NCBI GenBank assembly: GCA_016234405.1
Contig: JACRCC010000032.1
Location: 4,360-68,359 of the forward strand
Direction of reading: 5' to 3'
DNA length: 64,000 nt
Source: Deltaproteobacteria bacterium
GTDB taxonomy: Bacteria; Desulfobacterota; GWC2-55-46
Shown: positions 1 to 64,000 of the stretch, piece by piece
Position numbering within the stretch: the stretch's first letter is position 1
Layout of the letters: the number at the start of each line of letters is the position of its first letter
Made by a program: the position numbers and the translations under genes
Notes under the pieces: model-generated
The model's database searches: none
Told to the model about the DNA's origin: nothing
What the model saw: the letters and a program-made list of their open reading frames with translations, nothing else

Positions 1-371
1 AACTCAGCGACGCCTTGCCTCACGCAGCTGAGTTTCATGGGCTTAGCTATACGGTATACATCGGCGGGCCGGTAATGCCCAACGGCATGACGGCGCTCAT
101 AAGGTCTTCCGAGCAAATCCACGGGGCCGCCCGCGTGTTCGGGGACGTTCATGTAAGCCCGAGCCTCGATGCGATTAAAGGCATTATCGGAAAAAATACC
201 CGCACGTTGCGCTTCTTTGCCGGTTACGCGGGCTGGGGGCCGCGCCAACTCGACGGCGAGGTGGCGCGCGGAGGCTGGCACGTGCTGCCGGCCGACGCGG
301 AGACGGTCTTTACCATGTCCCCGGCCGAGGTATGGTCGAGGCTGATGCTGATATTAAACGCAACAAATTGA
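1..371 (+). CDS. YqgE/AlgH family protein (UPF0301), 5'-truncated by the window edge
   Basis: C-terminal motifs 'YIGGPV' and 'FAGYAGWGPRQLDGEV..W.VLPAD' match YqgE/AlgH. The ORF is open to position 1. Confidence 0.7.
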   Translation, partial: LSDALPHAAEFHGLSYTVYIGGPVMPNGMTALIRSSEQIHGAARVFGDVHVSPSLDAIKGIIGKNTRTLRFFAGYAGWGPRQLDGEVARGGWHVLPADAETVFTMSPAEVWSRLMLILNATN

Positions 372-496
372 CCTTTCATGAAACATGGGGGTTGTCCCAA
401 CATTCCTATAGAAAAAACTCCTTACAGGGTGTATGCTTAACGATGTCAGTTTTAGTTGTTCGCCAAATCCTATTATCGCGTCAAGAGGTATAACCC

Positions 497-814
497 GTGC
501 AAATAGCAATGGAGTTAAAAGTTCCGGCCTCTGTAAAAAAGAGGGGCAAATATTTTATCTCTTGCTGCCCGGTCCTTGACGTGTGTTCTCAGGGCGCGAC
601 CAAAAAAAAGGCTCTTGATAACCTTACCGAGGCGTTAAGCCTGTTTCTCTTATCCTGCTTCGAACGCGGAACCCTTGATAAGGTTTTAAAAGGAAGCGGC
701 TTCGTGCCCGCGAAGGCGGGTATAAAAGACAAACCCTTTCCGTCAAAATATGAAACACTGGACATCCCGCTCCCGTTCCATATCAAAAAAGACCCTCATC
801 AATGCCGCGTCTGA
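497..814 (+). CDS. hicB: HicB-like antitoxin (UPF0150 family)
   Basis: 'KYFISCCPVLDVCSQGATKKKALDNLTEALSLFL' matches the HicB N-terminal domain 'Y.A.CP.LPGC.SQG.T.EEAL.N..EAI'. Confidence 0.6.
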   Translation: MQIAMELKVPASVKKRGKYFISCCPVLDVCSQGATKKKALDNLTEALSLFLLSCFERGTLDKVLKGSGFVPAKAGIKDKPFPSKYETLDIPLPFHIKKDPHQCRV

Positions 815-1033
815 CCCCCCGTACACTGGAAGCGCCTCAAGTGCGTCTTTGAAAAGACCGGTTTTGAAGAAGAACGTGCCATTGGTTCCCACATAGTCCT
901 CGTGAAAAAAGGCGTTCCCCGTCCCATTGTAATCCCAAGATACGACGCCGTAGGCATAGACATCATCAAATCAAATTTACGCACTGCAAACATGTCCCGC
1001 GAAGACTTCTTCAGACTTATGGGTTTGCGCTGA
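802..1033 (+). pseudogene. hicA: HicA/YcfA-like mRNA interferase toxin, reading frame broken in a C6 homopolymer
   Basis: The ATG at 802 gives MPRLTP, which then runs out of frame. Frame 2 from 815 encodes 'PPVHWKRLKCVFEKTGFEEERAIGSHIVLVKKGVPRPIVIPRYDAVGIDIIKSNL..', a YcfA/HicA fold with the GSH motif but with no in-frame start. Removing one C from CCCCCC (815-820) restores a roughly 76-aa HicA. Confidence 0.5.
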
Positions 1034-1160
1034 GCCTTGCGTAGTCCTGCGCATTGCTGCATTTTGAACGCCCCTCCCTCAACAAGCATCGCGAGTGGAC
1101 TGCCCGCGGCAAGCCGCGGGCAGGAGCGAGCGAACAACAATCGTAAGATTCCTTGCTTGT

Positions 1161-1196
1161 AAAACCCGAAGCAGCAAGGCTGCTTCGGGTTTTTAT
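1161..1196 (+). terminator. Rho-independent terminator after hicA
   Basis: 10-bp perfect stem cccgaagcag / ctgcttcggg with a 5-nt loop, followed by TTTTTAT. An A-run precedes it, so it may be bidirectional. Confidence 0.6.
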
Positions 1197-1254
1197 CCCC
1201 TTGCCAACATTAGGCTAAAAAGATACAATCGCTCAAAACCTTAAGGAGTTTTTC

Positions 1255-3681
1255 ATGCCGGGAAGATTTCTCGCAGCCCTCAAAAAAGGACCGATTCTGT
1301 TCGACGGCGCAATGGGAACCATGCTCCAGAGGCTCGGCCTGAAGCCCGGCGGCTGCCCGGACGAGCTTGCGCTTACGAACCCGGGTCTTCTCAATAAAAT
1401 ACACTCGTCCTACATTGACGCCGGGGCCGACGTGGTAACAACCAACACCTTTGGCGCGAACAGGATCAAACTCGCGGAATATAGCCTCGAAACAAAACTC
1501 TCCTCGATTAACGTCGCAGCCGCAAGATGCGCGCGCGCGGCGGCAGGTAAAAGCCTCGTCGCGGGCGGCATAGGGCCGACCGGCAAATTCGTGGAGCCGG
1601 TCGGAGACCTGCCTTTCGACGCGGCGGTTGAGATTTTTACCGAGCAGGCCGCGGCCCTTAAAAAAGGCGGCGTTGACCTCATCATAATCGAGACCATGAT
1701 GGACATAAAAGAGATGAAGGCCGCGATTATCGGCGCAAGAACGACAGGGCTGCCCATTGTCGCCACCATGACCTTCGACGAGACATTGAGAACCGTGCTC
1801 GGCACTCCGCCTGAGTCTTTCGCAATAATGGCCGCAGGACTCGACGTTGCCGCAATCGGCGCAAACTGCTCGCTCGGCATAGAAGGGATATTGAAGGCCG
1901 TAACTGCAATGGCCTCGGTGACGGACGTGCCTCTTATAGCGCAGCCCAACGCCGGGATACCGGTTTTAAGGGGGAAAGAAACCGTCTTTCCGTCTTCCCC
2001 GGATGAAATGGCCTCGGTCGTGCCGAGGCTCGTAGAGACCGGAGTCCGCGTCCTCGGCGGCTGCTGCGGCACCACGCCCGAACACATAATAAAAATGGGC
2101 AGGGTCTTTAAATCCCGAAGGCCAGCCAAGAAAAAAACACCCGTCTCTTTTACCGCGCTCTCGAGCAGGACTTCTTTTACCCTTTTCGGCGGCGGACTCC
2201 CGCCCATTGTAATCGGCGAGCGCATAAACCCGACTGGCAAAAAGGCCATGGCCGATGAACTCAAAGAGGCAAAGACCTCCGTGGTCAGAAACTTTGCGCG
2301 GCAGCAGGAGACCTCAGGCGCGCACGCCCTCGACGTAAACGTAGGGGTGCCCGGCTTAGACGAGGTCTCGGCGATGCAAAGGGCCGTGTTTGCCGTCAAC
2401 GAAAATTCCAAACTACCCATTGTCATTGATTCGTCCAGCCCTGAGGCCGTAATCGCGGGACTCAAATCCGTTGACGGAAGGCCTCTTATAAATTCCATAA
2501 GCGGCGAGGAGAAAAAACTCTCCGCCATACTCCCCATTGCAAAGGACTACGGCGCGGCCGTCCTCGCCCTCACCCTTAACGACAAGGGCATCCCGGACTC
2601 GGCCCAAGGCAGGCTCAAGGCCGCGGAGAGAATTTTAAAACGCGCGATGAAGGCGGGAATGAGCCGCGTTGACGTGGTCTTTGACTGCCTTGCAATGACC
2701 GTGAGCGCCGCGCCTGCAAGCGCTATCGAAACGCTCAAGGCGATAAGACTCATCAAGGAAAGGCTCGGCTGCGGGGCCGTTTTGGGCGTGAGTAACATCT
2801 CATTCGGCCTGCCTGAAAGAGAGGTCATAAACGCTAATTTTCTCTCGATGGCGCTTGCGGCCGGGTTAGACGCCGCGATAATCAACCCCAACAACAAGGC
2901 GATGATGGACGCATACCACTCGTCCATTGTGCTCCTCAATAAAGATCTGCGCGCCGAGCGATACATCAAAAGACATCAGGCAACAATCCCGATTACCTCT
3001 ACGCGGGAAGTCGTTGCCCCCGTTGCTCCAATCGGCGCAAAGTCCATCGCTGAAAAAATATCCGCCGCCGTTATCGAGGGCGACGAGGAAAACATCGTCT
3101 CCCTCGTGGAGGCAGCGCTAAAAGAAGGCTGGCAACCCATCAAGATAAGCAACGACGGCCTCATACCCGGCCTTACCGAGGTGGGCAAACTATTCGCCTG
3201 CAATAAATATTACCTGCCCCAGGTCATGCTCTCAGCCGATACCATGAAAAAGGCGTTTAGCCGCCTCAAAAAAGAACTCACGGGCGCAAAGGGGCCGAGA
3301 CAAGGGAAGGTGCTCCTTGCGACCGTGGAGGGCGACATCCACGACATCGGCAAAAATATCGTGGCCACGCTCCTTGAAAACCACGGCTTCGAGGTGATAG
3401 ATCTGGGCAAGAACGTCCCGTCCGACAAGATAGTATCCGAGGCCGCGAAGAACAAGGTGGACATAGTCGGCCTCTCCGCCCTCATGACCACGACAGTCAT
3501 GGAGATGGACAAGGTCATAAAACTCCTTAACGAGCGCGGCATAAAGGCCATGACCATAGTCGGCGGCGCGGTCGTAACCGAGGAGTTCTCCAAAAAGATC
3601 GGCATCGGCAAAACCGTTTACGGCGGCGACGCGCTCTCGGCAATCGAAAAAATCAAAAACATGATAAAGGCCTCCAAATAA
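1255..3681 (+). CDS. metH: Methionine synthase, short form (Hcy-binding + pterin-binding + B12-binding/cap, no AdoMet reactivation domain)
   Basis: Hcy S-methyltransferase N-terminus; pterin-binding region ('DVNVG', 'INSIS'); B12 motif 'DIHDIGKN...GFEVIDLG'. 808 aa. AAGGAG Shine-Dalgarno 8 nt upstream. Confidence 0.9.
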   Translation: MPGRFLAALKKGPILFDGAMGTMLQRLGLKPGGCPDELALTNPGLLNKIHSSYIDAGADVVTTNTFGANRIKLAEYSLETKLSSINVAAARCARAAAGKSLVAGGIGPTGKFVEPVGDLPFDAAVEIFTEQAAALKKGGVDLIIIETMMDIKEMKAAIIGARTTGLPIVATMTFDETLRTVLGTPPESFAIMAAGLDVAAIGANCSLGIEGILKAVTAMASVTDVPLIAQPNAGIPVLRGKETVFPSSPDEMASVVPRLVETGVRVLGGCCGTTPEHIIKMGRVFKSRRPAKKKTPVSFTALSSRTSFTLFGGGLPPIVIGERINPTGKKAMADELKEAKTSVVRNFARQQETSGAHALDVNVGVPGLDEVSAMQRAVFAVNENSKLPIVIDSSSPEAVIAGLKSVDGRPLINSISGEEKKLSAILPIAKDYGAAVLALTLNDKGIPDSAQGRLKAAERILKRAMKAGMSRVDVVFDCLAMTVSAAPASAIETLKAIRLIKERLGCGAVLGVSNISFGLPEREVINANFLSMALAAGLDAAIINPNNKAMMDAYHSSIVLLNKDLRAERYIKRHQATIPITSTREVVAPVAPIGAKSIAEKISAAVIEGDEENIVSLVEAALKEGWQPIKISNDGLIPGLTEVGKLFACNKYYLPQVMLSADTMKKAFSRLKKELTGAKGPRQGKVLLATVEGDIHDIGKNIVATLLENHGFEVIDLGKNVPSDKIVSEAAKNKVDIVGLSALMTTTVMEMDKVIKLLNERGIKAMTIVGGAVVTEEFSKKIGIGKTVYGGDALSAIEKIKNMIKASK

Positions 3682-3784
3682 TCCACCTCCGCCATTTGGA
3701 ACATACCGCCGGCAGTGCCCGGTTAAAAAACGGCATTCCATGCGGGCGACGCGGCCTTATGACTGAAAAGAAACCTCAAAACCC

Positions 3785-3814
3785 TTGAAAGAAACCGCCC
3801 GGCTGTGATAATAT
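3785..3814 (+). promoter_or_regulatory. Candidate sigma70 promoter for greA (TTGAAA-N18-TAATAT with an upstream TG)
   Basis: Hexamers read directly from the sequence. The position is appropriate upstream of greA. Confidence 0.35.
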
Positions 3815-3818
3815 TGAA

Positions 3819-3851
3819 CCCTCGAAGGGGGGCATACCCCCTTCGAAGGGA
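3819..3851 (+). other. GC-rich hairpin in the greA leader (ccctcgaagggggg-cata-ccccccttcgaaggg)
   Basis: Near-perfect 14-bp inverted repeat with no following T-run. Possible leader or attenuator structure. Confidence 0.4.
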
Positions 3852-4001
3852 ATACCCCCTGACCCACCGAGGTCTTGAAAAAACCGGGGCCGCGCGAGAT
3901 ATACAATCCTGCTCCGCCCCTTCCCTTGCTGGAGATCTCCGCGGCCAAGGTAGCGTTTGCGTTGCCGGTCTCGTGAGACGGCATAAAGAAAGGATATTTA
4001 A

Positions 4002-4496
4002 ATGATGCACGATCTCCCCATACTCAAACAACTAAAAGAAGAACTCCAGAAGGTTGACAGGGAGCTTCGCATAGACGTGCCCAAGGAACTGCGCAAAGCC
4101 GCGGCGCACGGGGACTTCCGCGAAAATTCGGAGTACGAGGCCGCCAAACAGAGGCAATCGTTTCTGCAGGCGCGGGTGGCGCACCTCACGTCAAGGGTAA
4201 ACCTCCTGATGTCGCTGAAACTCGAAAACATCCCCAAGGACGCGGTTGGGTTCGGCTCAAGGGTGCATCTGCGCGATGTGAATTCCGGCGCAGAGGTCGT
4301 CTACGAGCTTGTAACCCCTGAAGAGGTTGACCCGAGGAACGGCAAGATTTCCGTAAGCTCCCCAATCGGAAAGGCCCTGCTCAACAAGGCATCCGGGGAA
4401 GAGGCGGCGATAAACCTGCCGACGGGCTTAAAGGAATACGAGGTCACCGAGATATACACGCTGCACGACCTTTTTTTCAGAAAGGCGGATAAATAA
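4002..4496 (+). CDS. greA: Transcription elongation factor GreA
   Basis: Full-length similarity to GreA, including the N-terminal coiled coil and the FKBP-like C-terminal domain. Confidence 0.9.
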   Translation: MMHDLPILKQLKEELQKVDRELRIDVPKELRKAAAHGDFRENSEYEAAKQRQSFLQARVAHLTSRVNLLMSLKLENIPKDAVGFGSRVHLRDVNSGAEVVYELVTPEEVDPRNGKISVSSPIGKALLNKASGEEAAINLPTGLKEYEVTEIYTLHDLFFRKADK

Positions 4497-4676
4497 CGCC
4501 CTAAATTTTTCGCGGAGTTTACGCTGAAGCGTTGCGAATGTGCTCTGTCTAAAATGACATGCCGAGGGGGATGCTTAAGTAAGGCATTTTATACGAAGGC
4601 GTTCATAACAGTTTCGCAGCAGATAACATCGGGAAACAATTCGGGACACGTAAACAATTAGGGACAACGGGTCTTT

Positions 4677-6383
4677 CTACCCTTCCAACGCCTTCCTAAC
4701 CTCTCCCGCCGCGTCGTCCACCCTTACGAGCGTAACCTCTCCGCCTCTGCGTTTTTTTATCTCGACGAGTCCCTGTTTCAGATTCCTCTCGCCGATGGTT
4801 ACCCTCACCGGTATACCGATTAGGTCAGCGTCCTTAAACTTCACCCCTGCCCTGTCGTCGCGGTCGTCCATGAGAACTTCGAGGCCGCCATCCTTGAGCG
4901 CGGCATAGAGCGCCTCCGCGGCCTTCATGGTCCCCGCGTCCTTCACGTTCACAGGAAGCACCTCGCAATCAAATGGCGCAAGAGGCCGGGGCCAGATAAT
5001 CCCGAATTCGTCATGGTTCTGCTCGATGGAGGCCGCGGCGGTCCTGCCTATGCCGATGCCGTAGCAGCCCATGATAAAGGGACGGACTTTACCGGCCGGG
5101 TCCAAAAACGTCGCTTTCATGGCCTCCGAATATTTCGCGCCGAGCTTGAATATGTGCCCCACCTCTATCCCGCGCCTGATGGCAAGAGTCCCGTTAGCGC
5201 ACCTCGGACACCCGTCTCCGTTTACGACTGCCCTGATGTCGAAATACTCGGCCTTGAAATCCCGCGCAGGGTTTACGTTGGTAAGGTGCGCGTCCGCGGC
5301 GTTTGCGCCCGTTATTCCGTTGACGATTTGTCTTACGCTGTAATCGGCCGCTATCCTGCACTTGAGCCCCATTGGCCCTGCAAACCCGGTTGGCGCGCCT
5401 GTGGTCTTCGTAACGGTCTCGTCGGTTGCGAGCCTCACCCGCTCGGCGCCGAGCGCCCTCTTGAGCTTCATCTCGTTTATGTCGAAATTCCCCGCCACAA
5501 GCGCGGCGATAACACCCTTGTCCGTATCGTAGATGAGAGTCTTTATGAGGTTTTTGGGCGAAGTCTTTATAAAACCAGAAACCTCCTCAACCGACTTTTT
5601 CCCCGGCGTTGACACCCGCTCGATATTCTTTTCAACGCACGAATCCCGCGCAGCGGGCGCTGTCGCCCGTATCCCCGCCCTCTCGACATTGGCGGCGTAA
5701 GAGCAGGCGTTGCAAAAGGCAATCGCGTCTTCGCCCGTGTCGGCCATTACCATAAACTCGTGCGAAAAAGCCCCGCCGATGCTGCCGGTGTCGGCCTCGA
5801 CCGCCCTGAATTCCAGCCCGCACCTCTCGAAGATGCGCGAATACGTGTCAAACATGTTCTTGTATTCCCGCGCCGCGCACTCATCCGTCGCATGGAACGA
5901 ATAGGCGTCCTTCATGGTGAACTCCCTGCCCCTCATAAGCCCGAAACGCGGGCGTATCTCGTCCCTGAACTTCGTCTGTATCTGATAGAGGTTTAAGGGA
6001 AGTTCCTTGTATGAGCGCACAGCGCCCCTAACCATGTCGGTTATGACCTCTTCGTGAGTGGGGGCAAGGCAAAATTCCCTGTCGTGCCTGTCTTTCACGC
6101 GCAAAAGCTCTTTTCCGTAGGCCTCCCACCGTCCGCTCTCCTTCCACAATTCGGAAGGCACGACAACGGGCATGACCACCTCTTGCGCGCCCGCGGCGTT
6201 CATCTCGGCGCGAACGATGCCTTCCACCTTTGCGATGACGCGCGCGCCCAAAGGCAGCAGGTTGTAAATCCCTGCCGCGACTTTCCTTATCATCCCGGAG
6301 CGCATCATCAGCTTCTGGCTTATGACGTCCGCGTCAGAGGGGTCTTCCTTTAGCGTGGGCAGCAGCATCTTTGAAAAGCGCAT
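4677..6383 (-). CDS. proS: Proline--tRNA ligase (bacterial type with editing domain)
   Basis: ProRS class II motifs. The ORF-track start at 6413 is a GTG. The ATG at 6383 (MRFSKMLLPTLKE) has AAGGAG 7 nt upstream. Confidence 0.9.
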   Translation of the reverse strand: MRFSKMLLPTLKEDPSDADVISQKLMMRSGMIRKVAAGIYNLLPLGARVIAKVEGIVRAEMNAAGAQEVVMPVVVPSELWKESGRWEAYGKELLRVKDRHDREFCLAPTHEEVITDMVRGAVRSYKELPLNLYQIQTKFRDEIRPRFGLMRGREFTMKDAYSFHATDECAAREYKNMFDTYSRIFERCGLEFRAVEADTGSIGGAFSHEFMVMADTGEDAIAFCNACSYAANVERAGIRATAPAARDSCVEKNIERVSTPGKKSVEEVSGFIKTSPKNLIKTLIYDTDKGVIAALVAGNFDINEMKLKRALGAERVRLATDETVTKTTGAPTGFAGPMGLKCRIAADYSVRQIVNGITGANAADAHLTNVNPARDFKAEYFDIRAVVNGDGCPRCANGTLAIRRGIEVGHIFKLGAKYSEAMKATFLDPAGKVRPFIMGCYGIGIGRTAAASIEQNHDEFGIIWPRPLAPFDCEVLPVNVKDAGTMKAAEALYAALKDGGLEVLMDDRDDRAGVKFKDADLIGIPVRVTIGERNLKQGLVEIKKRRGGEVTLVRVDDAAGEVRKALEG

Positions 6384-6458
6384 CGCGTCTCTCCTTGAAT
6401 ACCATACGTTCACACATCGCTGCCGTTTTCGTTTTTACACGGTCACGGTTCACGGCCG

Positions 6459-8402
6459 TTAAGGCATGTTCTCCTGATACACTTTAATCTTGGCCTTTTC
6501 CCGCAGGTCCTTGAGCCACTTGTTGACGCCCTCTTCTTCTTTTTGCGCCTGAAGACGCTTTTTCAACTCGTCTTTGTCCTTATCAAATCCCTTGGTATCC
6601 GCGTCCTTTATCTCTTTGAGCCTGAAGACGAAATGCCTTCCGCCGGATTGGAGCGGGTCGGGAAAATAAGGCGCGGACTTGTCAAGGTTGAAGAACCTGT
6701 CGTCTCCGCCCGCAAAGACGTTGAGTTTCTTTATAGTCCCGTCTTTCTTACTGAAAGGGCCGGTCTCGGCGACTTTAAACTTTTCCTTTTTGGCAAGGGC
6801 GAAGAAGTCCTCACCGCCTTTGACCTTTTTGAGGAACGCTGCGGCCGCGTTTTTGGCCTCTTCCTCGGCCTTTTCCAAACGCAGTTTCTTCTTCACTATT
6901 TCGCTTATGAGCTTATACTCCGGGACGCGCGCGTCAACGCGCTCGACAATCTTTATGAGATAAAAACCCTCGTGGGTCTGCAGCGGTCGGCTGACCTCGC
7001 CTTCGCGCAGCGCAAACGCCGCGTCGCGCAGGACGTCTTGGCGCGCAAACTCCGTAAGATTATCGGCCTCGGAGAAAAGGCCCGTTGAAAAAACTTTAAC
7101 GTATTTGCGTCCGGCAGCGGCCTTTTTTAATTCCTCGACGTTCTTTGCGTCTTTGAAGGGTTTATCAAGGGCTATTATTATGTCCTTTGCCTCCACCCAC
7201 GACTTTTGAACGAGGAGCGTCTTTCGGAGCGCGCCCTCCGCGTCTTTTAAAGAGGTCTTGCCTCCGCCCCTTCTCTCCTCAGCCAAGATTATGTGAAAAC
7301 CATAACCTGACTCTACCGCGGCGCTTATCTCGCCCTTCTTGAGCGCAAACAGCCCGTCTTCAAAGGGCTTTACCATCATGCCGCGTTTTACCCATCCGAG
7401 GTCCCCGCCCTTTTCCTTTGAGCCGGGGTCCATCGAATATTTTTTCGCAAGCTGTGCGAACCGCGAGGGGATACCCCTGCCAGCGGCTTTTTTTAGTTCC
7501 TTGATGATTTCTTCGGCCTTTTTCCGCGCATCTTCCTTTGCCTTTGCGCCGTCCTTTTCCTTGGGGTCGGGCGGTATGAGTATGTGCCTTGCCTTTATCT
7601 CCTCGGGCGTCTCGAACTCCTTTGGATTTTTTTCGTAGTATTCCTTAATCTCTTCAGCGGAGACTAAAACGGCCTTTGCAGCCTCCTTGAAATCAACAAA
7701 GGCGTAGAATGCGTTTACCTTAACCGGGGTCATGAACATGGAGCCGTTTTTCTTGAGATACTCCGCAGCCTCATCGTCCGTGACCTTAACCATATCAACG
7801 AAGCGTCCCGCGTCCACGGCAACGTAATCAAGATTTATCTTTTTGTTTTCCCTTTGATAGGCCTTGCGCGCTTCGTCATCCGTAACCGTCACAACGCCTA
7901 CGGCCGCAACGCGGGCCTTTTCAACGAGCATATCCTCCTCGATGCTCTTCTCAAAATCGCGCTCTTTGTATCTATTGGCGGCGAGCACCTTTTTGTAGAC
8001 CTCGATGTCAAAGACACCGGCTTTGGAAAACGCGGGTATGGCCTTTATGGTGTCTTGAACCTCCGCTACGCTTGCAGCCATGCCCTTCGACTTAGCGTCG
8101 TTTTTGGCGAGTATCCTGTTGATGAGGATGTCGAGGGATTTCTGCTTCAACTGCATCTTCTCCATCGTCTCGTCCGAGAGCTTTCCTCCAAACATCCCCT
8201 TATAGTAATCCGTCTGTCTCCTGTAGATGGCCGTAAAATCCTTTGCGGAAATGGTCTCCCCGTCAACCGCAGCCACTGCGGCCCCGTCCTTTTCGCCGTA
8301 TTTAGACGGGCCGGCTCCCCAGAAGATAAAAACGATTACGATGGCGGCAAAGACCAGCAATATTACTACGGAACTCTTTCTTTTTCTCAAGCTTTCAAGC
8401 AT
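6459..8402 (-). CDS. ppiD: Periplasmic chaperone PpiD / SurA-N plus parvulin PPIase domain protein
   Basis: N-terminal TM anchor, SurA_N-like region, and a rotamase motif 'ARHILI...GGDLGW'. AAGGAG Shine-Dalgarno. Confidence 0.75.
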   Translation of the reverse strand: MLESLRKRKSSVVILLVFAAIVIVFIFWGAGPSKYGEKDGAAVAAVDGETISAKDFTAIYRRQTDYYKGMFGGKLSDETMEKMQLKQKSLDILINRILAKNDAKSKGMAASVAEVQDTIKAIPAFSKAGVFDIEVYKKVLAANRYKERDFEKSIEEDMLVEKARVAAVGVVTVTDDEARKAYQRENKKINLDYVAVDAGRFVDMVKVTDDEAAEYLKKNGSMFMTPVKVNAFYAFVDFKEAAKAVLVSAEEIKEYYEKNPKEFETPEEIKARHILIPPDPKEKDGAKAKEDARKKAEEIIKELKKAAGRGIPSRFAQLAKKYSMDPGSKEKGGDLGWVKRGMMVKPFEDGLFALKKGEISAAVESGYGFHIILAEERRGGGKTSLKDAEGALRKTLLVQKSWVEAKDIIIALDKPFKDAKNVEELKKAAAGRKYVKVFSTGLFSEADNLTEFARQDVLRDAAFALREGEVSRPLQTHEGFYLIKIVERVDARVPEYKLISEIVKKKLRLEKAEEEAKNAAAAFLKKVKGGEDFFALAKKEKFKVAETGPFSKKDGTIKKLNVFAGGDDRFFNLDKSAPYFPDPLQSGGRHFVFRLKEIKDADTKGFDKDKDELKKRLQAQKEEEGVNKWLKDLREKAKIKVYQENMP

Positions 8403-8625
8403 CTTGGACTCCTTGTAAACGGCGGGATGTAATTAAGGTCACTGATTAAACTCACCAGCGGAGTATGATAAAGAAAATTTGCCGTAAATTCAACTGATTT
8501 TATCCCTTTTGTCCTTGCATAGCTTATAAGTCTTCTGATATTATTATTGGGATAAACGCAGCGCCAAACGCCGCTAAATTCCACGCGCCGGAGCGCAACC
8601 GGTTTTTAAGGAGATACAAAGACCG

Positions 8626-9657
8626 ATGTTCAACTACATACTCGGCATGTTTTCAAACGACCTTGCGATAGATCTGGGCACCGCAAGCACTCTCATATAC
8701 GTCAAGGGCAAAGGCATCGTCACGAACGAGCCTTCGGTCGTTGCGGTTAAAAAAGACGGGCGCGGCAAAAGAGTGCTCGCCGTGGGCAAAGAGGCCAAGG
8801 CCATGCTCGGCAGGACCCCCGGCAACATCGCGGCAATCAGGCCGCTTAAAGACGGCGTCATAGCGGATTTCGAGGTCACCGAGGAGATGCTTAAATACTT
8901 CATCGCCAAGGTGCACAACCGCCGATTATTAGTGCGCCCGCGCATAATAATCGGCGTGCCCTCCGGCATAACGCAGGTCGAGAAAAGGGCCGTGAAGGAA
9001 TCCGCCTTCTCCGCCGGCGCGTCCGAGGTATACCTCATTGAAGAACCGATGGCCGCGGCCATCGGCGCTGGGCTGCCCATCACCGAACCATCCGGCAACA
9101 TGATAGTTGACATCGGGGGAGGCACGGCCGAGATAGCCGTCATATCGCTCGCGGGCATAGTGCAGGCCAAATCCGTGCGCATAGGCGGGGACAAATTGGA
9201 CGAGGCCATAGTCCAGTATATAAAGAGAAAATACAACCTCTCCATCGGCACCGGAGTAGCCGAAAGAATAAAGATGTCCGTCGGGCTTCCCCTGCTCGAG
9301 GAAAAACCCCCAAAGGTCGAGATAAAAGGCTCAAACCTCATAACCGGCATACCCACCACCCTTGAGATAGAGGCCTACGAGATACGCGAGGCATTGAACG
9401 AACCAATAAGCGCGCTCATAGACGCCGTCAAGCACGTCCTTGAGATGACCCCGCCTGAGCTGTCGGCCGACCTCGTTGACAAGGGAATCGTGCTTGCCGG
9501 AGGCGGGGCCCTGATAAGAAACCTCGACATAATACTCAGGGAAGAGACCAAACTTCCCGTAACCGTCGCGGAAGACCCCCTCACCTGCGTCGTCATGGGC
9601 GCGGGCAAGGTGCTCGACGAGATAAAACTCTTGAAGGACGTAACTATACCGGAATGA
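8626..9657 (+). CDS. mreB: Rod shape-determining protein MreB
   Basis: Actin-like ATPase motifs '[13 protein letters not shown]', '[11 protein letters not shown]'. Confidence 0.9.
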
Positions 9658-9842
9658 ACTCAGCGCCGTTTTTCATCGCGGACGTTAGCGCGGACTTCGC
9701 GGCAGCGCGATGAAAAGCGGCGCTGTGGAGTATCGAAGGGTTTTATGCTGAAATTGTCTCGAAGCAAGTTTAGAGAAATTAGACCCCGAAAGGGGAATAA
9801 CAGCGCGGCATTGCACCAGACCACAGGGGTGGCAGACTACCC

Positions 9843-10760
9843 ATGCCGCAGTTCAAGAAAAAAAATAATTCGCGCCGTTTAACCGCAGCTAAGACATTTA
9901 CGCCGATGAGTATCTCCGAACGGACAATCAGCTCTTACCTGAAAAAACACCAGATCGTCATCGCCTCGATCTTCCTCGCCCTTTATTCCCTCCACCTCGC
10001 CCTCACATACAAACAGGACATCCCAAGGGGCTATATCGTCAAGGGGGCCGTGTATTACGCCGCATATCCCGTCCAGAGGCTGCTCATCGGGACCAAGTCC
10101 GCCGTTGCCGGCGCATGGTCGCATTATGTGTATCTCATAGGCACAGCCGAAGAAAACGACGAGTTGAAAAAAAACATCTCGGCGCTCCGGAGCGAAAACA
10201 ACAGGCTCAGGGAAGAGATAAACCTTTCCCGCAGGCTCAAAGACCTCCTTGAATACAGGGATGCGGCTAAATTCGACACTACGGGCGCAAACATCCTCTC
10301 ATACAACGCTAATGATTGGTCCCGAACCGTCCTCATAAACAAGGGTAAAGACGACGGCATCCGCAAAGACCTCGCGGTCATAACCCCCGCCGGGGTCGTG
10401 GGCCGCGTCATCGAGACAGGCGGGAAGACAGGAAGCGTGCTCCTCAATACCGATAGCCGGTCGAATATTGACGTATACGTTCAGCGCACGAGGGTAAAGG
10501 GCGTAGCCGAGGGCAACGGCAACGGCGGCATGGCGCTTAAATACATCCGGCTCGACGACGACGTGATGGTCGGAGACATGCTTCTCACGTCTGGCATCTC
10601 CGGAATATTCCCCAAGGGTCTTCCAGTCGGCGAGATCGTGAGGATTGAAAAGGGCAAAGACAACTTCTTCATTTATATCGAGGCGCGCCCGGCAGTGGAC
10701 TTTAAAACGCTCGAGGACGTGCTTGTCGTAACCGAGAGCGGATTTTTCTATAAGGAGTAA
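9843..10760 (+). CDS. mreC: Rod shape-determining protein MreC
   Basis: TM segment, coiled coil, and C-terminal beta domain 'GDMLLTSGISGIFPKGLPVGEI'. The start may instead be Met22 at 9906. Confidence 0.8.
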   Translation: MPQFKKKNNSRRLTAAKTFTPMSISERTISSYLKKHQIVIASIFLALYSLHLALTYKQDIPRGYIVKGAVYYAAYPVQRLLIGTKSAVAGAWSHYVYLIGTAEENDELKKNISALRSENNRLREEINLSRRLKDLLEYRDAAKFDTTGANILSYNANDWSRTVLINKGKDDGIRKDLAVITPAGVVGRVIETGGKTGSVLLNTDSRSNIDVYVQRTRVKGVAEGNGNGGMALKYIRLDDDVMVGDMLLTSGISGIFPKGLPVGEIVRIEKGKDNFFIYIEARPAVDFKTLEDVLVVTESGFFYKE

Positions 10761-10761
10761 C

Positions 10762-10846
10762 GACCGTGAACCGTGACCGTGAACCGTGACCGTAAAGGAT
10801 TAGTTTTTACACGGACACGGTCACGGACACGGCCGTTACACGGTCT
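10762..10846. repeat. Family-C short tandem repeat (cgtgaac/cgtgacc), inverted pair
   Basis: Other copies at 6438-6458, 22922-22947, 34258-34280, 43911-43932, 48894-48919 and 63137-63164. Often found at gene 3' ends. Confidence 0.8.
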
Positions 10847-10851
10847 TTACC

Positions 10852-11340
10852 ATGAAAGAACTTTTGGCCTTTCTCCCGATAACAATCGCTTACCTTGCCT
10901 TCAGAAGCACGGTATCAGCCAACGTCCCGGCGCCGGACGTAGTGCTGCTCATAGTCTTTTTCATGGCCGTCAGGGGGGCCTCTCTTGAAGGGCTTCTCGC
11001 GGCCTTCGTGCTCGGTTATATCGAGGACGCCTTCACGGGCGGCGTGCTCGGCTCGTCGTCATTCGCCCTGATAATCGTCCATATAACCGTTCACCTCGCC
11101 TCGAAAAAAGCGCACTTCTCCACCCCGGGCATAAGGGCCGGAGGCGCGCTTTTTTTCTCCCTGCTCAAAAGCCTTCTCATATTCGCGGCCATCCGCTCCT
11201 CAGGCGTTAGGGCCGAACTTTTTTGGGGCATTGCGGCAACGGCAATTACAACCGGCGTCTTTGCGCCGGCGGCGATGAATCTGCTCGCAAGGCTGTCTTT
11301 TTTCCTGAACCCACATGGATTTAAGAACGAAACGCAGTGA
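10852..11340 (+). CDS. mreD: Rod shape-determining protein MreD
   Basis: Small polytopic membrane protein sitting between mreC and PBP2. Confidence 0.7.
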   Translation: MKELLAFLPITIAYLAFRSTVSANVPAPDVVLLIVFFMAVRGASLEGLLAAFVLGYIEDAFTGGVLGSSSFALIIVHITVHLASKKAHFSTPGIRAGGALFFSLLKSLLIFAAIRSSGVRAELFWGIAATAITTGVFAPAAMNLLARLSFFLNPHGFKNETQ

Positions 11341-13286
11341 GCGAATATTATCCAGATAAAGGGCCGGTTGAGTTCAAGCGGCGCGCAACCGTCGCGGTCG
11401 TTATAGCATGGGCGGCCTTTTCGCTCTTAGCCGCGCGCCTTTGGCACCTGCAGGCCAAAGAGGGCGGCTTCTACACCGACCTGTCGCAAAGCAACAGCAT
11501 ACGTCTCATAAAGGCCGTAGCCCCAAGGGGTATCATATTCGACAGAAACGGCGTCAAGGTGGCCGACAACAGGCCAAGCTACGACCTTTTCATAATCCCT
11601 GAGGACGTATTGAACTGGGACATGACCCGCGCCATGTTGAAGGGTATGGCCGGCCTCGGCGCGGACGAGATAGACGAAAAGATTGACAATGCCAAGGGCA
11701 GGCCGCCGTTTCAGATGATAAGGCTCAAAGAAGACCTCCCGTGGGACGAGGCCGTAAAGATAGAGAGCTACAAATACGAGATACCCGGACTCATACTCGA
11801 CGTAACCCCCAAGAGGGCGTATATCTACGGACCGGCATTCGCCCACCTTATAGGACACCTCGGCGAGATAAACGAAAAAGAACTAAAGGGTCTCAAGAAA
11901 AAAGGCGCCGGATACTCGCTCGGCGACATGATAGGCAAATACGGGCTTGAGAAGGCGCGCGAAAAGGAGCTTCGCGGCGCGGACGGCGGAAAAAAAATCG
12001 AGGTTGACGCGCGCGGCAGAAAGATAAAACTCATCAAAGGCGCCCCTCCTTATCCGGGGTTGGAGATAAGACTCACGGTTGACTTGAAGACCCAGCTGTC
12101 CGCTTACGCCGCAATGAAAGACATGGCCGGGGCAGCTGTCGCCATAGAGCCGTCCACCGGAAGGATACTTGCGATGGTAAGTTCTCCGGCATTCGACCCT
12201 AACGCCCTTTCAACCGGCATATCGAGTGCGGATTGGATAAAGCTCGTTGAAAACCCCCTCGACATCCTCAACAACAGGGCCATACAGGGACTCTATCCGC
12301 CGGCCTCGACGTTCAAACCCATACACGCCGCGGCCGCGCTCGAGGAAAAAGTCATAACGCCGGCGACCGAGATATTCTCCGGCCCGTCGTTGTGGTTCGC
12401 AAAACGCGAATACCGCGACTGGAAAGAAGGCGGGCACGGCATAATTAAAGTCCACAAGGCCATCGTCGAGTCCTCCGATACATTTTTCTATCAGGTCGGC
12501 CTAAAACTCGGCGTTGAGGGGCTCTCAATATACGCCAAGAACTTCGGTCTCGGCGCGAAGACGGGCATAGAACTTCCCAACGAAAAGAACGGTCTTGTGC
12601 CCTCCTCCGCGTGGAAGCTGAAGGCCACCGGCACGCGGTGGTACGAGGGAGAGACTATATCGTTAGCCGTGGGTCAGGGCTTCATGCTCGCCACCCCGCT
12701 CCAACTCGCAAACGCATACGCGGCCATAGCCAACGGAGGCACGCTCTACCTTCCGCAGACCGTCGAGGACGTGCGCGCCCCGGACGGCGCGGTGTTGGAG
12801 AGGTTTTCCCCAAAGGCGCTTTCAAGATTGAAGATATCCGCAAAAAATCTCGAAGTCGTGAAAGAGGCGTTAACAGGCGTTACGCACGAAGAGGGCGGCA
12901 CGGCCCTTTTTCTCAAGGCGAGCAACCTGAAGATTGCCGGAAAGACCGGCACCGCTCAGGTGACAAAGCTCAGGGAGCGGGTGAAAAACATCGAAAAGAC
13001 GGCGTATAAATACAGGGACCACGCATGGTTTGCCGGGTACGCCCCCTATGACGACCCTAAGATAGCCGTAGTGGTGATAGTGGAGCATGGGGGCTTCGGC
13101 GCGAGCGCCGCGGCGCCGGTTGCAAACGCGATATTCAAGGCATACCTCGGCGAGGCGGCGCCGAACGCCGGACAGACGCCTCCATCGCAACCCTCGACCA
13201 TACAGGCTGCGGCCCAGAAACAAACGGAGACGTATGATACCCTCTCCCCAAGGGGAGAGGGCTGGGTGAGGGGGATAAATGATTGA
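11337..13286 (+). CDS. mrdA: Penicillin-binding protein 2 (elongasome transpeptidase)
   Basis: PBP dimerisation domain plus transpeptidase motifs STFK, SSD, KTGTA. GTG start overlapping the mreD stop. Confidence 0.9.
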   Translation: MSEYYPDKGPVEFKRRATVAVVIAWAAFSLLAARLWHLQAKEGGFYTDLSQSNSIRLIKAVAPRGIIFDRNGVKVADNRPSYDLFIIPEDVLNWDMTRAMLKGMAGLGADEIDEKIDNAKGRPPFQMIRLKEDLPWDEAVKIESYKYEIPGLILDVTPKRAYIYGPAFAHLIGHLGEINEKELKGLKKKGAGYSLGDMIGKYGLEKAREKELRGADGGKKIEVDARGRKIKLIKGAPPYPGLEIRLTVDLKTQLSAYAAMKDMAGAAVAIEPSTGRILAMVSSPAFDPNALSTGISSADWIKLVENPLDILNNRAIQGLYPPASTFKPIHAAAALEEKVITPATEIFSGPSLWFAKREYRDWKEGGHGIIKVHKAIVESSDTFFYQVGLKLGVEGLSIYAKNFGLGAKTGIELPNEKNGLVPSSAWKLKATGTRWYEGETISLAVGQGFMLATPLQLANAYAAIANGGTLYLPQTVEDVRAPDGAVLERFSPKALSRLKISAKNLEVVKEALTGVTHEEGGTALFLKASNLKIAGKTGTAQVTKLRERVKNIEKTAYKYRDHAWFAGYAPYDDPKIAVVVIVEHGGFGASAAAPVANAIFKAYLGEAAPNAGQTPPSQPSTIQAAAQKQTETYDTLSPRGEGWVRGIND

Positions 13287-14370
13287 CAGACGACTTTTTA
13301 CGCATTTCGACTGGTTCACCTTCTCTCTCACGGCTGCGCTTACCGCGATTGGATTGGCGAGCGTCTACAGCGCAACGCACGCCCAAATGCCTGCGATATA
13401 CAAAAAAGAAGTCTACTGGATTATCATAGGCTTGGCAGGCCTTGCAGCCGCCGTAACAATCAACTACCTGCTCTTGGAGAGGCTTGCCTACGCGCTCTGG
13501 GGCGGCGCGGTAATTCTCCTCGTCTCCGTCCTCTTCATCGGAAAGACCACCGCAGGCGCGCGGCGTTGGCTCAACCTCGGTCTTTTTTCGCTGCAACCGT
13601 CGGAACTCGCCAAACTCGCGCTTATTATCGCGCTCGCCAAATACTTCACGTCAAGGCCCGTGCCGTCAAAAGGTTTGGCGCTTAAAGACCTCGCCTTGCC
13701 GGCGGTATTTCTGCTCGTGCCGTTTCTCCTTGTCGTAAAGCAGCCCGACCTCGGCACCGCCATAATACTCTGGCTAATATTCTGGACCATGACGCTCATG
13801 GTCAGGGTACGAACCCGGACGCTTGTCGGCATCGTCGCGGTCTTTATGGCGCTCACGCCCATAGCATGGAAGATGCTCAAGGGATACCAAAAGGCGCGGC
13901 TTATGAGCTTTCTCGACCCCGCCAAAGACCCTCTTGGCACCGGATACCACGTCATGCAATCGAAAATTGCCATAGGCTCGGGCGGAATTTTCGGAAAGGG
14001 CTTTACCAACGGCACGCAGGGCAACCTCATGTTTCTGCCTGAGCATCACACGGACTTCATATTCGCCGTCTACGCCGAGGAGTGGGGGCTTGCCGGTTCA
14101 ATGGTTCTTTTGTCGCTTTTTCTGATTCTCATCCTCAACGGCTTTAACGCCGCGAACGATGCAAAGGACAGGTTCGGCTTTTTGGTGGCCTTCGGAATGA
14201 CGACGATGCTTTTCTGGCACGTCGCCATAAACCTCGGCATGGTCTCAGGGATGCTCCCGGTCGTCGGGGTGCCCCTGCCGTTTATCAGCTACGGCGGGTC
14301 GTTCCTCGTTACCGCGATGATTGCCGCCGGGCTTATAATAAACATCAAGATGCGGGGTTTCATGTTTTAG
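13279..14370 (+). CDS. rodA: Peptidoglycan glycosyltransferase RodA (SEDS family)
   Basis: FtsW/RodA/SpoVE signature. Overlaps mrdA. Confidence 0.9.
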   Translation: MIDRRLFTHFDWFTFSLTAALTAIGLASVYSATHAQMPAIYKKEVYWIIIGLAGLAAAVTINYLLLERLAYALWGGAVILLVSVLFIGKTTAGARRWLNLGLFSLQPSELAKLALIIALAKYFTSRPVPSKGLALKDLALPAVFLLVPFLLVVKQPDLGTAIILWLIFWTMTLMVRVRTRTLVGIVAVFMALTPIAWKMLKGYQKARLMSFLDPAKDPLGTGYHVMQSKIAIGSGGIFGKGFTNGTQGNLMFLPEHHTDFIFAVYAEEWGLAGSMVLLSLFLILILNGFNAANDAKDRFGFLVAFGMTTMLFWHVAINLGMVSGMLPVVGVPLPFISYGGSFLVTAMIAAGLIINIKMRGFMF

Positions 14371-14383
14371 CGGAGACTAACGG

Positions 14384-14854
14384 GTGAAAAAACTCATTAC
14401 CCTCTTTCTCGCTGAGGGCGCATATTTGGGGCGCGTGCGCGCCATGCCCGGGACGCTTGGCTCCCTATGGGGAATTCCACTGGCGTGGGCGGCCTCTTTT
14501 TTGGGGATTGCAGGGCAGGCGGCGTTTACCGTCCTTGTCTGCGTTGCTGCAATTATAATCTCCGGCGCCGCGGCAAAGACGCTTGGCGAAAAAGACCCTG
14601 AGCAAATCGTCATAGACGAGGCCGCCGGATTTTTGGCCGCGGTTTTCCTTATCCCGTTTACGCCGTTTAACTTAATATTGGCCTTTATTCTTTTCAGGAT
14701 TTTTGATATTGTGAAACCTTGGCCGGTTCGCCAAATTGACAAGAATATCAAGGGAGGCGCCGGGATAGTGCTCGATGACGTTGCCGCCGGGATCTTTGCC
14801 AATATATGCGTTCAGGCCGTAATCAGGATAGCGCCAATGTCATGGCGGGGATGA
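14384..14854 (+). CDS. pgpA: Phosphatidylglycerophosphatase A
   Basis: PgpA motifs 'GTLGSLWG', 'IVIDEAAG', 'FRIFDIVKPWP'. GTG start. Confidence 0.8.
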   Translation: MKKLITLFLAEGAYLGRVRAMPGTLGSLWGIPLAWAASFLGIAGQAAFTVLVCVAAIIISGAAAKTLGEKDPEQIVIDEAAGFLAAVFLIPFTPFNLILAFILFRIFDIVKPWPVRQIDKNIKGGAGIVLDDVAAGIFANICVQAVIRIAPMSWRG

Positions 14855-15357
14855 CCGCAAAGCAAGCCTCCGGCGCGTTTAAGGCAACGGCCCTCGGAGC
14901 GTCTCTAAAAAGAAATAATCTAACGCTCGCCGCGGCTGAGTCGTGCACCGGCGGGTTTCTCTCTCACCTGTTCACGAATATCCCCGGAAGCTCCGATTGG
15001 TTTAAGGGGGGCGTCGTTGCATACGATAACGCCGTAAAGACAAAGATCCTCGGCGTCAAGGCCTCCACTATCGAGAGGCACGGCGCAGTTTCGGAGGAAA
15101 CCGCCGTTGAGATGGCGCGAGGGATAAAAAAGAAACTCGATGCGGACGTCGGCGCGGCAATAACCGGAATTGCCGGCCCCGGCAAGGGCATACCGGGTAA
15201 GCCCGTCGGCACGGTTTACATCTGCGTTGCTTCCGCGCGCAAAAAGACCGTAAAAAAATTCCAATTCAAAGGCGCGCGTGTTAAGATAAAAACGCTCTCA
15301 GCCTTGAAGGCCGTAGAGATGCTTGAAAGGTTCGTCTTACGCGGCGCGTTGAAATAA
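14842..15357 (+). CDS. pncC: CinA C-terminal domain protein / NMN deamidase PncC-like
   Basis: 'LTLAAAESCTGG...SHL...PGSS..F.GGVV.Y' matches the CinA C-terminal domain. Alternative starts at 14806 and 14851; the latter makes an ATGA overlap with pgpA. Confidence 0.7.
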   Translation: MAGMTAKQASGAFKATALGASLKRNNLTLAAAESCTGGFLSHLFTNIPGSSDWFKGGVVAYDNAVKTKILGVKASTIERHGAVSEETAVEMARGIKKKLDADVGAAITGIAGPGKGIPGKPVGTVYICVASARKKTVKKFQFKGARVKIKTLSALKAVEMLERFVLRGALK

Positions 15358-15394
15358 ACCAGTTCGTGAAACAAGAGGCCGGGAAAAAACATAA

Positions 15395-15967
15395 TTGGAC
15401 AAAATAAGGTGCTTCATAGCCATCGCCATACCGGAAGAGTTGAGGGAAAAACTCCGCCGGATTAAGACCGCGCTTGACGCTGGGTATCGCGGGGTTTCAT
15501 GGACCAAGCCTGAAAACATCCACCTGACGCTAAAATTTCTCGCGGAGATTGACGCGGCGTCCGTGGAGCCGGCAGCCAAGGCCATTAATGAAGCAGCCGT
15601 CTTTGCCGCGCCTTTTACGCTTACGGCGGAAGGCATCGGGGGTTTTCCCTCGCTCAAAGGCCCTCGGGTCATCTGGGCCGGAATAAAAGACCACCCCGGC
15701 CTGACGGAACTGCGCGGAAAGATAGAAGACGGACTCGCCGCAATAGGTTTCGAGAGGGATGCGCGCAGGTTTCACCCGCATCTTACGCTTTGCAGGATAA
15801 AATCCGTTGACGACTCGGTCTCTCTCGGACGGGCCGCGCAGGGGTTCGGCAGCGGAGCGACCCATGAGATAAACGTCGCGGAGATTATTTTATACAAGAG
15901 CGTTTTAAAACCGGAAGGCTCCGAGCATACGGCGCTGAAAAGAATAACCCTCGGTCCGCGCAGGTAA
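15395..15967 (+). CDS. thpR: RNA 2',3'-cyclic phosphodiesterase (LigT/ThpR, 2H family)
   Basis: Two H-x-T-x motifs, 'HLTLKF' and 'HLTLCR'. TTG start. Confidence 0.8.
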   Translation: MDKIRCFIAIAIPEELREKLRRIKTALDAGYRGVSWTKPENIHLTLKFLAEIDAASVEPAAKAINEAAVFAAPFTLTAEGIGGFPSLKGPRVIWAGIKDHPGLTELRGKIEDGLAAIGFERDARRFHPHLTLCRIKSVDDSVSLGRAAQGFGSGATHEINVAEIILYKSVLKPEGSEHTALKRITLGPRR

Positions 15968-15983
15968 ACTTACGCCGGTTTTT

Positions 15984-16098
15984 TGTTGCGCCGTCAGGAG
16001 AGTTTCTTGGCAAATAAAGTTTCAAGTGTGGTAGCATGAAGGCGGTCGGTCAAACCTCTTGTTGCGCCGTAAGGAGTTTCCTCCCGACGGCAAATAAA
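15984..16098 (+). repeat. Two imperfect direct repeats of about 36-40 bp (ttgttgcgccgtMaggag...ggcaaataaa) upstream of the islet's small ORF
   Basis: Copies at 15984-16019 and 16059-16098, read directly from the sequence. Confidence 0.5.
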
Positions 16099-16132
16099 TT
16101 TGCTGAAATGAGGCGAAAGGAGGGGGTGAATT

Positions 16133-16369
16133 ATGAAGTGGAAAGATATTGTCATACAATATAGAGACGAATGGGTGCTCATAGAAGCAAAAAAAGTAGA
16201 TGAAAAATTCAATTTAAAAGACGGCGAAGTCATTTCACATTCAAAGGATAAATCCGAGATATACCAGCAGCTTCTAAAATTGAAAAAGAAAAAGAAGATA
16301 TACATAGAATACACGGGAAAGATACCCGAAGAGCTTGCCGTGGTGCTCTATTATCATGAAACGGTATAA
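16133..16369 (+). CDS. Small lysine-rich hypothetical protein in an AT-rich islet
   Basis: Strong RBS (AAAGGAGGGGG, 8 nt spacing). GC content is far below the flanks. Loosely reminiscent of DUF5678-type small proteins (weak). Confidence 0.5.
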   Translation: MKWKDIVIQYRDEWVLIEAKKVDEKFNLKDGEVISHSKDKSEIYQQLLKLKKKKKIYIEYTGKIPEELAVVLYYHETV

Positions 16370-16742
16370 ACTCGAAAGGCACGGTTGTCTTTTGATGACA
16401 AGGGCGTTTGTAGAGGGGGCAAACGGCAAGGCATATCCAAAGCTCCTGCTTGATACAGGTTCCGCATATACCATCCTTTCACAGGAGATCCTTGAGTTTA
16501 TCGGTTCCAGTCCGGCAACAGCTGCAAAAAGACAGCGCATAATTACAGGCAGTGGATATGAGATTGTCCCCGTTGTTTCGGTAAAACGGTTCAACTGTTT
16601 TGGAAAAGCATTGAAGGGGTTTCCGATACTCGGCCATACATTGCCGTTTGGCGTATATGTGGACGGACTGCTCGGCATGGATTTTTTGAGCAGTTTTGAT
16701 ATTGAGATAAAGACGCAAAATGGGGGAATAGTCGTGAGGTAA
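16356..16742 (+). CDS. Retropepsin-like (clan AA) aspartic protease domain protein
   Basis: 'LLLDTGSAYTIL' is the D-T/S-G-A catalytic motif of retroviral-type aspartyl proteases. ATGA overlap with the upstream small ORF. Confidence 0.65.
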   Translation: MKRYKLERHGCLLMTRAFVEGANGKAYPKLLLDTGSAYTILSQEILEFIGSSPATAAKRQRIITGSGYEIVPVVSVKRFNCFGKALKGFPILGHTLPFGVYVDGLLGMDFLSSFDIEIKTQNGGIVVR

Positions 16743-16760
16743 TGAGCTTGCTTAAGATTT

Positions 16761-17162
16761 ATGGGGGCGCATTATGAAAAGGATATTTGGATATTTTTTA
16801 ATGCGGAGGTAACGGTTGTCCTTGACGCATGTTTTTCAGGCGCGGGCGGCAGGAGCGTGCTTGCAAAAGGCGCAAGGCCTCTGGTGATGACAACGGATGC
16901 GTCGGTCATTTCATCTAACATGGCTGTGCTTTCGGCGACGCAGGGCGCGCAGATTTCTTCATCCTCTCCTGAAAAGGGGCATGGGATATTCACCTGCTGC
17001 TTTCTCAAGGCATTAAAAGAAGGCAAGAAAAACATCGCCGATATTTACGAATACATAAAACCGCTGGTCGAGGACGAGGCAAAACAAATCAACGTCCAAC
17101 AATCCCCGAGCATAAGCCCGGATGCGGAGAAGATAAGGGGAAGGTTTACATTGAGGCGGTAA
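16761..17162 (+). pseudogene. N-terminally truncated caspase-like (peptidase C14) domain fragment
   Basis: 'IWIFFNAEVTVVLDACFSGAGG' matches the catalytic-Cys region of bacterial caspases/metacaspases ('lfiflDaChSG'). The His-containing N-terminal half is absent and no upstream ORF supplies it. Confidence 0.4.
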
Positions 17163-17323
17163 GATTGAGAGGCCTTTCTCGTTACCAAGCCTGCCCCCGC
17201 TTCAAGCACGCGAGGGCAGTCTTGGTAACGCAATTGCTTATGAAGTTCCGGCTTCATCAATAAAAAGAAGACGGTGGGCGGCGCCGCCTTGACAAGGACA
17301 TAGAATCCGCAAAGACAAAAGAT

Positions 17324-17335
17324 GAACTTACGTTA
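17324..17335 (+). promoter_or_regulatory. Candidate Cheo-type LexA box (GAAC-N4-GTTA) upstream of recA
   Basis: 'GAACTTACGTTA' lies about 27 nt upstream of the recA ATG. One mismatch to GAAC-N4-GTTC. Confidence 0.25.
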
Positions 17336-17361
17336 GTTTTTAAATCTCAACGGGAGGTCTT

Positions 17362-18396
17362 TTGATGGCAAACGCACCGGCACCCCAGCCGTCCTCTGCG
17401 AACAAAAACAAGGCGCTTGACTTGGCGGTAGCGCAGATAGAAAAGCAGTTCGGCAAGGGTTCCATCATGAAACTCGGAAAGGACGCGGTTGTCCCGGACG
17501 TCAGCGTCATATCAACCGGCTCCCCCGCCGTAGATATAGCCCTTGGGATAGGAGGCGTGCCCAGAGGCCGCGTGGTCGAGATATTCGGGCCTGAGTCTTC
17601 CGGCAAAACGACTTTGGCGCTGCACATCACGGCGCAGGCGCAAAAGGCCGGCGGCTCGGTCGCGTTCATAGACGCGGAGCACGCCCTCGACGTTGCTTAC
17701 GCTAAAAAGCTCGGCGTTAATATTGACGAACTGCTCCTCTCCCAGCCCGACACCGGAGAGCAGGGACTTGAAATCGCGGACGTGCTGATAAGGAGCGGCG
17801 CGGTTGACGTCATCGTGATTGATTCCGTGGCGGCGCTCGTCCCGAGGGCAGAGCTTGAAGGCGACATGGGGGACGCGCACATGGGGCTGCACGCGCGCCT
17901 CATGAGCCAGGCCCTCCGTAAACTCACGGCCACCATCAGCAAGAGTAAGACCTGCGTCATATTCATTAACCAGATTCGCCACAAGATAGGCGTCATGTTC
18001 GGAAGCCCGGAAACCACGACCGGCGGCAACGCGCTGAAGTTCTACGCATCCGTAAGGATAGACATAAGGAAGATCGGCCAGATAAAACAGGGTGAGAGCG
18101 TCATCGGAAATAGGATCAGGGTCAAGATAGTAAAAAATAAACTCGCCCCTCCCTTTAGGGACACGGAGGCGGACATACTCTTCAACGAGGGCATATCCAA
18201 AGAGGGCGACATCCTCGATTTAGGCTCTAACGCCAACATAATCGAAAAATCCGGCGCGTGGTTCTCTTACGAGAACGAACGCCTCGGACAGGGCAGAGAA
18301 TCCGCGCGGGTCTATCTGAAGGAACATCCCGAAAAAACCCTTGAAATCGAACGAAAAATACTGCAACATTTCGGCATAAAAACCAAAAAGGAGTAG
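17362..18396 (+). CDS. recA: Recombinase RecA
   Basis: Walker A 'GPESSGKTT', L1/L2 loops. GGGAGG Shine-Dalgarno. Confidence 0.95.
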
Positions 18397-18399
18397 CGT

Positions 18400-19578
18400 A
18401 TGGCAGATATAGATTTAAGCGCTATATTAAACGTCGCCGTCAAAGGCAAGGCGTCCGACGTGCACATAAAGGCCGGCTTGCCTCCCATTTTGAGGATATA
18501 CGGCAACCTCGTGCCGATAAAGGGCTTTGAAAGGCTCGCCCCGGACGAGATTAACAAGGCTGCCCAGCGGATAATGAACGACGGCCAGAAGGAGACCTTC
18601 AAAAAACACCAGCAGGTGGACATGGCCTACAGCGTGCCGGGGCTCGGGCGCTTCAGGGTAAATATCTTCCTGCAAAGGGGCGCGGTGGGCATCGTCCTGC
18701 GCGTCATCCCGATAAAGATACAAAACTTCGAGGAATTGAACCTGCCTCAAGTTCTCCGCACGATTTCAAACGAGGTCAGGGGCCTTATACTCGTAACGGG
18801 CGTAACCGGGAGCGGCAAATCAACGACGCTCGCCTCGGTCATGGATTATATCAACAGCAACCGTTCAGCCCACATCATCACCGCCGAAGACCCCATTGAG
18901 TACCTGCACAGGGACAAGATGTCCATAATCAACCAAAGGGAAATCGGCGTTGACGCGCAATCCTTCTCCGAGGCGTTAAGGGGCGCGCTGCGCCAAGACC
19001 CGGACGTCATCATGGTCGGCGAGATGCGCGACCTCGAAACGGTCGAGATTGCCCTCACAGCAGCCGAGACCGGGCACCTCGTCCTCTCGACGCTGCATAC
19101 GATAGACGCAATGGAGACCATCAACAGGGTTGTCTCGGTCTTCCCTCCGTATCAGCAAAAACAAATCAGGATACAGCTTGCCGGCGTCATAAAGGGCATC
19201 ATCTCGCAAAGGCTTATCCCGACGAAAGACGGCATGGGCAGAGTCCCGGCGGTCGAGGTCATGGTCACCACGTCGCGGATAAGGGAGTGCATCGAGGACA
19301 AGGAAAAGACAAAAGAGATAGCGGACGCCATATCCAAGGGATTTACCACTTATGGGATGCAGACCTTCGACCAATCGCTCCTCTCGCTCATGAATAAAGA
19401 CATGATTACTTACGAAGAGGCCCTGCGCGAGTCCAGCAACCAGGCGGACTTCGAGCTGAAGGTCAAGGGCATCTCAGGCACCTCGGATTCGGATTGGAAA
19501 AACTTCGAGAAGGGCGCTGACACCAAAGGCGGCGGCCCGCCCGCAGGCGGCGGTGGCGGCGGCATAGACAGGTTCTAA
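18400..19578 (+). CDS. pilT: Type IV pilus retraction ATPase PilT, with a Gly-rich C-terminal tail
   Basis: 'VTGVTGSGKSTTLASVMDYIN', 'AHIITAEDPIEYLH' and His-box motifs of PilT. AAGGAG Shine-Dalgarno. Confidence 0.9.
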   Translation: MADIDLSAILNVAVKGKASDVHIKAGLPPILRIYGNLVPIKGFERLAPDEINKAAQRIMNDGQKETFKKHQQVDMAYSVPGLGRFRVNIFLQRGAVGIVLRVIPIKIQNFEELNLPQVLRTISNEVRGLILVTGVTGSGKSTTLASVMDYINSNRSAHIITAEDPIEYLHRDKMSIINQREIGVDAQSFSEALRGALRQDPDVIMVGEMRDLETVEIALTAAETGHLVLSTLHTIDAMETINRVVSVFPPYQQKQIRIQLAGVIKGIISQRLIPTKDGMGRVPAVEVMVTTSRIRECIEDKEKTKEIADAISKGFTTYGMQTFDQSLLSLMNKDMITYEEALRESSNQADFELKVKGISGTSDSDWKNFEKGADTKGGGPPAGGGGGGIDRF

Positions 19579-19637
19579 TCCCCTTATGGGGTAGTAATAC
19601 CCCTAAGGAGGGCAATGCCCCCTCCCCTGCCCTGATA

Positions 19638-20219
19638 ATGATGAGACGAAACGATTCCCCGTTTATGGCTTACAAGGACAAGTTGGGGCGGAGCGTTAGG
19701 GCATCGGGGAATAATCCCAAAAACGTCCTCAATACCGCAGTCAAGCTGCTTTCCATTAGGCAGCACTCGGTCAAGGAACTGGGCGCAAAGCTCGCCTTAA
19801 AGGGTTTCGACGCCGCGGAGATCGAAAAGACCGTTGCATATCTCCTCGACGCCAACTATCTTGACGACGCCAAGTATGCCGCCGCCCTTACCGGCGCGCG
19901 GGCGATACACAAACACTGGGGGCCCGCAAAAATAAGGGCTGAACTCTCGGCAAAGGGCGTGTCGCCGGAGATAATAAAAACGGCGGTCAGCGGACAATTC
20001 GGCGGCGCTGGCGCTGGGGAGGCAGACGCGGGGGAGATACCCCCCTTCGCGCGCGCCGCGCTTGAGAAGTGGCTCAAGAAAAAAGCCTTGAACCTTCCAC
20101 TCGACAAAAAAAATCTCGCAAGGGCGATTAGATTCCTCATTAGCCGCGGTTTTTCGACGGCTGCGGCAATGACAGCCGCAGGGGGGCGGATATCCTCATA
20201 CATTTCTGACGGCGAGTAA
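19638..20219 (+). CDS. recX: Recombination regulator RecX
   Basis: Three-helix repeat architecture 'AL.LL..R..S..EL..KL..KG' typical of RecX. Confidence 0.75.
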   Translation: MMRRNDSPFMAYKDKLGRSVRASGNNPKNVLNTAVKLLSIRQHSVKELGAKLALKGFDAAEIEKTVAYLLDANYLDDAKYAAALTGARAIHKHWGPAKIRAELSAKGVSPEIIKTAVSGQFGGAGAGEADAGEIPPFARAALEKWLKKKALNLPLDKKNLARAIRFLISRGFSTAAAMTAAGGRISSYISDGE

Positions 20220-20267
20220 ACCCCATCTCATTTTGCCTAAAGACATCCTTGGAAAAAATAAAAAGAA

Positions 20268-22907
20268 ATGGAATCGTCCGAAATCAGAAAAAGGTTCGTT
20301 GAATTCTTCGCAAGGCGCGGCCATGTTATCGTGCCTTCGTCGTCCCTCGTCCCCAAGAATGATCCGACTCTCCTTTTCACCAACGCGGGCATGGTGCAGT
20401 TCAAAGGCGTGTTTCTCAATGAGGAGACCCGTCCGTACAAGCGCGCGGTCTCATGCCAGAGGTGCATGAGGGCCGGAGGCAAACACAACGACCTTGAAAA
20501 CGTCGGGAAAACCGCGCGCCACCACACGTTCTTCGAGATGCTCGGCAATTTTTCGTTCGGCGATTATTTCAAAGAAGCCGCCGTAGAATACGCATGGGAG
20601 TTTCTCACCGTCGAGATGGGTCTGCCCAAAGACAAACTCTGGGTTACGGTCTTCGAGACCGACGCTGAGGCTGAGGCCTTCTGGAAGAAAAAAACCGGAC
20701 TGCCGGACGAGAGAATCATCAGGATGGGCGTCAAGGATAACTTCTGGTCAATGGGAGACACCGGCCCATGCGGGCCGTGTTCGGAAATATTATTCGACCA
20801 AGGGGCAGAGGCCGGATGCGGCAAACCCGAATGCGCCGTAGGTTGCGACTGCGACAGATACCTTGAGATATGGAACCTTGTGTTCATGCAGTATGACAGG
20901 GACGTTGATGGGACGCTCAAACCCCTGCCCAGCCCCTGCATTGACACGGGCATGGGTCTTGAGCGGCTTGCCTGCGTCATGCAGGGCAAAAAGTCCAACT
21001 ACGACACCGACCTCTTCCAACCGCTGACGGAGTGCATATCTAAAATCTCAGGCGTTAGATACGGCGCCCACGCCGGAAGCGACGTGTCCATGCGGGCAAT
21101 CGCGGACCACGCGCGCGCCGTTACTTTTCTGATAAGCGAAGGCGCGCTGCCGGGTAACGTCGGCAGGAACTATGTTCTGCGCAGGATTATCCGGCGCGCT
21201 GCGCGGCACGGGAGGTTTTTGGGCATTAAGGAGCCTTTCCTGTGGAAGGTGAACCTGTTGGTTGTCGAGCTTATGGAGGGCATTTACCCGGAGATGAAGG
21301 ATAGCATCGGCGTTATCTCCCGCGCAACAAAGGGCGAAGAGGAGCGATTCTTCGAGACGCTTGAACGCGGGCTTTCCATGCTCGACGCGGAGGTAGAGCG
21401 CCTTAAACGCGAAGGCGGCTCGATTATCCCCGGGCCATCGGCCTTCAAGCTCTACGACACCTACGGTTTTCCGGTTGACCTTACCGCCGACATAGTTAAA
21501 AAAGACGGCTTTATCGTAGATGAGGACGGTTTCACGAAGGCCATGGGCGAACAGAGACAAAGGGCGCGGGCAGCGTGGAAGGGAGCGGCATCCGGCGATA
21601 AAGTCGAGCTTTACAAAAACATCCATGACTCGGGCGTCAGGTCCGAATTCATCGGTTATCAGATGGAGTCGTCGTCATCAAGGGCGCTTTGCATCATAAA
21701 AGGCAACGACACCGTTGACAGGGCAAACGCCGGCGACGAGGTCGAGATAATAACCGAGGAAACGTCTTTTTACGGAGAATCAGGCGGCCAAACCGGGGAC
21801 AACGGCCAGATGACCAATGCCGGGGGCGCGAAGGTGGATGTCATTGACACGAAAAAGCCCCTTGCCGATCTCATCGTGCATCATTGCAAGATTACCGCAG
21901 GCTCCGTAACAATTGACGATACGTTGGAGCTGCGCCCGGATATACTTATGAGGCGCGCGGCGGCCCGCAACCACACGGCCACTCACATCCTGCACGCGGC
22001 CCTGCGCACGCTTGTCGGCAGCCACGTAAAGCAAGCCGGTTCGCTCGTCTCACATAAGGGTCTCAGATTCGACTTCAACCACTTCGAACCGCTCAGCAAT
22101 GAAACCCTCAGAAAAATAGAAGACGCTGCCAACGAGGCGATACTCGACAATATTGAGGTCATGACCGACGTGCTGCCTTACAAAGAAGCGGTCTCAAGGG
22201 GGGCGCTCGCTTTTTTCGGCGACAAATACGGGGAACTTGTGCGTATGGTCAGCGTAGCAGGCGTAAGCGCGGAACTTTGCGGCGGCACGCACGTAACACG
22301 CACGGGCGACATCGGTCTTATAAAGATAATCTCCGAGACCTCTGTCGCGTCAGGCGTGAGGAGGATAGAGGCAATGACGGGCGCATCGGCCTTCGACATG
22401 TTACGCGCATCCGATGATATTCTCAAAGAGGCCGCGCATATCCTCAAGTCCCCCAAAACGGAAGCGCCGGAAAAAATAAAAAAACTCCTCGAAGACTGGA
22501 AGGCCGCACTTCGAGAAGTGGAGCGGCTCAATGGTAAGGGCAAGGCCGGCGACGCCGAAGGGTTGCTCTCGTCCGTCAACAAAATAAAGGGCGTAAAGAC
22601 CATCGTCGCAAAGGTTTCAACCGGCGATGCAAAAGAGATGCGCGGGATGGCGGATGTTTTAAGGGGCAAACTCGGAAGCGGCGTGGTTGTGCTCGCGGGC
22701 GCGCATGAGGATAAGGCGTTCATACTTGCCGCCGTGACAAAAGACCTTACGGGGCGCATACCTGCAGGCGATATTATAAAGAGGCTTGCCCCTGTCATCG
22801 GCGGAAAGGGCGGAGGCAGAGCCGACCTCGCTCAGGCCGGCGGCGAGGCATCGAAAATCGGCGACGCGATAAAGGCGGCGCACAAAACGATCGAAGAGAT
22901 GCTGTAA
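20268..22907 (+). CDS. alaS: Alanine--tRNA ligase
   Basis: Class II catalytic core, editing domain 'HTATHILH' and 'CGGTHV', C-Ala domain. Confidence 0.95.
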   Translation: MESSEIRKRFVEFFARRGHVIVPSSSLVPKNDPTLLFTNAGMVQFKGVFLNEETRPYKRAVSCQRCMRAGGKHNDLENVGKTARHHTFFEMLGNFSFGDYFKEAAVEYAWEFLTVEMGLPKDKLWVTVFETDAEAEAFWKKKTGLPDERIIRMGVKDNFWSMGDTGPCGPCSEILFDQGAEAGCGKPECAVGCDCDRYLEIWNLVFMQYDRDVDGTLKPLPSPCIDTGMGLERLACVMQGKKSNYDTDLFQPLTECISKISGVRYGAHAGSDVSMRAIADHARAVTFLISEGALPGNVGRNYVLRRIIRRAARHGRFLGIKEPFLWKVNLLVVELMEGIYPEMKDSIGVISRATKGEEERFFETLERGLSMLDAEVERLKREGGSIIPGPSAFKLYDTYGFPVDLTADIVKKDGFIVDEDGFTKAMGEQRQRARAAWKGAASGDKVELYKNIHDSGVRSEFIGYQMESSSSRALCIIKGNDTVDRANAGDEVEIITEETSFYGESGGQTGDNGQMTNAGGAKVDVIDTKKPLADLIVHHCKITAGSVTIDDTLELRPDILMRRAAARNHTATHILHAALRTLVGSHVKQAGSLVSHKGLRFDFNHFEPLSNETLRKIEDAANEAILDNIEVMTDVLPYKEAVSRGALAFFGDKYGELVRMVSVAGVSAELCGGTHVTRTGDIGLIKIISETSVASGVRRIEAMTGASAFDMLRASDDILKEAAHILKSPKTEAPEKIKKLLEDWKAALREVERLNGKGKAGDAEGLLSSVNKIKGVKTIVAKVSTGDAKEMRGMADVLRGKLGSGVVVLAGAHEDKAFILAAVTKDLTGRIPAGDIIKRLAPVIGGKGGGRADLAQAGGEASKIGDAIKAAHKTIEEML

Positions 22908-22949
22908 CGGCCGTAATGAGGCCGTGACCGTGAACCGTGCCCGTGAAAA

Positions 22950-23050
22950 GATTTTCCTCTCGTTCCCAAGCTCCGGCTTGGGAACGATGTTGCGCGGGAA
23001 GCTTAGCTTCCCGATAATTGCGTTACCAAGCGGAGCTTGGTGACGAGAGG
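22950..23050. repeat. Run of three short hairpins with 4-nt loops (gttcccaagcTCCGgcttgggaac; gggaagcTTAgcttccc; ttaccaagcGGAGcttggtga)
   Basis: Similar hairpin trios at 50725-50790. The shared 'aattgcgttaccaag' core recurs inverted at 17218-17245. Confidence 0.6.
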
Positions 23051-23061
23051 CTAAGCAACCC

Positions 23062-23112
23062 GTAGCTCAGGGCTTTAGCCCTGATATAATCAGACCTAAA
23101 GGTCTGAGCTAC
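23062..23112. repeat. Family-A intergenic structured repeat (gtagctcagggctttagccctgata...cagacctaaaggtctgagctac)
   Basis: Nested hairpins. Related copies at 28271-28327 (inverted variant), 28429-28480, 41066-41100 (partial), 56256-56318 and 63188-63276. Confidence 0.8.
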
Positions 23113-23137
23113 AATCCCATTCCCTAAGAGGACGCTT

Positions 23138-23860
23138 TTACTTTTGAGGGGTCAAGAGCAGGTTCAGATACATCTGCGCCATCTTGTCATCCGGTCTTTT
23201 CCGCAGCACCTTCAGCCATTCGGTCTTTGCCTTTTCGTGCCGGCCCATGACGTAGTAAGTGAGTCCGAGTTGTATCCGTGAAGACGGGTGATCGGGGTTG
23301 CGCTCAACCGCCTCTTCAAGCGTCTTTAACGCCTTGCCGTATTCCTTCATGTCGCGGTACGCTGCGCCTAAATGGATACGGATGTCAATGAACTCCGGGC
23401 GCAGGCTCAAAGCCTTCTGATACTCCTCCGCCGCGTCGGCGTAATGACCGAGGTCTTTGTAGATGTTGCCTACCTCGGCGTGCATGTTGGCGAGTTTGCC
23501 CTTAACGAACGGGTCGAGATAGGTCTTCTCTTCTCTCCTCACGTCCCTTGCCTTTTCGTATATGGCGGACGATTTGTCGTACCTGCCCAGTTCGTTATAC
23601 ACGACCGAGAGGTTTAGCGACGACTCGGTGTAGTTGGGGTTTATGCCGAGCGCCTTCTGGAAGGCGGAGATCGCCTCTTCAAAGCGGGATTTTTGATAAT
23701 ACAAAAGGCCGAGCATGTTGTATACGTCGGCGAAGGTCTGCTTCTCCTTCACGACGAATTCAAAACACTGCAGGGCGGTGTCGTACTTTTTTTCCTCGAA
23801 GGACTTTTTGCCGAGTTCGTAGTAATACTGCCAACCCTTTTCGACGGTTTCCTCTCCCAC
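23138..23860 (-). CDS. Tetratricopeptide repeat protein
   Basis: Multiple TPR units (W-LG-Y-A-F-P patterns). Confidence 0.7.
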   Translation of the reverse strand: MGEETVEKGWQYYYELGKKSFEEKKYDTALQCFEFVVKEKQTFADVYNMLGLLYYQKSRFEEAISAFQKALGINPNYTESSLNLSVVYNELGRYDKSSAIYEKARDVRREEKTYLDPFVKGKLANMHAEVGNIYKDLGHYADAAEEYQKALSLRPEFIDIRIHLGAAYRDMKEYGKALKTLEEAVERNPDHPSSRIQLGLTYYVMGRHEKAKTEWLKVLRKRPDDKMAQMYLNLLLTPQK

Positions 23861-23951
23861 GCTTCCTCCTTGAAAAACAGCTGCCGGTTATCCGTTATCG
23901 GTTAAGGGATGTTTCTACTGATAACCGTTCACCGATAACCGTTTTTTACGT

Positions 23952-24761
23952 TCAGATATCCTTCAACCTGCCTCTTGCGTCTCCGGCAAATGGACTTTCG
24001 GGATAATTGGCAACGAGAGCGGTGTATGCCTCTTTTGCGAGCCGCTTTTCCCCGAGATGGCCGTAGGATTCGCCGATGTAGTAAAGCGTCTTGTCGGATA
24101 TGCCGGCGTCCGGATAATTTTTAAGAATGTCGCGCAGCCTCGCAAGGGCACCCTTGTAATTGTCTCCGTTGAAGTAAAAATCCGCGATATAGAACTCCCT
24201 CTCGGCAAGTCTATGTTTTAGAAAAATGGACATCTCCCTCGCCTTGCCTGTGTAGATGGAGCCTTGATATCCGGCAACGAGGTCCTCGAATGCGAAAAGA
24301 GCCTTTTTTGTGGACGTCTGGTCCCTGTCGACGCTCAAAATCTCCTTAAAGTGACTCATCCCCTTTTGAAAAAGCGCGTAACCGGCCATTGGATGGCGCG
24401 GGTGCATCGCCGTGAAGTTGGTGTAATAAGAGGCCGCGTCATCGAATTTGCCCGTTGAATAATAAACGTCTCCGAGCATCAAGAGCGCCTCTACCGCGAG
24501 GGGGTCTAAAGGGTGCTGCTCCATAAGTTCTTTGTAGAGCTTTTCGGCGTCTTCATACTGCTCCGAGACATGTGCGCTGACGGCCTTGCCGTAGAGTTCC
24601 TTAGGCGGTACCCTGCCGTGAACGAGTTCCTCGGTGGTCGAGCAGCCGTAGAGCGCCGCAAAAACCATCGCCGTCAAAAAGACGGCCTTTACGCCGCGCA
24701 GGACATCCCGGATGGTTTTCCCATCCTTATGTTTCAAACTCGACGGAATAATAAAACTCAT
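23952..24761 (-). CDS. bamD: Outer membrane protein assembly factor BamD (TPR lipoprotein)
   Basis: Lipobox 'LYGCS' followed by BamD-type TPRs. Conserved tail 'YPESPFAGDA'. Confidence 0.75.
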   Translation of the reverse strand: MSFIIPSSLKHKDGKTIRDVLRGVKAVFLTAMVFAALYGCSTTEELVHGRVPPKELYGKAVSAHVSEQYEDAEKLYKELMEQHPLDPLAVEALLMLGDVYYSTGKFDDAASYYTNFTAMHPRHPMAGYALFQKGMSHFKEILSVDRDQTSTKKALFAFEDLVAGYQGSIYTGKAREMSIFLKHRLAEREFYIADFYFNGDNYKGALARLRDILKNYPDAGISDKTLYYIGESYGHLGEKRLAKEAYTALVANYPESPFAGDARGRLKDI

Positions 24762-24882
24762 AAGTCCTAACGCCTCAATTGCCGGTTATCGCTTCTCAAC
24801 GCCTCAACTATAACCCGTATTATGTAATCTACCATAATAAAAAAAAGTTTTCAAGCCGCCCAACGCGCGCGCCGCTGTTCCC

Positions 24883-25332
24883 CTATCCGGTATAAGGAGA
24901 ATCAAAAAAGCGTTTTTCTTCCGGGGTGAGAATCTCAGACGTTGTTATCGTCAAAATCCTTGCGCCGCCTTCCGCTCCAATGGTCTTGTGCTCTACGTCA
25001 ATCACCTCATCCGCGATAATGCCCGCTATACGTCCTTCAAACCGGACTATCAGTATCTTAGCGGGGCGCTGGCCTGATGACGGCAGCGAAAATCTCTTGC
25101 GGATGTCAATCAAAGGAACCGAGATGCCCCTTAACTCAACGAAGCCGGCCATACCCTCCATTGCCCGCGGCTTGCGCGCGGGAGGGCTGTAAGGTATTAT
25201 CTCTTTGACCTCGTCAACCGCTATGCAAAACCCCGCGCCTGAGACCTTGAAATGGACGAATTGAAAATCGTAAGGCCTTCCTTTATTTAAAAAAGAGCCG
25301 GGGGGATTATCCTTCGCGCTTTGCTTTGACAC
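24883..25332 (-). CDS. cheW: Chemotaxis coupling protein CheW
   Basis: CheW-like domain 'FCIAVDEVKEII...MEGMAGFVELRGISVPLIDIRKRF'. Confidence 0.8.
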   Translation of the reverse strand: MSKQSAKDNPPGSFLNKGRPYDFQFVHFKVSGAGFCIAVDEVKEIIPYSPPARKPRAMEGMAGFVELRGISVPLIDIRKRFSLPSSGQRPAKILIVRFEGRIAGIIADEVIDVEHKTIGAEGGARILTITTSEILTPEEKRFFDSPYTG

Positions 25333-25354
25333 TTAGGCGGAACTCCTTTTAAAG

Positions 25355-25484
25355 ACGGTTATCGGTTGTCCGTTATCGGTTATCGTTTTAAGAAAAATTA
25401 TTTTTTACCTTCACTGCCCAGCGCCACTTTCCGATACCAGCCTTATTATCCTGCGCGGCCTATGCAACGGAAAGTGGCGCTGGG
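25355..25484. repeat. Composite of a family-D (ggttatcgg) repeat and a family-B palindromic element (cccagcgccactttcc ... ggaaagtggcgctggg)
   Basis: Family-B full copies at 25417-25484, 58253-58323 and 62529-62596. Solo half-sites at 33794-33809 and 41108-41123. Confidence 0.8.
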
Positions 25485-25510
25485 GATAACCGGCAACCGG
25501 TAACTTTTTT

Positions 25511-26089
25511 TTAAAACACCGTCAGATCAACAAGCCGTGCGGCGCTTAAAAGCCGTATAACCCTGTCTCCTGATTTTATCACGCCTTTTACGAACTCCGT
25601 CTCGCACGAGGCGCATTCATTCGGCGCAGGCACCCGGACGTCCGCGAGACGGACGTCCCTTACGCCGGAGAGCCTGTCAACCAAAAAACCGGTCTTCATG
25701 TCGTCAACGAGCGTTATCAAAATCCTTGCGCCGTACTGGCTGGCCGGTGCAGAAACGATACCGAGACGTTCTTTGATATCAACGACGGACACCATCTCTC
25801 CCCTGTGGGAGAATATCCCTTTTATGAACGACGGAGTGCGCGGCACCTCGGTCAGCGCGCGTAATCTAACCGCCTCGACGGCCTCGGTTATGGGAAAAGC
25901 ATACTCGGCGCCGCCGGCAAAAAAAGATAAGACGGTAATCTTTTCCGCAGCTTCACCGCGGTACTCAAGGCTCCCGTCATAATCAGCCTCCGTCGGGGCC
26001 ACGGTGCGCTGTGATGACGGCGCTTTGCCCTGCCCCCCTTGCGCCGCGACGCCCGTCCTTTTTTTCTCCGCCTTAAGCATATCTCTCAC
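25511..26089 (-). CDS. CheW-like domain protein with a roughly 50-aa low-complexity N-terminal extension
   Basis: CheW domain 'YAFPITEAVEAVRL...IKGIFSHRGEMVSVVDIKERLG'. Confidence 0.7.
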   Translation of the reverse strand: MRDMLKAEKKRTGVAAQGGQGKAPSSQRTVAPTEADYDGSLEYRGEAAEKITVLSFFAGGAEYAFPITEAVEAVRLRALTEVPRTPSFIKGIFSHRGEMVSVVDIKERLGIVSAPASQYGARILITLVDDMKTGFLVDRLSGVRDVRLADVRVPAPNECASCETEFVKGVIKSGDRVIRLLSAARLVDLTVF

Positions 26090-28224
26090 GCGGACGCCGC
26101 CGTCCTTCTCTCTCTCAAAGATTCTTCAAGGACCCCCGCCATGTCGAGCACAAGGAGCGTGCCCTTGTCTCCCATGTCCGTTGCCCCGGCGACCCCCGGA
26201 GCCTTTACGATGCGGGGTATGGGTTTGATGACTATCTCTTGTTCCTCGATGAGCCTCTCGACTATCACGCATATCCTGTGCTCTGCCATCCCGGCGACTA
26301 TGCCGTAGCAAACCGACGGGCACGCGCCCAGCGCCGCTTCCGGCGCAGACCTTTTTTGTTTATATGCAGCCTCGGTGACGGAAGCGGCGCTGGGCGCGCC
26401 ATTGACAACGGATACTCCCCTTCTGAAAAAATCGCGGAGGCGGACCTGCGGTGCGCCCTTGTGCTCGGCGGCTGACATATCCGGGGACGCCGCCTCGTCG
26501 AGGAGATTGCCGCCAAGCTCGATTATCTCAACGACCGGATTCATCGGCACGGCGTATCTGACCCCCGCGTCCTCGACGATGAGCGCCTGTACGATGGCGA
26601 GCGTTATGGGTATCGTCAGCATGAACCGCGTGCCCTTGCCCTTTACCGTCTCGATGTCTATGACGCCGCCGAGCCTTGAGATGTTTTCTTTCACCACGTC
26701 CATTCCGACGCCCCTGCCGGAGGTCTCGCTCACCGCGTCGCGCGTGGAAAAACCCGGCATAAAGATAAGCTCAATAGCCTCCCGGCGGGAGAGCCTCTTT
26801 ACGAAGTCCCTCGTAAACGCGCCCGTACGGACGGCCTTTTCCCTGACCGCCTCCTCGTCAATGCCGGCCCCGTCGTCTTTCACCTCCACTACGACGTGAT
26901 TGCCCTTCTGATAAGCCGCGAGCGTCAACGCGCCTTGCGCGTCCTTTCCGAGCGCCTCCCTTACATGAGGCGGTTCGAAGGCATGGTCAACGGCATTTCT
27001 GATTATGTGCATCAGCGGGTCCGCGAGTTCCTCTACGATGAGCTTATCCAATTCGGTCTCGTCTCCGACGGCGGTCATCCTCACGAGTTTGCCCGATTCG
27101 CGCGCGAGCTTTTCAACGAACGGCTCGTATCTGGAAAAGAGATTCCCGATCTTTACCATCCGCACGTCAAGGACGCTGTCCCTGAGTTCTCCGAGTTTTC
27201 TCTCAAGGGTCCTCTCGGCCTTGGAGAGTTCAAGGCCGTAGACGGACAGGGTCTTATCGTTCCTGATGGCCGCGCCGAGCGCTTGGATGTCCCCCTTGAG
27301 TATCCCAAGTTCGCTTATGATGTTCATTATCGCGTCGAGCCTCGTGATGTTGACCCTCACGGTGCTGCTCACGCGTCTCATGGTCATCTGCTCGGCTTCA
27401 AGGACGCCGGCCGGCGGCAACGGATGCTCTATGGATGGCGCGTGCGCCCGCCGTGAAGCCGCTGCGGGGATCGGCTTGGCCGGCGCTCCCTTATTCCAAC
27501 TCGTCCTAAATTCGACAAGCCCCATACCGGTCTTGAAAAGTCCTTTTACGAACCCGACGTCTTTTCTCGTCCCGATGATTATGTCGAAATAAAGCGATTC
27601 ACTCTCAGCCCCGCGGGACGGGAGCGTGGATATGACCTCGGAATTCCTCTTTAACGCGGCTATGACGGCCGCGTAGTCACGCTCGAAATCCGAGATGGGG
27701 AAGACGAACGTCAGGATGAAGATATTTTTCCCGGACACGGCGTTCTCGGAGAACCTGTGGGCCTCGTACCCCGTGAGGAGCGAGAGCAGCTCTTTGTCTA
27801 CCGCTTGAAGCTGCTTAACCGCCCTGACGGATGCGCTCTCCGAGAGCTTTTTAACCGTTGCCTCCAACTCCATTGCGAAACCGGCGCCTCGTTTTGACGA
27901 GATCATCTTAGAGAGCAGTTCATGCGCGCCCATGAGCGAAGAGATCACCTCCGCGCTCAAAGAGACCTGTCCGAGCCTCAAGAGATCAAGGACGTCTTCG
28001 GTCGAGTGCGACAGACGCGCAAGTTCCTTAAAACCCATTATGCCGGCCATGCCCTTGAGCGTATGTGCCGCCCGAAAGACCCCGTTGAGGATATCGGGAT
28101 TGAGATCCTTATCCTCCATGCCCCTTGCAAGTTTCAAAAGCCCAGCGCCCATTGAATTGAGGAGGTCTTCCGCCTCTGCAACGGACTCCTTGAAACGCTC
28201 TGCCTTGTTCTCGACTTTACGCAT
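26086..28224 (-). CDS. cheA: Chemotaxis histidine kinase CheA
   Basis: HPt domain 'AAHTLKGMAGIMGF', dimerisation domain, HATPase_c, C-terminal CheW-like domain. Overlaps the downstream cheW-like gene. Confidence 0.9.
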   Translation of the reverse strand: MRKVENKAERFKESVAEAEDLLNSMGAGLLKLARGMEDKDLNPDILNGVFRAAHTLKGMAGIMGFKELARLSHSTEDVLDLLRLGQVSLSAEVISSLMGAHELLSKMISSKRGAGFAMELEATVKKLSESASVRAVKQLQAVDKELLSLLTGYEAHRFSENAVSGKNIFILTFVFPISDFERDYAAVIAALKRNSEVISTLPSRGAESESLYFDIIIGTRKDVGFVKGLFKTGMGLVEFRTSWNKGAPAKPIPAAASRRAHAPSIEHPLPPAGVLEAEQMTMRRVSSTVRVNITRLDAIMNIISELGILKGDIQALGAAIRNDKTLSVYGLELSKAERTLERKLGELRDSVLDVRMVKIGNLFSRYEPFVEKLARESGKLVRMTAVGDETELDKLIVEELADPLMHIIRNAVDHAFEPPHVREALGKDAQGALTLAAYQKGNHVVVEVKDDGAGIDEEAVREKAVRTGAFTRDFVKRLSRREAIELIFMPGFSTRDAVSETSGRGVGMDVVKENISRLGGVIDIETVKGKGTRFMLTIPITLAIVQALIVEDAGVRYAVPMNPVVEIIELGGNLLDEAASPDMSAAEHKGAPQVRLRDFFRRGVSVVNGAPSAASVTEAAYKQKRSAPEAALGACPSVCYGIVAGMAEHRICVIVERLIEEQEIVIKPIPRIVKAPGVAGATDMGDKGTLLVLDMAGVLEESLRERRTAASA

Positions 28225-28394
28225 GGCGCGGCACCATTATTGGTTTATGACGAGACTTTCCATATACGCAGCTCAGACCCGTAGCGCAGGCCTTTAGGCC
28301 TGCGTTTATCAGGGCTGAAGCCCTGAGTCTCTCTTTTTACCACAACCGCCCGTTTTTGTAAACATTATCGGAATTATGGCGTTTTTGGCGGTAA

Positions 28395-28515
28395 ATAAAA
28401 AAGGGCGGGCAGCGCCGCTTTGCATCATGTAGCTCAGGGCTTTAGCCCTGATAAAAGTCAGACCTAAAGGTCTGAGCTACGCATATGCAAAGCGGCGCTG
28501 CCCGCCCTTTTTCCC
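28395..28515. terminator. Large inverted repeat (aaaagggcgggcagcgccgctttgcat ... atgcaaagcggcgctgcccgccctttt) enclosing a family-A repeat; likely bidirectional terminator downstream of ahcY
   Basis: Roughly 27-bp perfect arms flanked by A and T runs. Confidence 0.45.
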
Positions 28516-28540
28516 GTAATAGAGACTTGTATAAATCCCT

Positions 28541-29833
<1,293 letters not shown>

Positions 29834-29845
29834 TCAAGCGGGCGG

Positions 29846-31009
29846 CTAAATCCCCGCCGCCTTTTTTAAGGCCGCAGCCTTGTCCGTGCGCTCCCACGTG
29901 AAGTCCGCGTCGTTCCTGCCAAAGTGCCCGTAGGCCGCGGTCTTCCTGTATATGGGCCTCAAAAGATTCATGTCCTTTATAAGCTCAGAGGGCTTCATGC
30001 GGAATGTCTCTTTTATGAGTTTCTCGATCCTCTCGACTGGAATGACCTCGGTGCCGAACGTGTCAACCATCACGGAAACAGGGTCTGCAACGCCGATGGC
30101 ATAGGCCAACTGCAACTCGCACTCCCTTGCAAGCCCGGCTGCCACGATATTCTTGGCGATGTATCTGGCGAGATACGACGCGGAGCGGTCAACCTTTGAA
30201 GGGTCTTTACCGGAAAACGCCCCGCCGCCGTGGCTGCCGTGGCCGCCGTAGGTGTCAACGATTATCTTCCTTCCCGTGAGTCCGCAGTCGCCGTGCGGGC
30301 CGCCCACGACGAACCTGCCGGTCGGGTTTATGTGATACTTGGTCTTGGATGAGAGCAATTTCGCGGGCACGACCTTTTTAATCACCTCTTCTATCACGGC
30401 CTCTTTGAGAGTCTTGTGTTTAACGTCAGGCGAGTGCTGGGTCGAGACGACGACCGTATCCACCGCCACAGGCCTGTCGTTTATGTATTTAATCGTCACC
30501 TGACTCTTTCCGTCCGGGCGCAGGAAATCAAGCTTCCCCTTTTTTCTGGTCTCCGTGAGTTTCATGGTTATCTTGTGGGCAAGCGCTATGGGCATGGGCA
30601 TAAGCTCTGGCGTGTGGTCGCACGCATATCCGAACATAAGCCCCTGGTCTCCCGCGCCCTGTTCCTTGGCGGACGAACTGTTTACGCCCATGGCGATGTC
30701 AGGAGACTGCCTGTCGAGGGCGACCATCACCGCGCATGTGCGGCAGTCAAACCCCATATCGGAGTCCGTGTAACCGATGTCCTTGATGACGCCCCTTACG
30801 ATGTCCTGATAATTTACCTGAGCCGTCGTCGTTATCTCTCCCGCGATAAGGGCAAGGCCAGTGGTAACAAGCGTCTCGCACGCGACCCTGCTCTTGGGGT
30901 CCTGCGCGAGCACCGCGTCGAGCACCGCGTCGGAGACCTGATCCGCGATCTTATCCGGATGACCTTCAGTGACGGATTCCGACGTGAAAAGGAATTCTCT
31001 TTGACTCAT
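29846..31009 (-). CDS. metK: S-adenosylmethionine synthase
   Basis: '[13 protein letters not shown]', 'GGGAFSGKD' motifs. Confidence 0.95.
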
Positions 31010-31108
31010 CTATGCTATTACCCCCCTTTCGTTACAAAGTGTGATTACGAGCGCAAAAGAATTTATAATTATTATACCTTTCGGCCAAATTGTCAACGAA
31101 TTTTCCCG

Positions 31109-32881
31109 TCAACTGAAAAACTCCTCCCTGTATAGACTCGGCATCTTGGAATTTATGAAGTTTTCAACGTCCGCGGCGGTTGCGAACCCGATAATGCCCT
31201 TGCAAATCTTTTTTGCGTCGGCATAGCTCACCGACCGGATGAGACGCTTGACCTTGAGGACGGACGCGGCGTTCATGCTCAACAGCCCCACGCCGAAACC
31301 AACGAGTATGAGGGCGTACTCAGGCTCTCCGGCCATCTCCCCGCACACGCTTACGCTCACACCGGCGTTATTGGCGGCCTCGATTACGGACTTTATCAAC
31401 CTGAGCGCCGCCGGATGAAACGGCTCGTAAAGATACGCCACGTGCTCGTTCACCCTGTCAATCGCAAGCGAGTATTGGAGCAGATCGTTAGTGCCGATGG
31501 AGATGAAATCCACCTCTTTTACGATGAGGTCCGCTATGACCGCGGCCGAGGGCACCTCTATCATCGCGCCTACGGCGATGTCAGCGTCAAATGCCTTGCC
31601 TTCTTTTTTAAGCTCGGCCTTGACCTCTTCGAGCATAAATTTGGCTTGACGAAGCTCTTCCACCCCGGATATCATGGGGAACATGACCTTGACGCGGCCC
31701 GCCACGCTTGCGCGCAGGATAGCCCGGAGCTGCACCCTGAAGATGTCCGCGTTCTTCAGGCAAAACCTTATTGCGCGCAGCCCCATCGCCGGGTTTATCT
31801 CCCCTTGCGCGTCTCCCGCCAAAATCTTGTCGCCGCCTATGTCGAGCGTCCTGATGACGACAGGGCGCGGGTACATCTTCTTTGCCACGAGTCTGTATGC
31901 CTTTAGCTGCTCCTCCTCGGTCGGCAGCGCCGTGCGGTTGAGATAAAGGAACTCCGTCCTGTAAAGGCCTATGCCCTCGGCGCCGTGTTCGGTCAAAGAG
32001 TCTATCTCCTCGCTTATCTCCATGTTGCCCATCAGCAGCACCCTCCTGCCGTCCACGGTTTCGCACGGCATGTCCTTTAGGTGGAAGAGCGCCCTGTCAT
32101 AGTCCTCGAACCGCGTCTTTCGTTTCCTGTAAACCTCGATTACGGAATCCGAGGGATTTATGATTACGGTGCCGGTGGCGCCGTCAACGATTATCGTGTC
32201 CCCGTTTTCCGCCTTCCGCGTGACGTTTTCAAGACCCACGACCGCCGGTATCTCGAGGGCGCGGGCAGTGATGGCCGTGTGCGACGTCCTCCCGCCGACG
32301 TCCGTAAGAAAGGCAATAACCAACGCCTTGTCCATCTGAGCGGTATCCGCCGGCGTTATGTCATGCGCTACGACGATGGAGGGCGACTTGAGGTCCGTGA
32401 TGCTCTCGTGTCTTTTACCGGTGAGGTTGATAAGCACCCTATTGACGATATGCTCTATGTCGGTCGAGCGTTCCTTTAGATAGGCGTCGTCCATCTTGGC
32501 AAAATACTCCATTATGTCCTTGAGGACGGTCTTCAACGCCCACTCTGCGTTGACCTTCTGCTCCCTTATCACCTTTACGGTGTCGTTGATGAGCATGGCG
32601 TCTTTCAATATCATCACGTGGGCGTCTATGATGCGGATATGTTCCTTGCCGCGCCTGTCCTCCTCCATCTTCTTCTTGATGCGCGCGAGCTGGTCTCTAC
32701 TCTCTTTGAGGGCGTTCTTGAACCGCTCTATCTCTTTGTCGGTCTCGTTAGGGTCGAGATAGCAGACGTGCGCGGCCTCGACCGCGCCCCTTTCAAGCTC
32801 ATAGGTCCGTCCGATGGCGATGCCCGGGGAAACGCCGAGCCCCTTCATTAGTATGACCTGTTTTTTCGTTTCAGGAGTCAT
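31109..32881 (-). CDS. ptsI: PTS Enzyme I (phosphoenolpyruvate-protein phosphotransferase)
   Basis: PEP-utilizer domains, 'GGRTSHTAI'. ATGA overlap with ptsH. Confidence 0.9.
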   Translation of the reverse strand: MTPETKKQVILMKGLGVSPGIAIGRTYELERGAVEAAHVCYLDPNETDKEIERFKNALKESRDQLARIKKKMEEDRRGKEHIRIIDAHVMILKDAMLINDTVKVIREQKVNAEWALKTVLKDIMEYFAKMDDAYLKERSTDIEHIVNRVLINLTGKRHESITDLKSPSIVVAHDITPADTAQMDKALVIAFLTDVGGRTSHTAITARALEIPAVVGLENVTRKAENGDTIIVDGATGTVIINPSDSVIEVYRKRKTRFEDYDRALFHLKDMPCETVDGRRVLLMGNMEISEEIDSLTEHGAEGIGLYRTEFLYLNRTALPTEEEQLKAYRLVAKKMYPRPVVIRTLDIGGDKILAGDAQGEINPAMGLRAIRFCLKNADIFRVQLRAILRASVAGRVKVMFPMISGVEELRQAKFMLEEVKAELKKEGKAFDADIAVGAMIEVPSAAVIADLIVKEVDFISIGTNDLLQYSLAIDRVNEHVAYLYEPFHPAALRLIKSVIEAANNAGVSVSVCGEMAGEPEYALILVGFGVGLLSMNAASVLKVKRLIRSVSYADAKKICKGIIGFATAADVENFINSKMPSLYREEFFS

Positions 32882-33159
32882 TCGTCTTCACCGAATTTAT
32901 TTTCTATGAGGTCCCCTATCGCGCTAAGCGCGCCGGTGGCGTCCGCTCCAGAGACCTTGACGGTGATTTGAGTCCCCTGGGCGGCGGCAAGGATGAGTAT
33001 CCCCATGATGCTCTTGCCGTTGACCTCTTGATTATTTTTCGCGACAAGTATGTCGCAGTCGAACTTCGTGGTCAACTGCACGAATAACGACGCGGCCCTG
33101 GCGTGCAGCCCGAGCTTGTTTTTGATGGTAAAGGCCTTGGTCAATATCTCCCCGTTCAT
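32878..33159 (-). CDS. ptsH: Phosphocarrier protein HPr
   Basis: 'GLHARAAS' with the His15 region. The start is taken at internal Met32 of the track ORF (MNGEILTK), giving a typical 93-aa HPr. Confidence 0.8.
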   Translation of the reverse strand: MNGEILTKAFTIKNKLGLHARAASLFVQLTTKFDCDILVAKNNQEVNGKSIMGILILAAAQGTQITVKVSGADATGALSAIGDLIENKFGEDE

Positions 33160-33190
33160 ATACGTTATCCCCGTAATTTTTTGACGTGCG

Positions 33191-33667
33191 TCAGGCGCCG
33201 GTCCTTGACACGTATTCAACAGGCTCTTTCGTAGGCACGTCGCGTATGTCAATCTCCACGCCGAGCAGCTTGAAACGGTCGAGTATTTTCTCGTCCTCTC
33301 CGTTTACTATCACGGACGGCGTAATCGTCCTGCCGTTTTTTTCGTGGTGGATGTTGCCGAGGTTCAATGAAGCGAACCTCATGCCGAGTTCGTAGAGCCT
33401 CATGGCGTCCCTGACGTCCGAGACTATCATTATTACCCTGTCGGGGCACGACATGCACAAACCGATGCGCGTTGCGGCCTCCGAGAGCTTCTCCACGCGA
33501 ACGGTAAGCCCTTCGCAGCCGCACGCGCACATAATCTCGGAGGTCAACTCGTCCCCTGCGGCCTCGTCTGAAGCCACGACGAGAGAATCCGCCTTCGTAA
33601 AAGGCACCCACGAGCAAATTATCTGCCCGTGCAAAAGCCTGTCGTCAACCCTCACGAGGATGACCAT
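33191..33667 (-). CDS. PTS EIIB component, mannose/sorbose family
   Basis: 'RVDDRLLHGQ' phospho-His motif of mannose-family EIIB. Confidence 0.75.
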   Translation of the reverse strand: MVILVRVDDRLLHGQIICSWVPFTKADSLVVASDEAAGDELTSEIMCACGCEGLTVRVEKLSEAATRIGLCMSCPDRVIMIVSDVRDAMRLYELGMRFASLNLGNIHHEKNGRTITPSVIVNGEDEKILDRFKLLGVEIDIRDVPTKEPVEYVSRTGA

Positions 33668-33822
33668 CTCTTCAAAATCTCCAACTCAAGGATGCGTGCG
33701 TCATATACAATGAAAAGCCTCCGGCGCATATCCGCATCGCCCGGCGCCGCTTTTCATTACGAAGGTATGTTGGTTATTGACCTACTTCGCGTAGAAAAGT
33801 GGCGCTGGGTAAAAACTAACGG

Positions 33823-34227
33823 CTACTTCTTTTCCTTTAACATTTCACCCGCAAGTATGACGCTATTCCTTCCGTATTCCCTCAAAAAAACGGCAAGCTC
33901 GCCGATTTCTTTCTCAGCCCTATGCCCGATGAATTTCAGAAGCATCGGCAGGTTCACGCCGGTTATCACCTCGACGCGGCCTTCCTCAAGGAGGGACAGG
34001 GCGATATTCGTAGGCGTCCCGCCGAACATATCCGTGAAGATGATAACACCGAATCCGGAGTCCGCCTCTTTTACGGATGAGGCAAGCGTATTGCGAATAT
34101 CCTCCGTGGCGTTTGAACTCTTAACGGAGATGGTCTTTATCATATCCGCCTTGCCGGTTATCGCCTCTGCCGCCTCGCAAAGGCTGCGTGAAATATCCCC
34201 GTGCGTTATTATTACCGCGCCTACCAT
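33823..34227 (-). CDS. PTS EIIA component, mannose family
   Basis: 'VIITHGD...TDMFGGTPTN' matches the EIIA-Man fold. Confidence 0.75.
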   Translation of the reverse strand: MVGAVIITHGDISRSLCEAAEAITGKADMIKTISVKSSNATEDIRNTLASSVKEADSGFGVIIFTDMFGGTPTNIALSLLEEGRVEVITGVNLPMLLKFIGHRAEKEIGELAVFLREYGRNSVILAGEMLKEKK

Positions 34228-34274
34228 ATCGTCCTCGTTGTGAAACCGTTACGACGCATCACGGCCTTTTCGGT

Positions 34275-35138
34275 TCACGGTTTTTGTATATCCCTGTGCC
34301 TTTTTTGGACCGTAAACGTCGGAGAGTTTATCATCAAACAGACCTCATCCGCGATTACGACGGACCTGTGCCTGCCGCCGGTGCATCCAACCGCGATGGT
34401 AAGATATGCCTTGCCCTCTTTCCGGTACATCGGCATCAGGTAATCGAGAAACGCCTTGAACCTTTCGAGAAATTCCGTTGTCTCGGGGCGTCCGAGGACA
34501 AATCCCCTTACCGCCCCTGATCCTCCGTCAAGCGGTCTCAATTCCTCGACGAAGTACGGGTTGGGGAGAAACCGTATGTCCACAACGAGGTCCGCGTCCG
34601 CCGGAATGCCGTAGCGGTATCCGAACGAAACCACGTTTACGGTCATCTTTTCCCGCGCCGTTGCCCCTGAATAAATCCCCTTTATGTGCTCACGGAGCTG
34701 ATGCACGTTAAAACCGGTCGTATCAACGACCCTGTCGGCCAGGGATTTTATCTCGTTTAAAAGCCCCCTTTCCTTTAATATGCCTTCGAGGGGGCCGCCT
34801 GCCGCTGCAATGGGATGCCTCCTTCGCGTTTCGCTGAACCTTCTTACAAGAGAGTCGTCCTCCGCTTCAAGGTAGAGCAGCTCGACCCTATACCCGTCCT
34901 TCTTAATCCCCGCAAAAACCCCGGAGAACGCCTTGAGGAACTCCCCCTCCCTCACGTCAACGACCGCCGCGACCTTCGTTATCTCTCCGGATTGAGAGAG
35001 CACCTCCATGAATTTAGGAAGGAGCGTAACAGGGAGGTTATCCACGCAGAAAAAACCCACGTCTTCAAGGGCCTTGATGGCCGTGCTTTTGCCTGCGCCG
35101 GAGGCCCCGCTTAATACGACAAGCCGTATGTCCTTCAA
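34275..35138 (-). CDS. rapZ: RNase adapter protein RapZ (YhbJ)
   Basis: Walker A 'GASGAGKST'. Conserved C-terminal region 'GCTGGRHRSV'. Confidence 0.9.
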   Translation of the reverse strand: MKDIRLVVLSGASGAGKSTAIKALEDVGFFCVDNLPVTLLPKFMEVLSQSGEITKVAAVVDVREGEFLKAFSGVFAGIKKDGYRVELLYLEAEDDSLVRRFSETRRRHPIAAAGGPLEGILKERGLLNEIKSLADRVVDTTGFNVHQLREHIKGIYSGATAREKMTVNVVSFGYRYGIPADADLVVDIRFLPNPYFVEELRPLDGGSGAVRGFVLGRPETTEFLERFKAFLDYLMPMYRKEGKAYLTIAVGCTGGRHRSVVIADEVCLMINSPTFTVQKRHRDIQKP

Positions 35139-35201
35139 TGCTGTCCTTCCGAATGTTTGTTAAAAACAGCGGGCGGCGCGGGGCAGAACGCCTAACCCCC
35201 T

Positions 35202-36155
35202 TTACTTCACCAAGACATTCGCATCTTCCTTTTTCATGGCCTTTTTAAGCTGCGCCTCGATGGTCTTTGACGGATGGTGGCCCATGATCTTCAATATCTG
35301 ATTCCTTGCGGCCACCTCGACGATAGTCGCCACGCTTCTGCCTGGGCTTACAGGCACCCTTAAATAAGGCAGCTTAACGCCGAGTATGTCGGAGTGGATT
35401 TCCTTAAAGCCGAGCCTTTCATACTCCGCGTCCGTCTCCCACTTGACAAGCTCGACGACCATGTCCATCTGTTTTTTCTCGCGTATGGCGGTGATGCCGT
35501 AGAGGTCTTTTATGTTTACGATGCCAAGCCCCCTAATCTCTATATGATAGCGTATGACGTCGGACGACGTGCCGATAAGGAGCGCGGGGGGCAGCCTTTT
35601 AACGATGACCATGTCGTCTGAAACGAGCCTAAAGCCCCGCGCCACGAGGTCGAGCGCGCACTCGCTCTTGCCGATGCCGCTTTTTCCGGTTATGAGTATC
35701 CCTATGCCGAGCACATCCACGAGCACGCCGTGCAAGGTAGTCGTCGGGGCGAGCCTCTCCTCAAGGAACTTTGCTATGCCTTCGATGAACACCGACGAGG
35801 TAAGGGCGGTCTTGAATAGCGGTATGTGTTTTCTCTTGCAGAGGTCCAGCAGCACCTTGGGCGGCTCGATGCCCCTTGTGACGATGACGGCGGGGATGTT
35901 TACCTTTTCTATAACGCCGAGCGTCCTCTTGAGTTTCTCCTCCTTGAGGCTGTTTAAGTAGCCTATCTCGGCTGCGCCGAATATCTGAACCCTGTCGGAG
36001 TGGAGTTCTTCAAGGAGACCCGTGAGGAGGAGACCGGGTTTTTGTATGCGGGACGTGGTTATCTCCCTTTCAAGCCCCTTTTCGCCGGTAATCAGTTCAA
36101 GACCGTATTGGCCGGAGATGCCTTCTTCGAGAAGAATTTTTATGGGGACGCGCAT
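35202..36155 (-). CDS. hprK: HPr kinase/phosphorylase
   Basis: 'GKSGIGKSE' P-loop plus HprK C-terminal domain. Confidence 0.9.
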   Translation of the reverse strand: MRVPIKILLEEGISGQYGLELITGEKGLEREITTSRIQKPGLLLTGLLEELHSDRVQIFGAAEIGYLNSLKEEKLKRTLGVIEKVNIPAVIVTRGIEPPKVLLDLCKRKHIPLFKTALTSSVFIEGIAKFLEERLAPTTTLHGVLVDVLGIGILITGKSGIGKSECALDLVARGFRLVSDDMVIVKRLPPALLIGTSSDVIRYHIEIRGLGIVNIKDLYGITAIREKKQMDMVVELVKWETDAEYERLGFKEIHSDILGVKLPYLRVPVSPGRSVATIVEVAARNQILKIMGHHPSKTIEAQLKKAMKKEDANVLVK

Positions 36156-36180
36156 GGAGACTCCCGCTGTTTCCCGCCCG

Positions 36181-36666
36181 TCAAGGCGCGAGATTTTTTT
36201 TGTCGGCCTCGGCTATTATGTCGTATATTTCCGCGGAATTCGAGGCCCTCATGAGTGAAACCCTGAAGTCCTGATTTTTCAGGAGATGCGATATACCCGC
36301 GAGCATCTTGAGGTGCGCGGCGGCGGAGTTTTCAGGGGCTATAATCAGAAAAAAGAGGTAGACGGGCTGCTTGTCCATCGAGTTGAAATCAACGCCCTTC
36401 CTGCTCCTCCCGAAAAAAACCCTCATCTCCGGCACCCCTTTGATCTTGCCGTGCGGGAGCGCCACCCCGTGCCCTATGCCGGTGGTACCGAGCCTTTCTC
36501 TCTCGATGATGGCGTCAAGGAGTTTGTCCTTGTCAACGCCTTCTATCTTCGAGGAGACCTCCGCGCACAACTCGCGCAGAAGCTCTTTTTTATCCCGCGC
36601 CTTCAGGTCTTCCATCACGCCGTCGGGCATGAGCACGTCGGTCAGCCGCATAGCATCACCTTGCAA
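36181..36666 (-). CDS. ptsN: PTS IIA-Ntr (nitrogen regulatory EIIA)
   Basis: PTS_EIIA_2 fold 'GIGHGVALPHG'. The start may be Met6 at 36651. Confidence 0.8.
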   Translation of the reverse strand: MQGDAMRLTDVLMPDGVMEDLKARDKKELLRELCAEVSSKIEGVDKDKLLDAIIERERLGTTGIGHGVALPHGKIKGVPEMRVFFGRSRKGVDFNSMDKQPVYLFFLIIAPENSAAAHLKMLAGISHLLKNQDFRVSLMRASNSAEIYDIIAEADKKNLAP

Positions 36667-36706
36667 TCGTAATCGCAGTATCTACAACTTTGAGTTATCC
36701 TCGCAT

Positions 36707-37237
36707 CTACTTTATCCTTGTCTCGATGAGACCGTAGTCCCCGCCCACGGTCCTATAGATAACGCTTATGTTGCGCGAGGTGGAATCCGTGAAGACCAAA
36801 AATGCGTTCTCTACGACGCCCATCTGCATTACCGCTTCTTCAACGGACATGGGTTTTACGAACTGATTTTCCTTTTTGACGACCCGCGGCCCGGCGGCCG
36901 CCGCCCCCGCGGAGGGCATCGTTTTCCCCGGCGGCTCGTCGGTGTGCGGCTTATGGTCTTTCCTCTTTTCCTTGTGCTTTTTCACCTGTTTTTCGAGCTT
37001 ATCGAGCGCCATATCTATGGCCGAGTACATGTCGGGAGTGGACTCCTGCGCCTTTATGGTGACGCCGTTGGCGGTGATGTTTACGTCCGCTGTGTGACGG
37101 ATCTTCTCAACGGAGAGCGCCCAATGTATCTCGATTGGAGGGAATAAATACTTTACGAGCCTCTCGGATTTTTCAACTGCATACTTTCTCAATGCGTCCG
37201 ACGATTCCATGTGTCTGAACGTTACCGTAACCTGCAT
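36707..37237 (-). CDS. hpf: Ribosome hibernation promoting factor, long form
   Basis: S30AE N-terminal domain plus C-terminal dimerisation domain. Start chosen at 'MQVTVTFRHM'. Confidence 0.85.
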   Translation of the reverse strand: MQVTVTFRHMESSDALRKYAVEKSERLVKYLFPPIEIHWALSVEKIRHTADVNITANGVTIKAQESTPDMYSAIDMALDKLEKQVKKHKEKRKDHKPHTDEPPGKTMPSAGAAAAGPRVVKKENQFVKPMSVEEAVMQMGVVENAFLVFTDSTSRNISVIYRTVGGDYGLIETRIK

Positions 37238-37406
37238 TCCTCTAACCTCCGGTTTATTTGAAGGCAGCCTTGAGCCGACCATCAATCTCCCCCGCGCACA
37301 AACATATTATTTTTAATACCCCTCTTTTCTAATAGGGGCCGGGAAGATTATTTTTAAACATTATCGCGCAGAAAGTCAATTCATAAAGTTGGCCGGCGCG
37401 GGCCGC

Positions 37407-38903
37407 TCAATAGTGCATCCTCCTCCTGCTTGAAGGCTGAATGCCGAGGGTCTCCCTGTATTTTGCGGCCGTGCGCCTTGCCAACACTATCCCGTCCTTT
37501 TTAAGCTCCTCCACTATCTGTACGTCGGAGAGCGGGCTTTGCGGGTTCTCCCCCTTGATTATCGCCTTGAGTTTTTCCCTTATATACTCGGTAGCCACGT
37601 CGCCGCCGTCCGAGGTCGCCATGCCCGTGGAAAAAAAATACTTTAACTCGAATATCCCTCGCGGCGTCTGCACGTATTTATTGGATGTTACCCTGCTTAC
37701 GGTTGATTCGTGCATGCCTATGCCCTCGGCAACGTCCCTGAGTATCATGGGCCTCATGAACTGGAGTCCCTTATCGAAAAAATTCCTTTGTAATCTCACG
37801 ATACACTCGACTACCCGCTTTATGGTATTCTGTCTCTGATAAACGCTGTTGATGAGCCACAACGCGCTCCTGCGTTTTTCCTGAATGTATTCCTTCGCGT
37901 CGTCCGGCATCGCGCCTCCGGATTTGAGTATCTGCGCGTAGTAAGGGCTTATCCTGAGTTTCGGCAGCCCGTCTTCGTTCAGGGTTATAACGTAATCGTC
38001 CCCGTCCTTGTGGATGTAAACGTCGGGCACTATCGCCGAGCCGATGTCCGCCCCGAAGCCGGCGCCCGGCACGGGGTTCAGGCATTTATTTATCAGCCTT
38101 GCCGCCTCGGCAACTTCATCAATCGTTATGCCAAGCAGCTTTCCCACTGCCTTGTAGTTCTTCCTTGCAAGGAGTCCGAGATGGCGGCTTATAATCTCCT
38201 CGACCAACGTGTCGCGCACCGGGAGCTGGCGCGCCTGAATCAAAAGACATTCGCGCAGGGTGCGCGCGGCAACGCCGGGCGGATCGAACTGTTGGATGAG
38301 ACCCAATGCCTTCTCAACGGCATCAATGGAGACTCCGGTATGCCTTGCGACCTCGGCAACGGCAAGGGCCTCGGCCTCAACGTCGCTGAGACTCGCGCCC
38401 GTATCCGGGCACAACTTCAGGTATCCGTCTTCGGCGATATTGCCGATAATGAATTGGCCGGCTGCCGCAACGTCGGGGGCCAATACGCTCATCTTGAACT
38501 GCCACATGAGATGCTCGGAAAGACCTCCCGTAGACGCCGAGAAAGAGGCCATGTAGTCGTCGTCTTCCGCGTCGCTGCGATTGCTAAAATTCAACCTATT
38601 GCCGCCGTAGTCCCCGCTCGACTCGATATAAGACTGCCAATCCTCCTCGGACTTTTCGGTCTCTTGTGTATTCGTTGTCCCGTCCTCTTCGCCCGTCTCG
38701 TCCGCCTCACCCTTGGCGGCATCAACGCCGTCCTCGCCGGTCTCAGCAATATCCTCGACGACGGGATTGGTCTCAAGCTCTTCGCGTATGGTCTCGACGA
38801 GTTCAAGCCTCGATAGCTGCAGCAGCTTTATCGCAAGCTGCAGCTGCGGCGTCATTACGAGGGATTGAGTGAGTTTTAGTTCTTGTTTGAGTTCGTATGC
38901 CAT
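37407..38903 (-). CDS. rpoN: RNA polymerase sigma-54 factor
   Basis: Region I 'LKLTQSLVMTPQLQLAIKLLQLS' and the RpoN box 'ARRTAAKYRE'. The track ORF (to 39002) carries a false 33-aa N-extension read through family-D repeats; the true start is 'MAYELKQ' at 38903. Confidence 0.9.
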   Translation of the reverse strand: MAYELKQELKLTQSLVMTPQLQLAIKLLQLSRLELVETIREELETNPVVEDIAETGEDGVDAAKGEADETGEEDGTTNTQETEKSEEDWQSYIESSGDYGGNRLNFSNRSDAEDDDYMASFSASTGGLSEHLMWQFKMSVLAPDVAAAGQFIIGNIAEDGYLKLCPDTGASLSDVEAEALAVAEVARHTGVSIDAVEKALGLIQQFDPPGVAARTLRECLLIQARQLPVRDTLVEEIISRHLGLLARKNYKAVGKLLGITIDEVAEAARLINKCLNPVPGAGFGADIGSAIVPDVYIHKDGDDYVITLNEDGLPKLRISPYYAQILKSGGAMPDDAKEYIQEKRRSALWLINSVYQRQNTIKRVVECIVRLQRNFFDKGLQFMRPMILRDVAEGIGMHESTVSRVTSNKYVQTPRGIFELKYFFSTGMATSDGGDVATEYIREKLKAIIKGENPQSPLSDVQIVEELKKDGIVLARRTAAKYRETLGIQPSSRRRMHY

Positions 38904-38908
38904 AAAAG

Positions 38909-39011
38909 CGGTTATCGGTTGACGGTTATCGGTAAGACGGTTATCGGTTATCAGTGAAGGTGAAAAAATAATTTCCTTAAACCGATACCTGATAACTGAC
39001 AACCGATAACG
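38909..39011. repeat. Family-D repeat cluster (ggttatcgg / ccgataacc arms around an AT-rich core) upstream of rpoN
   Basis: Other copies at 23884-23941, 25355-25416 and 61425-61504. Confidence 0.8.
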
Positions 39012-39013
39012 TT

Positions 39014-39730
39014 TTAAAGCCTGAACTTTTCCCCGAGATAAACGTCTCTCACCTGTTTGCTTTCAAGTATCTCGGACGGGGCGCCGGATTTCAAGAGCCT
39101 GCCGCCGCCGATTATGTATGCGCGGTCGCAAATGCCGAGCGTCGCCCCGACGTTGTGGTCTGTCACAAGTATGCCGATTCCCTTTTTTTTCAACCCGAGC
39201 ATTATCTCCTGAATGTCGCCGACGGCAATGGGGTCTATGCCGGAAAACGGCTCGTCAAGTAGAAAAAAAGAAGGCGAGTTTACCAGAGCGCGGGCTATCT
39301 CCACCCTCCTCCTCTCGCCGCCTGAGAGCGAATACGCCTTTGCCTTTGCAAGGTGGAGCACCCCGAGTTCGTCAAGCAACGCCTCAGCGCGCTCGGAAGT
39401 CTCGTCAACGCCGATACCCATAAACTCGAATATCGCCCTCACGTTCTCCTCCACCGTGAGCTTCCTGAAAACCGACGGCTCCTGCGGCAAATAACTTAGC
39501 CCTAAGCGCGCCCTTTGATACATCGGCATCCGGGTTATGTCTTCATGCCCTATCATAACGGCGCCCTCATCCGGACTCACAAGGCCCACGGCCATGTAAA
39601 ACGTGGTGGTCTTGCCCGCGCCGTTAGGCCCCAAGAGGCCGACTATCTCTCCGGGGGAAACGTGCATGCTTACGCCGTCCACCACTTTTCTCTTTTTGAA
39701 GGATTTAACGAGGCCCTTTACATAGAGCTT
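39014..39730 (-). CDS. lptB: LPS export ABC transporter ATP-binding protein LptB
   Basis: Walker A 'GPNGAGKTT', signature 'LSGGERRR'. Start at 'MKLYVKGL'. Confidence 0.9.
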
Positions 39731-40337
39731 CATCACCAGCCACCTTAGGGGGAGTTTTGACGTCAAGTTTGGAACTAAATTTCGCCCCCGCCCGCGCGTC
39801 CGCAGCAGGGGGGGGCGTTCCCCCGTTGCTTGATTTGCCGCAGTTTTTCCCCGGCGTAATAACGGCCTTTACCCGTTGCGCTCCCGCCCCCTCTACGGAC
39901 GCGGTGTTGTCGTCGAGACGCATCGTAATCCTCTCGCCCTTGACCGTGTCCACGCACTGCTCGACTTGGGAATGACCCGAGAGAACGACGGTGCGCTCCT
40001 GCCTTTTATAAACGGCCGAATCCGACCTGGCGGTCTTTCCGTCCTGAAATATGCGGACATTTCCGTCCGCCCTCATCTCGCTTACCTCGTTTCCGGCGCC
40101 GTAGGTTATAGTAAGCTCATCCGAGCAGAGCGTGAAGTCCTCGACCGCCGCGACGTTTCCCTTAAAAACTACCACGCCGCTCACCTTGTCGGCCTCAACC
40201 CTGTCGGAGGTTATCGTAACAGGCGCGCCGGGCATTGGGGCAGGGGCGTCCGTCTGTCCGGCCGCAACGCCCGCGCTGTATATTATCGCAAACATAGCCG
40301 CCGCTAAAACGGCGCGGCAGCGGGTTAATAAGCTCAT
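39705..40337 (-). CDS. lptA: LPS transport periplasmic protein LptA (OstA-like) with a Pro/Ala/Gly-rich C-terminal tail
   Basis: Signal peptide plus OstA-like beta-jellyroll repeats. Overlaps the lptB start. Confidence 0.7.
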
Positions 40338-40346
40338 GGCAATGCC

Positions 40347-40907
40347 CTATTTTACGGCGTTATAAAAGACCGCCCTTACGTCTTTAAGTATCTTAAACCT
40401 GTCGTTTTCAACATCCACGATGAGGCCGGACCCAGTCATGTTCATCTCGCTTGATGCGACCTCCACCCTGTCATTGGACGTCATCTCCCTCGACTTGATG
40501 GTATATCTGAGTCTATCCGTCACGAACCGCTCGCCCTTGCCGCTTACGACCACCACGCCGCCGCCGGCGTCAATGACGCCCTCGGATTCCTTGAGCAGCC
40601 CAGTGTTGGCATGCAGCCTGTAGACGGCGCCGGCGGCGGCGTAAAAAACGCCCGTAACCGCGCTCAACTCGGCAACGTCCTGCGCCTTCGCAATTTTTAC
40701 GGAATCGGCGTTGAGTTCCCACGCGAGCCTGCCGGCCCTCGTGCCGGTGTAGTGCACCGCGCTTAATTCAGAACCGGAGTTTTTACCGGCGGTGAAGTTT
40801 ATCGCATCCCCCGCCCGGCTTTTATAGTGATATGCCGCAAGGACGATAAGACCCGCAACGGAAAACGCGATAATGCCCGCAAGATACGCCTTTGTGCCGT
40901 TCCTCAT
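40347..40907 (-). CDS. lptC: LPS export protein LptC
   Basis: N-terminal TM anchor plus LptC fold. Positioned directly upstream of lptA. Confidence 0.7.
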   Translation of the reverse strand: MRNGTKAYLAGIIAFSVAGLIVLAAYHYKSRAGDAINFTAGKNSGSELSAVHYTGTRAGRLAWELNADSVKIAKAQDVAELSAVTGVFYAAAGAVYRLHANTGLLKESEGVIDAGGGVVVVSGKGERFVTDRLRYTIKSREMTSNDRVEVASSEMNMTGSGLIVDVENDRFKILKDVRAVFYNAVK

Positions 40908-41161
40908 AAAATTAATGCTTCTTTGTCAAGAAGCATCCGCCGTCATTTCGCGCAAAAGTCAGACCTGCCGGTCTGAGCCACAGTCTGCCTGATTTGCTGC
41001 TGGCAAAAATTATACCACCCATAAGGCTCAAAGTAAAGTTTGCGGAGGTTTGACTGCGATGTGTGCAACTCAGGGCTTAGATGAGCAATTCCTTTTCTCC
41101 TTGCGATGGAAAGTGGCGCTGGGCAAAACCCCTTTGTTCTTCAAACACTGACCTGTATCTC

Positions 41162-41191
41162 TTGACTAACCTCTCAAAACAATTGTAAGCT
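41162..41191 (+). promoter_or_regulatory. Candidate sigma70 promoter (TTGACT-N18-TAAGCT) for the cNMP-binding protein gene
   Basis: Hexamers read from the sequence. Confidence 0.3.
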
Positions 41192-41242
41192 GAATGTGTA
41201 ACACCGTATGCTTCTTCAAAATACGCGGACGAGGGCTGCCCC

Positions 41243-41740
41243 TTGAAGGACACAGGCTTTCTGCAGGACAACATAAGCGTCATCGAGAGCCTCAAAAAAC
41301 TCCCGATAATAAGCTCGCTCGAAGACAGGCACATAAAGGGGCTTGTGAAACTCTGCAAGATTATCGAATATGCCCCCGGTGAGCGCATATTCGCGGAGGA
41401 TGGTTTCGATCAGCACCTCTACATCCTCATATCCGGCAAGGTTAGCGTGCTCAAAAATGGCGTCGAGGTGAGCGCCCTCACGAAGCCCGGAGACATCTTC
41501 GGAGAGATGGGGATAATTGACGCCGCCGCGAGAAGCGCGTCCGTCTTTGCGGTAGACAAGGTCAGTTGCCTGAAGATGGACGCCTCCTTCATGGACAGAC
41601 TCAAGGGAGAAGAAAAACAGACCGTCGTCTGCGTCGTCAACAAGGTTTTTACGGAGATGCTCTCCGACCGCCTCCGGAAAACCACGGAGGAGTTCATAAA
41701 GGCGAAAGAGGAACTTGAGAGACTCAAAAAGCGCGGTTAA
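41243..41740 (+). CDS. Cyclic nucleotide-binding domain protein
   Basis: cNMP-binding beta-roll 'GDIFGEMGIID'. TTG start; there is no in-frame ATG. Confidence 0.7.
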   Translation: MKDTGFLQDNISVIESLKKLPIISSLEDRHIKGLVKLCKIIEYAPGERIFAEDGFDQHLYILISGKVSVLKNGVEVSALTKPGDIFGEMGIIDAAARSASVFAVDKVSCLKMDASFMDRLKGEEKQTVVCVVNKVFTEMLSDRLRKTTEEFIKAKEELERLKKRG

Positions 41741-41842
41741 TCCCTCAAGCTAAAACGCCGGCTATCAATAAAAACCCTTGACATTCTACAGCCTGTAGAA
41801 TATAATTGAAGCCAATGCCGCATTAGAAGAAGGAGGCCTGTC

Positions 41843-42244
41843 ATGTCCAAAAAATTCCTAAAAACCATCGTCATTGCCCTCACCTGCGCCGCTATTTTTA
41901 CAGCCGCTTCCCATGCACAAGCTGAGCAGCCGGCGGATAAATTAACGGCGGTGCAAGGCATCAAGCAAGTTGAACCGAACATGGTCTGCATGATCAACAA
42001 CACGGTCATGGACAAACCGCAGATACCAGTTGATTTTAGGGGCAAGACCTACTACGGCTGCTGCGAGGGCTGCGCGTCGAAACTAAAAAAGAGCCAAGAG
42101 GCGCGCACCGCTAAAGACCCTGTGACCGGCAAAAACGTTGACAAGGCGACCGCATACATCACAAAGGCGACTGACGGGAGCGCGCTGTATTTCGAATCCG
42201 CTGACACCGCCAAGCGGTTCTACTCGGCGCAGAAGAAAAATTAA
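41843..42244 (+). CDS. Secreted YHS/TRASH-like metal-binding domain protein
   Basis: Signal peptide. 'DPVTGKNVDKATAYI...YYGCCEGCASK' is a YHS-type Cys pattern. AGGAGG Shine-Dalgarno. Confidence 0.55.
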   Translation: MSKKFLKTIVIALTCAAIFTAASHAQAEQPADKLTAVQGIKQVEPNMVCMINNTVMDKPQIPVDFRGKTYYGCCEGCASKLKKSQEARTAKDPVTGKNVDKATAYITKATDGSALYFESADTAKRFYSAQKKN

Positions 42245-42270
42245 CTCGGCTAACCATGTTGCGATAAAAT

Positions 42271-42313
42271 AAAGCGAGGCGCCCTCCCCGCGGGGAGGGC
42301 GCCTCGCTTTTGT
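42271..42313. terminator. Bidirectional intrinsic terminator between the YHS gene and osmC
   Basis: 16-bp perfect stem gcgaggcgccctcccc / gggagggcgcctcgc, GCG loop, then TTTTGT. A-rich upstream. Confidence 0.7.
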
Positions 42314-42321
42314 GTCTCCCC

Positions 42322-42843
42322 CTACGCTATCTTCAACTCGGTCTCAAGCGGTATCGGGTTCGTGAGACAATAAACGGCAGGACAGCGCTGTCTTGAGAGT
42401 TCTTCAAGCTGCTTAATCTTATCCTTGGGCGCGACGCTTTCGACGTAGAGCGTAAACTTCACCTTCTCGGCTATGGGGTTGTTTGACAGTCCGAAGACCT
42501 TCGAGAAATCAATATTGCTCTCGGCAGTTACCTTGAGCTTTTTAAGCGCAATCCCTTCCATTGCGGCCATTGTCGCAAACGTCGCAACGTAGCAGGACGC
42601 CGAACCGTAGAGGCAATATATCATAGGCCCCGGCTTTGTCCCGCCCCCTCCGAGGAAACCCGGCTGATCGGTCTCAAGGGTAATCTTGCCGTTTTCAAAG
42701 CTCACCTCAGCCTTGAACTGCGCGCCTCCGGCGAGGTTCCACTCGCCTTCCACCTTATTCGTCTTCTTCGCCTTGGATAAGTCCTTTTGCGCGTCGGCGA
42801 TTGTGCCCTTCAACTTCTCGACGTTTACGTTATTGATTCCCAT
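42322..42843 (-). CDS. osmC: OsmC/Ohr family peroxiredoxin-like protein
   Basis: OsmC fold with conserved Cys. AAGGAGG Shine-Dalgarno. Confidence 0.8.
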   Translation of the reverse strand: MGINNVNVEKLKGTIADAQKDLSKAKKTNKVEGEWNLAGGAQFKAEVSFENGKITLETDQPGFLGGGGTKPGPMIYCLYGSASCYVATFATMAAMEGIALKKLKVTAESNIDFSKVFGLSNNPIAEKVKFTLYVESVAPKDKIKQLEELSRQRCPAVYCLTNPIPLETELKIA

Positions 42844-42860
42844 AACTGCCTCCTTTATTT

Positions 42861-43895
42861 TTACTCAATCCTTATCCTCCAGCCATCTTCCCGCGCAACG
42901 CACATACCTATAATCGCCGCGTTTACGCCTTTGGATCTAAGCGCGTCAACTAATTTTGCCGCCCTGCCCTGCGGCGCGGACAACAAAAGTCCACCCGAAG
43001 TCTGCGGGTCGTAAAGAAGCATCTCAACGGCGGCATCAACATTTACGCACCTCACCTCGTCTTTCAAAAACTCCATGTTCGAGGCTATGCTTCGGGGTCT
43101 ACATATCTTCTTCTTAACAAGCTCCGTTGCCATCGGGAAAAACGGAACTTGGGCGGCCTTGATGACAAAATTCACGCTTGACGCCCTGCACATCTCCATC
43201 GCGTGTCCCATAAGACCGTATCCGGTAACGTCGGTCGCGGCCTTGACGCCAAACCCCGCCATGACGATGGACGCGGCCCTATTGAGCGTTTTCATCGCCT
43301 CTATCGTTACGTCAGCGTCTTTTATCTTTCCGGCCTTGAGCCCGCTTGTGATGACGCCTGAGCCGATTGGCTTGGTTAATATAATTGAATCGCCTATCCT
43401 TGCGCCCGCGTTAGTTATGACCCTCTCCGGGTGAACGAACCCCGTAACCGAGAGGCCGTATTTTATCTCCGAGTCCTCTATCGAATGGCCGCCCACCAAA
43501 AGCACGCCCGCCTCACCCAACTTGTCCATGCTGCCGCGTATAATCTCGTTCAAGGGTTCAAGCGGCAGGGCTTTAGGATAACATACGATGTTCATGGCAA
43601 GACGCGGCGTCCCGCCCATTGCATAAACGTCCGAGAGGGCGTTTGCCGCGGCAATTTGACCGAAGGTGAACGGGTCGTCCAGTATCGGCGGAAAAAAATC
43701 GAGAGTCGTAACCACGGCCGTATCGCCCGACATTCGATACACGCCCGCGTCGTCGGCCTTGTCAAAACCTACAAGCAGATTTTTATCCTTTGGTATCGGG
43801 AGCTGATGCAGGACCTGCATCAGGGCGTTGGCGCTCATCTTGGCCGCTCAACCCGCGCAGGACGCCCATGACGTAAGTTTTATCTTTTTGCCCAT
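42861..43895 (-). CDS. selD: Selenide, water dikinase SelD, selenocysteine-containing (in-frame TGA at 43848-43850)
   Basis: The track ORF begins at 43838. Reading upstream in frame gives MGKKIKLTSWASCAG-U-AAKMSANAL, which aligns with the E. coli SelD N-terminus LTQYSHGAG-C-GCKISPKVL. The Sec/Cys of the catalytic loop falls on the TGA. Confidence 0.8.
43803..43823 (-). ncRNA. Candidate bacterial SECIS hairpin in selD mRNA (cugaugcag-GUC-cugcaucag), 24 nt 3' of the UGA
   Basis: Perfect 9-bp stem with G/U in the apical loop. Spacing is somewhat longer than the canonical roughly 11 nt to the helix base. Confidence 0.45.
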
Positions 43896-43932
43896 GTTCG
43901 TCTTTTGTCTTCACGGTTCACGGTCACGGCCG

Positions 43933-44640
43933 TTATATATAACCCTTAATCTTATAAAGCACAAGTCCGGCATACTCCCACATCACCTCGCCCAAAAGCC
44001 CGACTCTCTCGAATGCGCTCGTCCTGTGCCCCGTATAGTTCGCCACAGGCGCCGGATAAAAACCCATGCCGAGTTTTTTGGCGGTCAAGGATGCCCTGAG
44101 CATGTGCGTGGGTCCGGTTACGACGAGGCAGGTCTTGAGTTTTTTTTCATCCATATACGCCTTTGCGTTCCTCAGGTTCTCGTAGGTGGACGCGGAGCGA
44201 GCATCTGCCGCAACCAACCTTTGCGGGATGCCGAGCCTTGCGGAGATGTCCTTCATGATAGACGCCTCCACGACGCTTACGGCGGTTATGCCCTCTTCGC
44301 CGGAGACCGACCTGAGTATCTTTCTTGCCGGGTCAATGATGGTGCCGCCGGAAAACATTATCCTCGGCGCCCAACCGTCCTTGTAGAGCAGCAGCCCGTG
44401 AATAAGCCTTTCATTCGACGCCCCGCCGAGCGTCCCGTTGGCATAAGCCCCGCCGCCCAAGACGATTATGAGGTCGGTTTTGATAAGGCTTTGCGGCATG
44501 ATAAGAGGCGCGGCGAGCATATTGGCCGCAGGGGAATACATGATGACGAGAAACGCAACGGTAAACGCGAAGCAAAACCACTTTATGAAACCCCTTATTG
44601 CGCCGGCAGCCTTTATTAACGCAGACCCTCTCTCAGCCAT
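43933..44640 (-). CDS. DUF218 (YdcF/ElyC/SanA-like) domain protein
   Basis: 'LIIVLGGG...ERLIHGLLLYKDGWAPRIMFSGG' matches DUF218. Confidence 0.7.
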   Translation of the reverse strand: MAERGSALIKAAGAIRGFIKWFCFAFTVAFLVIMYSPAANMLAAPLIMPQSLIKTDLIIVLGGGAYANGTLGGASNERLIHGLLLYKDGWAPRIMFSGGTIIDPARKILRSVSGEEGITAVSVVEASIMKDISARLGIPQRLVAADARSASTYENLRNAKAYMDEKKLKTCLVVTGPTHMLRASLTAKKLGMGFYPAPVANYTGHRTSAFERVGLLGEVMWEYAGLVLYKIKGYI

Positions 44641-44661
44641 TGTGCCTCATAATGAAAAGGG

Positions 44662-46617
44662 TCATTCCCCTCTCAAAACCCGCTCGTCGCCCTTTCTCAC
44701 GGTAAAACCCTCCCTATCGAAAAACTCAAGTATCTCTATCGCAAGTTTCCTGCCGCAGCCAAGGGCGTCACGAAATTCCGACGCCTTTATGCCGCCCGTT
44801 GCCTTTACAATCTCCTCCAACCGGGCTCCGGCCTCCTTGACGGACGCGCCGGATATGAAAGACCCCTCCGTGAGCCTTACCACGACGGGGGCTACCCCCC
44901 CCGCGCCCTTCCTCTGAAGGTATCCGAGCGCCTTTTCAATCTCGCTTTTCTTGAAAGGGAGCTTCATTATATCAGCGGAGCTTACGGCAGTAAACCCTTT
45001 AGGTATGAGGTTTAAAACAGCCTTCTCGATTTCCGATTGCGCGGACGACGCGGAGGCTGAAAACCCCGGAAGGCTCAATGCCGGCCCTGTCCTTTTTAGT
45101 ATTCCCCTTTTTAAAAGGTCTTCGAGAAATAACCTCATGAGTTCATGAGACAATGGCCTGCCAACGGCTCGCATAAAAACGTTTAGAAGCGCCTCTTCGC
45201 TCATGCCCGCGTCCATTGGGTTTGCCCCGTGATGTTCGGAGACTGCGTCAATGGCCTTTTTTTCCAATGCCGAAAAGACGCGGGGGTCAACGATAAATGC
45301 GCCCAAAATCGTAAAGCCCCCCTCGCCTTGCCGCGAAAGCCCTTTTAAGAATCCCTCCTTTACGTTGAGTTTAAGAGTCGCCTCTGCAATTTCAATAAAA
45401 CCCGCCTCCCTTACGAGCGTTGCGGCAAGTTCCGCAACGTCCTCCGCGTCGAAGATACCGGTTGTCTTAAGAGGAAGCGCCTCGGACCTTGAAAAGTAAG
45501 GGGTGACGACCGTGCCGCCGCCGATTGTCCGGTTTTTTGAGACGTCCCTTATTATGAACCTGTCGCCGCGCAGCATCAAAAGCGGCTTATTTAATATGAG
45601 CCTGCCTGCAACAAGCCCGTTTTTATTTTTTTTCGCGCTGCCTCTTAGACTTATTCTGCACAACGCATCGTCCGTCAGGTGGTGCGCCCGCATCTGAAAG
45701 TTTTTTTTGGAAGACGCGCCCTCGCCCTCGACAAACTCGAATACCGCGTCCACGTATTGAATCTTAGACTCAAGCGCAAACTGCCGGTATCGGACAAGAG
45801 CCGTGCTTGCCGCGACTTCTCCGCGCCCTATCTCGGAATGTGAAACGCCCGTAAGGTTGAGCGCGGCCCTCTCGCCTCTACACGCCGAATCCACCGCCGT
45901 ATGCAGGCTCTCGATACCGCGCACCCTTACCTTTTTCCCGGACGGAAAAAGGACGAGTTCATCGCCTTTTTTCACGCTGCCTGACGCTATCGCGCCGGTT
46001 ACGACTGCGCCGAAACCTTTCCGCGCAAACACGCGGTCTACTGGGAGCCTAAAAAAGGCGTCTGTCGCGCTTGGCGTTGCCGAAGACAGAACCCTGTTTT
46101 TAATCAGCCCCCTGAGTTCATCCATGCCCGCGCCGGTTACGGTTGAAACCCCTATTACCGGAGAGCCTGAAAGGACGGTATTTTTTATGAGCGCCTTGAC
46201 CATTTCTTTCACCTCGTCAACCCTTTCAGAAGAAACGAGGTCGGTCTTGGTTATTGTGAAGATGCCCTTTTTTACGCCGAGGAATCGCACCGCGTCAAGG
46301 TGCTCGGTGGTCTGCGGCATGACGCCGTCGTCCGCGGCTATAGCAAAGAGAACGAAGTTTATCCCGGTTGCGCCCGCGAGCATGTTTTTTATGAACCTCT
46401 CATGCCCCGGCACGTCAACGAAGGCCGCCTTGATGGATTTACCGTCTCCGGCCTCTACGACAATGTGCGCGAACCCCAAATCAATGGATATCCCCCTTTT
46501 TTTCTCCTCAGGAAGCCTGTCGGTATCCATACCCGTGAGCGCCCGGACAAGGGACGTCTTGCCGTGGTCTATGTGCCCGGCCGTGCCTATGACGCATGGT
46601 ATATTCTCTTTTAACAT
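44662..46617 (-). CDS. selB: Selenocysteine-specific elongation factor SelB
   Basis: EF-Tu-like GTPase 'GHIDHGKTSL', 'DVPGHERF', plus long C-terminal winged-helix extensions. Confidence 0.85.
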   Translation of the reverse strand: MLKENIPCVIGTAGHIDHGKTSLVRALTGMDTDRLPEEKKRGISIDLGFAHIVVEAGDGKSIKAAFVDVPGHERFIKNMLAGATGINFVLFAIAADDGVMPQTTEHLDAVRFLGVKKGIFTITKTDLVSSERVDEVKEMVKALIKNTVLSGSPVIGVSTVTGAGMDELRGLIKNRVLSSATPSATDAFFRLPVDRVFARKGFGAVVTGAIASGSVKKGDELVLFPSGKKVRVRGIESLHTAVDSACRGERAALNLTGVSHSEIGRGEVAASTALVRYRQFALESKIQYVDAVFEFVEGEGASSKKNFQMRAHHLTDDALCRISLRGSAKKNKNGLVAGRLILNKPLLMLRGDRFIIRDVSKNRTIGGGTVVTPYFSRSEALPLKTTGIFDAEDVAELAATLVREAGFIEIAEATLKLNVKEGFLKGLSRQGEGGFTILGAFIVDPRVFSALEKKAIDAVSEHHGANPMDAGMSEEALLNVFMRAVGRPLSHELMRLFLEDLLKRGILKRTGPALSLPGFSASASSAQSEIEKAVLNLIPKGFTAVSSADIMKLPFKKSEIEKALGYLQRKGAGGVAPVVVRLTEGSFISGASVKEAGARLEEIVKATGGIKASEFRDALGCGRKLAIEILEFFDREGFTVRKGDERVLRGE

Positions 46618-46772
46618 CTTAAAAACCTTGATTTTACCTGAAGTTATCCTTCAAAAATATCTCGTTACTTGGCCTTTGTCCAGCCATTATTTGCCGCAGC
46701 CCGGTTTTACAATGTCAAACTATTGTGCTATGCTTTGTTTGCCTTACAATAAAAAACCCTTAAAACGATATT

Positions 46773-47558
46773 ATGCCGCAAAAACCGAAAGTGGCGTTTT
46801 TCTCCTTTACCTGCTGCGAAGGCTGCCAGCTCGCGGTGTTAAGCTGCGAGGACGAGCTGCCGGAGATAATAAAAGACGTTAATATCGTGAACTTCCGCGA
46901 GGCTTTTGACCAGCGGAGCGAGGACTACGAAATTGCGTTCATAGAAGGCTCCATCAGCAGAAAAGACGAAATCCACAAACTAAAAAAGATTCGCGCAAAG
47001 GCACGGGTGGTCGTGGCCCTTGGCGCGTGCTCCTCGACCGGAGGGCTAAATTGCCTAAAAAATCTCTATCCCATGGAGTTCGTCAAAAAAGAGGTCTACG
47101 GCAAAAACGCATCGAGATACCCCAGATTCGACACCATGCCGGTAAAGCCCGTTGACGCTTTCATACATGTTGACCACTACATACACGGCTGCCCAATACC
47201 GAAAAAGGAATTCCTGTCGGTCTTCACGTCCCTCTTGATGGGCAGCGTCCCGGTCATGGCGAATTACCCGGTGTGCGTAGACTGCAAGATGGCGGGCAAT
47301 ATCTGCGTATTCGAGAAAGGCATGACGTGCGTGGGGCCGGTAACAAGGGCCGGGTGCGACGCGATATGCGTCACCTACGGGTGCGTATGCTGGGGGTGCA
47401 GGGGTTTTGTGGACGACCCCAACGTCGCCTCGCACGAGGAAACGCTTAAAAGATACGGGATGGCGCACAGCGAAGTCATTAGGAGTTTCAACCTCTACGG
47501 CGAGCGCAAGATGGAGCCGAAGGCTGCATCAATGAAGTCCAAAACGAAATGCCGGTAA
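46773..47558 (+). CDS. Group 3 [NiFe] hydrogenase small subunit (MvhG/HydD-like, with C-terminal Fe-S cluster cysteines)
   Basis: 'FTCCEGCQLAV...GACSSTGG' proximal-cluster motifs and a Cys-rich C-terminus. Confidence 0.8.
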   Translation: MPQKPKVAFFSFTCCEGCQLAVLSCEDELPEIIKDVNIVNFREAFDQRSEDYEIAFIEGSISRKDEIHKLKKIRAKARVVVALGACSSTGGLNCLKNLYPMEFVKKEVYGKNASRYPRFDTMPVKPVDAFIHVDHYIHGCPIPKKEFLSVFTSLLMGSVPVMANYPVCVDCKMAGNICVFEKGMTCVGPVTRAGCDAICVTYGCVCWGCRGFVDDPNVASHEETLKRYGMAHSEVIRSFNLYGERKMEPKAASMKSKTKCR

Positions 47559-48844
47559 AAAAAGACCTGCACATACGCATTGACGAGCTGACGCGCGTCG
47601 AGGGGCACGGCAACGTCGTCATTGACCTCAAAAAAGGACGCATCAACACGCTAAACCTTGAGATAATTGAATCTCCGCGCTTCTTCGAGGTGATGCTCAG
47701 GGGCCGGAAATACGACGAGGCGCATCACATCATGTCGCGCATCTGCGGCATCTGCGCAGTGAGCCACACAAGCGCGTCCTTGAAGGCCATAGAGGCCGCG
47801 ATGAAAATAAATATTTCGCGCCAAGCAACGCTCCTCAGAAAACTCGCCTTCTGCGCCGAAGTGATCCAGAGCCACGTACTGCACCTTTATTTTCTCGTAT
47901 TCCCGGATTTTCTCGGCGAAGGCTCCATCGTCCCCATCATGTCCGCGCACCCGGAGATAACAAAAAGGGGATTGATGCTCAAAAGGCTCGCCAACGAAAT
48001 CTGCGCGAAGGTGGCAGGAAGGCACATCCATCCGATATCCCTTTCCCCCGGAGGCGTGACCCATACGCCCAAGCCGTCGGAGCTTAAAAAACTCAAGGCC
48101 CAGCTTGAGGCGTCGTTTGACGACCTCGAATACACGGTTGATCTTTTGTCAAAGGTCCGCGTCAGAGAGTTCACGAAACCGCGCGAATATATCTCTCTCA
48201 AAGACAGGGGCGAATACGGCATCTACGGCGGGGTCCCGTGCACGAGCCGCAAATATCCGTTGAGCGAAAAGACCTACGCCAAGAAACTCAAGGAATATGT
48301 CGTGCCCCACTCGGCCGCCAAACACGCAAAAAGTCCTAAGGGCACGTACATGGTCGGGGCGCTTGCGAGGCTCAACAACAACTGGGCGCAGCTCGGCAAA
48401 CGCGCCAGAGCCGTATCCAAAAGACTCGGGCTGTCTCCCGTGTGCCACAACCCCTTCCACAACAACACCGCTCAACTCGTCGAATGTTTCCATCTGACCG
48501 GGCAGGCCATATCTCTTATAGACGAACTCCTCGACATGGGCGTAAAAAAAGAATCTCTCAAAAAACCTAAGGGCTTTGGAGTCGGCTTCGGTTTAGTCGA
48601 GGCGCCAAGGGGCACGCTCTACCACGAATACGCCATAAACAAGGACGGCATCGTGGAGACCGCCAACTGCATTATCCCGACCGCGCAAAATCTGCGCTCA
48701 ATCGAAGAAGATCTAAGAGAAATGGTGCCGGAGATTCTTGACCTGCCAAAAGAAGAGATACGCAAAGCCGTGGAATCGCTCGTGAGGGCATACGACCCGT
48801 GCATATCATGCTCCACGCACATAATGAACGTGCGGTTCGAGTAG
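47549..48844 (+). CDS. Group 3 [NiFe] hydrogenase large subunit (Cys, not Sec, in the C-terminal motif)
   Basis: L1 motif 'RICGICAVSH'. C-terminal 'DPCISCSTH' followed by only 7 residues. Confidence 0.85.
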   Translation: MPVKKDLHIRIDELTRVEGHGNVVIDLKKGRINTLNLEIIESPRFFEVMLRGRKYDEAHHIMSRICGICAVSHTSASLKAIEAAMKINISRQATLLRKLAFCAEVIQSHVLHLYFLVFPDFLGEGSIVPIMSAHPEITKRGLMLKRLANEICAKVAGRHIHPISLSPGGVTHTPKPSELKKLKAQLEASFDDLEYTVDLLSKVRVREFTKPREYISLKDRGEYGIYGGVPCTSRKYPLSEKTYAKKLKEYVVPHSAAKHAKSPKGTYMVGALARLNNNWAQLGKRARAVSKRLGLSPVCHNPFHNNTAQLVECFHLTGQAISLIDELLDMGVKKESLKKPKGFGVGFGLVEAPRGTLYHEYAINKDGIVETANCIIPTAQNLRSIEEDLREMVPEILDLPKEEIRKAVESLVRAYDPCISCSTHIMNVRFE

Positions 48845-48921
48845 CAAATGTATTTCTCTTGTAAAAACCCCAATTTTTGTTGTATATATCTTTAACGGTC
48901 ACGGTTCACGGTCACGGCCTT

Positions 48922-50088
48922 ATGCGCATAAACATTGCCCAACAAAGCATCATAGACAAGATACTTGAGCGGGACATCCTCAAGACCTTTAAGGCCGAAA
49001 AAGTGGACCTGAGGGCCATGTTGAAGGAAATCCTCCTTTGGGCCAATAAATTCGTGCCTTCGGAATCAGGCTCCGTGCTCCTTGACGACCCAACGTTCAG
49101 CTGCAAGGAAAAAGAAAACGCGAAGGGTACTCCCCTCTGCGGCGTGCTCTACTTCGTGGCCTGCTTCGGCAAAGGCTCCTCCGCGCTTGCCGACACCGCC
49201 CTGCCGGTGAACGTCGGCATAGTCGGCCAGACATATCAATCCGGAAAACCCTACATCAGCAAGACCGTAAAAGAGGATTCCCGTTTCTACTCAGGCATAG
49301 ACAGGAAGACCAAGTTTCGGACCAAATCCATCGTCTGCGCGCCGATAAGGTTAAAGGGGCAAACCATCGGCGTAATTGAGCTTATAAACCGGTTGAACGG
49401 CATCGCCTACACGAAAAACGACCTTACGCTCCTGAAGATCTTCGCGGAGTACACATCCACGCTCGTCCAAAATTCCCTCGACGCAAAGATGTTCGCGGAA
49501 CTTTCCATGAGCGACAATCTCACCGGCCTTTTCAACGACAGGTACTTCTACAGCAGACTCGCAAAAGAGGCGCTGACGGCGCGCAAGCACGGGGGCGATT
49601 TGAGCCTCGTATTCCTCGACCTCGACAGGTTCAAAGAGGTCAACGACAAACACGGCCACCTTGCGGGCAGCATGGTGCTCACCGAGGTCGGCCGGATAAT
49701 ACGGGGAACGCTCCCGCGGGAAAGCTCAAAGGCGGCGCGGTTCGGCGGGGACGAGTTCGTCGTGATACTGCCGGGGTTGAATTTAGAGAAATCCTCCGAG
49801 TATGCGGAGAAACTCAGGCGCTCCGTAGAGGACTATACGTTTCTAAGGCACGCCCTATATAGAGGCGCCAAACCCATCATGCTAAGCGGACACATTACGA
49901 TATCCATCGGCGTGGCGTCGCTGCGCGCTAACGTCAAACCCGTTGGCTCGGTAAACGAGGTCAGGGACGCCTTGATACGACAGTCGGATACGGCCATGTA
50001 CAAATCAAAGGAAAACGGCAAGAACAGATACACCGCGGCAGAGGGTAAGATCGACCCGACGGAGGCTACAGGCAAAAAAGATTCCTAA
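48922..50088 (+). CDS. GAF domain-containing diguanylate cyclase (GGDEF)
   Basis: GAF region, then 'RFGGDEF'. The track start at 48877 reads through a family-C repeat (TVTVHGHG). Start taken at 'MRINIAQ'. Confidence 0.8.
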   Translation: MRINIAQQSIIDKILERDILKTFKAEKVDLRAMLKEILLWANKFVPSESGSVLLDDPTFSCKEKENAKGTPLCGVLYFVACFGKGSSALADTALPVNVGIVGQTYQSGKPYISKTVKEDSRFYSGIDRKTKFRTKSIVCAPIRLKGQTIGVIELINRLNGIAYTKNDLTLLKIFAEYTSTLVQNSLDAKMFAELSMSDNLTGLFNDRYFYSRLAKEALTARKHGGDLSLVFLDLDRFKEVNDKHGHLAGSMVLTEVGRIIRGTLPRESSKAARFGGDEFVVILPGLNLEKSSEYAEKLRRSVEDYTFLRHALYRGAKPIMLSGHITISIGVASLRANVKPVGSVNEVRDALIRQSDTAMYKSKENGKNRYTAAEGKIDPTEATGKKDS

Positions 50089-50261
50089 ACCCTGCGGCAA
50101 AAAATAGCCGCGCCTCCGGCTATCCGTCGCCCGCGACGCGAATCCTTGGATTCAATCCCGGTTTTCACACCGGACAAGTTTGCAAAATTGAAACCGCCAA
50201 AATCGGCATTAGGGTTTTATCATCCTTTCCACGCTCCTGAACGCGCACTGGGACGCTCAAC

Positions 50262-50330
50262 GTCCGATATTTCTGTCCGATATTTTTCTGTCCGATATTT
50301 CTTGACAACGCATCCCGGTTCATCTACCAT
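50262..50330 (+). promoter_or_regulatory. Three direct repeats (gtccgatattt) abutting a consensus -35 TTGACA (50302-50307), N17, TACCAT (50325-50330)
   Basis: Repeat copies at 50262-50272, 50275-50287 and 50290-50300. The -10 lies 8 nt before the ATG, which implies a near-leaderless transcript. Confidence 0.4.
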
Positions 50331-50338
50331 TCGATCTT

Positions 50339-50683
50339 ATGGACAGCAGGATACTGGACATACTCGTTGACATCAAGGCGGATGTCGGCGGACTCAAGAA
50401 GGGACTGGCCGACATCAAGGCCGACGTCGCCGATATCAAAATGGATATCGCCGACATCAAGGCCGACGTGGCTGAGCTTAAGGGCGACGTGGCTGAGCTT
50501 AAGGCCGACGTGGCTGAGCTTAAGGCCGATGTAGCTGAGCTTAAGGCCGATGTGGCTGAGCTAAAAGACCGCGTGGGCAGGCTCGAAGACGACATGGCTG
50601 AGGTTAAGTCCGAGGTCAGGACCATATCTCACGCGCTCCTCGATACGTCCAAGGAGGTTGCGAGGCTCAAGGGGAGCGGGTAA
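50339..50683 (+). CDS. Coiled-coil protein with tandem heptad repeats (DIKADVA/ELKADVA)
   Basis: Five tandem 21-bp units (50462-50566) encode AELKADV heptads. No TM segment and no recognisable family. Confidence 0.5.
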   Translation: MDSRILDILVDIKADVGGLKKGLADIKADVADIKMDIADIKADVAELKGDVAELKADVAELKADVAELKADVAELKDRVGRLEDDMAEVKSEVRTISHALLDTSKEVARLKGSG

Positions 50684-50790
50684 CGGAAAACGGAGACTGT
50701 AGTCATTTTTATCGTTCCCACGCTCCGGCGTGGGAGGGCATCTTGGGACGCTCCTGCGTCCAATGCGGCGGCAGGCATCCGCCGTTTAAC

Positions 50791-50861
50791 CCCTTCAAAA
50801 CAGCCTCTCTATCGCCTCTTTGACCGTCGTAACGCCGGCGAGTTTCATCCGGCCTGACGGC
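50791..50861. repeat. 71-bp perfect direct-repeat copy 1: a displaced duplicate of the radA 3' end (attL-like)
   Basis: Identical to 51786-51856. Confidence 0.85.
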
Positions 50862-50878
50862 CCGAAAAAGAGACCGCC

Positions 50879-51292
50879 CTATCTTCCCATAAAGAACCCT
50901 TTTGCCTTCGCGGCAAATTCCCGGATATCCGGAATCTTCTTTTTGACGGTTACGATGTTTTGCCAGTTCATTTTCAGATACTGATGTATCGTTTCATTCC
51001 TATGTTTCGTCAAGGGCGCAATCTTTAAAACGATTTCTCCAAGGATGTCGTGACAAGCCAATACCGTATCCTTATAGGTATCAGGGATTGAGAGACCTTT
51101 CTCCTTCAGACATTCTTCGGCAATGTCTACAATACATAGGATAGTGTCGTTCAGTGTTTTATCAAGTATATTTCTGCTGTCACGGTCCGCAAAATACCTG
51201 TCTCTGCCAATCTTTTCGATTTTAGGGGAGAAATATATGATTGTCTCTTCAAGAAATGCGATGAGCCTTTCTGCTTTGATTTCAGGCTTCAT
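50879..51292 (-). CDS. hepT: HepT-like (DUF86) RNase toxin, type VII toxin-antitoxin
   Basis: 'HRNETIHQYLKMNWQNI' matches the R-x4-HxY DUF86 motif. Confidence 0.7.
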   Translation of the reverse strand: MKPEIKAERLIAFLEETIIYFSPKIEKIGRDRYFADRDSRNILDKTLNDTILCIVDIAEECLKEKGLSIPDTYKDTVLACHDILGEIVLKIAPLTKHRNETIHQYLKMNWQNIVTVKKKIPDIREFAAKAKGFFMGR

Positions 51293-51677
51293 GCGCCGCC
51301 TCTCTCCTGAACCTTATACCTTCCGATTCATGCAAAACCCGGTCGCTCACGTCATATAATTTGTCTTTATCCGGTTCTATCAAAGGTATGCCTTTTAGCG
51401 CCTCCTGAACGACAAACGGCGATTCATCTTCGTCATCTAAAAAAAGTATCTCAATATCTCTGTCGCTGCTCATCAATATCCTGTCAATGGCCTCGATTCG
51501 AGCGTCATCGTCTTTACTGCTCAGGTAAACCGCAATGTCTATGTCGGAGCGCAAATGCGAGCCGCCTTTGGCGTAAGAACCGTATAGATAGGCCATCAGG
51601 AGCATCCCTTCTCCTTGCATCCCTTCCAAGACTTCTTTTATCTTTTGTATTTCCCTTTTATCAGAGATTATATTCAT
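51282..51677 (-). CDS. mntA: MntA-like nucleotidyltransferase antitoxin
   Basis: 'YGSYAKGGSHLRSDIDIAV' matches the GS-x10-DxD minimal nucleotidyltransferase motif. Overlaps the hepT start. An alternative start lies at 51701. Confidence 0.7.
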   Translation of the reverse strand: MNIISDKREIQKIKEVLEGMQGEGMLLMAYLYGSYAKGGSHLRSDIDIAVYLSSKDDDARIEAIDRILMSSDRDIEILFLDDEDESPFVVQEALKGIPLIEPDKDKLYDVSDRVLHESEGIRFRREAAHEA

Positions 51678-51785
51678 GAATGGAAAATAGCATATAGGCA
51701 TAAATATTACAAGCAGCGGCGTTTGACCGGTATTGATTATGGAACATTGCCGCGCTCACAATCACGGCGCAATCCCGCCCGCCCA

Positions 51786-51856
51786 CCCTTCAAAACAGCC
51801 TCTCTATCGCCTCTTTGACCGTCGTAACGCCGGCGAGTTTCATCCGGCCTGACGGC
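51786..51856. repeat. 71-bp direct-repeat copy 2, forming the intact 3' end of radA
   Basis: Identical to 50791-50861. Encodes the RadA C-terminus ...AGVTTVKEAIERLF. Confidence 0.85.
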
Positions 51857-53148
51857 TTCAACCCTTTTATATTGTCCTTTGGAAGGATGCACCTGATAAA
51901 ACCGAGTTTTTCCGCCTCCCTCACCCTCTGCTCCACGTGGCTTACCCCCCTCACCTCTCCGGCAAGGCCAACCTCTCCGAAGACGACCGTCTTGGCGTCA
52001 ACGGGTTTGTCCAAAAAATTAGACGCTAAGGAAGCCAAGACCCCCATGTCAACCGCTGGTTCTTCAAGCCTCATGCCGCCGGCGACCTTTATGAATATGT
52101 CGTGGTTGGCCAGGCTCAAACCCGCCTTTTTCTCGAGGACAGCGGCTATGAGCATCACCTTGTTGTAATCCACACCCGAGACCGTCCTTCGCGGAACGCC
52201 GAACAGCGTCGGGCAGACCAGCGATTGCACCTCGACGAGTATTGTGCGGCTCCCTTCCAGCGATGATACGACGGCTGAGCCGGAGGCCCCTTCCGGGCGC
52301 TCGGATAAAAACATCTCGGACGGGTTCGTAACCTCTTTAAGACCGCTGTCTTTCATCTCAAAGACGCCTATCTCCATCACTGAGCCGTAGCGGTTTTTCA
52401 CTGCGCGCAAAATCCTGAAGGCGTGCCCCCTCTCGCCCTCGAAATACAAAACCGTGTCCACCATGTGCTCGAGCACCTTTGGACCCGCGATGGCGCCTTC
52501 TTTGGTGACGTGCCCCACGAGAAAAAGCGGGGCGTCCGCGGTCTTTGCGCTCGTTATGAGCTGCATGGCGGATTCCCTCACCTGCCCGATGCTGCCCGGA
52601 GACGAGTCAAATTCCGAGGTATGGACGGTCTGTATGGAATCAATCACGACTACGCCTGGGTTGAACTCTTTTATTGACGAGAGTATGGCCTCAACCGAGG
52701 TCTCAGGATATACGAGTAGATTTTCCGAGCCTACGCCGAGTCTCTCGGCGCGAAGCCTAATCTGCCTGAGCGATTCCTCGCCCGTAACGTAGAGCACACG
52801 GCCTCCACCGGATGCAAACGCGCCCATGGCCTGCAAAAGGAGCGTGGATTTACCGATGCCCGGGTCTCCGCCGATTAAAACCGCGCTCCCGGCCACCATG
52901 CCTCCGCCGAGCACCCTGTCGAATTCGATCAAACCGGTCGAGACCCGCGCCGGGCCTGCGATTGAAATGCCCGATACCGGCATGGGACGAGCCGCGCCTT
53001 CGCGCGATACGGCCCTCCTCTTTTTATCGTCTATCACGCGCTCTTCGGCAAAGGTATTCCACCCGTTGCATTCGGCGCATCTGCCGAGCCATTTGTGCGA
53101 GGACGCGCCGCAGGACTGGCACAGATATATTGTCCGGGTCTTGGCCAT
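51790..53148 (-). CDS. radA: DNA repair protein RadA/Sms
   Basis: N-terminal Zn-finger 'CQSCGASSHKWLGRCAECNGW', Walker A 'GDPGIGKST', Lon-like C-terminal domain. Confidence 0.9.
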   Translation of the reverse strand: MAKTRTIYLCQSCGASSHKWLGRCAECNGWNTFAEERVIDDKKRRAVSREGAARPMPVSGISIAGPARVSTGLIEFDRVLGGGMVAGSAVLIGGDPGIGKSTLLLQAMGAFASGGGRVLYVTGEESLRQIRLRAERLGVGSENLLVYPETSVEAILSSIKEFNPGVVVIDSIQTVHTSEFDSSPGSIGQVRESAMQLITSAKTADAPLFLVGHVTKEGAIAGPKVLEHMVDTVLYFEGERGHAFRILRAVKNRYGSVMEIGVFEMKDSGLKEVTNPSEMFLSERPEGASGSAVVSSLEGSRTILVEVQSLVCPTLFGVPRRTVSGVDYNKVMLIAAVLEKKAGLSLANHDIFIKVAGGMRLEEPAVDMGVLASLASNFLDKPVDAKTVVFGEVGLAGEVRGVSHVEQRVREAEKLGFIRCILPKDNIKGLKPSGRMKLAGVTTVKEAIERLF

Positions 53149-53231
53149 CCGATGCTAAAACCCCCGTTAAAAACCGCTCTTTACGATTAAAATCCCCTTG
53201 CCATCCGTGCCGAAAAAACTTCTTATGTTTA

Positions 53232-53259
53232 TTGACAAAAAACCCGATTTTGTTATGAT
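53232..53259 (+). promoter_or_regulatory. Strong candidate sigma70 promoter TTGACA-N16-TATGAT upstream of the HEAT/HD-GYP operon
   Basis: Consensus hexamers read from the sequence. Confidence 0.45.
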
Positions 53260-53297
53260 GGGTTGAAACTCTCCTTATTTAAACTACAAAAACACAA

Positions 53298-54893
53298 ATG
53301 GCCCAAGAATTATCCGACCACACGAACATACTAATTGAACTGTGCAAGGCTGTCAAGATGCACAACTTCTACCCCGGAGGCCACCCCAACCTCGACACCT
53401 CGGTGGAGAGGTGTTTCAACCTCCTCAAAAAAAACCTCGACGAACTCGCCGAGATAAAATGGCGGGTTGAACCAAAGGGATTTTTTTTGGATAAAGCCCC
53501 GCTCGCCGCCGGCAACCACGACGCCGAGGCCCTTGCAAAAAAGGTCTTTTTCAGGCGAATAAAGGAGATAACGTTCACTCAGAGGGTCGCGGTAAAGGAC
53601 TTAAAGCAGTTCCTCTCGCTCCTCAGACTCGAGCCCGAAGAGGTGCAGAAAAAAGGCGGGGCCGAGGGCATACTCGCCGTCGAGAACGTATCCGGCATCC
53701 TCTTGAACGCCGTCAGATACGAAGACCTCGAAAAACTCAAAAAGCAGATAGAGGAGGCGCGCGAAAAAGAGGCGTTGGCGCAACCCGAAGACATGGAACC
53801 TGCGGCCGCTCCCGGAGAGGCCGCTGCGGAGGAGGAACAGCAGCCGGAGGAGAAGATTAAAGAAGAGGACGAGCCGCTCTCAACCCTGCTTGAAAAGATA
53901 AAAAACGAAAAGGATTTACTCAAATACAAAGACCTCTCCATTCGCATAAAAGAGAGGCTCGACGTCCTCCTCAACGAAAAGAAGCACGACGAGGCCGTGC
54001 CTTCGCTCCGCCTCTTTAATCTCCACACGGAACTTGCCCCCGGCTTTGCCATGGAGATTAGCGCGGTCGCGCTTGAGAATTTGACCTCATGCCTCAATGC
54101 TGATATGATTAGATACCTTGTCAACAGGGTCGGCCGGAAGGATGAGCCTCTTCGCAACGAGCTCCAACAGATAATCGTCAGGGGCGGCGCCGAGGCGGTC
54201 GAAATACTCCTTGACGCCGTAATCGAGGCCCCTGAGGCTTATGCCAGACGGCATCACTTCAACACGCTCGTGCACTACGGCCCGGCGATACGGACTAACG
54301 TCGAGAACCGGCTGACGGGAGAGTGGTACGTCATACGCCAGATGGTATCGCTCCTCGGCGAACTCGGAGACCCGGAGTCGCTGCCCGCGCTTGAAAAAGA
54401 GTATCACCACCCTGACGCGAGGGTTAAAAAAGAGGTGTTAAAAGGCATTGTTAAAATACCGGGGCCGCGAACAAACGCGATACTCTTACACGCGCTTGGG
54501 GAGACCGACGAGATGCTCGTAAAACAGGCCATACTCTCGGCAGGCCACCTTAAAGAAGCGTCGGCGATAGACTCGCTCGGCAAGATAGCCCTAAAAAGAG
54601 ACCCTTTTTCCGAGACCGCGGATACGGTGAAAGAGGCGATTAAGGCCCTCGGAACCATAGGCAGCGACAAGGCGGTGCCGATACTCACAAACATCCTCTT
54701 CAGAAAAGTTTGGCTCGGCAAAAAGTCAAACGAGGAAATCAGGACGCTCGCGGCCGTCTCTCTTGGCATGATAGGCACGAAAGAGGCCAATGAGGCGATA
54801 AAGAAAACCTCCTCCGACTCGTCGGGAGAGCTGTATACCGCGTGCAAGCGGATTCTTGATTCAATCAAGAAGGAAACGGACAAACGCGCATGA
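53298..54893 (+). CDS. HEAT/PBS-lyase repeat protein with an N-terminal domain paralogous to that of the adjacent HD-GYP protein
   Basis: N-terminal 'MHNFYPGGHPNLDTSVERCFNLL', an acidic linker, then C-terminal HEAT-like repeats ('LGELGDPESLPAL', 'ALGTIGSDKAVPIL'). Confidence 0.6.
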   Translation: MAQELSDHTNILIELCKAVKMHNFYPGGHPNLDTSVERCFNLLKKNLDELAEIKWRVEPKGFFLDKAPLAAGNHDAEALAKKVFFRRIKEITFTQRVAVKDLKQFLSLLRLEPEEVQKKGGAEGILAVENVSGILLNAVRYEDLEKLKKQIEEAREKEALAQPEDMEPAAAPGEAAAEEEQQPEEKIKEEDEPLSTLLEKIKNEKDLLKYKDLSIRIKERLDVLLNEKKHDEAVPSLRLFNLHTELAPGFAMEISAVALENLTSCLNADMIRYLVNRVGRKDEPLRNELQQIIVRGGAEAVEILLDAVIEAPEAYARRHHFNTLVHYGPAIRTNVENRLTGEWYVIRQMVSLLGELGDPESLPALEKEYHHPDARVKKEVLKGIVKIPGPRTNAILLHALGETDEMLVKQAILSAGHLKEASAIDSLGKIALKRDPFSETADTVKEAIKALGTIGSDKAVPILTNILFRKVWLGKKSNEEIRTLAAVSLGMIGTKEANEAIKKTSSDSSGELYTACKRILDSIKKETDKRA

Positions 54894-56233
54894 ACGATAT
54901 AGATACACGAGACCTTCTCCTCAAAAATCTGAACGGGGCGCTCAAGAGCAAAAAGCTCTATCCCCCCGGGCATCCGGCCGTAGCCGCGCCCGCTAAAAAA
55001 TCCTTCGAGCTCGTGTCCAACGCTTTGAAGACCTCCGCAAACGTCATGTTCGGCATCATGAACGGGGCGTTCGTCTTCGAGGGAGACGCGATACCGGACG
55101 GCGAAAAGTTATACCCCGACCTCATGTCCCACTTGACGGAAAAAAATATTGACGCCGTCATATTCGAAAAGGGCGTAACCGAAAAAGAACTTATAAACGT
55201 CGTTGACATCCTGTCGGGGACTGCCGCCGTAAAGGGTGAGGAGATTAAGAAGGAACTCGACGCAAAAGGCGTAACGCACATAACGCTCAAATCCATGCCA
55301 ATTGGAAAAAAGAATGCCCTCGAGGTTTACAACGGCGCGTTGGAGACCGTAAAAAACACGATGTCCGAGGTGCGCCTCGGCAAGATACCCAAGTCCGGAC
55401 CCGTAAAGGAAGTCATCTCGGAATTGACCGATGCGGTCTTCACCGACCAGAACGCAATGCTCGGCCTCACTATGATAAAAAACTACGACAACTACCTGTT
55501 CAACCACTCGGTGAACGTTTCGGTATTGGCCATCTCGCTTGGCCGCGCCCTCGGTCTTGAAAAAGAAGAACTCGACGCCGTGGGCGTAGGCGGCCTCCTC
55601 CACGACATCGGGAAGACGGGCGTTGCGGAAAACATCATCAGAAAACCCGGCGGTCTTTCTTCGGAGGAGTGGGATAAGATAAAGGAACACCCGCAGCTCG
55701 GCTCGAACATCACGAAGAGGATGGAAGGACTTCACGAAATAGTGGGCCACGTCGTATACGAACACCACATCAGGTACGACCATTCGGGGTATCCGCAAAC
55801 CACCGAAAAACTCCACCCCCTATCCCAGATAATCACCATCTGCGACGCCTACGACGCGCTCACGACGGTTCGCGTCTATCAGCAGCCCCACAACCCGGTG
55901 GAGGCCATAAAGGTCATGGTGAATTTTTCAGGCAGACACTTCAGCCCTGACATATTGAAGGCGTTCGTGAATATGCTCGGTCTTTATCCCGTAGGAACGA
56001 TGGTGCGCCTCTCGACCAACGCTATAGGCGTGGTTATCAGACTCAACCCTGAAAACGGAGAGAGGCCGGTCGTGAAGCTCATCTACGGCCCTGACGGCGC
56101 CAGCCTCCACGATTCACCGGAGGTGGACCTGAGCGCAAACGCGGACAAACATATCGTCTCAACCGTCAACCCGGTCGTAACAAACACGGACATAGGCGCG
56201 TTCTTCGAGAAGGAGTCGGCTGCTGCGGCTTAG
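54890..56233 (+). CDS. HD-GYP domain c-di-GMP phosphodiesterase with an N-terminal 'LYPPGHP' domain
   Basis: 'LLHDIGKTGV', 'HH..YDHSGYPQ' HD-GYP motifs. ATGA overlap with the upstream gene. Confidence 0.8.
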   Translation: MNDIDTRDLLLKNLNGALKSKKLYPPGHPAVAAPAKKSFELVSNALKTSANVMFGIMNGAFVFEGDAIPDGEKLYPDLMSHLTEKNIDAVIFEKGVTEKELINVVDILSGTAAVKGEEIKKELDAKGVTHITLKSMPIGKKNALEVYNGALETVKNTMSEVRLGKIPKSGPVKEVISELTDAVFTDQNAMLGLTMIKNYDNYLFNHSVNVSVLAISLGRALGLEKEELDAVGVGGLLHDIGKTGVAENIIRKPGGLSSEEWDKIKEHPQLGSNITKRMEGLHEIVGHVVYEHHIRYDHSGYPQTTEKLHPLSQIITICDAYDALTTVRVYQQPHNPVEAIKVMVNFSGRHFSPDILKAFVNMLGLYPVGTMVRLSTNAIGVVIRLNPENGERPVVKLIYGPDGASLHDSPEVDLSANADKHIVSTVNPVVTNTDIGAFFEKESAAAA

Positions 56234-56322
56234 CGGCACGCAGCGCAGACCCTGTAGCGCAGACCTTCAGGTCTGCGGTTATCAGGTCTGCGATTATCAG
56301 GTCTGCGATTATCAGCCCCGCC

Positions 56323-56889
56323 CTACCTATCCATCTCCCCCAACGCCTTTATCGAGATAGCCCGCATCTTAGGACTCCCCTTCGCGGCAAAGTGCATCAT
56401 CGCCTCCTCGACCCTCTTATCCCCGTATCTGCCCGCCACGTCAAGCGCCCTCTCGACCACGCCCTGGTCCGGACTCCGGAGCATCTGAGTAAGCGGGCCG
56501 AGAAGCCTTGCGTCCCTGTAATGCGAAAGCGACTCTATAACGACCCTCTGGACTATGGCGCTCGCGTCTTTGAGCATCTCAACGAGCGGGGCAACGGCGT
56601 TGGGGTCTCCTATGTTGCCGAGCACCCTCACGGCCGCGGCCCTCACGTCTTCGGACCGGTCTTTGGACGCCTTTACGAGGACATCGAGTATCCGAGCCCC
56701 CTTGAGGTCGGATAGCGCATAAACCGCGCGCACCTTGTCGAGCATCTCGCCGGTCTCCAACTTTTTCACGATGAAATCCAGCCTGTCGCGCGTCTCGAGC
56801 TTTTCGATGGCGGCCGCCGCAATCTTTCTTATCTCCGCGTCTTTGTCCTGAAGCGCGCCCAAAAGGGTCTCTTTACGTTTGTCTATCAT
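56323..56889 (-). CDS. HEAT repeat domain protein
   Basis: Repeated 'VR..A..ALG.IGDP.AV..L' units. Confidence 0.6.
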   Translation of the reverse strand: MIDKRKETLLGALQDKDAEIRKIAAAAIEKLETRDRLDFIVKKLETGEMLDKVRAVYALSDLKGARILDVLVKASKDRSEDVRAAAVRVLGNIGDPNAVAPLVEMLKDASAIVQRVVIESLSHYRDARLLGPLTQMLRSPDQGVVERALDVAGRYGDKRVEEAMMHFAAKGSPKMRAISIKALGEMDR

Positions 56890-56931
56890 AATTCGTAAGT
56901 CATACCAGATAATCGGTAAAATTTCAAGGGG

Positions 56932-58236
56932 TTATATACGGGTAAACTCGTTTGACCAAACCCTAAAGTCCTCAAGCGCCTTTTTAACCTGCGCCTCTCT
57001 CTTATCCTTTTTCCTGCCCGGTATATCCGGCAACAATCCCATATTCGCGTTCATCGGCGAAAAATTCCTATTTTGCCCGTTGCTGATGTGACGCATAAGC
57101 GCGCCCGTTATCGTTGATGCCGGGGGCGTCATGGCAGGAAACCCCTTAACCACACGGAGGGCGTTAATCCCCGCCAAAAGCCCGCTTGCCGCGGACTCGC
57201 AGTAGCCCTCGACGCCTGTGATTTGACCGGCAAAAAACACCCCTGCGTCTTTTCTCAACTGCTGGGTGGAAAACAAAAGCCGGGGGGAGTCAATGTAGCT
57301 GTTTCTGTGGAGTTTGCCCAAGCGCGCGAACTCGGCTGATTCGAGCGCAGGGATGAGCCTAAAAACTTTTTTTTGCTCTGGGAATTTCAGCCGCGTTTGG
57401 AATCCAACCATATTGTAGAGCGTGCCCTCCGTGTTCTCCCTGCGGAGCTGCAATGCCGCATACGGACGCCCTCCGGTCTTAGGGTCAATAAGTCCCACTG
57501 GCTTCATTGGCCCGAAAACAAGGGTCTTTGCGCCGCGCTCCGCCATAACCTCGATGGGCATGCACCCCTCGAAGATTTTAATATCCTCGAACTCGCGGCC
57601 ATTGACCTTATCGGCCTCCACGAGCGCGTTGTAGAAACGCTCGTATTCAACCGTATCGAGCGGGCAGTTTATGTAATCGTCCCCGCCCTTGCCGTAGCGC
57701 GAGGCGAAAAACGCCTTATCCATGTTTATGCCGTCCTTGTAGACTATCGGGGCAACGGCGTCGTAGAAATAAAGACCCTCTCGTCCGATGAAGACGCTTA
57801 CCGCTTGGGCGAAGGCGTCCGAGGTCAGCGGGCCGGTTGCTATTATAAGCGGTCTTGTCCCCGGAATTGCCGTTGCCTCTTCCCTTACGACCCGCGCTCC
57901 GGCATCGTCGAGGGCGGCCGTAATAAACTCCGAAAACGCCCCCCTGTCAACGGCAAGTGTTTTTCCGGCGGGCACGCGGGCGGTCTGCGCCGCCTTGAGC
58001 ACAAGCGAATCAAGAAGGCGCATCTCCTCTTTGAGCAGCCCGGCGGCGTTTTCAAGCGCATCGGACTTCAGGGAATTGCTGCACACAAGCTCGGCGAGCA
58101 TGGGGCTTGAATGGGCCGGAGAAAAACGCGCGGGCTTCTCCTCGATTATTACAGCCCTGCCGCCGCGCTTGTGTATCTGATACGCGGCCTCTGCCCCGGC
58201 CAACCCCCCTCCTATTATCGTTACCTCATTCGTCAT
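56932..58236 (-). CDS. trmFO: Methylenetetrahydrofolate--tRNA-(uracil54-C5)-methyltransferase TrmFO
   Basis: FAD-binding 'IIGGGLAGAEAA' and the TrmFO/Gid signature. The track ORF (to 58380) has a false 48-aa N-extension read through a family-B repeat. Confidence 0.85.
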   Translation of the reverse strand: MTNEVTIIGGGLAGAEAAYQIHKRGGRAVIIEEKPARFSPAHSSPMLAELVCSNSLKSDALENAAGLLKEEMRLLDSLVLKAAQTARVPAGKTLAVDRGAFSEFITAALDDAGARVVREEATAIPGTRPLIIATGPLTSDAFAQAVSVFIGREGLYFYDAVAPIVYKDGINMDKAFFASRYGKGGDDYINCPLDTVEYERFYNALVEADKVNGREFEDIKIFEGCMPIEVMAERGAKTLVFGPMKPVGLIDPKTGGRPYAALQLRRENTEGTLYNMVGFQTRLKFPEQKKVFRLIPALESAEFARLGKLHRNSYIDSPRLLFSTQQLRKDAGVFFAGQITGVEGYCESAASGLLAGINALRVVKGFPAMTPPASTITGALMRHISNGQNRNFSPMNANMGLLPDIPGRKKDKREAQVKKALEDFRVWSNEFTRI

Positions 58237-58353
58237 TGCGCTCTGCGCCTTGCCCAGCGCCACTTTTTTGTCACGAAGGTGAGTCGGTAGTTGATAAGCT
58301 TCGCGCCCAAAAGTGGCGCTGGGCTTGCCAATGGCCGGGATTTGTGGTAATTT

Positions 58354-58653
58354 TTGCGTATGGAGATGGCAAGGGCGCACCTCACTATAGAGGGTTTGGT
58401 GCAGGGGGTTTTTTTCAGGGCCAATACCGTCGAGACCGCGCAGTCCTTAAACGTTTGCGGCTGGGTCAAAAATAACCCGGACGGCAGCGTTGAGGCCGTG
58501 TTGGAGGGCGATAAAGACTCGGTTGAAAAGGTCATATCATGGTGCCAAACAGGCCCGCCAAAAGCCAGAGTGGACAGGGTCGCCGTGAAATGGGAAAAAT
58601 TCAAGGACGAATTCGACGGCTTCATGTCCCTCACAAGACACACGTCATACTGA
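58354..58653 (+). CDS. acyP: Acylphosphatase
   Basis: 'VQGVFFR' and 'GWVKNNPDGSVE' motifs. Confidence 0.8.
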   Translation: MRMEMARAHLTIEGLVQGVFFRANTVETAQSLNVCGWVKNNPDGSVEAVLEGDKDSVEKVISWCQTGPPKARVDRVAVKWEKFKDEFDGFMSLTRHTSY

Positions 58654-58669
58654 TTACCGGAACGTAGAT

Positions 58670-59320
58670 ATGAAATTGAGGACAACCTTAAAAAAGCTAT
58701 TAACCGCGTTTGCGCCCCTCATTATAGCGGCGTCATGCGCAAGCCCTCCGAAACTGCCCATGACGTCGGAGCTTAAACCCTCCCCGCCCGATGAAGACTT
58801 GCCGGGCTACAGCGCGGTTTCAGATGAAGGCGTCTATGACAACGCCGCGCTGAGGATAAGCGCGCGGCATCTCAAATCCAATGATGCCGTTTACGCCAAG
58901 GGGGAATCCGGATTCTTAACCGCCCTAATCGAGGGCGACTACGTGCTCATCCGCCTCAGCATAGAAAATAAAAGCAGCGCGGCCAAGGTAATCTTCAACC
59001 CCGCGTACGTCGCGCTTATGGACAACGCGGCCAACTACAAAAAACCGCTCGACTACACCGACCTCTACGACATCGTAAAAGAAAACGACGAAACGGGCGG
59101 CAAACTCACGGGCATAAAGGGCCGTATATTCGACCTTACGGCCACGGTTGCGCCCGGCGGCAAGACCTCGAAACTCCTGATATTCAAACCCTTCATCGAA
59201 GAAGCCTCAAGCGCGGAACTCGTGATTAAAAACATATACGTCGGCAAAGATACCGTCAACGTCAAGTTTCCTTTTAAGGTAAAGACCGTGGAGAAGAAAT
59301 ACACGGAAAAGAAGGATTAA
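58670..59320 (+). CDS. Putative lipoprotein / secreted hypothetical protein
   Basis: Signal peptide with 'IAASCA'. No recognisable family. Confidence 0.45.
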   Translation: MKLRTTLKKLLTAFAPLIIAASCASPPKLPMTSELKPSPPDEDLPGYSAVSDEGVYDNAALRISARHLKSNDAVYAKGESGFLTALIEGDYVLIRLSIENKSSAAKVIFNPAYVALMDNAANYKKPLDYTDLYDIVKENDETGGKLTGIKGRIFDLTATVAPGGKTSKLLIFKPFIEEASSAELVIKNIYVGKDTVNVKFPFKVKTVEKKYTEKKD

Positions 59321-59331
59321 GCGGCGTTAAG

Positions 59332-59475
59332 CAGTAGCTCAGGGCTTTAGCCCTGATAAACTCTCAGGCCTGAAGGCCTGAGCAGTAGCTCAGGGCTTTA
59401 GCCCTGATAAACTCTCAGGCCTGAAGGCCTGAGCTACTGCCCTGATAAACTCTCAGGCCTGAAGGCCTGAGCTAC
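59332..59475. repeat. Tandem array of about 2.7 copies of a roughly 52-bp family-A variant unit (cagtagctcagggctttagccctgataaactctcaggcctgaaggcctgag)
   Basis: Direct tandem copies with no unique spacers. Lies between convergent genes. Confidence 0.8.
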
Positions 59476-59520
59476 AGACCTGAGCTGCATGGCGGAGGCT
59501 GAGTTGCATAACGGAGTCTT

Positions 59521-59757
59521 TCAATCCGCAGCCTTCTTTACCGCGTCTTTTGTCTTCTCAATAGTCTTACCGGCTGTCTTTTTGACCTCTTGCGCCTTTT
59601 CCTGAACCGGCCTTTCGAGTTTTTCAAGCCGACGACCGACCCCCTCCGTGCCCCTGCCAAAGGCCGTCACATACTTTGCCCCGCCGAAATAAAGCAACAC
59701 GAGTATCGCCGCCGCGCCGATGCACATCCCTATAAAAAATTTCAACACGGTCTTCAT
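59521..59757 (-). CDS. Small membrane-anchored hypothetical protein (K/E-rich tail)
   Basis: Single N-terminal TM helix. Sits between repeat clusters. Weak call. Confidence 0.35.
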   Translation of the reverse strand: MKTVLKFFIGMCIGAAAILVLLYFGGAKYVTAFGRGTEGVGRRLEKLERPVQEKAQEVKKTAGKTIEKTKDAVKKAAD

Positions 59758-59773
59758 CTACCCCTCCCAAATT

Positions 59774-60640
59774 TTATTTCAGAGCCGCCCGTATCCTCAA
59801 CGCCGCGTTGTATACCTCGCCCCTCGGACGCCCTGTAGCCTCGGTTACCGCCTTTACCGCGTCCTTCACGCTCAGGCCTGCGGCCAAAAGTTTTTTCAGT
59901 TCGTCTGGTATGGTAATCCCCTCCTCAAACGGTTGGGACGACTCCTCGGTCCTTATCGCAAGGGTCACCTCGCCCTTGATAACCCTGTCCTCTAAAAGCG
60001 CCTTTACCGCGCTGACCGTGCCTCTCAAAATCTCCTCGTGGAGCTTTGTCATCTCCCTGCCGATGACGCAATGAACGTCGCCGAGCGTCTCGTGAATCAC
60101 ATCGAGCGTATCCTTGAGCCTCCGGGGAGATTCATACATGACATAAGTCTCCTTCTTATTTTTGAGCCTGATAAAAAAACGCCTCTTGACTAATGCGCCC
60201 GTCGGCACAAAACCCTTGAACGTAAAGGTATCGAGCGGCAGGCCGGACACGGTCAAGAGGGTAATCAGCGCCGACGGGCCTGGAACCGGGACGATTGCAA
60301 TCCCGTTCTCGATGGCGAACTTTATGAGCCTGTATCCGGGGTCTGATATTCCGGGCGTTCCGGCATCGGTTACGAGGGCGGCTTTTTTCCAAGTCCCGTC
60401 TTTGAGTTTGGCGATTAAAAAAACGGATTTTCCCCGCTCGTTGTGCTCAAAGCAGCTCGTAAGCGGCGTCTTTATGCCAAAATGCGCAAGGAGCTTTTTG
60501 GTATGCCTCGTGTCCTCAGCGGCAATGACGTCGGCTTCCTTTAAGACCCGAAGGCCGCGCATCGTAATGTCTTCGAGGTTGCCTATGGGCGTAGCCACGA
60601 CATAAAGCTTGGCGCCCAACGGGGAGACTCCCTCCATCAC
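59774..60640 (-). CDS. rsmI: 16S rRNA (cytidine1402-2'-O)-methyltransferase RsmI
   Basis: Tetrapyrrole-methylase fold 'LYVVATPIGNLEDIT...AAEDTRHT'. Confidence 0.9.
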   Translation of the reverse strand: MMEGVSPLGAKLYVVATPIGNLEDITMRGLRVLKEADVIAAEDTRHTKKLLAHFGIKTPLTSCFEHNERGKSVFLIAKLKDGTWKKAALVTDAGTPGISDPGYRLIKFAIENGIAIVPVPGPSALITLLTVSGLPLDTFTFKGFVPTGALVKRRFFIRLKNKKETYVMYESPRRLKDTLDVIHETLGDVHCVIGREMTKLHEEILRGTVSAVKALLEDRVIKGEVTLAIRTEESSQPFEEGITIPDELKKLLAAGLSVKDAVKAVTEATGRPRGEVYNAALRIRAALK

Positions 60641-61401
60641 TTCCTCCTCTCAAAGACGTAGGCCGAAGAAAAAACGAATATTGCCGCGAAGACGGCAAGA
60701 AACGCCACGTCCACTACGAGCGGAAATTCAGCCGAGAGCCTGCCCGCGCCCGGCAGGAGCACGTGCTTGAAGGAATCCACTCCGAAGCAGAGGGGATTGA
60801 TAAAGGTCAAGACCTTCAACGGCAAAGGGAGTCCTGAAACGGGATACAGGGCGCCGGAGAGAAAAAACATGGGCAGCACGATGAAGTTCATTATCACGTT
60901 GAAACCCTCGAGCGAAGTCATAAACGAAGCCACGAAAAGACCGAAGGCGGTAATGGATATCGAGACGAGCAGCATCAAAAAAATCATGGCCGCCAATTCG
61001 GAGTATCCGATACTTATGTCGAGGAACGGCGCGACTATAAGGAGCATCGCGCCCTGAAAGAGGGAAAGCATGGACCCGCTCAGTATCTCTCCGGCGACGA
61101 TGGCGACCCTCGGCACAGGCGCGACGAGCATCTCGCGGAGGAATCCGAACTCCCTGTCCCACACGACTGACATGGTGGAGAAGATGGACGAGAAGAGTAT
61201 CGTCATGCCGACTATCCCCGGAAGTATGAACTGCATGTAGTTCACACCTCCACCAGTCTGGACGAGCCTGCCGAAACCCGAGCCTACGATGAGGAGCCAC
61301 AGCAGCGGCCTTGCCGCCGTCACCACAAGGCGGCCCTTCTGGCGGAAAAACCGCTTAAACTCGCGCAGCACTATGACGTAGACGGCCTTGTAAGAAAACA
61401 T
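60637..61401 (-). CDS. ABC-2 family transporter permease
   Basis: Six-TM ABC-2 topology. ATGA overlap with rsmI. Confidence 0.75.
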   Translation of the reverse strand: MFSYKAVYVIVLREFKRFFRQKGRLVVTAARPLLWLLIVGSGFGRLVQTGGGVNYMQFILPGIVGMTILFSSIFSTMSVVWDREFGFLREMLVAPVPRVAIVAGEILSGSMLSLFQGAMLLIVAPFLDISIGYSELAAMIFLMLLVSISITAFGLFVASFMTSLEGFNVIMNFIVLPMFFLSGALYPVSGLPLPLKVLTFINPLCFGVDSFKHVLLPGAGRLSAEFPLVVDVAFLAVFAAIFVFSSAYVFERRK

Positions 61402-61523
61402 TCCGAGTCGCGGTTTACGACAAAGACGGTTATCGGTTACCGGTTATCCATTATCGGTTTAGGATGGTCTCCTCTGATAACCGACAACCGTTCACCGATA
61501 ACCGTCTTTTACCGATGGAGGCG

Positions 61524-62483
61524 CTAATGCCCGCCCCGTCCGTTGCCGCCGTAATCGCGTATCTCCTTTCCGGTAAGGTGTATGAATACCTCGTCGAGGC
61601 TCGGCTTTTTCATATTGACCGAGGATATCGAAGTTGTAAGCCTTTCAAAAAGACGCGGTATGAACTTATCCCCGCCGTCCACCAAGAGCACGAGGCCGGA
61701 TTCCACCATCGCGGACTTTATCCCGAATTCCCTTTCTATTTCCTCGCGCGCGCGGGCGTCATCGGAGGTTTTGAGATGGACGGTGTCGCCCTTTAGCGAG
61801 CGTTTAAGCCCCGCGGGCGTGTCGCAAGCGATAACCCTGCCGTTGTCAATGATGGCAATCCTGTCGCACGCCTCCGCCTCATCCATGTAATGCGTGGTCA
61901 TGAAGACCGTGCTGCCGGCGTCCTTTTTTATCCCTTTCTTTATGCCGTTGATAAATTCCCATACGCCGGCCCGCGCCTGCGGGTCGAGCCCGAGCGTGGG
62001 TTCGTCGAGAAAAAGAACCTTAGGCCTGTGCAGCAGCCCTCTGGCAATCTCAAGCCGCCTTTTCATTCCGCCCGAAAATTTCCTTACAATCTCGTCCCTG
62101 CGCTCGGTTAGGCCCACGACCGAGAGCATCTGCGCAATCCGCGTCTGTGCGAGCCTATAATCCATGTTGTACATATAACAATGGAACTTGAGGTTTTCAT
62201 AAGCCGTAAGTTCATTGTCGAGCGTAACATCCTGAAAGACAAGACCTATGGACGAGCGCACTTTGGAAGGCTCTTTGGCGCAGTCATGGCCGTTGACGAA
62301 GACCGCGCCGGAATCCGAATTAAGGAGCGTGCACAAAATATTTATGGTCGTGGTCTTGCCCGCCCCGTTTGGGCCGAGAAAACCGAAGGTCTCGCCCTCT
62401 GCCACCTCAAAGGAGACCCCGTCAACGGCCTTTACGCCGTTGTAGCTCTTATGAAGGTCTTTTACCTCTATGACTGGATTCAT
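61524..62483 (-). CDS. ABC transporter ATP-binding protein (DrrA-like)
   Basis: Walker A 'GPNGAGKTT', signature 'FSGGMKRRL', Walker B 'LFLDEPT'. Confidence 0.85.
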   Translation of the reverse strand: MNPVIEVKDLHKSYNGVKAVDGVSFEVAEGETFGFLGPNGAGKTTTINILCTLLNSDSGAVFVNGHDCAKEPSKVRSSIGLVFQDVTLDNELTAYENLKFHCYMYNMDYRLAQTRIAQMLSVVGLTERRDEIVRKFSGGMKRRLEIARGLLHRPKVLFLDEPTLGLDPQARAGVWEFINGIKKGIKKDAGSTVFMTTHYMDEAEACDRIAIIDNGRVIACDTPAGLKRSLKGDTVHLKTSDDARAREEIEREFGIKSAMVESGLVLLVDGGDKFIPRLFERLTTSISSVNMKKPSLDEVFIHLTGKEIRDYGGNGRGGH

Positions 62484-62501
62484 TGAATGACAACTGCGCG
62501 G

Positions 62502-63080
62502 CTAAACGTCTCGGAGGACGGCAACGCGCCCAGCGCCACTTTCCACTTTAGACGTTTGTGAGGCAACAAAGGGCTGCGCCGGAAAGTGGCGCTGGGCAGC
62601 AAGACCATCGAGCATCGTCCCATAGACCCCGACGCTGAACCCGAACATGAGCTTGGAAAAAAAAGCCGCCCACAAAGGCGCGTAAGACAGAAACTGCGGA
62701 TTTATTTGCGGCAGAAGGATGAAAAAGTTGAATGCCCAGATTCCGGTAAGGGCGGCAATCCCGGTGACCGCAACCCTCGCATACGAGGCTTTGGCTGCGC
62801 CCGGATGCAGGGCATACATGGCTGCGCCGAAAAAGACCCCGATGACGGCGCTCAAGAGAAGATGTATCACGAGACCCGATACCGCGCCGAGGGGGCCGAA
62901 GGAGAACGCCGCGCTGAAAAATGTATTGGTTATCGCCGACAGCAGTTTTACTCCGCTCATACCGGCAGCGGCGCCGTAGAAGGCCATGAAGACCACCTCG
63001 GCGATGCCTCCCGCGAGACCTGCCCCTATCCCGGCCAAGAGCCACGTCTTTAAGGGTTTAACGCATTCGTGGATTTTCAT
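62502..63080 (-). CDS. Hypothetical polytopic membrane protein; its 3' end reads through a family-B repeat
   Basis: Hydrophobic helices throughout. The C-terminal roughly 30 aa are encoded by repeat 62529-62596. Confidence 0.4.
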   Translation of the reverse strand: MKIHECVKPLKTWLLAGIGAGLAGGIAEVVFMAFYGAAAGMSGVKLLSAITNTFFSAAFSFGPLGAVSGLVIHLLLSAVIGVFFGAAMYALHPGAAKASYARVAVTGIAALTGIWAFNFFILLPQINPQFLSYAPLWAAFFSKLMFGFSVGVYGTMLDGLAAQRHFPAQPFVASQTSKVESGAGRVAVLRDV

Positions 63081-63270
63081 AAGCAGTAATCCTCCTGAGA
63101 TTTTTTTAGTTCCATGCAGAGTATATCACATAAAAACCGTGAACCGTGACCGTGTCCGTGAAAGGGCGCATAAAAAACCGTTTCGCGGCTCAGGGCTTAG
63201 ATGAGCAATTCCTTTTCCCCCTCCCCCACCCTTAAAACCTCAGACCTAAAGGTCTGAGCTGCGGCCTGAG

Positions 63271-64000
63271 CTACGCGACGGCCTTTATGGAAAAACTAAA
63301 GGTGGAGCCTTTGCCCGGACGGCTCTCGACGTTGAGCCTGCCGTTGTGAATATTAATGATGTGCTTGACTATTGCAAGCCCAAGTCCCGTGCCGCCCATC
63401 TCGCGGCTGCGCGCCTTATCCACCCTGTAGAACCTCTCGAATATCCGGGGCATGTCGTCGGCCGGTATCCCGATGCCCGTGTCCGCAACGTCAACCGTAA
63501 CAAACCCGTCCGATTTGACCGCCGAGACCTTTACGCTTCCGCCCGGAGGCGTGTATTTTATGGCATTATCGAGGAGATTCACGACCACCTGTTCAATCCT
63601 GTCCTTGTCGCATGAGACCTTTGGCAGACCGTCGGGCATGTCGCTAAAGAGTTTAAGCCCCTTATCGCCGGCCTGCTTTCTGAAACCCGCGGTGGTGGAA
63701 AGGACGAGTTCTTTCACGTCAACGGGCGCATAGACGAGCGTCATCTGGTGGGATTCGAGCCTTGAGAGTATCAGTAGATCGTCAATGAGCCTCGACATCC
63801 TCGTGGCATGTTTGTCAATTATCCGCAAAAAATCCTTTGCCGTATCCGAGCCAAGGGGGGCTATACCCCCAAGACCCCGGTCGAGGAGGGTAATACCCTC
63901 AAGGAGCGTCTCGGAGTATCCCTTTATGCTCGCAAGCGGGGTGCGAAGCTCGTGGGAGACGTTTGCGACAAAATCCTTTTTAATAGTCTCAAGCCTCTTT
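63271..64000 (-). CDS. Sensor histidine kinase, 5'-truncated by the window edge
   Basis: H-box 'SHELRTPL' is encoded upstream of the track's Met, and the frame stays open to position 64000. HATPase_c N/G1/G2 boxes 'DNAIKYT', 'DTGIGI', 'GGTGLGL'. Confidence 0.8.
   Translation of the reverse strand, partial: KRLETIKKDFVANVSHELRTPLASIKGYSETLLEGITLLDRGLGGIAPLGSDTAKDFLRIIDKHATRMSRLIDDLLILSRLESHQMTLVYAPVDVKELVLSTTAGFRKQAGDKGLKLFSDMPDGLPKVSCDKDRIEQVVVNLLDNAIKYTPPGGSVKVSAVKSDGFVTVDVADTGIGIPADDMPRIFERFYRVDKARSREMGGTGLGLAIVKHIINIHNGRLNVESRPGKGSTFSFSIKAVA

Follow-up and report, generated by a model that had tools for sequence, protein, structure and literature searches.

Background

Retropepsin-like proteases are widespread in bacteria, and roles have been assigned to only a few of them (APRc, RimB and Rlo). 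APRc is a membrane-anchored enzyme. The accessible parts of the corresponding papers present APRc of Rickettsia conorii as a characterised retropepsin-like protease (PMC4140852), link RimB of Pseudomonas fluorescens to ribosomal protein modification within the RimABK complex (PMC11957791) and link the Rlo proteases of P. aeruginosa to osmotic stress tolerance (PMC11957051). In those parts, none of the three is said to share a mobile two-gene cassette with a partner of the DUF5678 type. PDC-M08 is a PADLOC phage-defence candidate (cassette CAS_00054, FAM_03167>>FAM_00414), a two-family cassette with 381 occurrences that was found embedded in BREX/DISARM/RM systems and was predicted by guilt-by-embedding; the 145 PDC systems of the source paper are all predicted candidates (Payne et al., bioRxiv 10.1101/2024.01.29.577857). 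Our literature search found no paper on DUF5678 or retropepsin toxin-antitoxin (TA) pairs.

Here we analyse an islet of three open reading frames, ORF1 to ORF3, lying between thpR and recA in a 64-kb stretch of bacterial DNA (the window, 64,000 nucleotides, whose numbering is used throughout). Its first two genes resemble PDC-M08 in having a small gene first (A) and the gene of a ~125-aa protein second (B), adjacent and co-directional. In contrast with the setting from which PDC-M08 was proposed, they are not embedded in or beside a defence system. Judged by its model matches, the pair is a further example of this already predicted candidate and not a new kind of system. We regard as probable that the islet consists of a live, mobile, TA-like or defence-like two-gene protease module accompanied by a dead passenger, an ankyrin-caspase (Ank-C14) gene, both inserted between thpR and recA.

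Results and discussion

A low-GC insertion between thpR and recA

The genes around the module in the window are rodA, pgpA, cinA, thpR, recA, pilT and recX, and no defence system adjoining or enclosing the module was found among them. The gap between thpR and recA measures 1,394 nt. In 11 distant loci (including L007, L008, L012, L014, L015, L025, L043, L045, L056 and L057, with contig labels such as Desulfobacterales, Nitrospina, Planctomycetia and Thermotogota) the corresponding spacers were estimated at about -19 to 236 nt, with nothing in between. The segment ~15984-17341 is a 1.36-kb insertion in this otherwise tight and widely conserved junction, and it splits the cinA-thpR-recA operon. 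The first-pass annotation had named, as a finding that would speak against it, the same three genes in the same context at normal GC in all relatives; the empty thpR-recA spacer of the other phyla decides this point in its favour. This empty site is deduced from distant phyla because no close host relative was found. When genome and metagenome contigs were scanned with thpR for a close relative without the islet, the best matches reached 44% and 43% identity, so that no true empty site was obtained, although the distant loci still gave the spacing argument.

The sharp drop in GC content noted earlier between thpR and recA was confirmed, with 0.39-0.46 over 16050-16800 against 0.55-0.60 in the flanks. 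The 638-nt ORF1/ORF2 region has a GC of 0.422 (z = -4.05) and is essentially the lowest-GC stretch of the 64-kb window, an equally low value being reached in 1 of 61,263 windows outside the islet. Codon usage agrees, GC3 being 0.42 and 0.47 for ORF1 and ORF2 versus 0.59-0.75 in neighbouring genes. In the related locus L033, the pair likewise lies ~9 GC points below its own locus. The insert is also bracketed by a 22-nt imperfect direct repeat (Table 1), whose left and right copies are identical at 17 of 22 positions; no equally good match between the two boundary zones arose in 1000 shuffles. By its low GC, its low GC3, its position and this bracketing repeat, the insert looks foreign. No recombinase is present in the islet. 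A plasmid, phage or viral origin of the module was considered and rejected, as the plasmid, phage and viral-contig collections searched gave no matches. This absence, the lack of a recombinase and the window neighbourhood free of defence genes weigh against a mobile defence module.

Table 1 Features of the thpR-recA insert, in window coordinates
Feature	Position	Strand	Remark
Bracketing 22-nt imperfect direct repeat, left copy AGGTAAACTTACGCCGGTTTTT	15962..15983	+	overlaps thpR stop codon
Direct repeat in front of the module, copy A (TTGTTGCGCCGTCAGGAG...GGCAAATAAAGTT)	15983..16022	+	
Direct repeat in front of the module, copy B, with small hairpin (GCCGTAAGGAG-TTTC-CTCCCGACGGC)	16059..16101	+	
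ORF1, 78 aa, DUF5678-like, PADLOC PDC-M08A-like	16133-16369	+	
ORF2, 128 aa, single-lobe retropepsin-like (clan AA) aspartic protease	16356-16742	+	ATG 16356
Relic 5' end of Ank-C14 lipoprotein gene, leader TTAAGATTT	16752..16802	+	aligned with L005 and L001 leaders
Mechanical ORF3	16761-17162	+	starts at fortuitous ATG 16761
Last 119 codons of that Ank-C14 gene (AEVTVVLDACFSGAGG...RFTLRR*)	16803..17162	+	pseudogene fragment
GC-rich hairpin, 21-nt arms, 9-nt loop, no T-tract	17180..17230	+	18 nt after ORF3 stop
Bracketing 22-nt direct repeat, right copy AGATGAACTTACGTTAGTTTTT	17320..17341	+	~10 nt upstream of recA RBS
recA RBS GGGAGG	17351-17356	+	

Two direct repeats had been described in front of the module. 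They exist, but they do not belong to the conserved module. Copies A and B are imperfect, matching at 17 of 18 positions in an 18-nt core and at 12 of 13 in a 13-nt tail, with a 3-4-nt indel between core and tail. The core pattern, searched with up to 3 mismatches, occurs in the 64-kb window only in these two copies, against a chance expectation of 0.08. L001, the closest relative, is homologous only from 16106 on, downstream of both repeats, and no conservation of the upstream regions was detected across 8 loci.

Downstream of ORF3, the segment 17163-17262 folds at -43.7 kcal/mol (z = -6.4; equally stable in 0 of 200 shuffles) around the only strong inverted repeat in the window. This hairpin has no second copy in the window and no Rfam match, and it may serve to end or to stabilise the transcript. 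A genome-wide repeat of the REP/MITE kind was rejected, the upstream repeats and the hairpin each being unique in 64 kb. An integron cassette was likewise rejected for the window: judged by eye, the hairpin has a 5' GTT and a 3' AAC, the reverse of attC, and there is no integrase. Elsewhere, the loci L027-L030 consist of same-strand arrays of small modules with variable content and a recurrent intergenic ACGTCCCC motif, which suggested integron cassettes. In the non-coding parts of the insert, Rfam gave only a meaningless sub-threshold lncRNA match, and neither a sigma-70-like promoter nor a + strand terminator was found. Two minus-strand ORFs (15994-16314 and 16274-16678) were discarded; they are low in complexity and mirror the Lys-rich, AT-rich genes of the sense strand, whose frames are those under purifying selection.

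ORF2, a retropepsin-like aspartic protease

The earlier identification of ORF2 as a retropepsin with a D-T-G-S catalytic motif was borne out by the profile searches. ORF2 scores 36.2 bits against PF13975 (cut-off 28.2) and 33.5 bits against PF13650 (cut-off 24.3). Its scores against NCBIfam TIGR02281 and TIGR03698 are far below the cut-offs, placing it outside both subfamilies. Among 30 homologues, D33-T34-G35-S36 is invariant, as are G104, L105, M108, D109 and F110, with L106 and G107 nearly so (G104-L-L-G-M-D-F). The predicted fold agrees: an AF2 model (pLDDT 86.7) retrieved Rickettsia APRc (5c9f) as its top Foldseek match (TM 0.77, E = 8e-7), followed at E <= 1e-3 by the XMRV, HIV, SIV and FIV proteases and the RVP domain of Ddi1. 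By domain and by predicted fold, ORF2 is solidly assigned as a bona fide single-lobe retropepsin-like aspartic protease. It shares with APRc, RimB and Rlo the single-lobe clan AA fold, the DTG-type loop and the hydrophobic-hydrophobic-Gly motif, but its identity to the characterised retropepsin-like proteases is only 17-19%. A reading of its sequence revealed no visible N-terminal hydrophobic segment, signal peptide or membrane segment, unlike the Rlo proteases of P. aeruginosa, which are secreted according to the accessible part of their description (PMC11957051).

ORF1, the small partner protein

ORF1 had been described as a lysine-rich small protein with a strong ribosome-binding site. It does contain 15 Lys in 78 aa and is preceded by a strong Shine-Dalgarno sequence (AGGAGG at 16118-16123, 9 nt before the ATG), but Lys-richness is not a family trait, the pI of family members ranging from 4.7 to 9.5. 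The proposed DUF5678 relationship (Pfam PF18929) holds for 20 of the 22 family members at E <= 0.01, with a best value of 2.9e-7, whereas ORF1 itself falls just below the cut-off (22.1 bits against 23.2, E = 1.4e-4) and may be counted as a marginal, divergent member. The PDC-M08A model matches ORF1 with E = 2.7e-7 over model positions 1-69 of 86, and it matches 16 of 17 family members. Two motifs, HSKDK and EYTGKIP..LAVVL, are invariant.

No structural match and no recognised antitoxin fold were found for ORF1. Residues 1-42 gave a weak, sub-threshold AbrB-like signal, with E = 0.07-0.28 against PDB profiles; hhalign paired ORF1 with the N-terminal part of the AbrB-family regulator of 5itj at a probability of 61% and 39% identity over 41 columns. 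These values hint weakly at an antitoxin-like architecture.

A conserved, mobile gene pair

The first 14 nt of ORF2, which is in the +1 frame, are also the last 14 of ORF1 (16356-16369). This corrects the 4-nt ATGA overlap given by the first-pass annotation; the 14-nt overlap is common to most relatives, and one of 4 nt is found in L033. The suggestion that the two genes form a module is well supported. Searching the neighbourhoods of the pair, we found the two genes adjacent, overlapping and in the same order in L001, L027-30, L031/32, L033, L034, L062 and L063/64, so that they form an inseparable, translationally coupled unit across nine unrelated genomic contexts. Their paired identities to the window proteins drop in step from locus to locus (90/88, 65/78, 61/69, 58/66 and 51/63%). 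Compared with L001, ORF1 has a dN/dS of 0.08; that of ORF2 is 0.079, and values of 0.08 for both genes indicate strong purifying selection. A gag-pro-like frameshift fusion of ORF1 and ORF2 was rejected: ORF2 keeps its own conserved ATG in every relative, and no ORF1-ORF2 fusion protein exists among 787 family representatives.

Lying side by side on one strand, the two genes match both PDC-M08 component HMMs, with A preceding B. All four PDC-M08B models match ORF2, the best of them at E = 7e-13 over positions 23-120 of its 127, and 30 of 30 family members match. The PDC-M08 matches being moderate, the window pair belongs to a divergent branch, which is known only from uncultivated Nitrospirota/Deltaproteobacteria-type MAGs and from metagenomes.

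The neighbourhoods of the pair are diverse. Some relatives lie in TA-rich islands with PIN, HicA, PemK, HEPN/MNT, bAvd or GIY-YIG genes; others lie in polysaccharide clusters, beside an integrase and an IS91-type transposase, or, in L063, among housekeeping genes only. No BREX, DISARM or RM system was found near the pair in any locus examined. The pair has the layout of a type II TA system, that is, small co-directional coupled genes that are inherited together and show a patchy, mobile distribution. As in MazEF/VapBC modules with AbrB-type antitoxins, the upstream gene is small and runs into a second gene of slightly greater length, the pair is mobile with a GC below that of its host, and it occurs singly or in TA islands; the sub-threshold AbrB-like N-terminus of ORF1 may be a further likeness. 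The difference lies in the downstream protein, which is predicted to be an aspartic protease and not an RNase, a kinase or a gyrase poison.

The pair could instead be a housekeeping regulator-protease or substrate-protease pair, ORF1 being for example a dedicated substrate, chaperone or adaptor that the retropepsin would process to tune a cellular function. Its location among housekeeping genes both here and in L063 is what such a role would predict, ORF1 has no recognised antitoxin fold, and the characterised bacterial retropepsin-like proteases are, in the accessible parts of their descriptions, physiological enzymes and not toxins (PMC11957791, PMC11957051, PMC4140852). Against such a role, the pair is patchily distributed, its neighbours change from each of the nine loci to the next and often are TA islands or mobile-element genes, its GC is below that of the host, it is inserted in a conserved thpR-recA junction, and it matches a cassette embedded in BREX/DISARM/RM systems. 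We consider this explanation unlikely.

ORF3, the remnant of an ankyrin-caspase gene

ORF3 was confirmed as a C-terminal caspase fragment. It matches the Peptidase_C14 profile over positions 121-224 of 233 only and keeps the Cys motif DACFSG (VVLDACFSGAGG). Its protein shares 81% identity with the final 118 residues (374-491) of the 491-aa Ank-C14 protein in L001, a member of the Ank-fused bacterial caspase homologues (Peptidase_C14, orthocaspase/metacaspase-like). In contrast with these homologues, ORF3 has no signal-peptide body, no ankyrin repeats and no catalytic His, and its native start is out of frame. As reported earlier, no His-bearing half lies upstream: neither ORF3 nor any other frame of the window encodes the His motif, which reads YYSGHG in homologues, and the 64 kb contain no other caspase or ankyrin sequence. 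The catalytic His-Cys dyad is not united in one polypeptide, and no intact reading frame runs from the native caspase start.

The description of ORF3 as a beheaded gene is right in that only the C-terminal part is still coding, but the head is not entirely missing. A ribosome-binding site (GGGGG, 16763-16767), the native ATG at 16774 and about 9 signal-peptide codons (MKRIFGYFL...) survive, pointing to an internal deletion. This relic aligns with the leaders and starts of Ank-C14 and C14 genes in L005 (3873 and 6118) and L001 (4197, 6408 and 8213); against L005 3873-3901 about 24 of 29 positions are identical, as counted by eye. The ATG at 16774 opens a frame of 12 codons with its stop at 16810-16812, and the C-terminal part lies in a different frame, the out-of-frame junction being at ~16800. 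The start placed earlier about 20 aa before the catalytic Cys is that of the mechanical ORF3 and an accident of its ATG, the native start being in another frame. Aligned in this way, the remnant has lost ~1.1 kb, roughly codons 10-371 with the ankyrin repeats and the catalytic His, by an out-of-frame deletion. On its sequence it is a pseudogene that should be unable to make a protease, and the "caspase family protein" call of the public record at this place refers to this pseudogene remnant. The dN/dS of the fragment is ~0.08, as in intact paralogues, with dS saturated; relaxed selection was not retained as a signature, since this value neither supports nor excludes decay and fits a recent deletion.

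Mis-assembly or a minority haplotype might also account for the gutted gene: the MAG contig would have followed a wrong or rare path in a repeat-rich graph, and the real genome would hold a full-length Ank-C14 gene after the pair. A Logan contig (L061, SRR12113407), from an independent assembly of the same population, covers window positions 12133-16798 at 99.94% and breaks off at 16798, 4 nt short of the inferred junction, as expected from a graph branch. For the recA side, exact-protein look-ups of pilT and recA gave no Logan contig. Near-identical Ank-C14 paralogues, a classic cause of mis-joins, do exist in relatives, and the absence of decay in the fragment (dN/dS about 0.08) would also suit this explanation. 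Against it, a de Bruijn join requires reads that span the junction k-mers, the stretch 16790-16810 shares no long repeat, a database of 5.8 billion proteins holds no full-length protein with a near-identical C-terminus (best non-self match 82%), and the rest of the 64-kb window is free of other C14 or Ank sequence. We judge an artefact or a minority haplotype to be rather improbable; the junction at ~16800 should be treated as a site of assembly or population heterogeneity.

Finally, a single protease cascade, in which the pair would control or process the caspase-like protease and the window copy would have decayed, is suggested by the L001 pair lying inside a caspase-family gene array with a C14 gene 20 nt later, by the relic start 31 nt after ORF2 in the window and by a DUF5678 gene inside the Ank-C14 array of L005, but it is very improbable given that 7 of the 9 pair contexts have no caspase gene nearby, that lipoprotein signal peptides with LAAC/LAGC lipoboxes are found on the Ank-C14 proteins and none is visible in ORF2, which would place them in different compartments, that the pair is under purifying selection here despite the dead caspase gene, and that the L005 DUF5678 gene is not closely related to ORF1 and precedes a UPF0150/HicB-like gene instead of a retropepsin.

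A possible mode of action

Returning to the live two-gene module with a dead passenger, which we favour, its effector would be ORF2, acting as a cytoplasmic single-lobe retropepsin-like protease. Like all such enzymes it would have to homodimerise, bringing together two Asp-Thr-Gly loops. ORF2 would be made by translational coupling from one mRNA with ORF1, and ORF1 would serve as antidote or regulator, binding ORF2 and holding the protease inactive; the invariant EYTGKIP..LAVVL segment at the C-terminus of ORF1 would be the most likely site of binding. The N-terminal part of ORF1 may in addition bind DNA and autoregulate the operon. Should ORF1 synthesis stop under stress, upon phage takeover or after loss of the element, ORF2 would be freed and could cleave cellular or phage proteins. 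The pair would then work by the logic of type II toxin-antitoxin or abortive-infection systems, with ORF2 as the putative toxin, ORF1 as its putative antidote and a possible role against phages.

A more specific proposal is put forward only tentatively: the pair might be the first TA or abortive-infection system with a clan AA protease as its toxin, kept in check by ORF1 with its AbrB-like N-terminus and its invariant hydrophobic C-terminal strand (EYTGKIP..LAVVL). This strand would then either fill the cleft for the substrate or obstruct the N/C-terminal beta-sheet that retropepsins use for dimerisation.

Conclusions

If this specific proposal were true, a mobile prokaryotic cassette would carry a natural protein inhibitor of retropepsin dimerisation. 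More generally, should the pair be a protease-based TA or anti-phage module, aspartic proteases would constitute a new effector class in bacterial immunity; ORF1 would be a small protein that naturally regulates a protease of the retroviral type, and ORF2 a mobile prokaryotic relative for comparison with the retroviral enzyme.

An insertion in the thpR-recA junction

In the window thpR and recA are separated by 1,394 nt in place of a short spacer. The sharp GC drop that the first-pass annotation had seen between the two genes is confirmed: GC falls from 0.55-0.60 to 0.39-0.46 across 16050-16800, and the 638 nt holding ORF1 (the small partner) and ORF2 (the protease) are the lowest-GC stretch in the 64-kb window (GC 0.422, z = -4.05). 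The GC3 values of ORF1 and ORF2 are 0.42 and 0.47, against 0.59-0.75 for rodA, pgpA, cinA, thpR, recA, pilT and recX.

Features of the islet and of the MNT-HEPN locus (window positions)
Feature	Position	Strand	Description
thpR	15395-15967		Pfam identification
22-nt imperfect direct repeat, left copy	15962-15983		spans the thpR stop
ORF1	16133-16369	+	78 aa; strong SD AGGAGG at 16118-16123
ORF2	16356-16742	+	128 aa from ATG at 16356
ORF3	16761-17162	+	133 aa
Hairpin	17180-17230		21-bp stem (21-nt arms); between caspase remnant and recA upstream region
22-nt imperfect direct repeat, right copy	17320-17341		~10 nt before recA RBS
recA	17362/17365-18396		Pfam identification
HepT-like HEPN RNase	50879-51292	-	PF01934, E = 1.5e-7
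MntA-like nucleotidyltransferase	51282-51701	-	PF18765, E = 1e-12

Searching with thpR retrieved no close relative of the host (identity at most 44%). In 11 distant thpR loci (including L007, L008, L012, L014, L015, L025, L043, L045, L056 and L057), recA directly follows thpR, without any gene in between and at a spacing estimated as -19 to 236 nt, and cinA is sometimes found upstream. The labels among these contigs include Desulfobacterales, Nitrospina, Planctomycetia and Thermotogota, which implies that the (cinA-)thpR-recA arrangement is widely conserved. The first-pass annotation had set as its refuting case that all relatives carry the same three genes in the same context at normal GC; the outcome in these 11 loci favours an islet. 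The two 22-nt repeats that bracket it match at 17 of 22 positions, a value equalled by 0 of 1000 shuffles between the two boundary zones, and excising one copy with all that lies between would leave a spacer of ~36 nt, as in relatives. The islet is thus an insertion into the thpR-recA junction. No recombinase was found within it.

The imperfect direct repeats at 15983-16022 and 16059-16101, previously placed in front of the module, are confirmed, and the window has no further copy of them. They do not belong to the conserved module, whose homology begins only at 16106, downstream of both. No promoter or significant fold was detected in them; they may be an operator, a terminator relic or an insertion scar. 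At the other end of the islet, the hairpin stands out by its stability (-43.7 kcal/mol for 17163-17262, z = -6.4). It is also unique in the window and has no T-tract and no Rfam match.

A retropepsin-type protease coupled to a small partner

ORF2 exceeds the curated Pfam cut-offs of both PF13975 and PF13650. In an alignment of 30 homologues its D33-T-G-S36 loop is invariant and its G104-L-L-G-M-D-F hallmark invariant or nearly so. The AlphaFold model (pLDDT 86.7) is structurally closest to APRc, a retropepsin-like protease from Rickettsia conorii (5c9f, TM 0.77); next come the proteases of XMRV, HIV, SIV and FIV, together with the RVP domain of Ddi1. Taken together, the Pfam scores, conserved motifs and model matches identify ORF2 as a true aspartic protease of clan AA with a single lobe, in agreement with the first-pass call. 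Proteases of this kind must dimerise for activity.

The two genes were also said to form a two-gene module, overlapping by ATGA. The module is supported, and the overlap has to be corrected to 14 nt (16356-16369). At every retrieved locus (L001, L027-30, L031/32, L033, L034, L062 and L063/64) the two genes lie side by side in a constant order and overlap, by 14 nt in most and by 4 nt in L033. Its neighbours vary: an array of ankyrin-caspase genes in L001, the closest relative; a same-strand array of PIN, HicA, PemK, bAvd and GIY-YIG modules, differing in content among samples, in L027-30; HEPN/nucleotidyltransferase genes in L031; polysaccharide-export clusters in L033 and L034; a tyrosine integrase and an IS91-type transposase in L062; and plain housekeeping genes in L063. 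The identities of ORF1 and ORF2 to their homologues drop in parallel from locus to locus, and dN/dS against L001 is ~0.08 for each. DNA homology to L001 (84.5%) is confined to 16106-16743, from RBS to stop codon, and no conservation of upstream non-coding regions was found among eight loci. These observations show that the small protein and an intact protease of the retropepsin type form a unit that is live, mobile and translationally coupled.

The small-partner family comprises 787 representative clusters at E <= 1e-3, nearly all of stand-alone proteins of 70-110 aa. None of the ten longer members searched carries a protease domain, and no member turned up in the plasmid, phage and viral-contig collections searched.

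In PADLOC-DB, ORF1 matches PDC-M08A (E = 2.7e-7) and ORF2 all 4 PDC-M08B models (best E = 7e-13); 16 of the 17 relatives of ORF1 and all 30 of ORF2 behave likewise. PDC-M08 is the two-family cassette CAS_00054, with 381 occurrences, and one of 145 computationally assigned 'phage defence candidates', a status it owes to the finding of such genes inside BREX, DISARM or type I RM loci (Payne et al., bioRxiv 10.1101/2024.01.29.577857). A literature search on DUF5678, PDC-M08 and retropepsin toxin-antitoxin pairs found no publication. These profile matches place the pair in a predicted candidate family, as a new and divergent member; the locus is not new in kind.

Several relatives show further arrangements. 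In L033, a high-GC locus, the pair (4777-5387) lies between two 49-nt direct repeats (4707-4764 and 5419-5485) of 9-nt units, 80% identical and 703 nt apart, which echo the 22-nt repeat of the window. The L027-L030 arrays (~2000-9500 in L027) consist of small same-strand two-gene modules (PemK, DUF7718-DUF5647, bAvd, GIY-YIG, the retropepsin pair, AF2212-PIN, HicA, DUF433-DUF5615) separated by a recurrent intergenic motif, ..ACGTCCCC.., with content differing between samples; such a layout resembles a cassette array, although the stretch examined showed no integrase. In L005 (8205-8748), a different DUF5678 protein of 98 aa (PF18929, E = 7.6e-8) directly follows a PIN gene and overlaps a 93-aa ORF downstream, whose UPF0150/HicB-like signal is weak; thus DUF5678 proteins also pair with non-retropepsin partners.

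A caspase-family pseudogene

The match of ORF3 to the Peptidase_C14 profile is confined to positions 121-224 of 233. In sequence, ORF3 shares 81% identity with residues 374-491 of an L001 protein (491 aa) that combines a C14 domain with ankyrin repeats and a lipoprotein signal peptide. It keeps the catalytic Cys motif DACFSGAGG and lacks the His motif (YYSGHG in homologues), and the 64 kb hold no other caspase- or ankyrin-like sequence. The Cys motif without its His half had been described correctly; 'beheaded' does not apply, since the native start survives out of frame. Homology to the ankyrin-C14 genes begins at 16803 (AEVTVVLD), and 16752-16802 aligns with the leader, RBS, start and first codons of ankyrin-C14 or C14 genes in L005 and L001 (TTAAGATTT, GG.GG, ATG AAA AGG ATA TT). 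The native ATG at 16774 encodes MKRIFGYFLMRR and terminates at 16810-16812, in a different frame from the C-terminal caspase part. ORF3 owes its 133-aa frame solely to an ATG at 16761 that lacks its own SD and chances to fall in the frame of the C-terminal part. The caspase ORF is a pseudogene, most simply explained by an internal, out-of-frame deletion of ~1.1 kb. The fragment still looks healthy (dN/dS ~0.08, dS saturated), which fits a deletion that is recent compared with the time since the fragment and its homologues diverged.

An assembly artefact at the junction is less likely. In its favour, L061 (Logan contig SRR12113407_939226, run SRR12113407), an independent assembly of the same population, reproduces 12133-16798 at 99.94% and ends 4 nt before the inferred deletion junction. 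This coincidence points to an assembly-graph branch, suggesting population (strain) heterogeneity or, less likely, a wrong join.

In relatives, L001 4197-9718 and L005 2900-12900 (the latter apparently frameshift-ridden, probably a long-read assembly) carry caspase-like lipoprotein genes with ankyrin repeats in arrays. These genes are paralogues whose C-terminal halves are nearly identical (dN 0.013 between the two L001 copies), and toxin-antitoxin-like modules are scattered among them (retropepsin pair, PIN, DUF3368, DUF5678). A truncated 170-aa copy in L002 (504-2290) abuts an IS with a DDE_Tnp_1 transposase, and several short homologues come from very long contigs, for instance the 114-aa P0180 from one of 397 kb. 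Fragments of this caspase family arise repeatedly, by different routes.

A second low-GC pair in the window

The second-lowest-GC kilobase of the window (50879-51701, GC 0.466) holds overlapping nucleotidyltransferase and HEPN genes, by their Pfam matches a predicted MNT-HEPN toxin-antitoxin pair of the classic kind. The gene immediately upstream of it is radA (51790-53148); each low-GC two-gene islet of the window therefore adjoins a DNA-repair gene. Beside the MNT-HEPN pair, a 114-aa ORF (50339-50683, +) is built of ADVAELK-type heptad repeats (coiled coil) and has weak LPP/DivIC-type Pfam matches.

Possible function of the pair

We consider the combination of module, pseudogene and insertion rather probable. 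For a toxin-antitoxin or defence role of the pair we put the chances at about even. ORF1, made first and in step with ORF2, would bind the protease and hold it inactive, probably through its invariant C-terminal EYTGKIP..LAVVL segment; loss of the ORF1 supply would free the ORF2 dimer to cleave host or phage proteins, a logic that would be that of type II toxin-antitoxin or abortive infection systems. Such specific inhibition of ORF2 by ORF1 is a tentative proposal, on the unlikely side. Alternatively, by analogy with the RimB or Rlo enzymes, the two proteins could be a physiological regulator-protease pair. A three-gene protease cascade including the caspase fits poorly, as 7 of 9 pair contexts have no caspases and the predicted compartments of pair and caspase differ. 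The family behind the pair would make an attractive and cheap experimental target.

Follow-up and report, generated by a model that had tools for sequence, protein, structure and literature searches.

Families of short palindromic repeats, including a GTAG-type REP, in the intergenic spacers of an uncultured Thermodesulfobacteriota relative

The locus and its repeats

The DNA analysed here, a single stretch of 64 kb that is referred to throughout as the window, belongs to the core chromosome of an uncultured, sulfate-reducer-like relative of the Thermodesulfobacteriota and contains housekeeping genes only. The nearest metagenome-assembled genome (MAG), L068/DASRUI, shares 78% amino-acid identity in AhcY and 73% in MetK with this organism, and DNA identity between the window and the nearest genome compared is ~70-75%. 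No transposase gene, including any of Y1 or RAYT type, and no tRNA or tmRNA was found within the 64 kb. Rfam covariance models gave no match at gathering score across the whole window, and at E <= 1 the region 22800-28600 returned only sub-threshold miRNA-precursor models, which match long hairpins.

The spacers between these genes carry at least six families of short hairpin-forming elements, denoted A to F, whose members are almost wholly intergenic and whose folds are very strong (z -5.6 to -15). An earlier note, made from the sequence of this DNA, had described four of these families (A to D) and placed a repeat in almost every gap longer than 60 bp. The repeats are there, with coordinates and sequences as described, but 'almost every' is too strong, as 19 of the 34 gaps longer than 60 nt in a curated gene list hold an assigned element, and elements cover ~30% of intergenic bases. 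Measured against dinucleotide shuffles of the window, all four families lie far above chance: the family A hairpin CTCAGRSCTNNAGSYCTGAG was found 14 times at up to 2 mismatches (0.02 expected), the family B arm CCCAGCGCCACTTTCC 12 times at up to 3 mismatches (0.85 expected), the C motif CGTGAMCCGTGMMC 7 times (0.10 expected) and the D motif GGTTATCGGTTRYC 21 times (1.3 expected). E and F likewise occur well above chance. Anatomy, above-chance counts and intergenic siting are direct observations on the repeats of the window.

Several elements of different families abut or enclose one another, and the composite junctions that had been proposed are borne out at 22908-23137 (C, E and A), 25351-25514 (D arms around B) and 63136-63274 (C, F and A). 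The structure prediction that the note had called for gives a fold of -109 kcal/mol (z = -8.8) for 22905-23140.

Family A is a GTAG-type REP

The family A unit consists of GTAGC, a 7-bp stem and a 4-nt TTYA loop (GTAGC + TCAGGGC TTTA GCCCTGA). Fourteen hairpin units, all intergenic, occupy seven loci:

23062-23112: REP doublet, GTAGCTCAGGGCTTTAGCCCTGAT + ATA + ATCAGACCTAAAGGTCTGAGCTAC, GTAG heads outward, between the convergent alaS and TPR genes (DNA fold -17.9, z -6.8)
28281-28327: variant doublet, GTAGCGCAGGCCTTTAGGCCTGCG + ATCAGGGCTGAAGCCCTGAG
28429-28480: doublet nested at the centre of the B-like palindrome 28398-28512
40955-40981, minus strand: single degenerate unit, GTGGCTCAGACCGGCAGGTCTGAC on that strand
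56254-56320, plus strand: variant unit, GTAGCGCAGACCTTCAGGTCTGCG, then 3.3 copies of the 15-nt TCAGGTCTGCGATTA
59334-59475: tandem BIME-like array of REP and inverted-REP units with 51-nt and 38-nt periods
63239-63274, minus strand: inverted units, CTCAGACCTAAAGGTCTGAGCTGCGGCCTGAGCTAC

Under the REP definition applied here, a palindromic unit of 20-50 nt that follows a conserved GTAG-type tetranucleotide (PMC8266576, PMC3733652), family A has both the tetranucleotide and the short palindrome. An alignment of 45 distinct units, taken from the window and 22 MAGs, is free of gaps, with G1, T2, A3, C5, C7, A8, C12 and A16 invariant and position 4 either G or A. Paired bases fill 96.8% of the cells of the hairpin, a percentage that is inflated by the omission from the alignment of head-matched sequences lacking the hairpin, whereas the compensatory changes are not affected by this omission. 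Double-sided changes number 51, compared to 15.3 expected in shuffles, and fall at four of the seven stem pairs; none of 500 shuffles scored as high, and controls in which the hairpin was slid along the alignment fall to 12-44%.

Units are arranged either as head-outward inverted pairs, with linkers of 3-45 nt in the window and its relatives, or as tandem arrays, and BIME/REPIN organisation is found at 23062-23112, 28429-28480 and 59334-59475. The last of these, which had been reported as a tandem array, is indeed one, with a period of 51 at 100% identity followed by a period of 38. The two members of a pair belong to different subtypes, with GGGC as opposed to ACC/GCC stems, so that complementarity in the long REPIN hairpin is only ~83% (79-88% between arms). 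Family A is a bona fide GTAG-type REP in BIME/REPIN organisation.

The suggestion that the repeats at convergent gene ends are likely terminators holds for part of the material: the D elements and the palindrome at 28398-28512 have A-run/T-run flanks, but the family A units do not, being followed by ACAATCC, GCATATG or AGACCTG with no T-run, and family A was rejected as an intrinsic terminator. A simple terminator scan of the window, which is uninformative on this point since its loops were limited to 3-8 nt, showed no enrichment (12 found, 7.7 expected).

Family B and the insertion in cheA

Family B elements, for which the single-arm pattern is GRAAAGTGGCGCTGGG, have terminal inverted repeats of 16-20 nt around a centre of 35-40 nt that is partly conserved between copies. 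Full, variant and solo forms are present:

9661-9725: variant palindrome between mreB and mreC
25417-25485: palindrome B2, 16-nt arms CCCAGCGCCACTTTCC and 36-nt centre, nested in D arms between two cheW genes
26323-26398: B-like palindrome B3, inside cheA and in frame
28398-28512: B-like palindrome with perfect 28-nt arms and A-run/T-run flanks (-58.5 kcal/mol, z -15.3), terminator-like, downstream of ahcY
33740-33809: palindrome between the PTS EIIA and IIB genes, centre 75% identical to that of copy B7
41102-41123, plus strand: solo arm adjoining the family F unit at 41072-41100
58252-58324: palindrome upstream of the GIDA-domain gene, in a spacer between divergent genes
62528-62597: palindrome B8, source of the final ~31 codons and stop codon of ORF 62502-63080

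The copy in cheA is the one clear intragenic case in 64 kb; it is an insert of 26 codons that lengthens the P5 (CheW-like) domain by 26 residues, and it shows that B has inserted de novo. The element at 58252-58324 lies upstream of the likely true start of the GIDA-domain gene, as the Pfam match begins at residue 53 of the long ORF. Overlap of repeats with gene ends, which had been claimed for rapZ and the ORF at 62502, is seen in both, a C-like motif covering the 3' end of rapZ (34275-35138) and B8 supplying the stop codon of ORF 62502-63080.

B-like arms recur in unrelated low-GC organisms, and a metagenome scan with the full B palindrome returned four hits, all on unrelated low-GC contigs with no Y1 gene. 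On one unrelated metagenome contig (L096), an rve/IS481-like DDE transposase is preceded, 140 nt upstream, by a palindrome that shares the 15-nt arms and at which contigs break. The score of that transposase does not reach NCBIfam cut-offs and its far end lacks a B arm; it is a lead to a mobiliser of B and no more.

Families C, D, E and F

C and the arms of D are both built of periodic units of 6/7 nt, while E forms hairpins of the types GTTCCCAAGC and GTTACCAAGC at 17180, 22956, 50712 and 50228, and F is a 29-nt unit. The copies are as follows:

6437-6458, minus strand: C array between proS and a SurA-like gene
10761-10851: inverted C arrays between mreC and mreD that pair into a long imperfect hairpin (z -5.9)
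22922-22947, plus strand: C array (period 6/7) made up of CCGTGA(A) units, just past the alaS stop codon
43905-43929, minus strand: C array
48895-48917, minus strand: C array
63136-63162, plus strand: C array adjoining F (63190-63218) and A (63239-63274)
23873-23949: D hairpin between bamD and the TPR gene, with A-run/T-run flanks and arms of the heptamer CGGTTAT
25351-25514: D arms (25351-25393 and 25482-25514) around B2
38904-39020: D hairpin between ORF 39014-39766 and rpoN
61422-61512: D hairpin between ABC ATPase and permease genes, its 34-nt arms being 85% complementary (z -6.7)
17180-17230: E hairpin upstream of recA, GTTACCAAG to CTTGGTAAC, enclosing a GCCTGCCCCCGC hairpin
22956-23050: E composite of three hairpins (GTTCCCAAGC, CGGGAAGC and GTTACCAAGC types) closed by CCTCTCG/CGAGAGG (z -10.2)
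50712-50765, plus strand: E doublet, TCGTTCCCACGCTCCGGCGTGGGAGG + GGGACGCTCCTGCGTCC
41072-41100, plus strand: F unit, with a second copy at 63190-63218

ORF 39014-39766 is presumably lptB, by its place in the lptC-rpoN cluster. Copies D1 and D4 show homology in both arms and loop, and the right arm of the element at 61422-61512 is 91% identical to that of D1. The E composite has an 83%-identical copy in the MAG JACRNO (L084 3179-3275), the E doublet is also present in the JACRNO and DASRUI MAGs, and in Desantisbacteria one locus has a similar heptamer array, of CGTGTAA.

Families B to F are dispersed elements of palindromic or heptamer-periodic build, and B, D and E are dispersed palindromes analogous to family A. 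All five lack GTAG heads, and no transposase was linked to any of them. B and E were also considered as CGTC-tagged REPs, which are defined by a terminal CGTC, a stem of 8-9 bp that opens with A/T pairs, a loop of 4-5 nt and a CCA tail; they have neither this tag nor this tail, and the first bases of their stems are C/G or TC.

Family A in other genomes and its link to RAYT proteins

The repeats are not restricted to the window, since A, E, D-like motifs and B-like arms all occur in other genomes, and arms are conserved between copies; both findings answer grounds on which the note had said its proposal should be given up. The identical family A 21-mer is present in MAGs labelled as at least 10 phyla or candidate phyla, and in related MAGs there are dozens of copies of the family on separate contigs. 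In the searchable literature no paper was found for the unit sequence GTAGCTCAGGGCTTTAGCCCTGA. Neither A nor B is present in viral collections, so that carriage by phage is unsupported.

Loci picked solely for the family A 21-mer were probed for ORFs, and two of them contain a Y1 gene directly flanked by A units, one in Ca. Aquicultor (L037) and one in a Deltaproteobacteria MAG (L051); the Y1 gene of a third locus (L075) is flanked by a related GTAGC unit. All three pass Pfam Y1_Tnp, and the NCBIfam model REP_Tyr_transpos gives 105 bits for L037 and 99.5 bits for L051, against a cut-off of 80. The only one searched against the PDB, that of L051, matched 4ER8 TnpA-REP alone. As an independent test, four homologues were fetched by protein identity, and all four are flanked by short-loop hairpins headed by GTAG or GTAA; one of these loci (L100) carries GTAACTCAGGGCTTTAGCCCTGA itself. 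The homologues, about 230 in number, mostly occur on a single contig each, which is what single-copy RAYTs would give. A Y1-like ORF at L060 was rejected as a RAYT partner, as it belongs to another family (E 8.6e-12 to the RAYT profile) and has no flanking A unit. The RAYTs linked to A are 24-29% identical to L057, the only E. coli-type RAYT recovered, and the RAYTs are only 44-49% identical although the 21-mer is identical.

As there is no RAYT gene within the window, we infer, by analogy with these genomes, that a RAYT encoded elsewhere in this genome would recognise GTAGCTCAG-type units. The spacer between ahcY and metK is empty in the window (48 nt) and holds a REP doublet and a B-like arm in L068, and the spacer downstream of the g47549 orthologue holds an A doublet in L086 in place of the C array seen in the window (48895-48917). 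With the nearest genome at ~70-75% DNA identity, such empty-site comparisons are coarse and give no direct sign of recent transposition.

Proposed origin and effects of the repeats

It is likely that the spacers have been colonised by several small non-autonomous palindromic repeat families, with family A being a GTAG-type REP that was dispersed by a RAYT. By analogy with characterised REPtrons, the A unit would fold as a hairpin on single-stranded DNA, and a single-copy RAYT (HUH/Y1 TnpA-REP) encoded elsewhere would recognise this hairpin together with the GTAG guide tetranucleotide, cleaving and rejoining DNA and so dispersing the units. New copies may land preferentially in other extruded hairpins, which would give the nested and composite junctions. 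Hairpins in 3'UTRs and intercistronic spacers would be transcribed and, in the RNA, probably act as stabilisers of mRNA 3' ends, partial terminators or processing sites. Families B to F may move by a route related to REP/RAYT. The note's proposal of MITE/REP systems served by a RAYT-type enzyme is supported for family A, by its REP anatomy and the RAYT genes that it flanks in other genomes, and is neither supported nor refuted for B to F, to which no transposase is linked.

For B, D and perhaps E, an origin as classical MITEs, i.e. internally deleted derivatives of DDE-type insertion sequences moved through terminal inverted repeats, is conceivable though rather doubtful. The inverted repeats at the ends of B and D, the partly conserved centre of B, the homology of D1 and D4 through arms and loop, the demonstrable insertion of B into cheA and the B-like palindrome near the DDE transposase in L096, at which contigs break, would all fit such elements. 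Against this, no target-site duplication is visible at any B or D copy, neither the window nor ~640 kb of related loci contains a parent insertion sequence, the transposase of L096 falls under the NCBIfam cut-offs with no B arm at its other end, and the four palindromes of the metagenome scan include none from a relative. Somewhat less probable still is that the elements are not mobile DNA at all, having evolved locally as functional RNA or DNA signals such as intrinsic terminators, attenuators, hairpins for RNase processing or arrays bound by proteins; a shared binding factor would in that case account for their similarity, and the heptamer arrays of C and D especially could be sites for an RNA- or DNA-binding protein, as with the cyanobacterial STRR or the TAACTGA repeats of Beggiatoaceae. 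The A-run/T-run flanks of the D elements and of the 28398-28512 palindrome, which resemble those of bidirectional terminators, speak for this, as do the siting of elements directly past stops or before starts in operons (mreBCD, cheW-cheW, the rpoN cluster and the ABC transporter), the 6/7-nt periodicity of C and D, the CGTGTAA array in Desantisbacteria and the precedent of abundant intergenic heptamer repeats with no known mobilisation (PMC4679880). However, A units have no T-runs, and near-identical sequences of 50-115 nt at many unrelated loci and in other genomes, taken with the cheA copy and the nesting of families, point to insertion and not to evolution in situ. Family A is moreover directly explained by its adjacency to RAYT genes, and for this family a signalling role is a complement to dispersal by a RAYT and not a true rival of it, as a function acquired after insertion is compatible with such dispersal.

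That the repeats are artefacts of assembly or binning, or chance low-complexity matches, is extremely improbable. The assembly is probably metagenomic, and several single-copy matches in other phyla could be mis-binned contigs; yet the counts are 10 to 700 times shuffle expectation, copies are embedded between intact housekeeping genes, and the units recur in independent assemblies from different studies on many contigs per MAG, by which this explanation is already effectively refuted.

REP elements are copied around genomes by a domesticated RAYT transposase, and to our knowledge REP/RAYT systems have been studied almost wholly in Proteobacteria. As its best-defined family is a classic REP, a kind copied in this way, the window is a rich yet ordinary case of a known phenomenon, and it records, for an uncultured Thermodesulfobacteriota-like lineage, a dense mosaic of several families. 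The density that the note had called unusual is a relative matter, as genomes with several coexisting REP families and mosaics are on record (PMC3733652). Of practical importance is that such hairpins break metagenome assemblies, extend ORFs falsely and alter the ends of genes (at rpoN, the GIDA-domain gene and ORF 62502) and can insert peptide loops into proteins (cheA), for which reasons annotators of such MAGs should mask them.

The occurrence of one specific REP sequence, tied to a distinct RAYT clade, across many phyla makes GTAGCTCAGGGCTTTAGCCCTGA and its RAYTs a test case for REP/RAYT co-evolution and for the movement of REPtrons between phyla. In the usual picture, REP sequences differ between lineages and RAYT systems are inherited vertically. 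Two more far-reaching readings are together given only a tentative place, the one being a single widely shared GTAGCTCAGGGCTTTAGCCCTGA REPtron lineage and the other an undescribed mobiliser for B, C and D. The former would span the Thermodesulfobacteriota, Actinomycetota (Aquicultor), Chloroflexota, Planctomycetota, Desantisbacteria and others; if true, a substrate of 21-23 nt would have stayed unchanged while the enzymes diverged to 44-49% identity, which would imply either that REPtrons have passed between phyla of anoxic subsurface bacteria or that purifying selection on the REP is unusually strong, and both would conflict with the lineage-specific, vertical picture. The latter would cover the heptamer-periodic hairpins of C and D and the B palindrome.

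Comparison with known systems

The closest relatives of family A are the GTAG REPs and REPtrons (Nunvar 2010, PMC2817692; Bertels & Rainey 2011, PMC3116915; Di Nocera 2013, PMC3733652; PMC8266576), for which head-outward dimers, several families per genome, REP dimers inside long palindromes and intragenic REPs have been described alongside the definitions of GTAG REPs (PMC3733652), and for which a TTTA loop and a guide role of GTAG are described in a group 3 REPtron (Corneloup 2021, PMC8266576). As in these, the family A palindrome is short and perfect, has a conserved GTAG on its 5' side and closes in a 4-nt loop of TTTA type, while units are paired head-outward across linkers of varying length or repeated in tandem, and lie outside genes, both where the neighbours run in one direction and where they converge. 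Shared too are compensatory changes in the stems of several subtypes, the nesting of doublets inside longer palindromes and, in other genomes, single-copy RAYT genes flanked by the same unit. Family A differs in its host, an uncultured Thermodesulfobacteriota-like lineage, in the distinct clade formed by its RAYTs and in the identity of its 21-mer across at least 10 phylum labels. In the pairing of opposed subtypes and their tandem reiteration at 59334-59475, family A also resembles the BIMEs of E. coli, mosaics of Y and Z REPs in alternating orientation, although its linkers are short and variable and there is no evidence of IHF, gyrase or Pol I motifs between units.

Among the other families, B recalls the Rickettsia palindromic elements (RPE) and intragenic REPs, as B3 lies in frame in cheA as a 26-residue loop and B8 supplies a C-terminal tail and stop codon, but its sequence is a different one and has no GTAG or CGTC tag. 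C and D are comparable to the cyanobacterial STRR and the TAACTGA repeats of Beggiatoaceae (PMC4679880), being likewise intergenic tandems of 6/7-nt units near start codons with no known mechanism of mobilisation. Unlike those simple direct arrays, C and D consist of two inverted blocks, which fold into hairpins of 25-35 bp with conserved loops and A/T-run flanks, and behave as dispersed elements of 80-115 nt.

Repeat families in the window

Repeat families A to D were located where the earlier note had put them, and their counts far exceed those expected from shuffled sequences; two more, E and F, were added in this analysis.

Repeat families and the flagged composite region in the window
Family A: 14 hairpins found, 0.02 expected from shuffles; head-outward inverted pairs with a short linker at 23062-23112 and 28429-28480, tandem array at 59334-59475, degenerate solo units at 40955, 56254 and 63239
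Family B: 12 arms found, 0.85 expected from shuffles
Family C: 7 found, 0.10 expected from shuffles
Family D: 21 found, 1.3 expected from shuffles
Family E: GTTCCCAAGC/GTTACCAAGC/GTTCCCACGC hairpins and doublets at 17180, 22956, 50712 and 50228
Family F: 29-mer at 41072 and 63190
22908-23137: flagged region, with alaS and a TPR gene converging on it; a small hairpin comes first, followed by a C array (22922-22947), then an E composite of three hairpins (22956-23050) and last an A doublet (23062-23112)

The predicted RNA fold of the flagged region has an energy of -109 kcal/mol (z = -8.8), and the remaining composites give z values of -5.6 to -15.3. A spacer census from a curated gene list comprised 44 gaps of at least 30 nt, summing to 5.6 kb, of which 25% of bases were covered in an all-against-all gap comparison; annotated repeat elements sum to 1.84 kb. 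The statement that almost every gap longer than 60 nt holds a repeat was an overstatement, as an element is present in 19 of 34 such gaps.

The window has a G+C content of 54% and contains housekeeping genes only, with metH, greA, proS, mreBCD with PBP2 and RodA genes, recA, recX, alaS, bamD, cheW, cheA, ahcY, metK, lptC, rpoN, an HPr kinase gene, rapZ, PTS EIIA/IIB genes, radA, a GIDA-domain gene, rsmI and an ABC transporter annotated; searches of the 64 kb for tRNA genes, Rfam matches and transposases found none. Small GGGG(N)TA(N)TACCCC-type hairpins at 19579-19637 and 63829-63900 (ggggtagtaatacccc, gggggctataccccc, gagggtaataccctc) may form a further minor family. A 13-15-nt tandem (GTCCGATATTT..., three copies, 50262-50302) precedes a small Lpp-like coiled-coil gene that itself contains 7.4 copies of a 21-nt coding repeat (50459-50613). 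There is also a perfect 71-nt direct repeat (50791-50861 and 51786-51856), whose second copy forms the 3' terminus of radA (51790-53148) and which encloses a HepT-like/MNT nucleotidyltransferase toxin-antitoxin pair (50879-51292, 51282-51701); the whole resembles a 1-kb cassette that entered at the radA end with target duplication.

Family A is a GTAG-tagged REP

The family A unit consists of GTAG-C, a 7-bp stem and a TTYA loop, e.g. GTAGCTCAGGGCTTTAGCCCTGA. Its anatomy is that of the GTAG-tagged REPs defined, together with their BIME/REPIN arrangement, in PMC8266576 and PMC3733652; its pairs are 'head-head' dimers, the commonest REP dimer type in PMC3733652, and its loop resembles the TTTA loop of the Marinomonas group 3 REP (PMC8266576). 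Across 45 distinct units, in an alignment from which head-matched sequences without a hairpin had been removed beforehand, the hairpin is 96.8% paired and double-sided changes number 51, where shuffles give 15; not one of 500 shuffles gave as high a compensatory signal, and slid controls collapse.

An exact 21-mer of family A was scanned in one genome per species. Among the matches listed, it occurs in at least 94 stretches from at least 22 MAGs, with labels spanning at least 10 phyla or candidate phyla, and on several contigs each in Thermodesulfobacteriota, Ca. Aquicultor and other Actinomycetota, Anaerolineae, Planctomycetota and Desantisbacteria. In these listed matches, too, the unit has an inverted partner, at a distance of 3-45 nt, whose stem varies by genome (CCC/GGG, ACC/GGT, GCC/GGC, AAC/GTT), complementarity always being kept. 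Viral collections searched for families A and B contained neither.

RAYT genes flanked by family A

ORFs of loci fetched solely for the 21-mer were searched for RAYT genes, first with a RAYT probe sequence and afterwards with an HMM derived from its matches, and Y1 genes were identified in four loci.

Y1 genes in loci carrying the family A 21-mer
L037 (Ca. Aquicultor primus): Y1 gene lying between GTAGCTCAGGGCTTCAGCCCTGA and ...CCCTGAGCTAC
L051 (Deltaproteobacteria MAG): Y1 gene flanked at one end by a complete A doublet and CTGCGCTAC units, at the opposite end by CGCAGACCTGAAGGTCTGCGCTAC
L075 (Nitrospinota): Y1 gene beside a related GTAGCAACAGGTCTTTAGACCTGTT unit
L057 1500-2200 (DASRUI01, the closest relative MAG): E. 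coli-type RAYT beside a different GTAG REP, GTAGGGTGGGC...

All four pass Pfam Y1_Tnp, and the three tested pass the NCBIfam REP-associated tyrosine transposase equivalog; the L051 transposase, the one searched against solved structures, has 4ER8 TnpA-REP as its sole relative there. The L037, L051 and L075 RAYTs form a clade, sharing 44-49% identity with one another and 24-29% with the E. coli type. The L057 RAYT (NCBIfam, 194.6 bits; flanking REP GTAGGGTGGGCTGTGCCCACC) is of that other type and has a different REP, indicating that relatives harbour at least two REPtron types.

As an independent test, four of ~230 RAYT homologues (from Acidobacteriota, Desantisbacteria, Thermodesulfobacteriota and Syntrophaceae) were fetched by exact protein identity, and short-looped hairpins headed by GTAG or GTAA flank all four. 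In the Desantisbacteria locus, GTAACTCAGGGCTTTAGCCCTGA arrays surround two RAYT paralogues (ENA k141_411382, 4790-7500), which lie 2 kb apart with GTAAC-headed REP arrays beside each. RAYT homologues are mostly on a single contig each, matching the expectation for single-copy RAYTs.

This flanking of RAYT genes in other genomes indicates that family A is a REP of a RAYT clade, and the REP/RAYT idea of the earlier note holds for this family; we infer that the window's own genome also encodes its RAYT. The least expected point is that the REP is identical over many phyla while the RAYTs are merely 44-49% identical.

Families B to F

None of families B-F carries a GTAG or CGTC tag, and no enzyme was linked to them. 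Family B is a palindrome of ~70 nt whose arms measure 16-20 nt and whose centre is conserved in part, and family D an 80-115-nt hairpin element with CGGTTAT-type heptamer arms and A-run/T-run flanks, of which two copies (23873-23949 and 61422-61512) are homologous, loop included; a classical MITE origin of both families is a live rival to a REP origin. Family C is a CCGTGA(A) array of 6/7 nt, with a single inverted-pair case at 10761-10851. Families C and D are possibly arrays of binding sites, in which case they would be comparable to STRR or TAACTGA heptamers (PMC4679880). Family E doublets are nearly unchanged in two related MAGs.

Scanning metagenomes for the B palindrome yielded four matches, all on unrelated low-GC contigs, one beside an rve/IS481-like gene. 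On metagenome contigs L095-L098 (37-51% G+C, unrelated organisms) the palindromes share the family B CCCAGCGCCACTTTT arms; that on L096 lies 140 nt upstream of the rve/IS481-like transposase gene, and two of these contigs end at a B-like palindrome. Separately, the Desantisbacteria locus has a CGTGTAA heptamer array resembling family C (~800-860).

Possible signs of mobility: spacer occupancy, nesting and overlap with genes

The nearest sequence obtained, from the soil Thermodesulfobacteriota MAG DASRUI01 (L068), shares ahcY-metK-ptsI synteny with the window at 70-75% DNA identity (AhcY 78% and MetK 73% identical as proteins). Between ahcY and metK, the window has a 48-nt spacer free of repeats, and this relative a 230-nt one that contains a REP doublet as well as a B-like arm; the spacer after the orthologue of window gene g47549 holds an A doublet in another fetched stretch (L086) versus a C array in the window. 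Elements are also nested: an A doublet occupies the exact midpoint of a perfect 28-nt palindrome that resembles a terminator (28398-28512), two D arms enclose a B palindrome (25351-25514), and additional hairpins occur within REP or E loops (17180 in the window; L030, L034, L049 and L068 elsewhere). Many right-hand REP units have a second small hairpin in the loop, e.g. TCAGCCCT[TCCGCCTCAGGCGGA]GGGCTGAGTTAC, as seen in L030, L034, L049 and L090 (JBAQMW01) and in L024 and L068 (DASRUI01); the module GCCTGCCCCCGC also lies within the family E hairpin at 17180-17230.

The reported overlap with gene ends was confirmed, with a C-like motif at the rapZ end and a B palindrome (62528-62597) providing the final ~31 codons and stop of ORF 62502-63080, which is hydrophobic and has no Pfam or NCBIfam match. 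In cheA (26086-28224), an in-frame B-like palindrome (26323-26398) lengthens the P5/CheW-like domain by 26 residues (GAPSAASVTEAAYKQKRSAPEAALGA); deleting these codons converts a half CheW match (profile 70-136) into a contiguous, full-length Pfam match (profile 2-136). The longest ORFs of rpoN (37407-39002) and the GIDA-domain gene (56932-58380) extend upstream by 35-50 codons, entering D and B elements, and since their Pfam domains start later, the repeat hairpins create false N-terminal extensions.

Possible functions and relation to known systems

Most elements lie directly after stop codons or between cistrons, including mreB/mreC/mreD, cheW/cheW, upstream of rpoN, EIIA/IIB and ABC ATPase/permease. 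The suggestion that they are likely terminators suits the D elements and the 28398-28512 palindrome, which from their A-run/T-run flanks look like bidirectional terminators or attenuators; it does not suit family A, whose units have no T-run and are therefore not canonical terminators. By analogy with E. coli REPs, the elements may be transcribed and could influence the stability of mRNA 3' ends, processing or partial termination.

Coexisting REP families in one genome, mosaics, copies inside genes and nesting, including REP dimers within long palindromes, have already been described (PMC3733652), which makes the window a further example of a known phenomenon.

Follow-up and report, generated by a model that had tools for sequence, protein, structure and literature searches.

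The locus raises the question of where its selD gene begins, and of how a TGA triplet that lies in the same frame just upstream of the called gene is read. The mechanical listing of open reading frames in the window (the whole 64-kb stretch of DNA that was analysed) reported a Met-started frame of 325 aa at 42861-43838 on the minus strand, with MSANALMQVL as its N-terminus. As the initial annotation had pointed out, this frame lacks the catalytic N-terminus of SelD, in such a way that the loop holding the equivalents of Cys17 and Lys20 of E. coli is entirely absent from it. It had further been proposed that the gene encodes a selenoprotein with a selenocysteine (Sec) codon that ORF calling missed, and every one of the sequence facts and coordinates given for this proposal held on re-check.

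The selD Gene Model and Its Family

Upstream of the 325-aa frame, an in-frame extension of 57 nt leads to an ATG at 43895 and reads MGKKIKLTSWASCAG, followed by the TGA and by AAKMSANAL. Apart from this ATG, no in-frame start occurs from the preceding stop to the TGA, and no clear Shine-Dalgarno sequence was found ahead of the ATG. Read on the minus strand from 43895, the frame runs MGKKIKLTSWASCAG-TGA-AAKMSANALMQVLHQLP and ends at the TAA at 42863-42861, giving a full-length coding sequence (42861-43895, minus strand) of 344 residues plus the TAA stop, with the putative Sec as codon 16. Around this codon, the extended reading is MGKKIKLTSWASCAG-UGA-AAKMSANALMQVL, with the UGA at 43850-43848.

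The 344-residue protein was searched against profiles with Cys in place of the TGA. It matched the SelD equivalog TIGR00476 with 366.7 bits (cutoff 125), with residues 6-309 of the query on profile positions 1-308, and also NF002098 with 309.1 bits, above the curated equivalog threshold of 299, so that the comparison with SelD profiles suggested by the initial annotation placed the extended translation above the cutoff of both. The two Pfam domains of AIR-synthase-related proteins were detected as well, the N-terminal one (AIRS, PF00586) with 87.2 bits and the C-terminal one (AIRS_C, PF02769) with 61 bits. Among proteins of known structure, the SelD enzymes from Aquifex (2yye, E = 1e-72) and E. 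coli (3u0o, E = 1e-61) were matched. On these profile and structural matches, the product of selD is a member of the SelD (selenide, water dikinase) family, for which the synthesis of selenophosphate is predicted.

The alignment with 3u0o is gapless across the N-terminus, pairing kikltswascagCaaK of the protein described here with sirltqyshgagCgcK of the E. coli enzyme. The putative Sec-encoding UGA (codon 16; 43848-43850, minus strand) falls exactly on Cys17 of E. coli SelD, as had been claimed, and Lys19, three residues on, is the equivalent of Lys20, both positions being ungapped in the alignments with 3u0o and 2yye. The Gly-rich N-terminal loop with its Cys/Sec and Lys is present in this SelD only if the gene is extended up to 43895. 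A failure of the extended N-terminus to match SelD homologues would have spoken against the proposal, but it aligns with TIGR00476, 3u0o and 2yye. The position of the true start at 43895 is likewise supported, as SelD profiles align from their position 1 and an upstream start is conserved in relatives. The 325-aa call at 42861-43838 is an N-terminally truncated artefact of taking the UGA as a stop, and the annotation of selD can be corrected by moving its start to 43895 and marking 43848-43850 as a translation exception (Sec).

Truncated SelD Entries in Protein Databases

A protein search retrieved the truncated 325-aa database call of this same gene (P0001, 100% identity), the other retrieved proteins being at most 87% identical to the SelD described here. 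Of the 120 best homologues that the search retrieved, most start at an arbitrary Met past the Sec codon and are devoid of the catalytic loop. These are mainly proteins of 320-329 aa that begin at varied Met residues just downstream of the Sec position (MQVLHQLP..., MGPDALMQVL..., MAQEPLTQVL...), and only a minority, of 347-348 aa, read through the loop as ...CAGCAAK.... That a Sec-UGA selD had been missed by ORF calling therefore holds for P0001 and for most of its close homologues, which are truncated at assorted Met residues. Six of the entries that begin downstream of the Sec position (P0020, P0038, P0047, P0051, P0056 and P0103; 320-327 aa) carry the NCBI name "selenide, water dikinase SelD". 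SelD models without their catalytic loop are thus pervasive in public protein sets, where they stand under the full functional name.

Codon State and N-Terminus in Related Loci

The comparative DNA set comprised 81 loci, from genomes and metagenome-assembled genomes (MAGs), and the window; the active-site motif was located, and scored, in 74. For eight SelD-related loci (L005, L049, L051, L062, L066, L072, L077 and L081) the regular expression for the active site found no motif, and they stand outside the Sec/Cys counts; they may have divergent loops, be fusions, or be cut by a contig end. The codon homologous to UGA-16 is TGA in 50 of the 74 loci and TGC or TGT in the other 24, with Thermodesulfobacteriota, Bacillota, Acidobacteriota, Planctomycetota, Chloroflexota and others among the TGA loci. 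The flanks of this codon are conserved, with [KR]LT...AG upstream and AAK...DDAGVY downstream.

In nearly all the TGA loci an in-frame start is found 13-20 codons upstream of the TGA, and it is followed by a conserved [KR]-L-T. By contrast, only seven TGA loci out of 50 have an ATG at codon +4, the position of the called start in the window, and 22 have their first ATG at +77, a start with which much of the N-terminal region of SelD would be lost. Consistent use of the downstream ATG by relatives, which would have spoken against the extended gene, was therefore not what the comparison revealed. In the syntenic locus L001, 87% identical, the TGA and both arms of the hairpin described below are unchanged, the loop going from GUC to GUG. 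Between this locus and selD, the 15 codons that precede the TGA differ by one replacement and four synonymous changes, one of which is TCC to AGC (Ser in either case), and since these changes are mostly synonymous, the 15 codons behave as translated sequence.

A Candidate bSECIS Downstream of the UGA

The candidate apical hairpin of a bacterial SECIS (bSECIS) is located at 43803-43823 on the minus strand, with its 5' arm at 43823-43815, a GUC loop at 43814-43812 that is a Val codon, and its 3' arm at 43811-43803. It reads CUGAUGCAG-GUC-CUGCAUCAG and forms a perfect stem of 9 bp closed by a loop of 3 nt, beginning 24 nt past the TGA; this description, G/U-containing loop included, agrees in all its details with the one first given. 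A perfect inverted repeat of 10 nt is found at this site, and the element lies wholly within the coding sequence, where it encodes L-M-Q-V-L-H-Q. Folded alone, the hairpin has an energy of -12.7 kcal/mol (z = -3.1), a value equalled by one of 200 shuffled sequences, and the local fold of its 71-nt context is unremarkable (z = -1.0); such single-sequence thermodynamics is only suggestive.

The published constraints for a bSECIS (PMC13188914) are a loop of 3-9 nt with a G in its first two positions, a stem of 4-16 bp, a UGA-to-loop spacing of 16-37 nt and a minimum free energy (MFE) of -7.5 kcal/mol or lower. The selD hairpin passes all four, with its GUC loop, 9 bp, a spacing of 33 nt and an energy of -12.0 kcal/mol when the stem is taken alone. 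As a window-wide control, 92 of 1,985 TGA triplets (4.6%) were followed by a hairpin passing the constraints, the stem reaching 9 bp or more in only 20 of them, and when the local selD sequence was shuffled, 40 of 2,000 versions (2%) passed. Chance pairing is excluded on the basis of these two low rates and because TGA and hairpin recur together across relatives. No Rfam family matched the element, either when the whole window was scanned at gathering thresholds or in a permissive scan of the element only, which gave nothing beyond chance-level hits at E > 2.

Association of the Hairpin with the UGA and Covariation of Its Stem

Contiguous pairs were counted in fixed registers, with the loop at +37-39, as in the selD described here, or at +24-26 or +23-27. 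Among the 50 TGA loci, 34 have a stem of 6 bp or longer, compared with none of the 24 Cys loci (Fisher p = 4e-9, a value that overstates independence and is not exact, the loci being phylogenetically related). In the TGA genes, the same registers moved downstream by 60-210 nt yielded such stems in 0-2 of the 50. The full set of published constraints gave a similar contrast, with 29/50 TGA loci and 2/24 Cys loci passing (p = 4e-5, inexact for the same reason). Sixteen of the TGA loci show no stem of 6 bp or longer in either of the tested registers. TGA and Cys loci were not distinguished by the raw MFE of the 63 nt that follow the codon (-19.2 vs -21.4 kcal/mol, p = 0.14); the Cys lineages appeared to be more GC-rich.

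Covariation was analysed in the 17 loci that share the register of the selD hairpin. Five of the nine stem pairs show compensatory changes, amounting to 27 double-sided cells. Pairing was found in 92.8% of the cells, a percentage that is partly circular as the 17 sequences were picked for a stem in register, against 74.9% after shuffling of partners and 27-51% when the columns were slid by 1-3. The covariation score was 0.564, compared to 0.208 ± 0.032 for the shuffled and 0.05-0.13 for the slid controls. Both the compensatory changes and the contrast between TGA and Cys loci are independent of the selection of the 17 sequences. In 16 of these 17, the loop is GUN. The residues encoded by the arms vary (LMQ-V-LHQ, LSQ-V-LRG, LVQ-V-LRE, LAQ-V-LCD and others), and as they shift together with the paired arms, the hairpin is not a by-product of a conserved peptide.

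The bSECIS elements of SelD were observed to fall in two discrete registers. In one, used by around 17 loci with the selD described here among them, a 3-nt GUN loop that is a Val codon lies at +37-39; in the other, also of around 17 loci, the loop is GGN or AGA at +24-26, mostly a Gly codon, or has 5 nt at +23-27. Each register dictates the local amino-acid sequence. Some TGA loci outside both registers carry other hairpins, as in the Moorella-like L020 and L023. The only Cys loci that pass the bSECIS constraints are L004 and L016, Cys-type selD genes of Christensenellales with loops GGUG and GGGC at +17-20, whose hairpins could be GC-rich chance matches or what is left of an earlier SECIS following conversion of Sec to Cys.

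Genomic Context and Selenium Machinery

The second gene upstream of selD is selB, as initially described, at 44662-46617 on the minus strand. Its product matched TIGR00475 with 352 bits (cutoff 242) and has the domains GTP_EFTU, Beta-barrel_SelB, SelB-wing_2 and SelB-wing_3. The winged-helix domains of SelB bind the SECIS RNA. A single gene lies between selB and selD (43933-44640, minus strand), encoding an ElyC/YdcF-like protein with a DUF218 domain (PF02698, 78.5 bits), for which we know of no link to selenium. At the other side, 17 nt downstream of selD and preceded by a strong AAGGAGG ribosome-binding site, an OsmC-like gene was found at 42322-42843 on the minus strand (PF02566, 54 bits). 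The best NCBIfam match of this gene was NF041052, named "OsmC-related (seleno)protein", with 73.7 bits, below the cutoff of 95; it contains Cys residues, and TGA is absent from its frame.

Just past the OsmC stop, a very strong hairpin resembling an intrinsic terminator is located at 42271-42310 on the minus strand, with 18 bp, 13 of them G-C, and a T-rich tail, as a pattern match only. A shorter form of this palindrome was also picked up on the plus strand, and it could terminate transcription both ways. A promoter-like site is found ahead of selB, at 46682-46654. This arrangement suggests a single selB-DUF218-selD-osmC transcript, with selB first and osmC last and with its putative 3' end at the terminator-like hairpin.

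Among the 81 related loci, selB lies at 4 kb or less from selD in 15, and the presence beside selD of DUF218, OsmC and a divergent [NiFe] hydrogenase is shared only by L001. The hydrogenase pair, of small and large subunits, is located at 46773-48844 on the plus strand, divergent from selB, which it also adjoins in L001. Its best matches were sulfhydrogenase-like delta and alpha subunits and VhuG/VhuA, none of which came close to its cutoff, and its C-terminal motif DPCISCSTH corresponds to the Cys form and not to a NiFeSe enzyme. The selenium and hydrogenase cluster is flanked, in the window and in L001, by a gene for a GAF-GGDEF protein similar to diguanylate cyclases (48877-50088, plus strand) and by one for a protein with a cNMP-binding domain (41243-41740, plus strand).

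No tRNA gene, tRNA-Sec (selC) included, was detected by ARAGORN in the 64-kb window, and selA was absent from the ten mid-sized ORFs of the window that were tested, which were only housekeeping genes (PilT, AhcY, MetK, RadA, TrmFO, RodA and others). We assume that selA and selC are located elsewhere in the genome, completing the Sec machinery. A crude scan for other genes with in-frame TGA gave no convincing candidate, a result that carries no information, as selD itself was missed because of further TGAs upstream. TGA is the ordinary stop of 12 of the 37 long ORFs of the window, selB included, and the standard code therefore applies. An alternative genetic code was also considered, and was rejected on this same count.

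Discussion

The data presented here support, with a probability that we put at about 0.93, that this is an ordinary SelD-Sec gene, whose UGA-16 is recoded through the downstream bSECIS and whose translation starts at the ATG at 43895. The proposal of a selenoprotein SelD with a missed Sec-UGA and a bSECIS is thus upheld by homology, by the comparative codon data, by covariation of the RNA and by the presence of selB. Translation would begin at ATG 43895, and the ribosome would meet the UGA at codon 16. The hairpin at 24-44 nt past it (43823-43803) would then act as a bacterial SECIS, in such a way that SelB, with GTP and Sec-tRNA(Sec), would recognise the apical G-U loop and deliver Sec to the A site, avoiding termination. 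The Sec would be placed in the flexible Gly-rich N-terminal loop (CAG-U-AAK) as the selenium-binding catalytic residue of an enzyme predicted to make selenophosphate from selenide and ATP. Both the insertion of Sec and the binding of SelB in selD are inferred here from sequence. SelD would also need its own product to be made, which would amount to a positive feedback, as in the autoregulation of the selenium pathway that the initial annotation had put forward. Autoregulation of SelD is reportedly the question posed in the title of a PNAS article published in 1996 by Guimaraes et al.

Three other explanations were weighed. Were the TGA a genuine stop, the product would be a truncated SelD-like protein of 325 aa starting at ATG 43838, and the 15 codons upstream would be a leader or non-coding sequence. 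This is the model that gene callers give for P0001 and most of its homologues, and there is an ATG four codons past the TGA. We consider it highly improbable, as the upstream codons are conserved at the protein level and fall on positions 1-15 of the SelD profile, the ATG at +4 exists in only 7/50 TGA loci, with the first ATG at +77 in 22/50, the product would be devoid of the equivalents of E. coli Cys17 and Lys20, and a covarying hairpin is found specifically after TGA and not after Cys codons. A TGA that arose by sequencing or assembly error, or by a recent inactivating mutation of a TGC or TGT Cys codon, would turn the gene into an artefact or a pseudogene. The change requires a single substitution, and the window probably comes from an environmental assembly, its closest matches being MAG or metagenome contigs. 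Yet L001 (87% identity), an independent assembly, has this TGA as well, as do 48 other loci, the remaining ORF is intact and keeps the full SelD score, and both hairpin and selB would be left as unexplained coincidences, all of which leaves error or inactivation with a chance slightly smaller still than that of a genuine stop.

The same very low probability is given to the hairpin being a by-product of the LMQVLHQ motif, with the UGA read in some other way, either by near-cognate read-through or through a reassigned code. In agreement with this, the hairpin is wholly coding, QVL is conserved and many close relatives have LMQVLHQLP, and no Rfam family matches it. A peptide constraint does not account, however, for arms that vary in sequence and in encoded residues and still pair, with 27 double-sided changes, nor for the absence of the stem in all 24 Cys-type homologues of similar protein sequence. 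In addition, TGA stops 12/37 ORFs, which speaks against a reassigned code, and a dedicated SelB is encoded alongside. A recoded UGA-16 in a standard SelD-Sec gene is, therefore, the reading that we retain.

Regarding the neighbouring genes, we also considered that the DUF218 protein, the OsmC-like protein or both could be lineage-specific partners of the Sec-type SelD in the handling of selenium, for example in the delivery of selenide or the protection of the selenol. The idea starts from the selB-DUF218-selD-osmC arrangement, which ends at a strong terminator-like hairpin, and from the sub-threshold match of the OsmC-like protein to NF041052, and we regard it as unlikely; the two bSECIS registers are a second, more descriptive point.

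In prokaryotes, Sec is encoded by 19% of the SelD genes, "always in the same position" (Mariotti et al. 2015, PMC4561486), and no bacterial selenoproteins are more widespread than SelD and FdhA (Zhang et al. 2006, PMC1794560; PMC13188914), with SelD-Sec present in most selenoprotein-rich Deltaproteobacteria and Clostridia (Zhang et al. 2006, PMC1794560). The idea of autoregulation is traced to Guimaraes et al. 1996, as listed in PMC8659212 (its reference 22). Both the SelD-Sec arrangement and the autoregulation hypothesis are, thus, already known, in literature from 1996 on. The locus adds one more case, with standard recoding, of a selenoprotein that ranks second by breadth of occurrence in bacteria, and its value is practical. 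SelD-Sec and selB mark the source organism as a user of selenocysteine, and more genes with in-frame UGA are expected in its genome.

Compared with E. coli SelD (Cys17, 3u0o), the protein described here belongs to the same fold family and keeps the same register of the catalytic loop, xAG-[C/U]-xxK, with a match of E = 1e-61. Whereas the E. coli gene has a Cys codon (TGC) without SECIS, the selD described here has a UGA for the predicted Sec, followed by the hairpin. The SECIS of E. coli fdhF has a bulged U. Relative to the consensus bSECIS, the selD hairpin is perfectly paired, with a minimal loop of 3 nt and no bulge, and no lower stem back to the UGA is confidently predicted. Its loop size, stem, G-then-U, spacing and energy are all in the range of the bSECISearch consensus (as given in PMC13188914). 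The catalogued SelD-Sec proteins, from Deltaproteobacteria/Thermodesulfobacteriota, Clostridia, Aquifex and Pasteurellales, belong to the same TIGR00476 family and have the single known Sec position, with the bSECIS likewise immediately downstream in the coding sequence and an anaerobe-type context next to selB. No substantive difference separates the selD described here from them, and only its selB-DUF218-selD-osmC gene order is restricted, being shared with one close relative.
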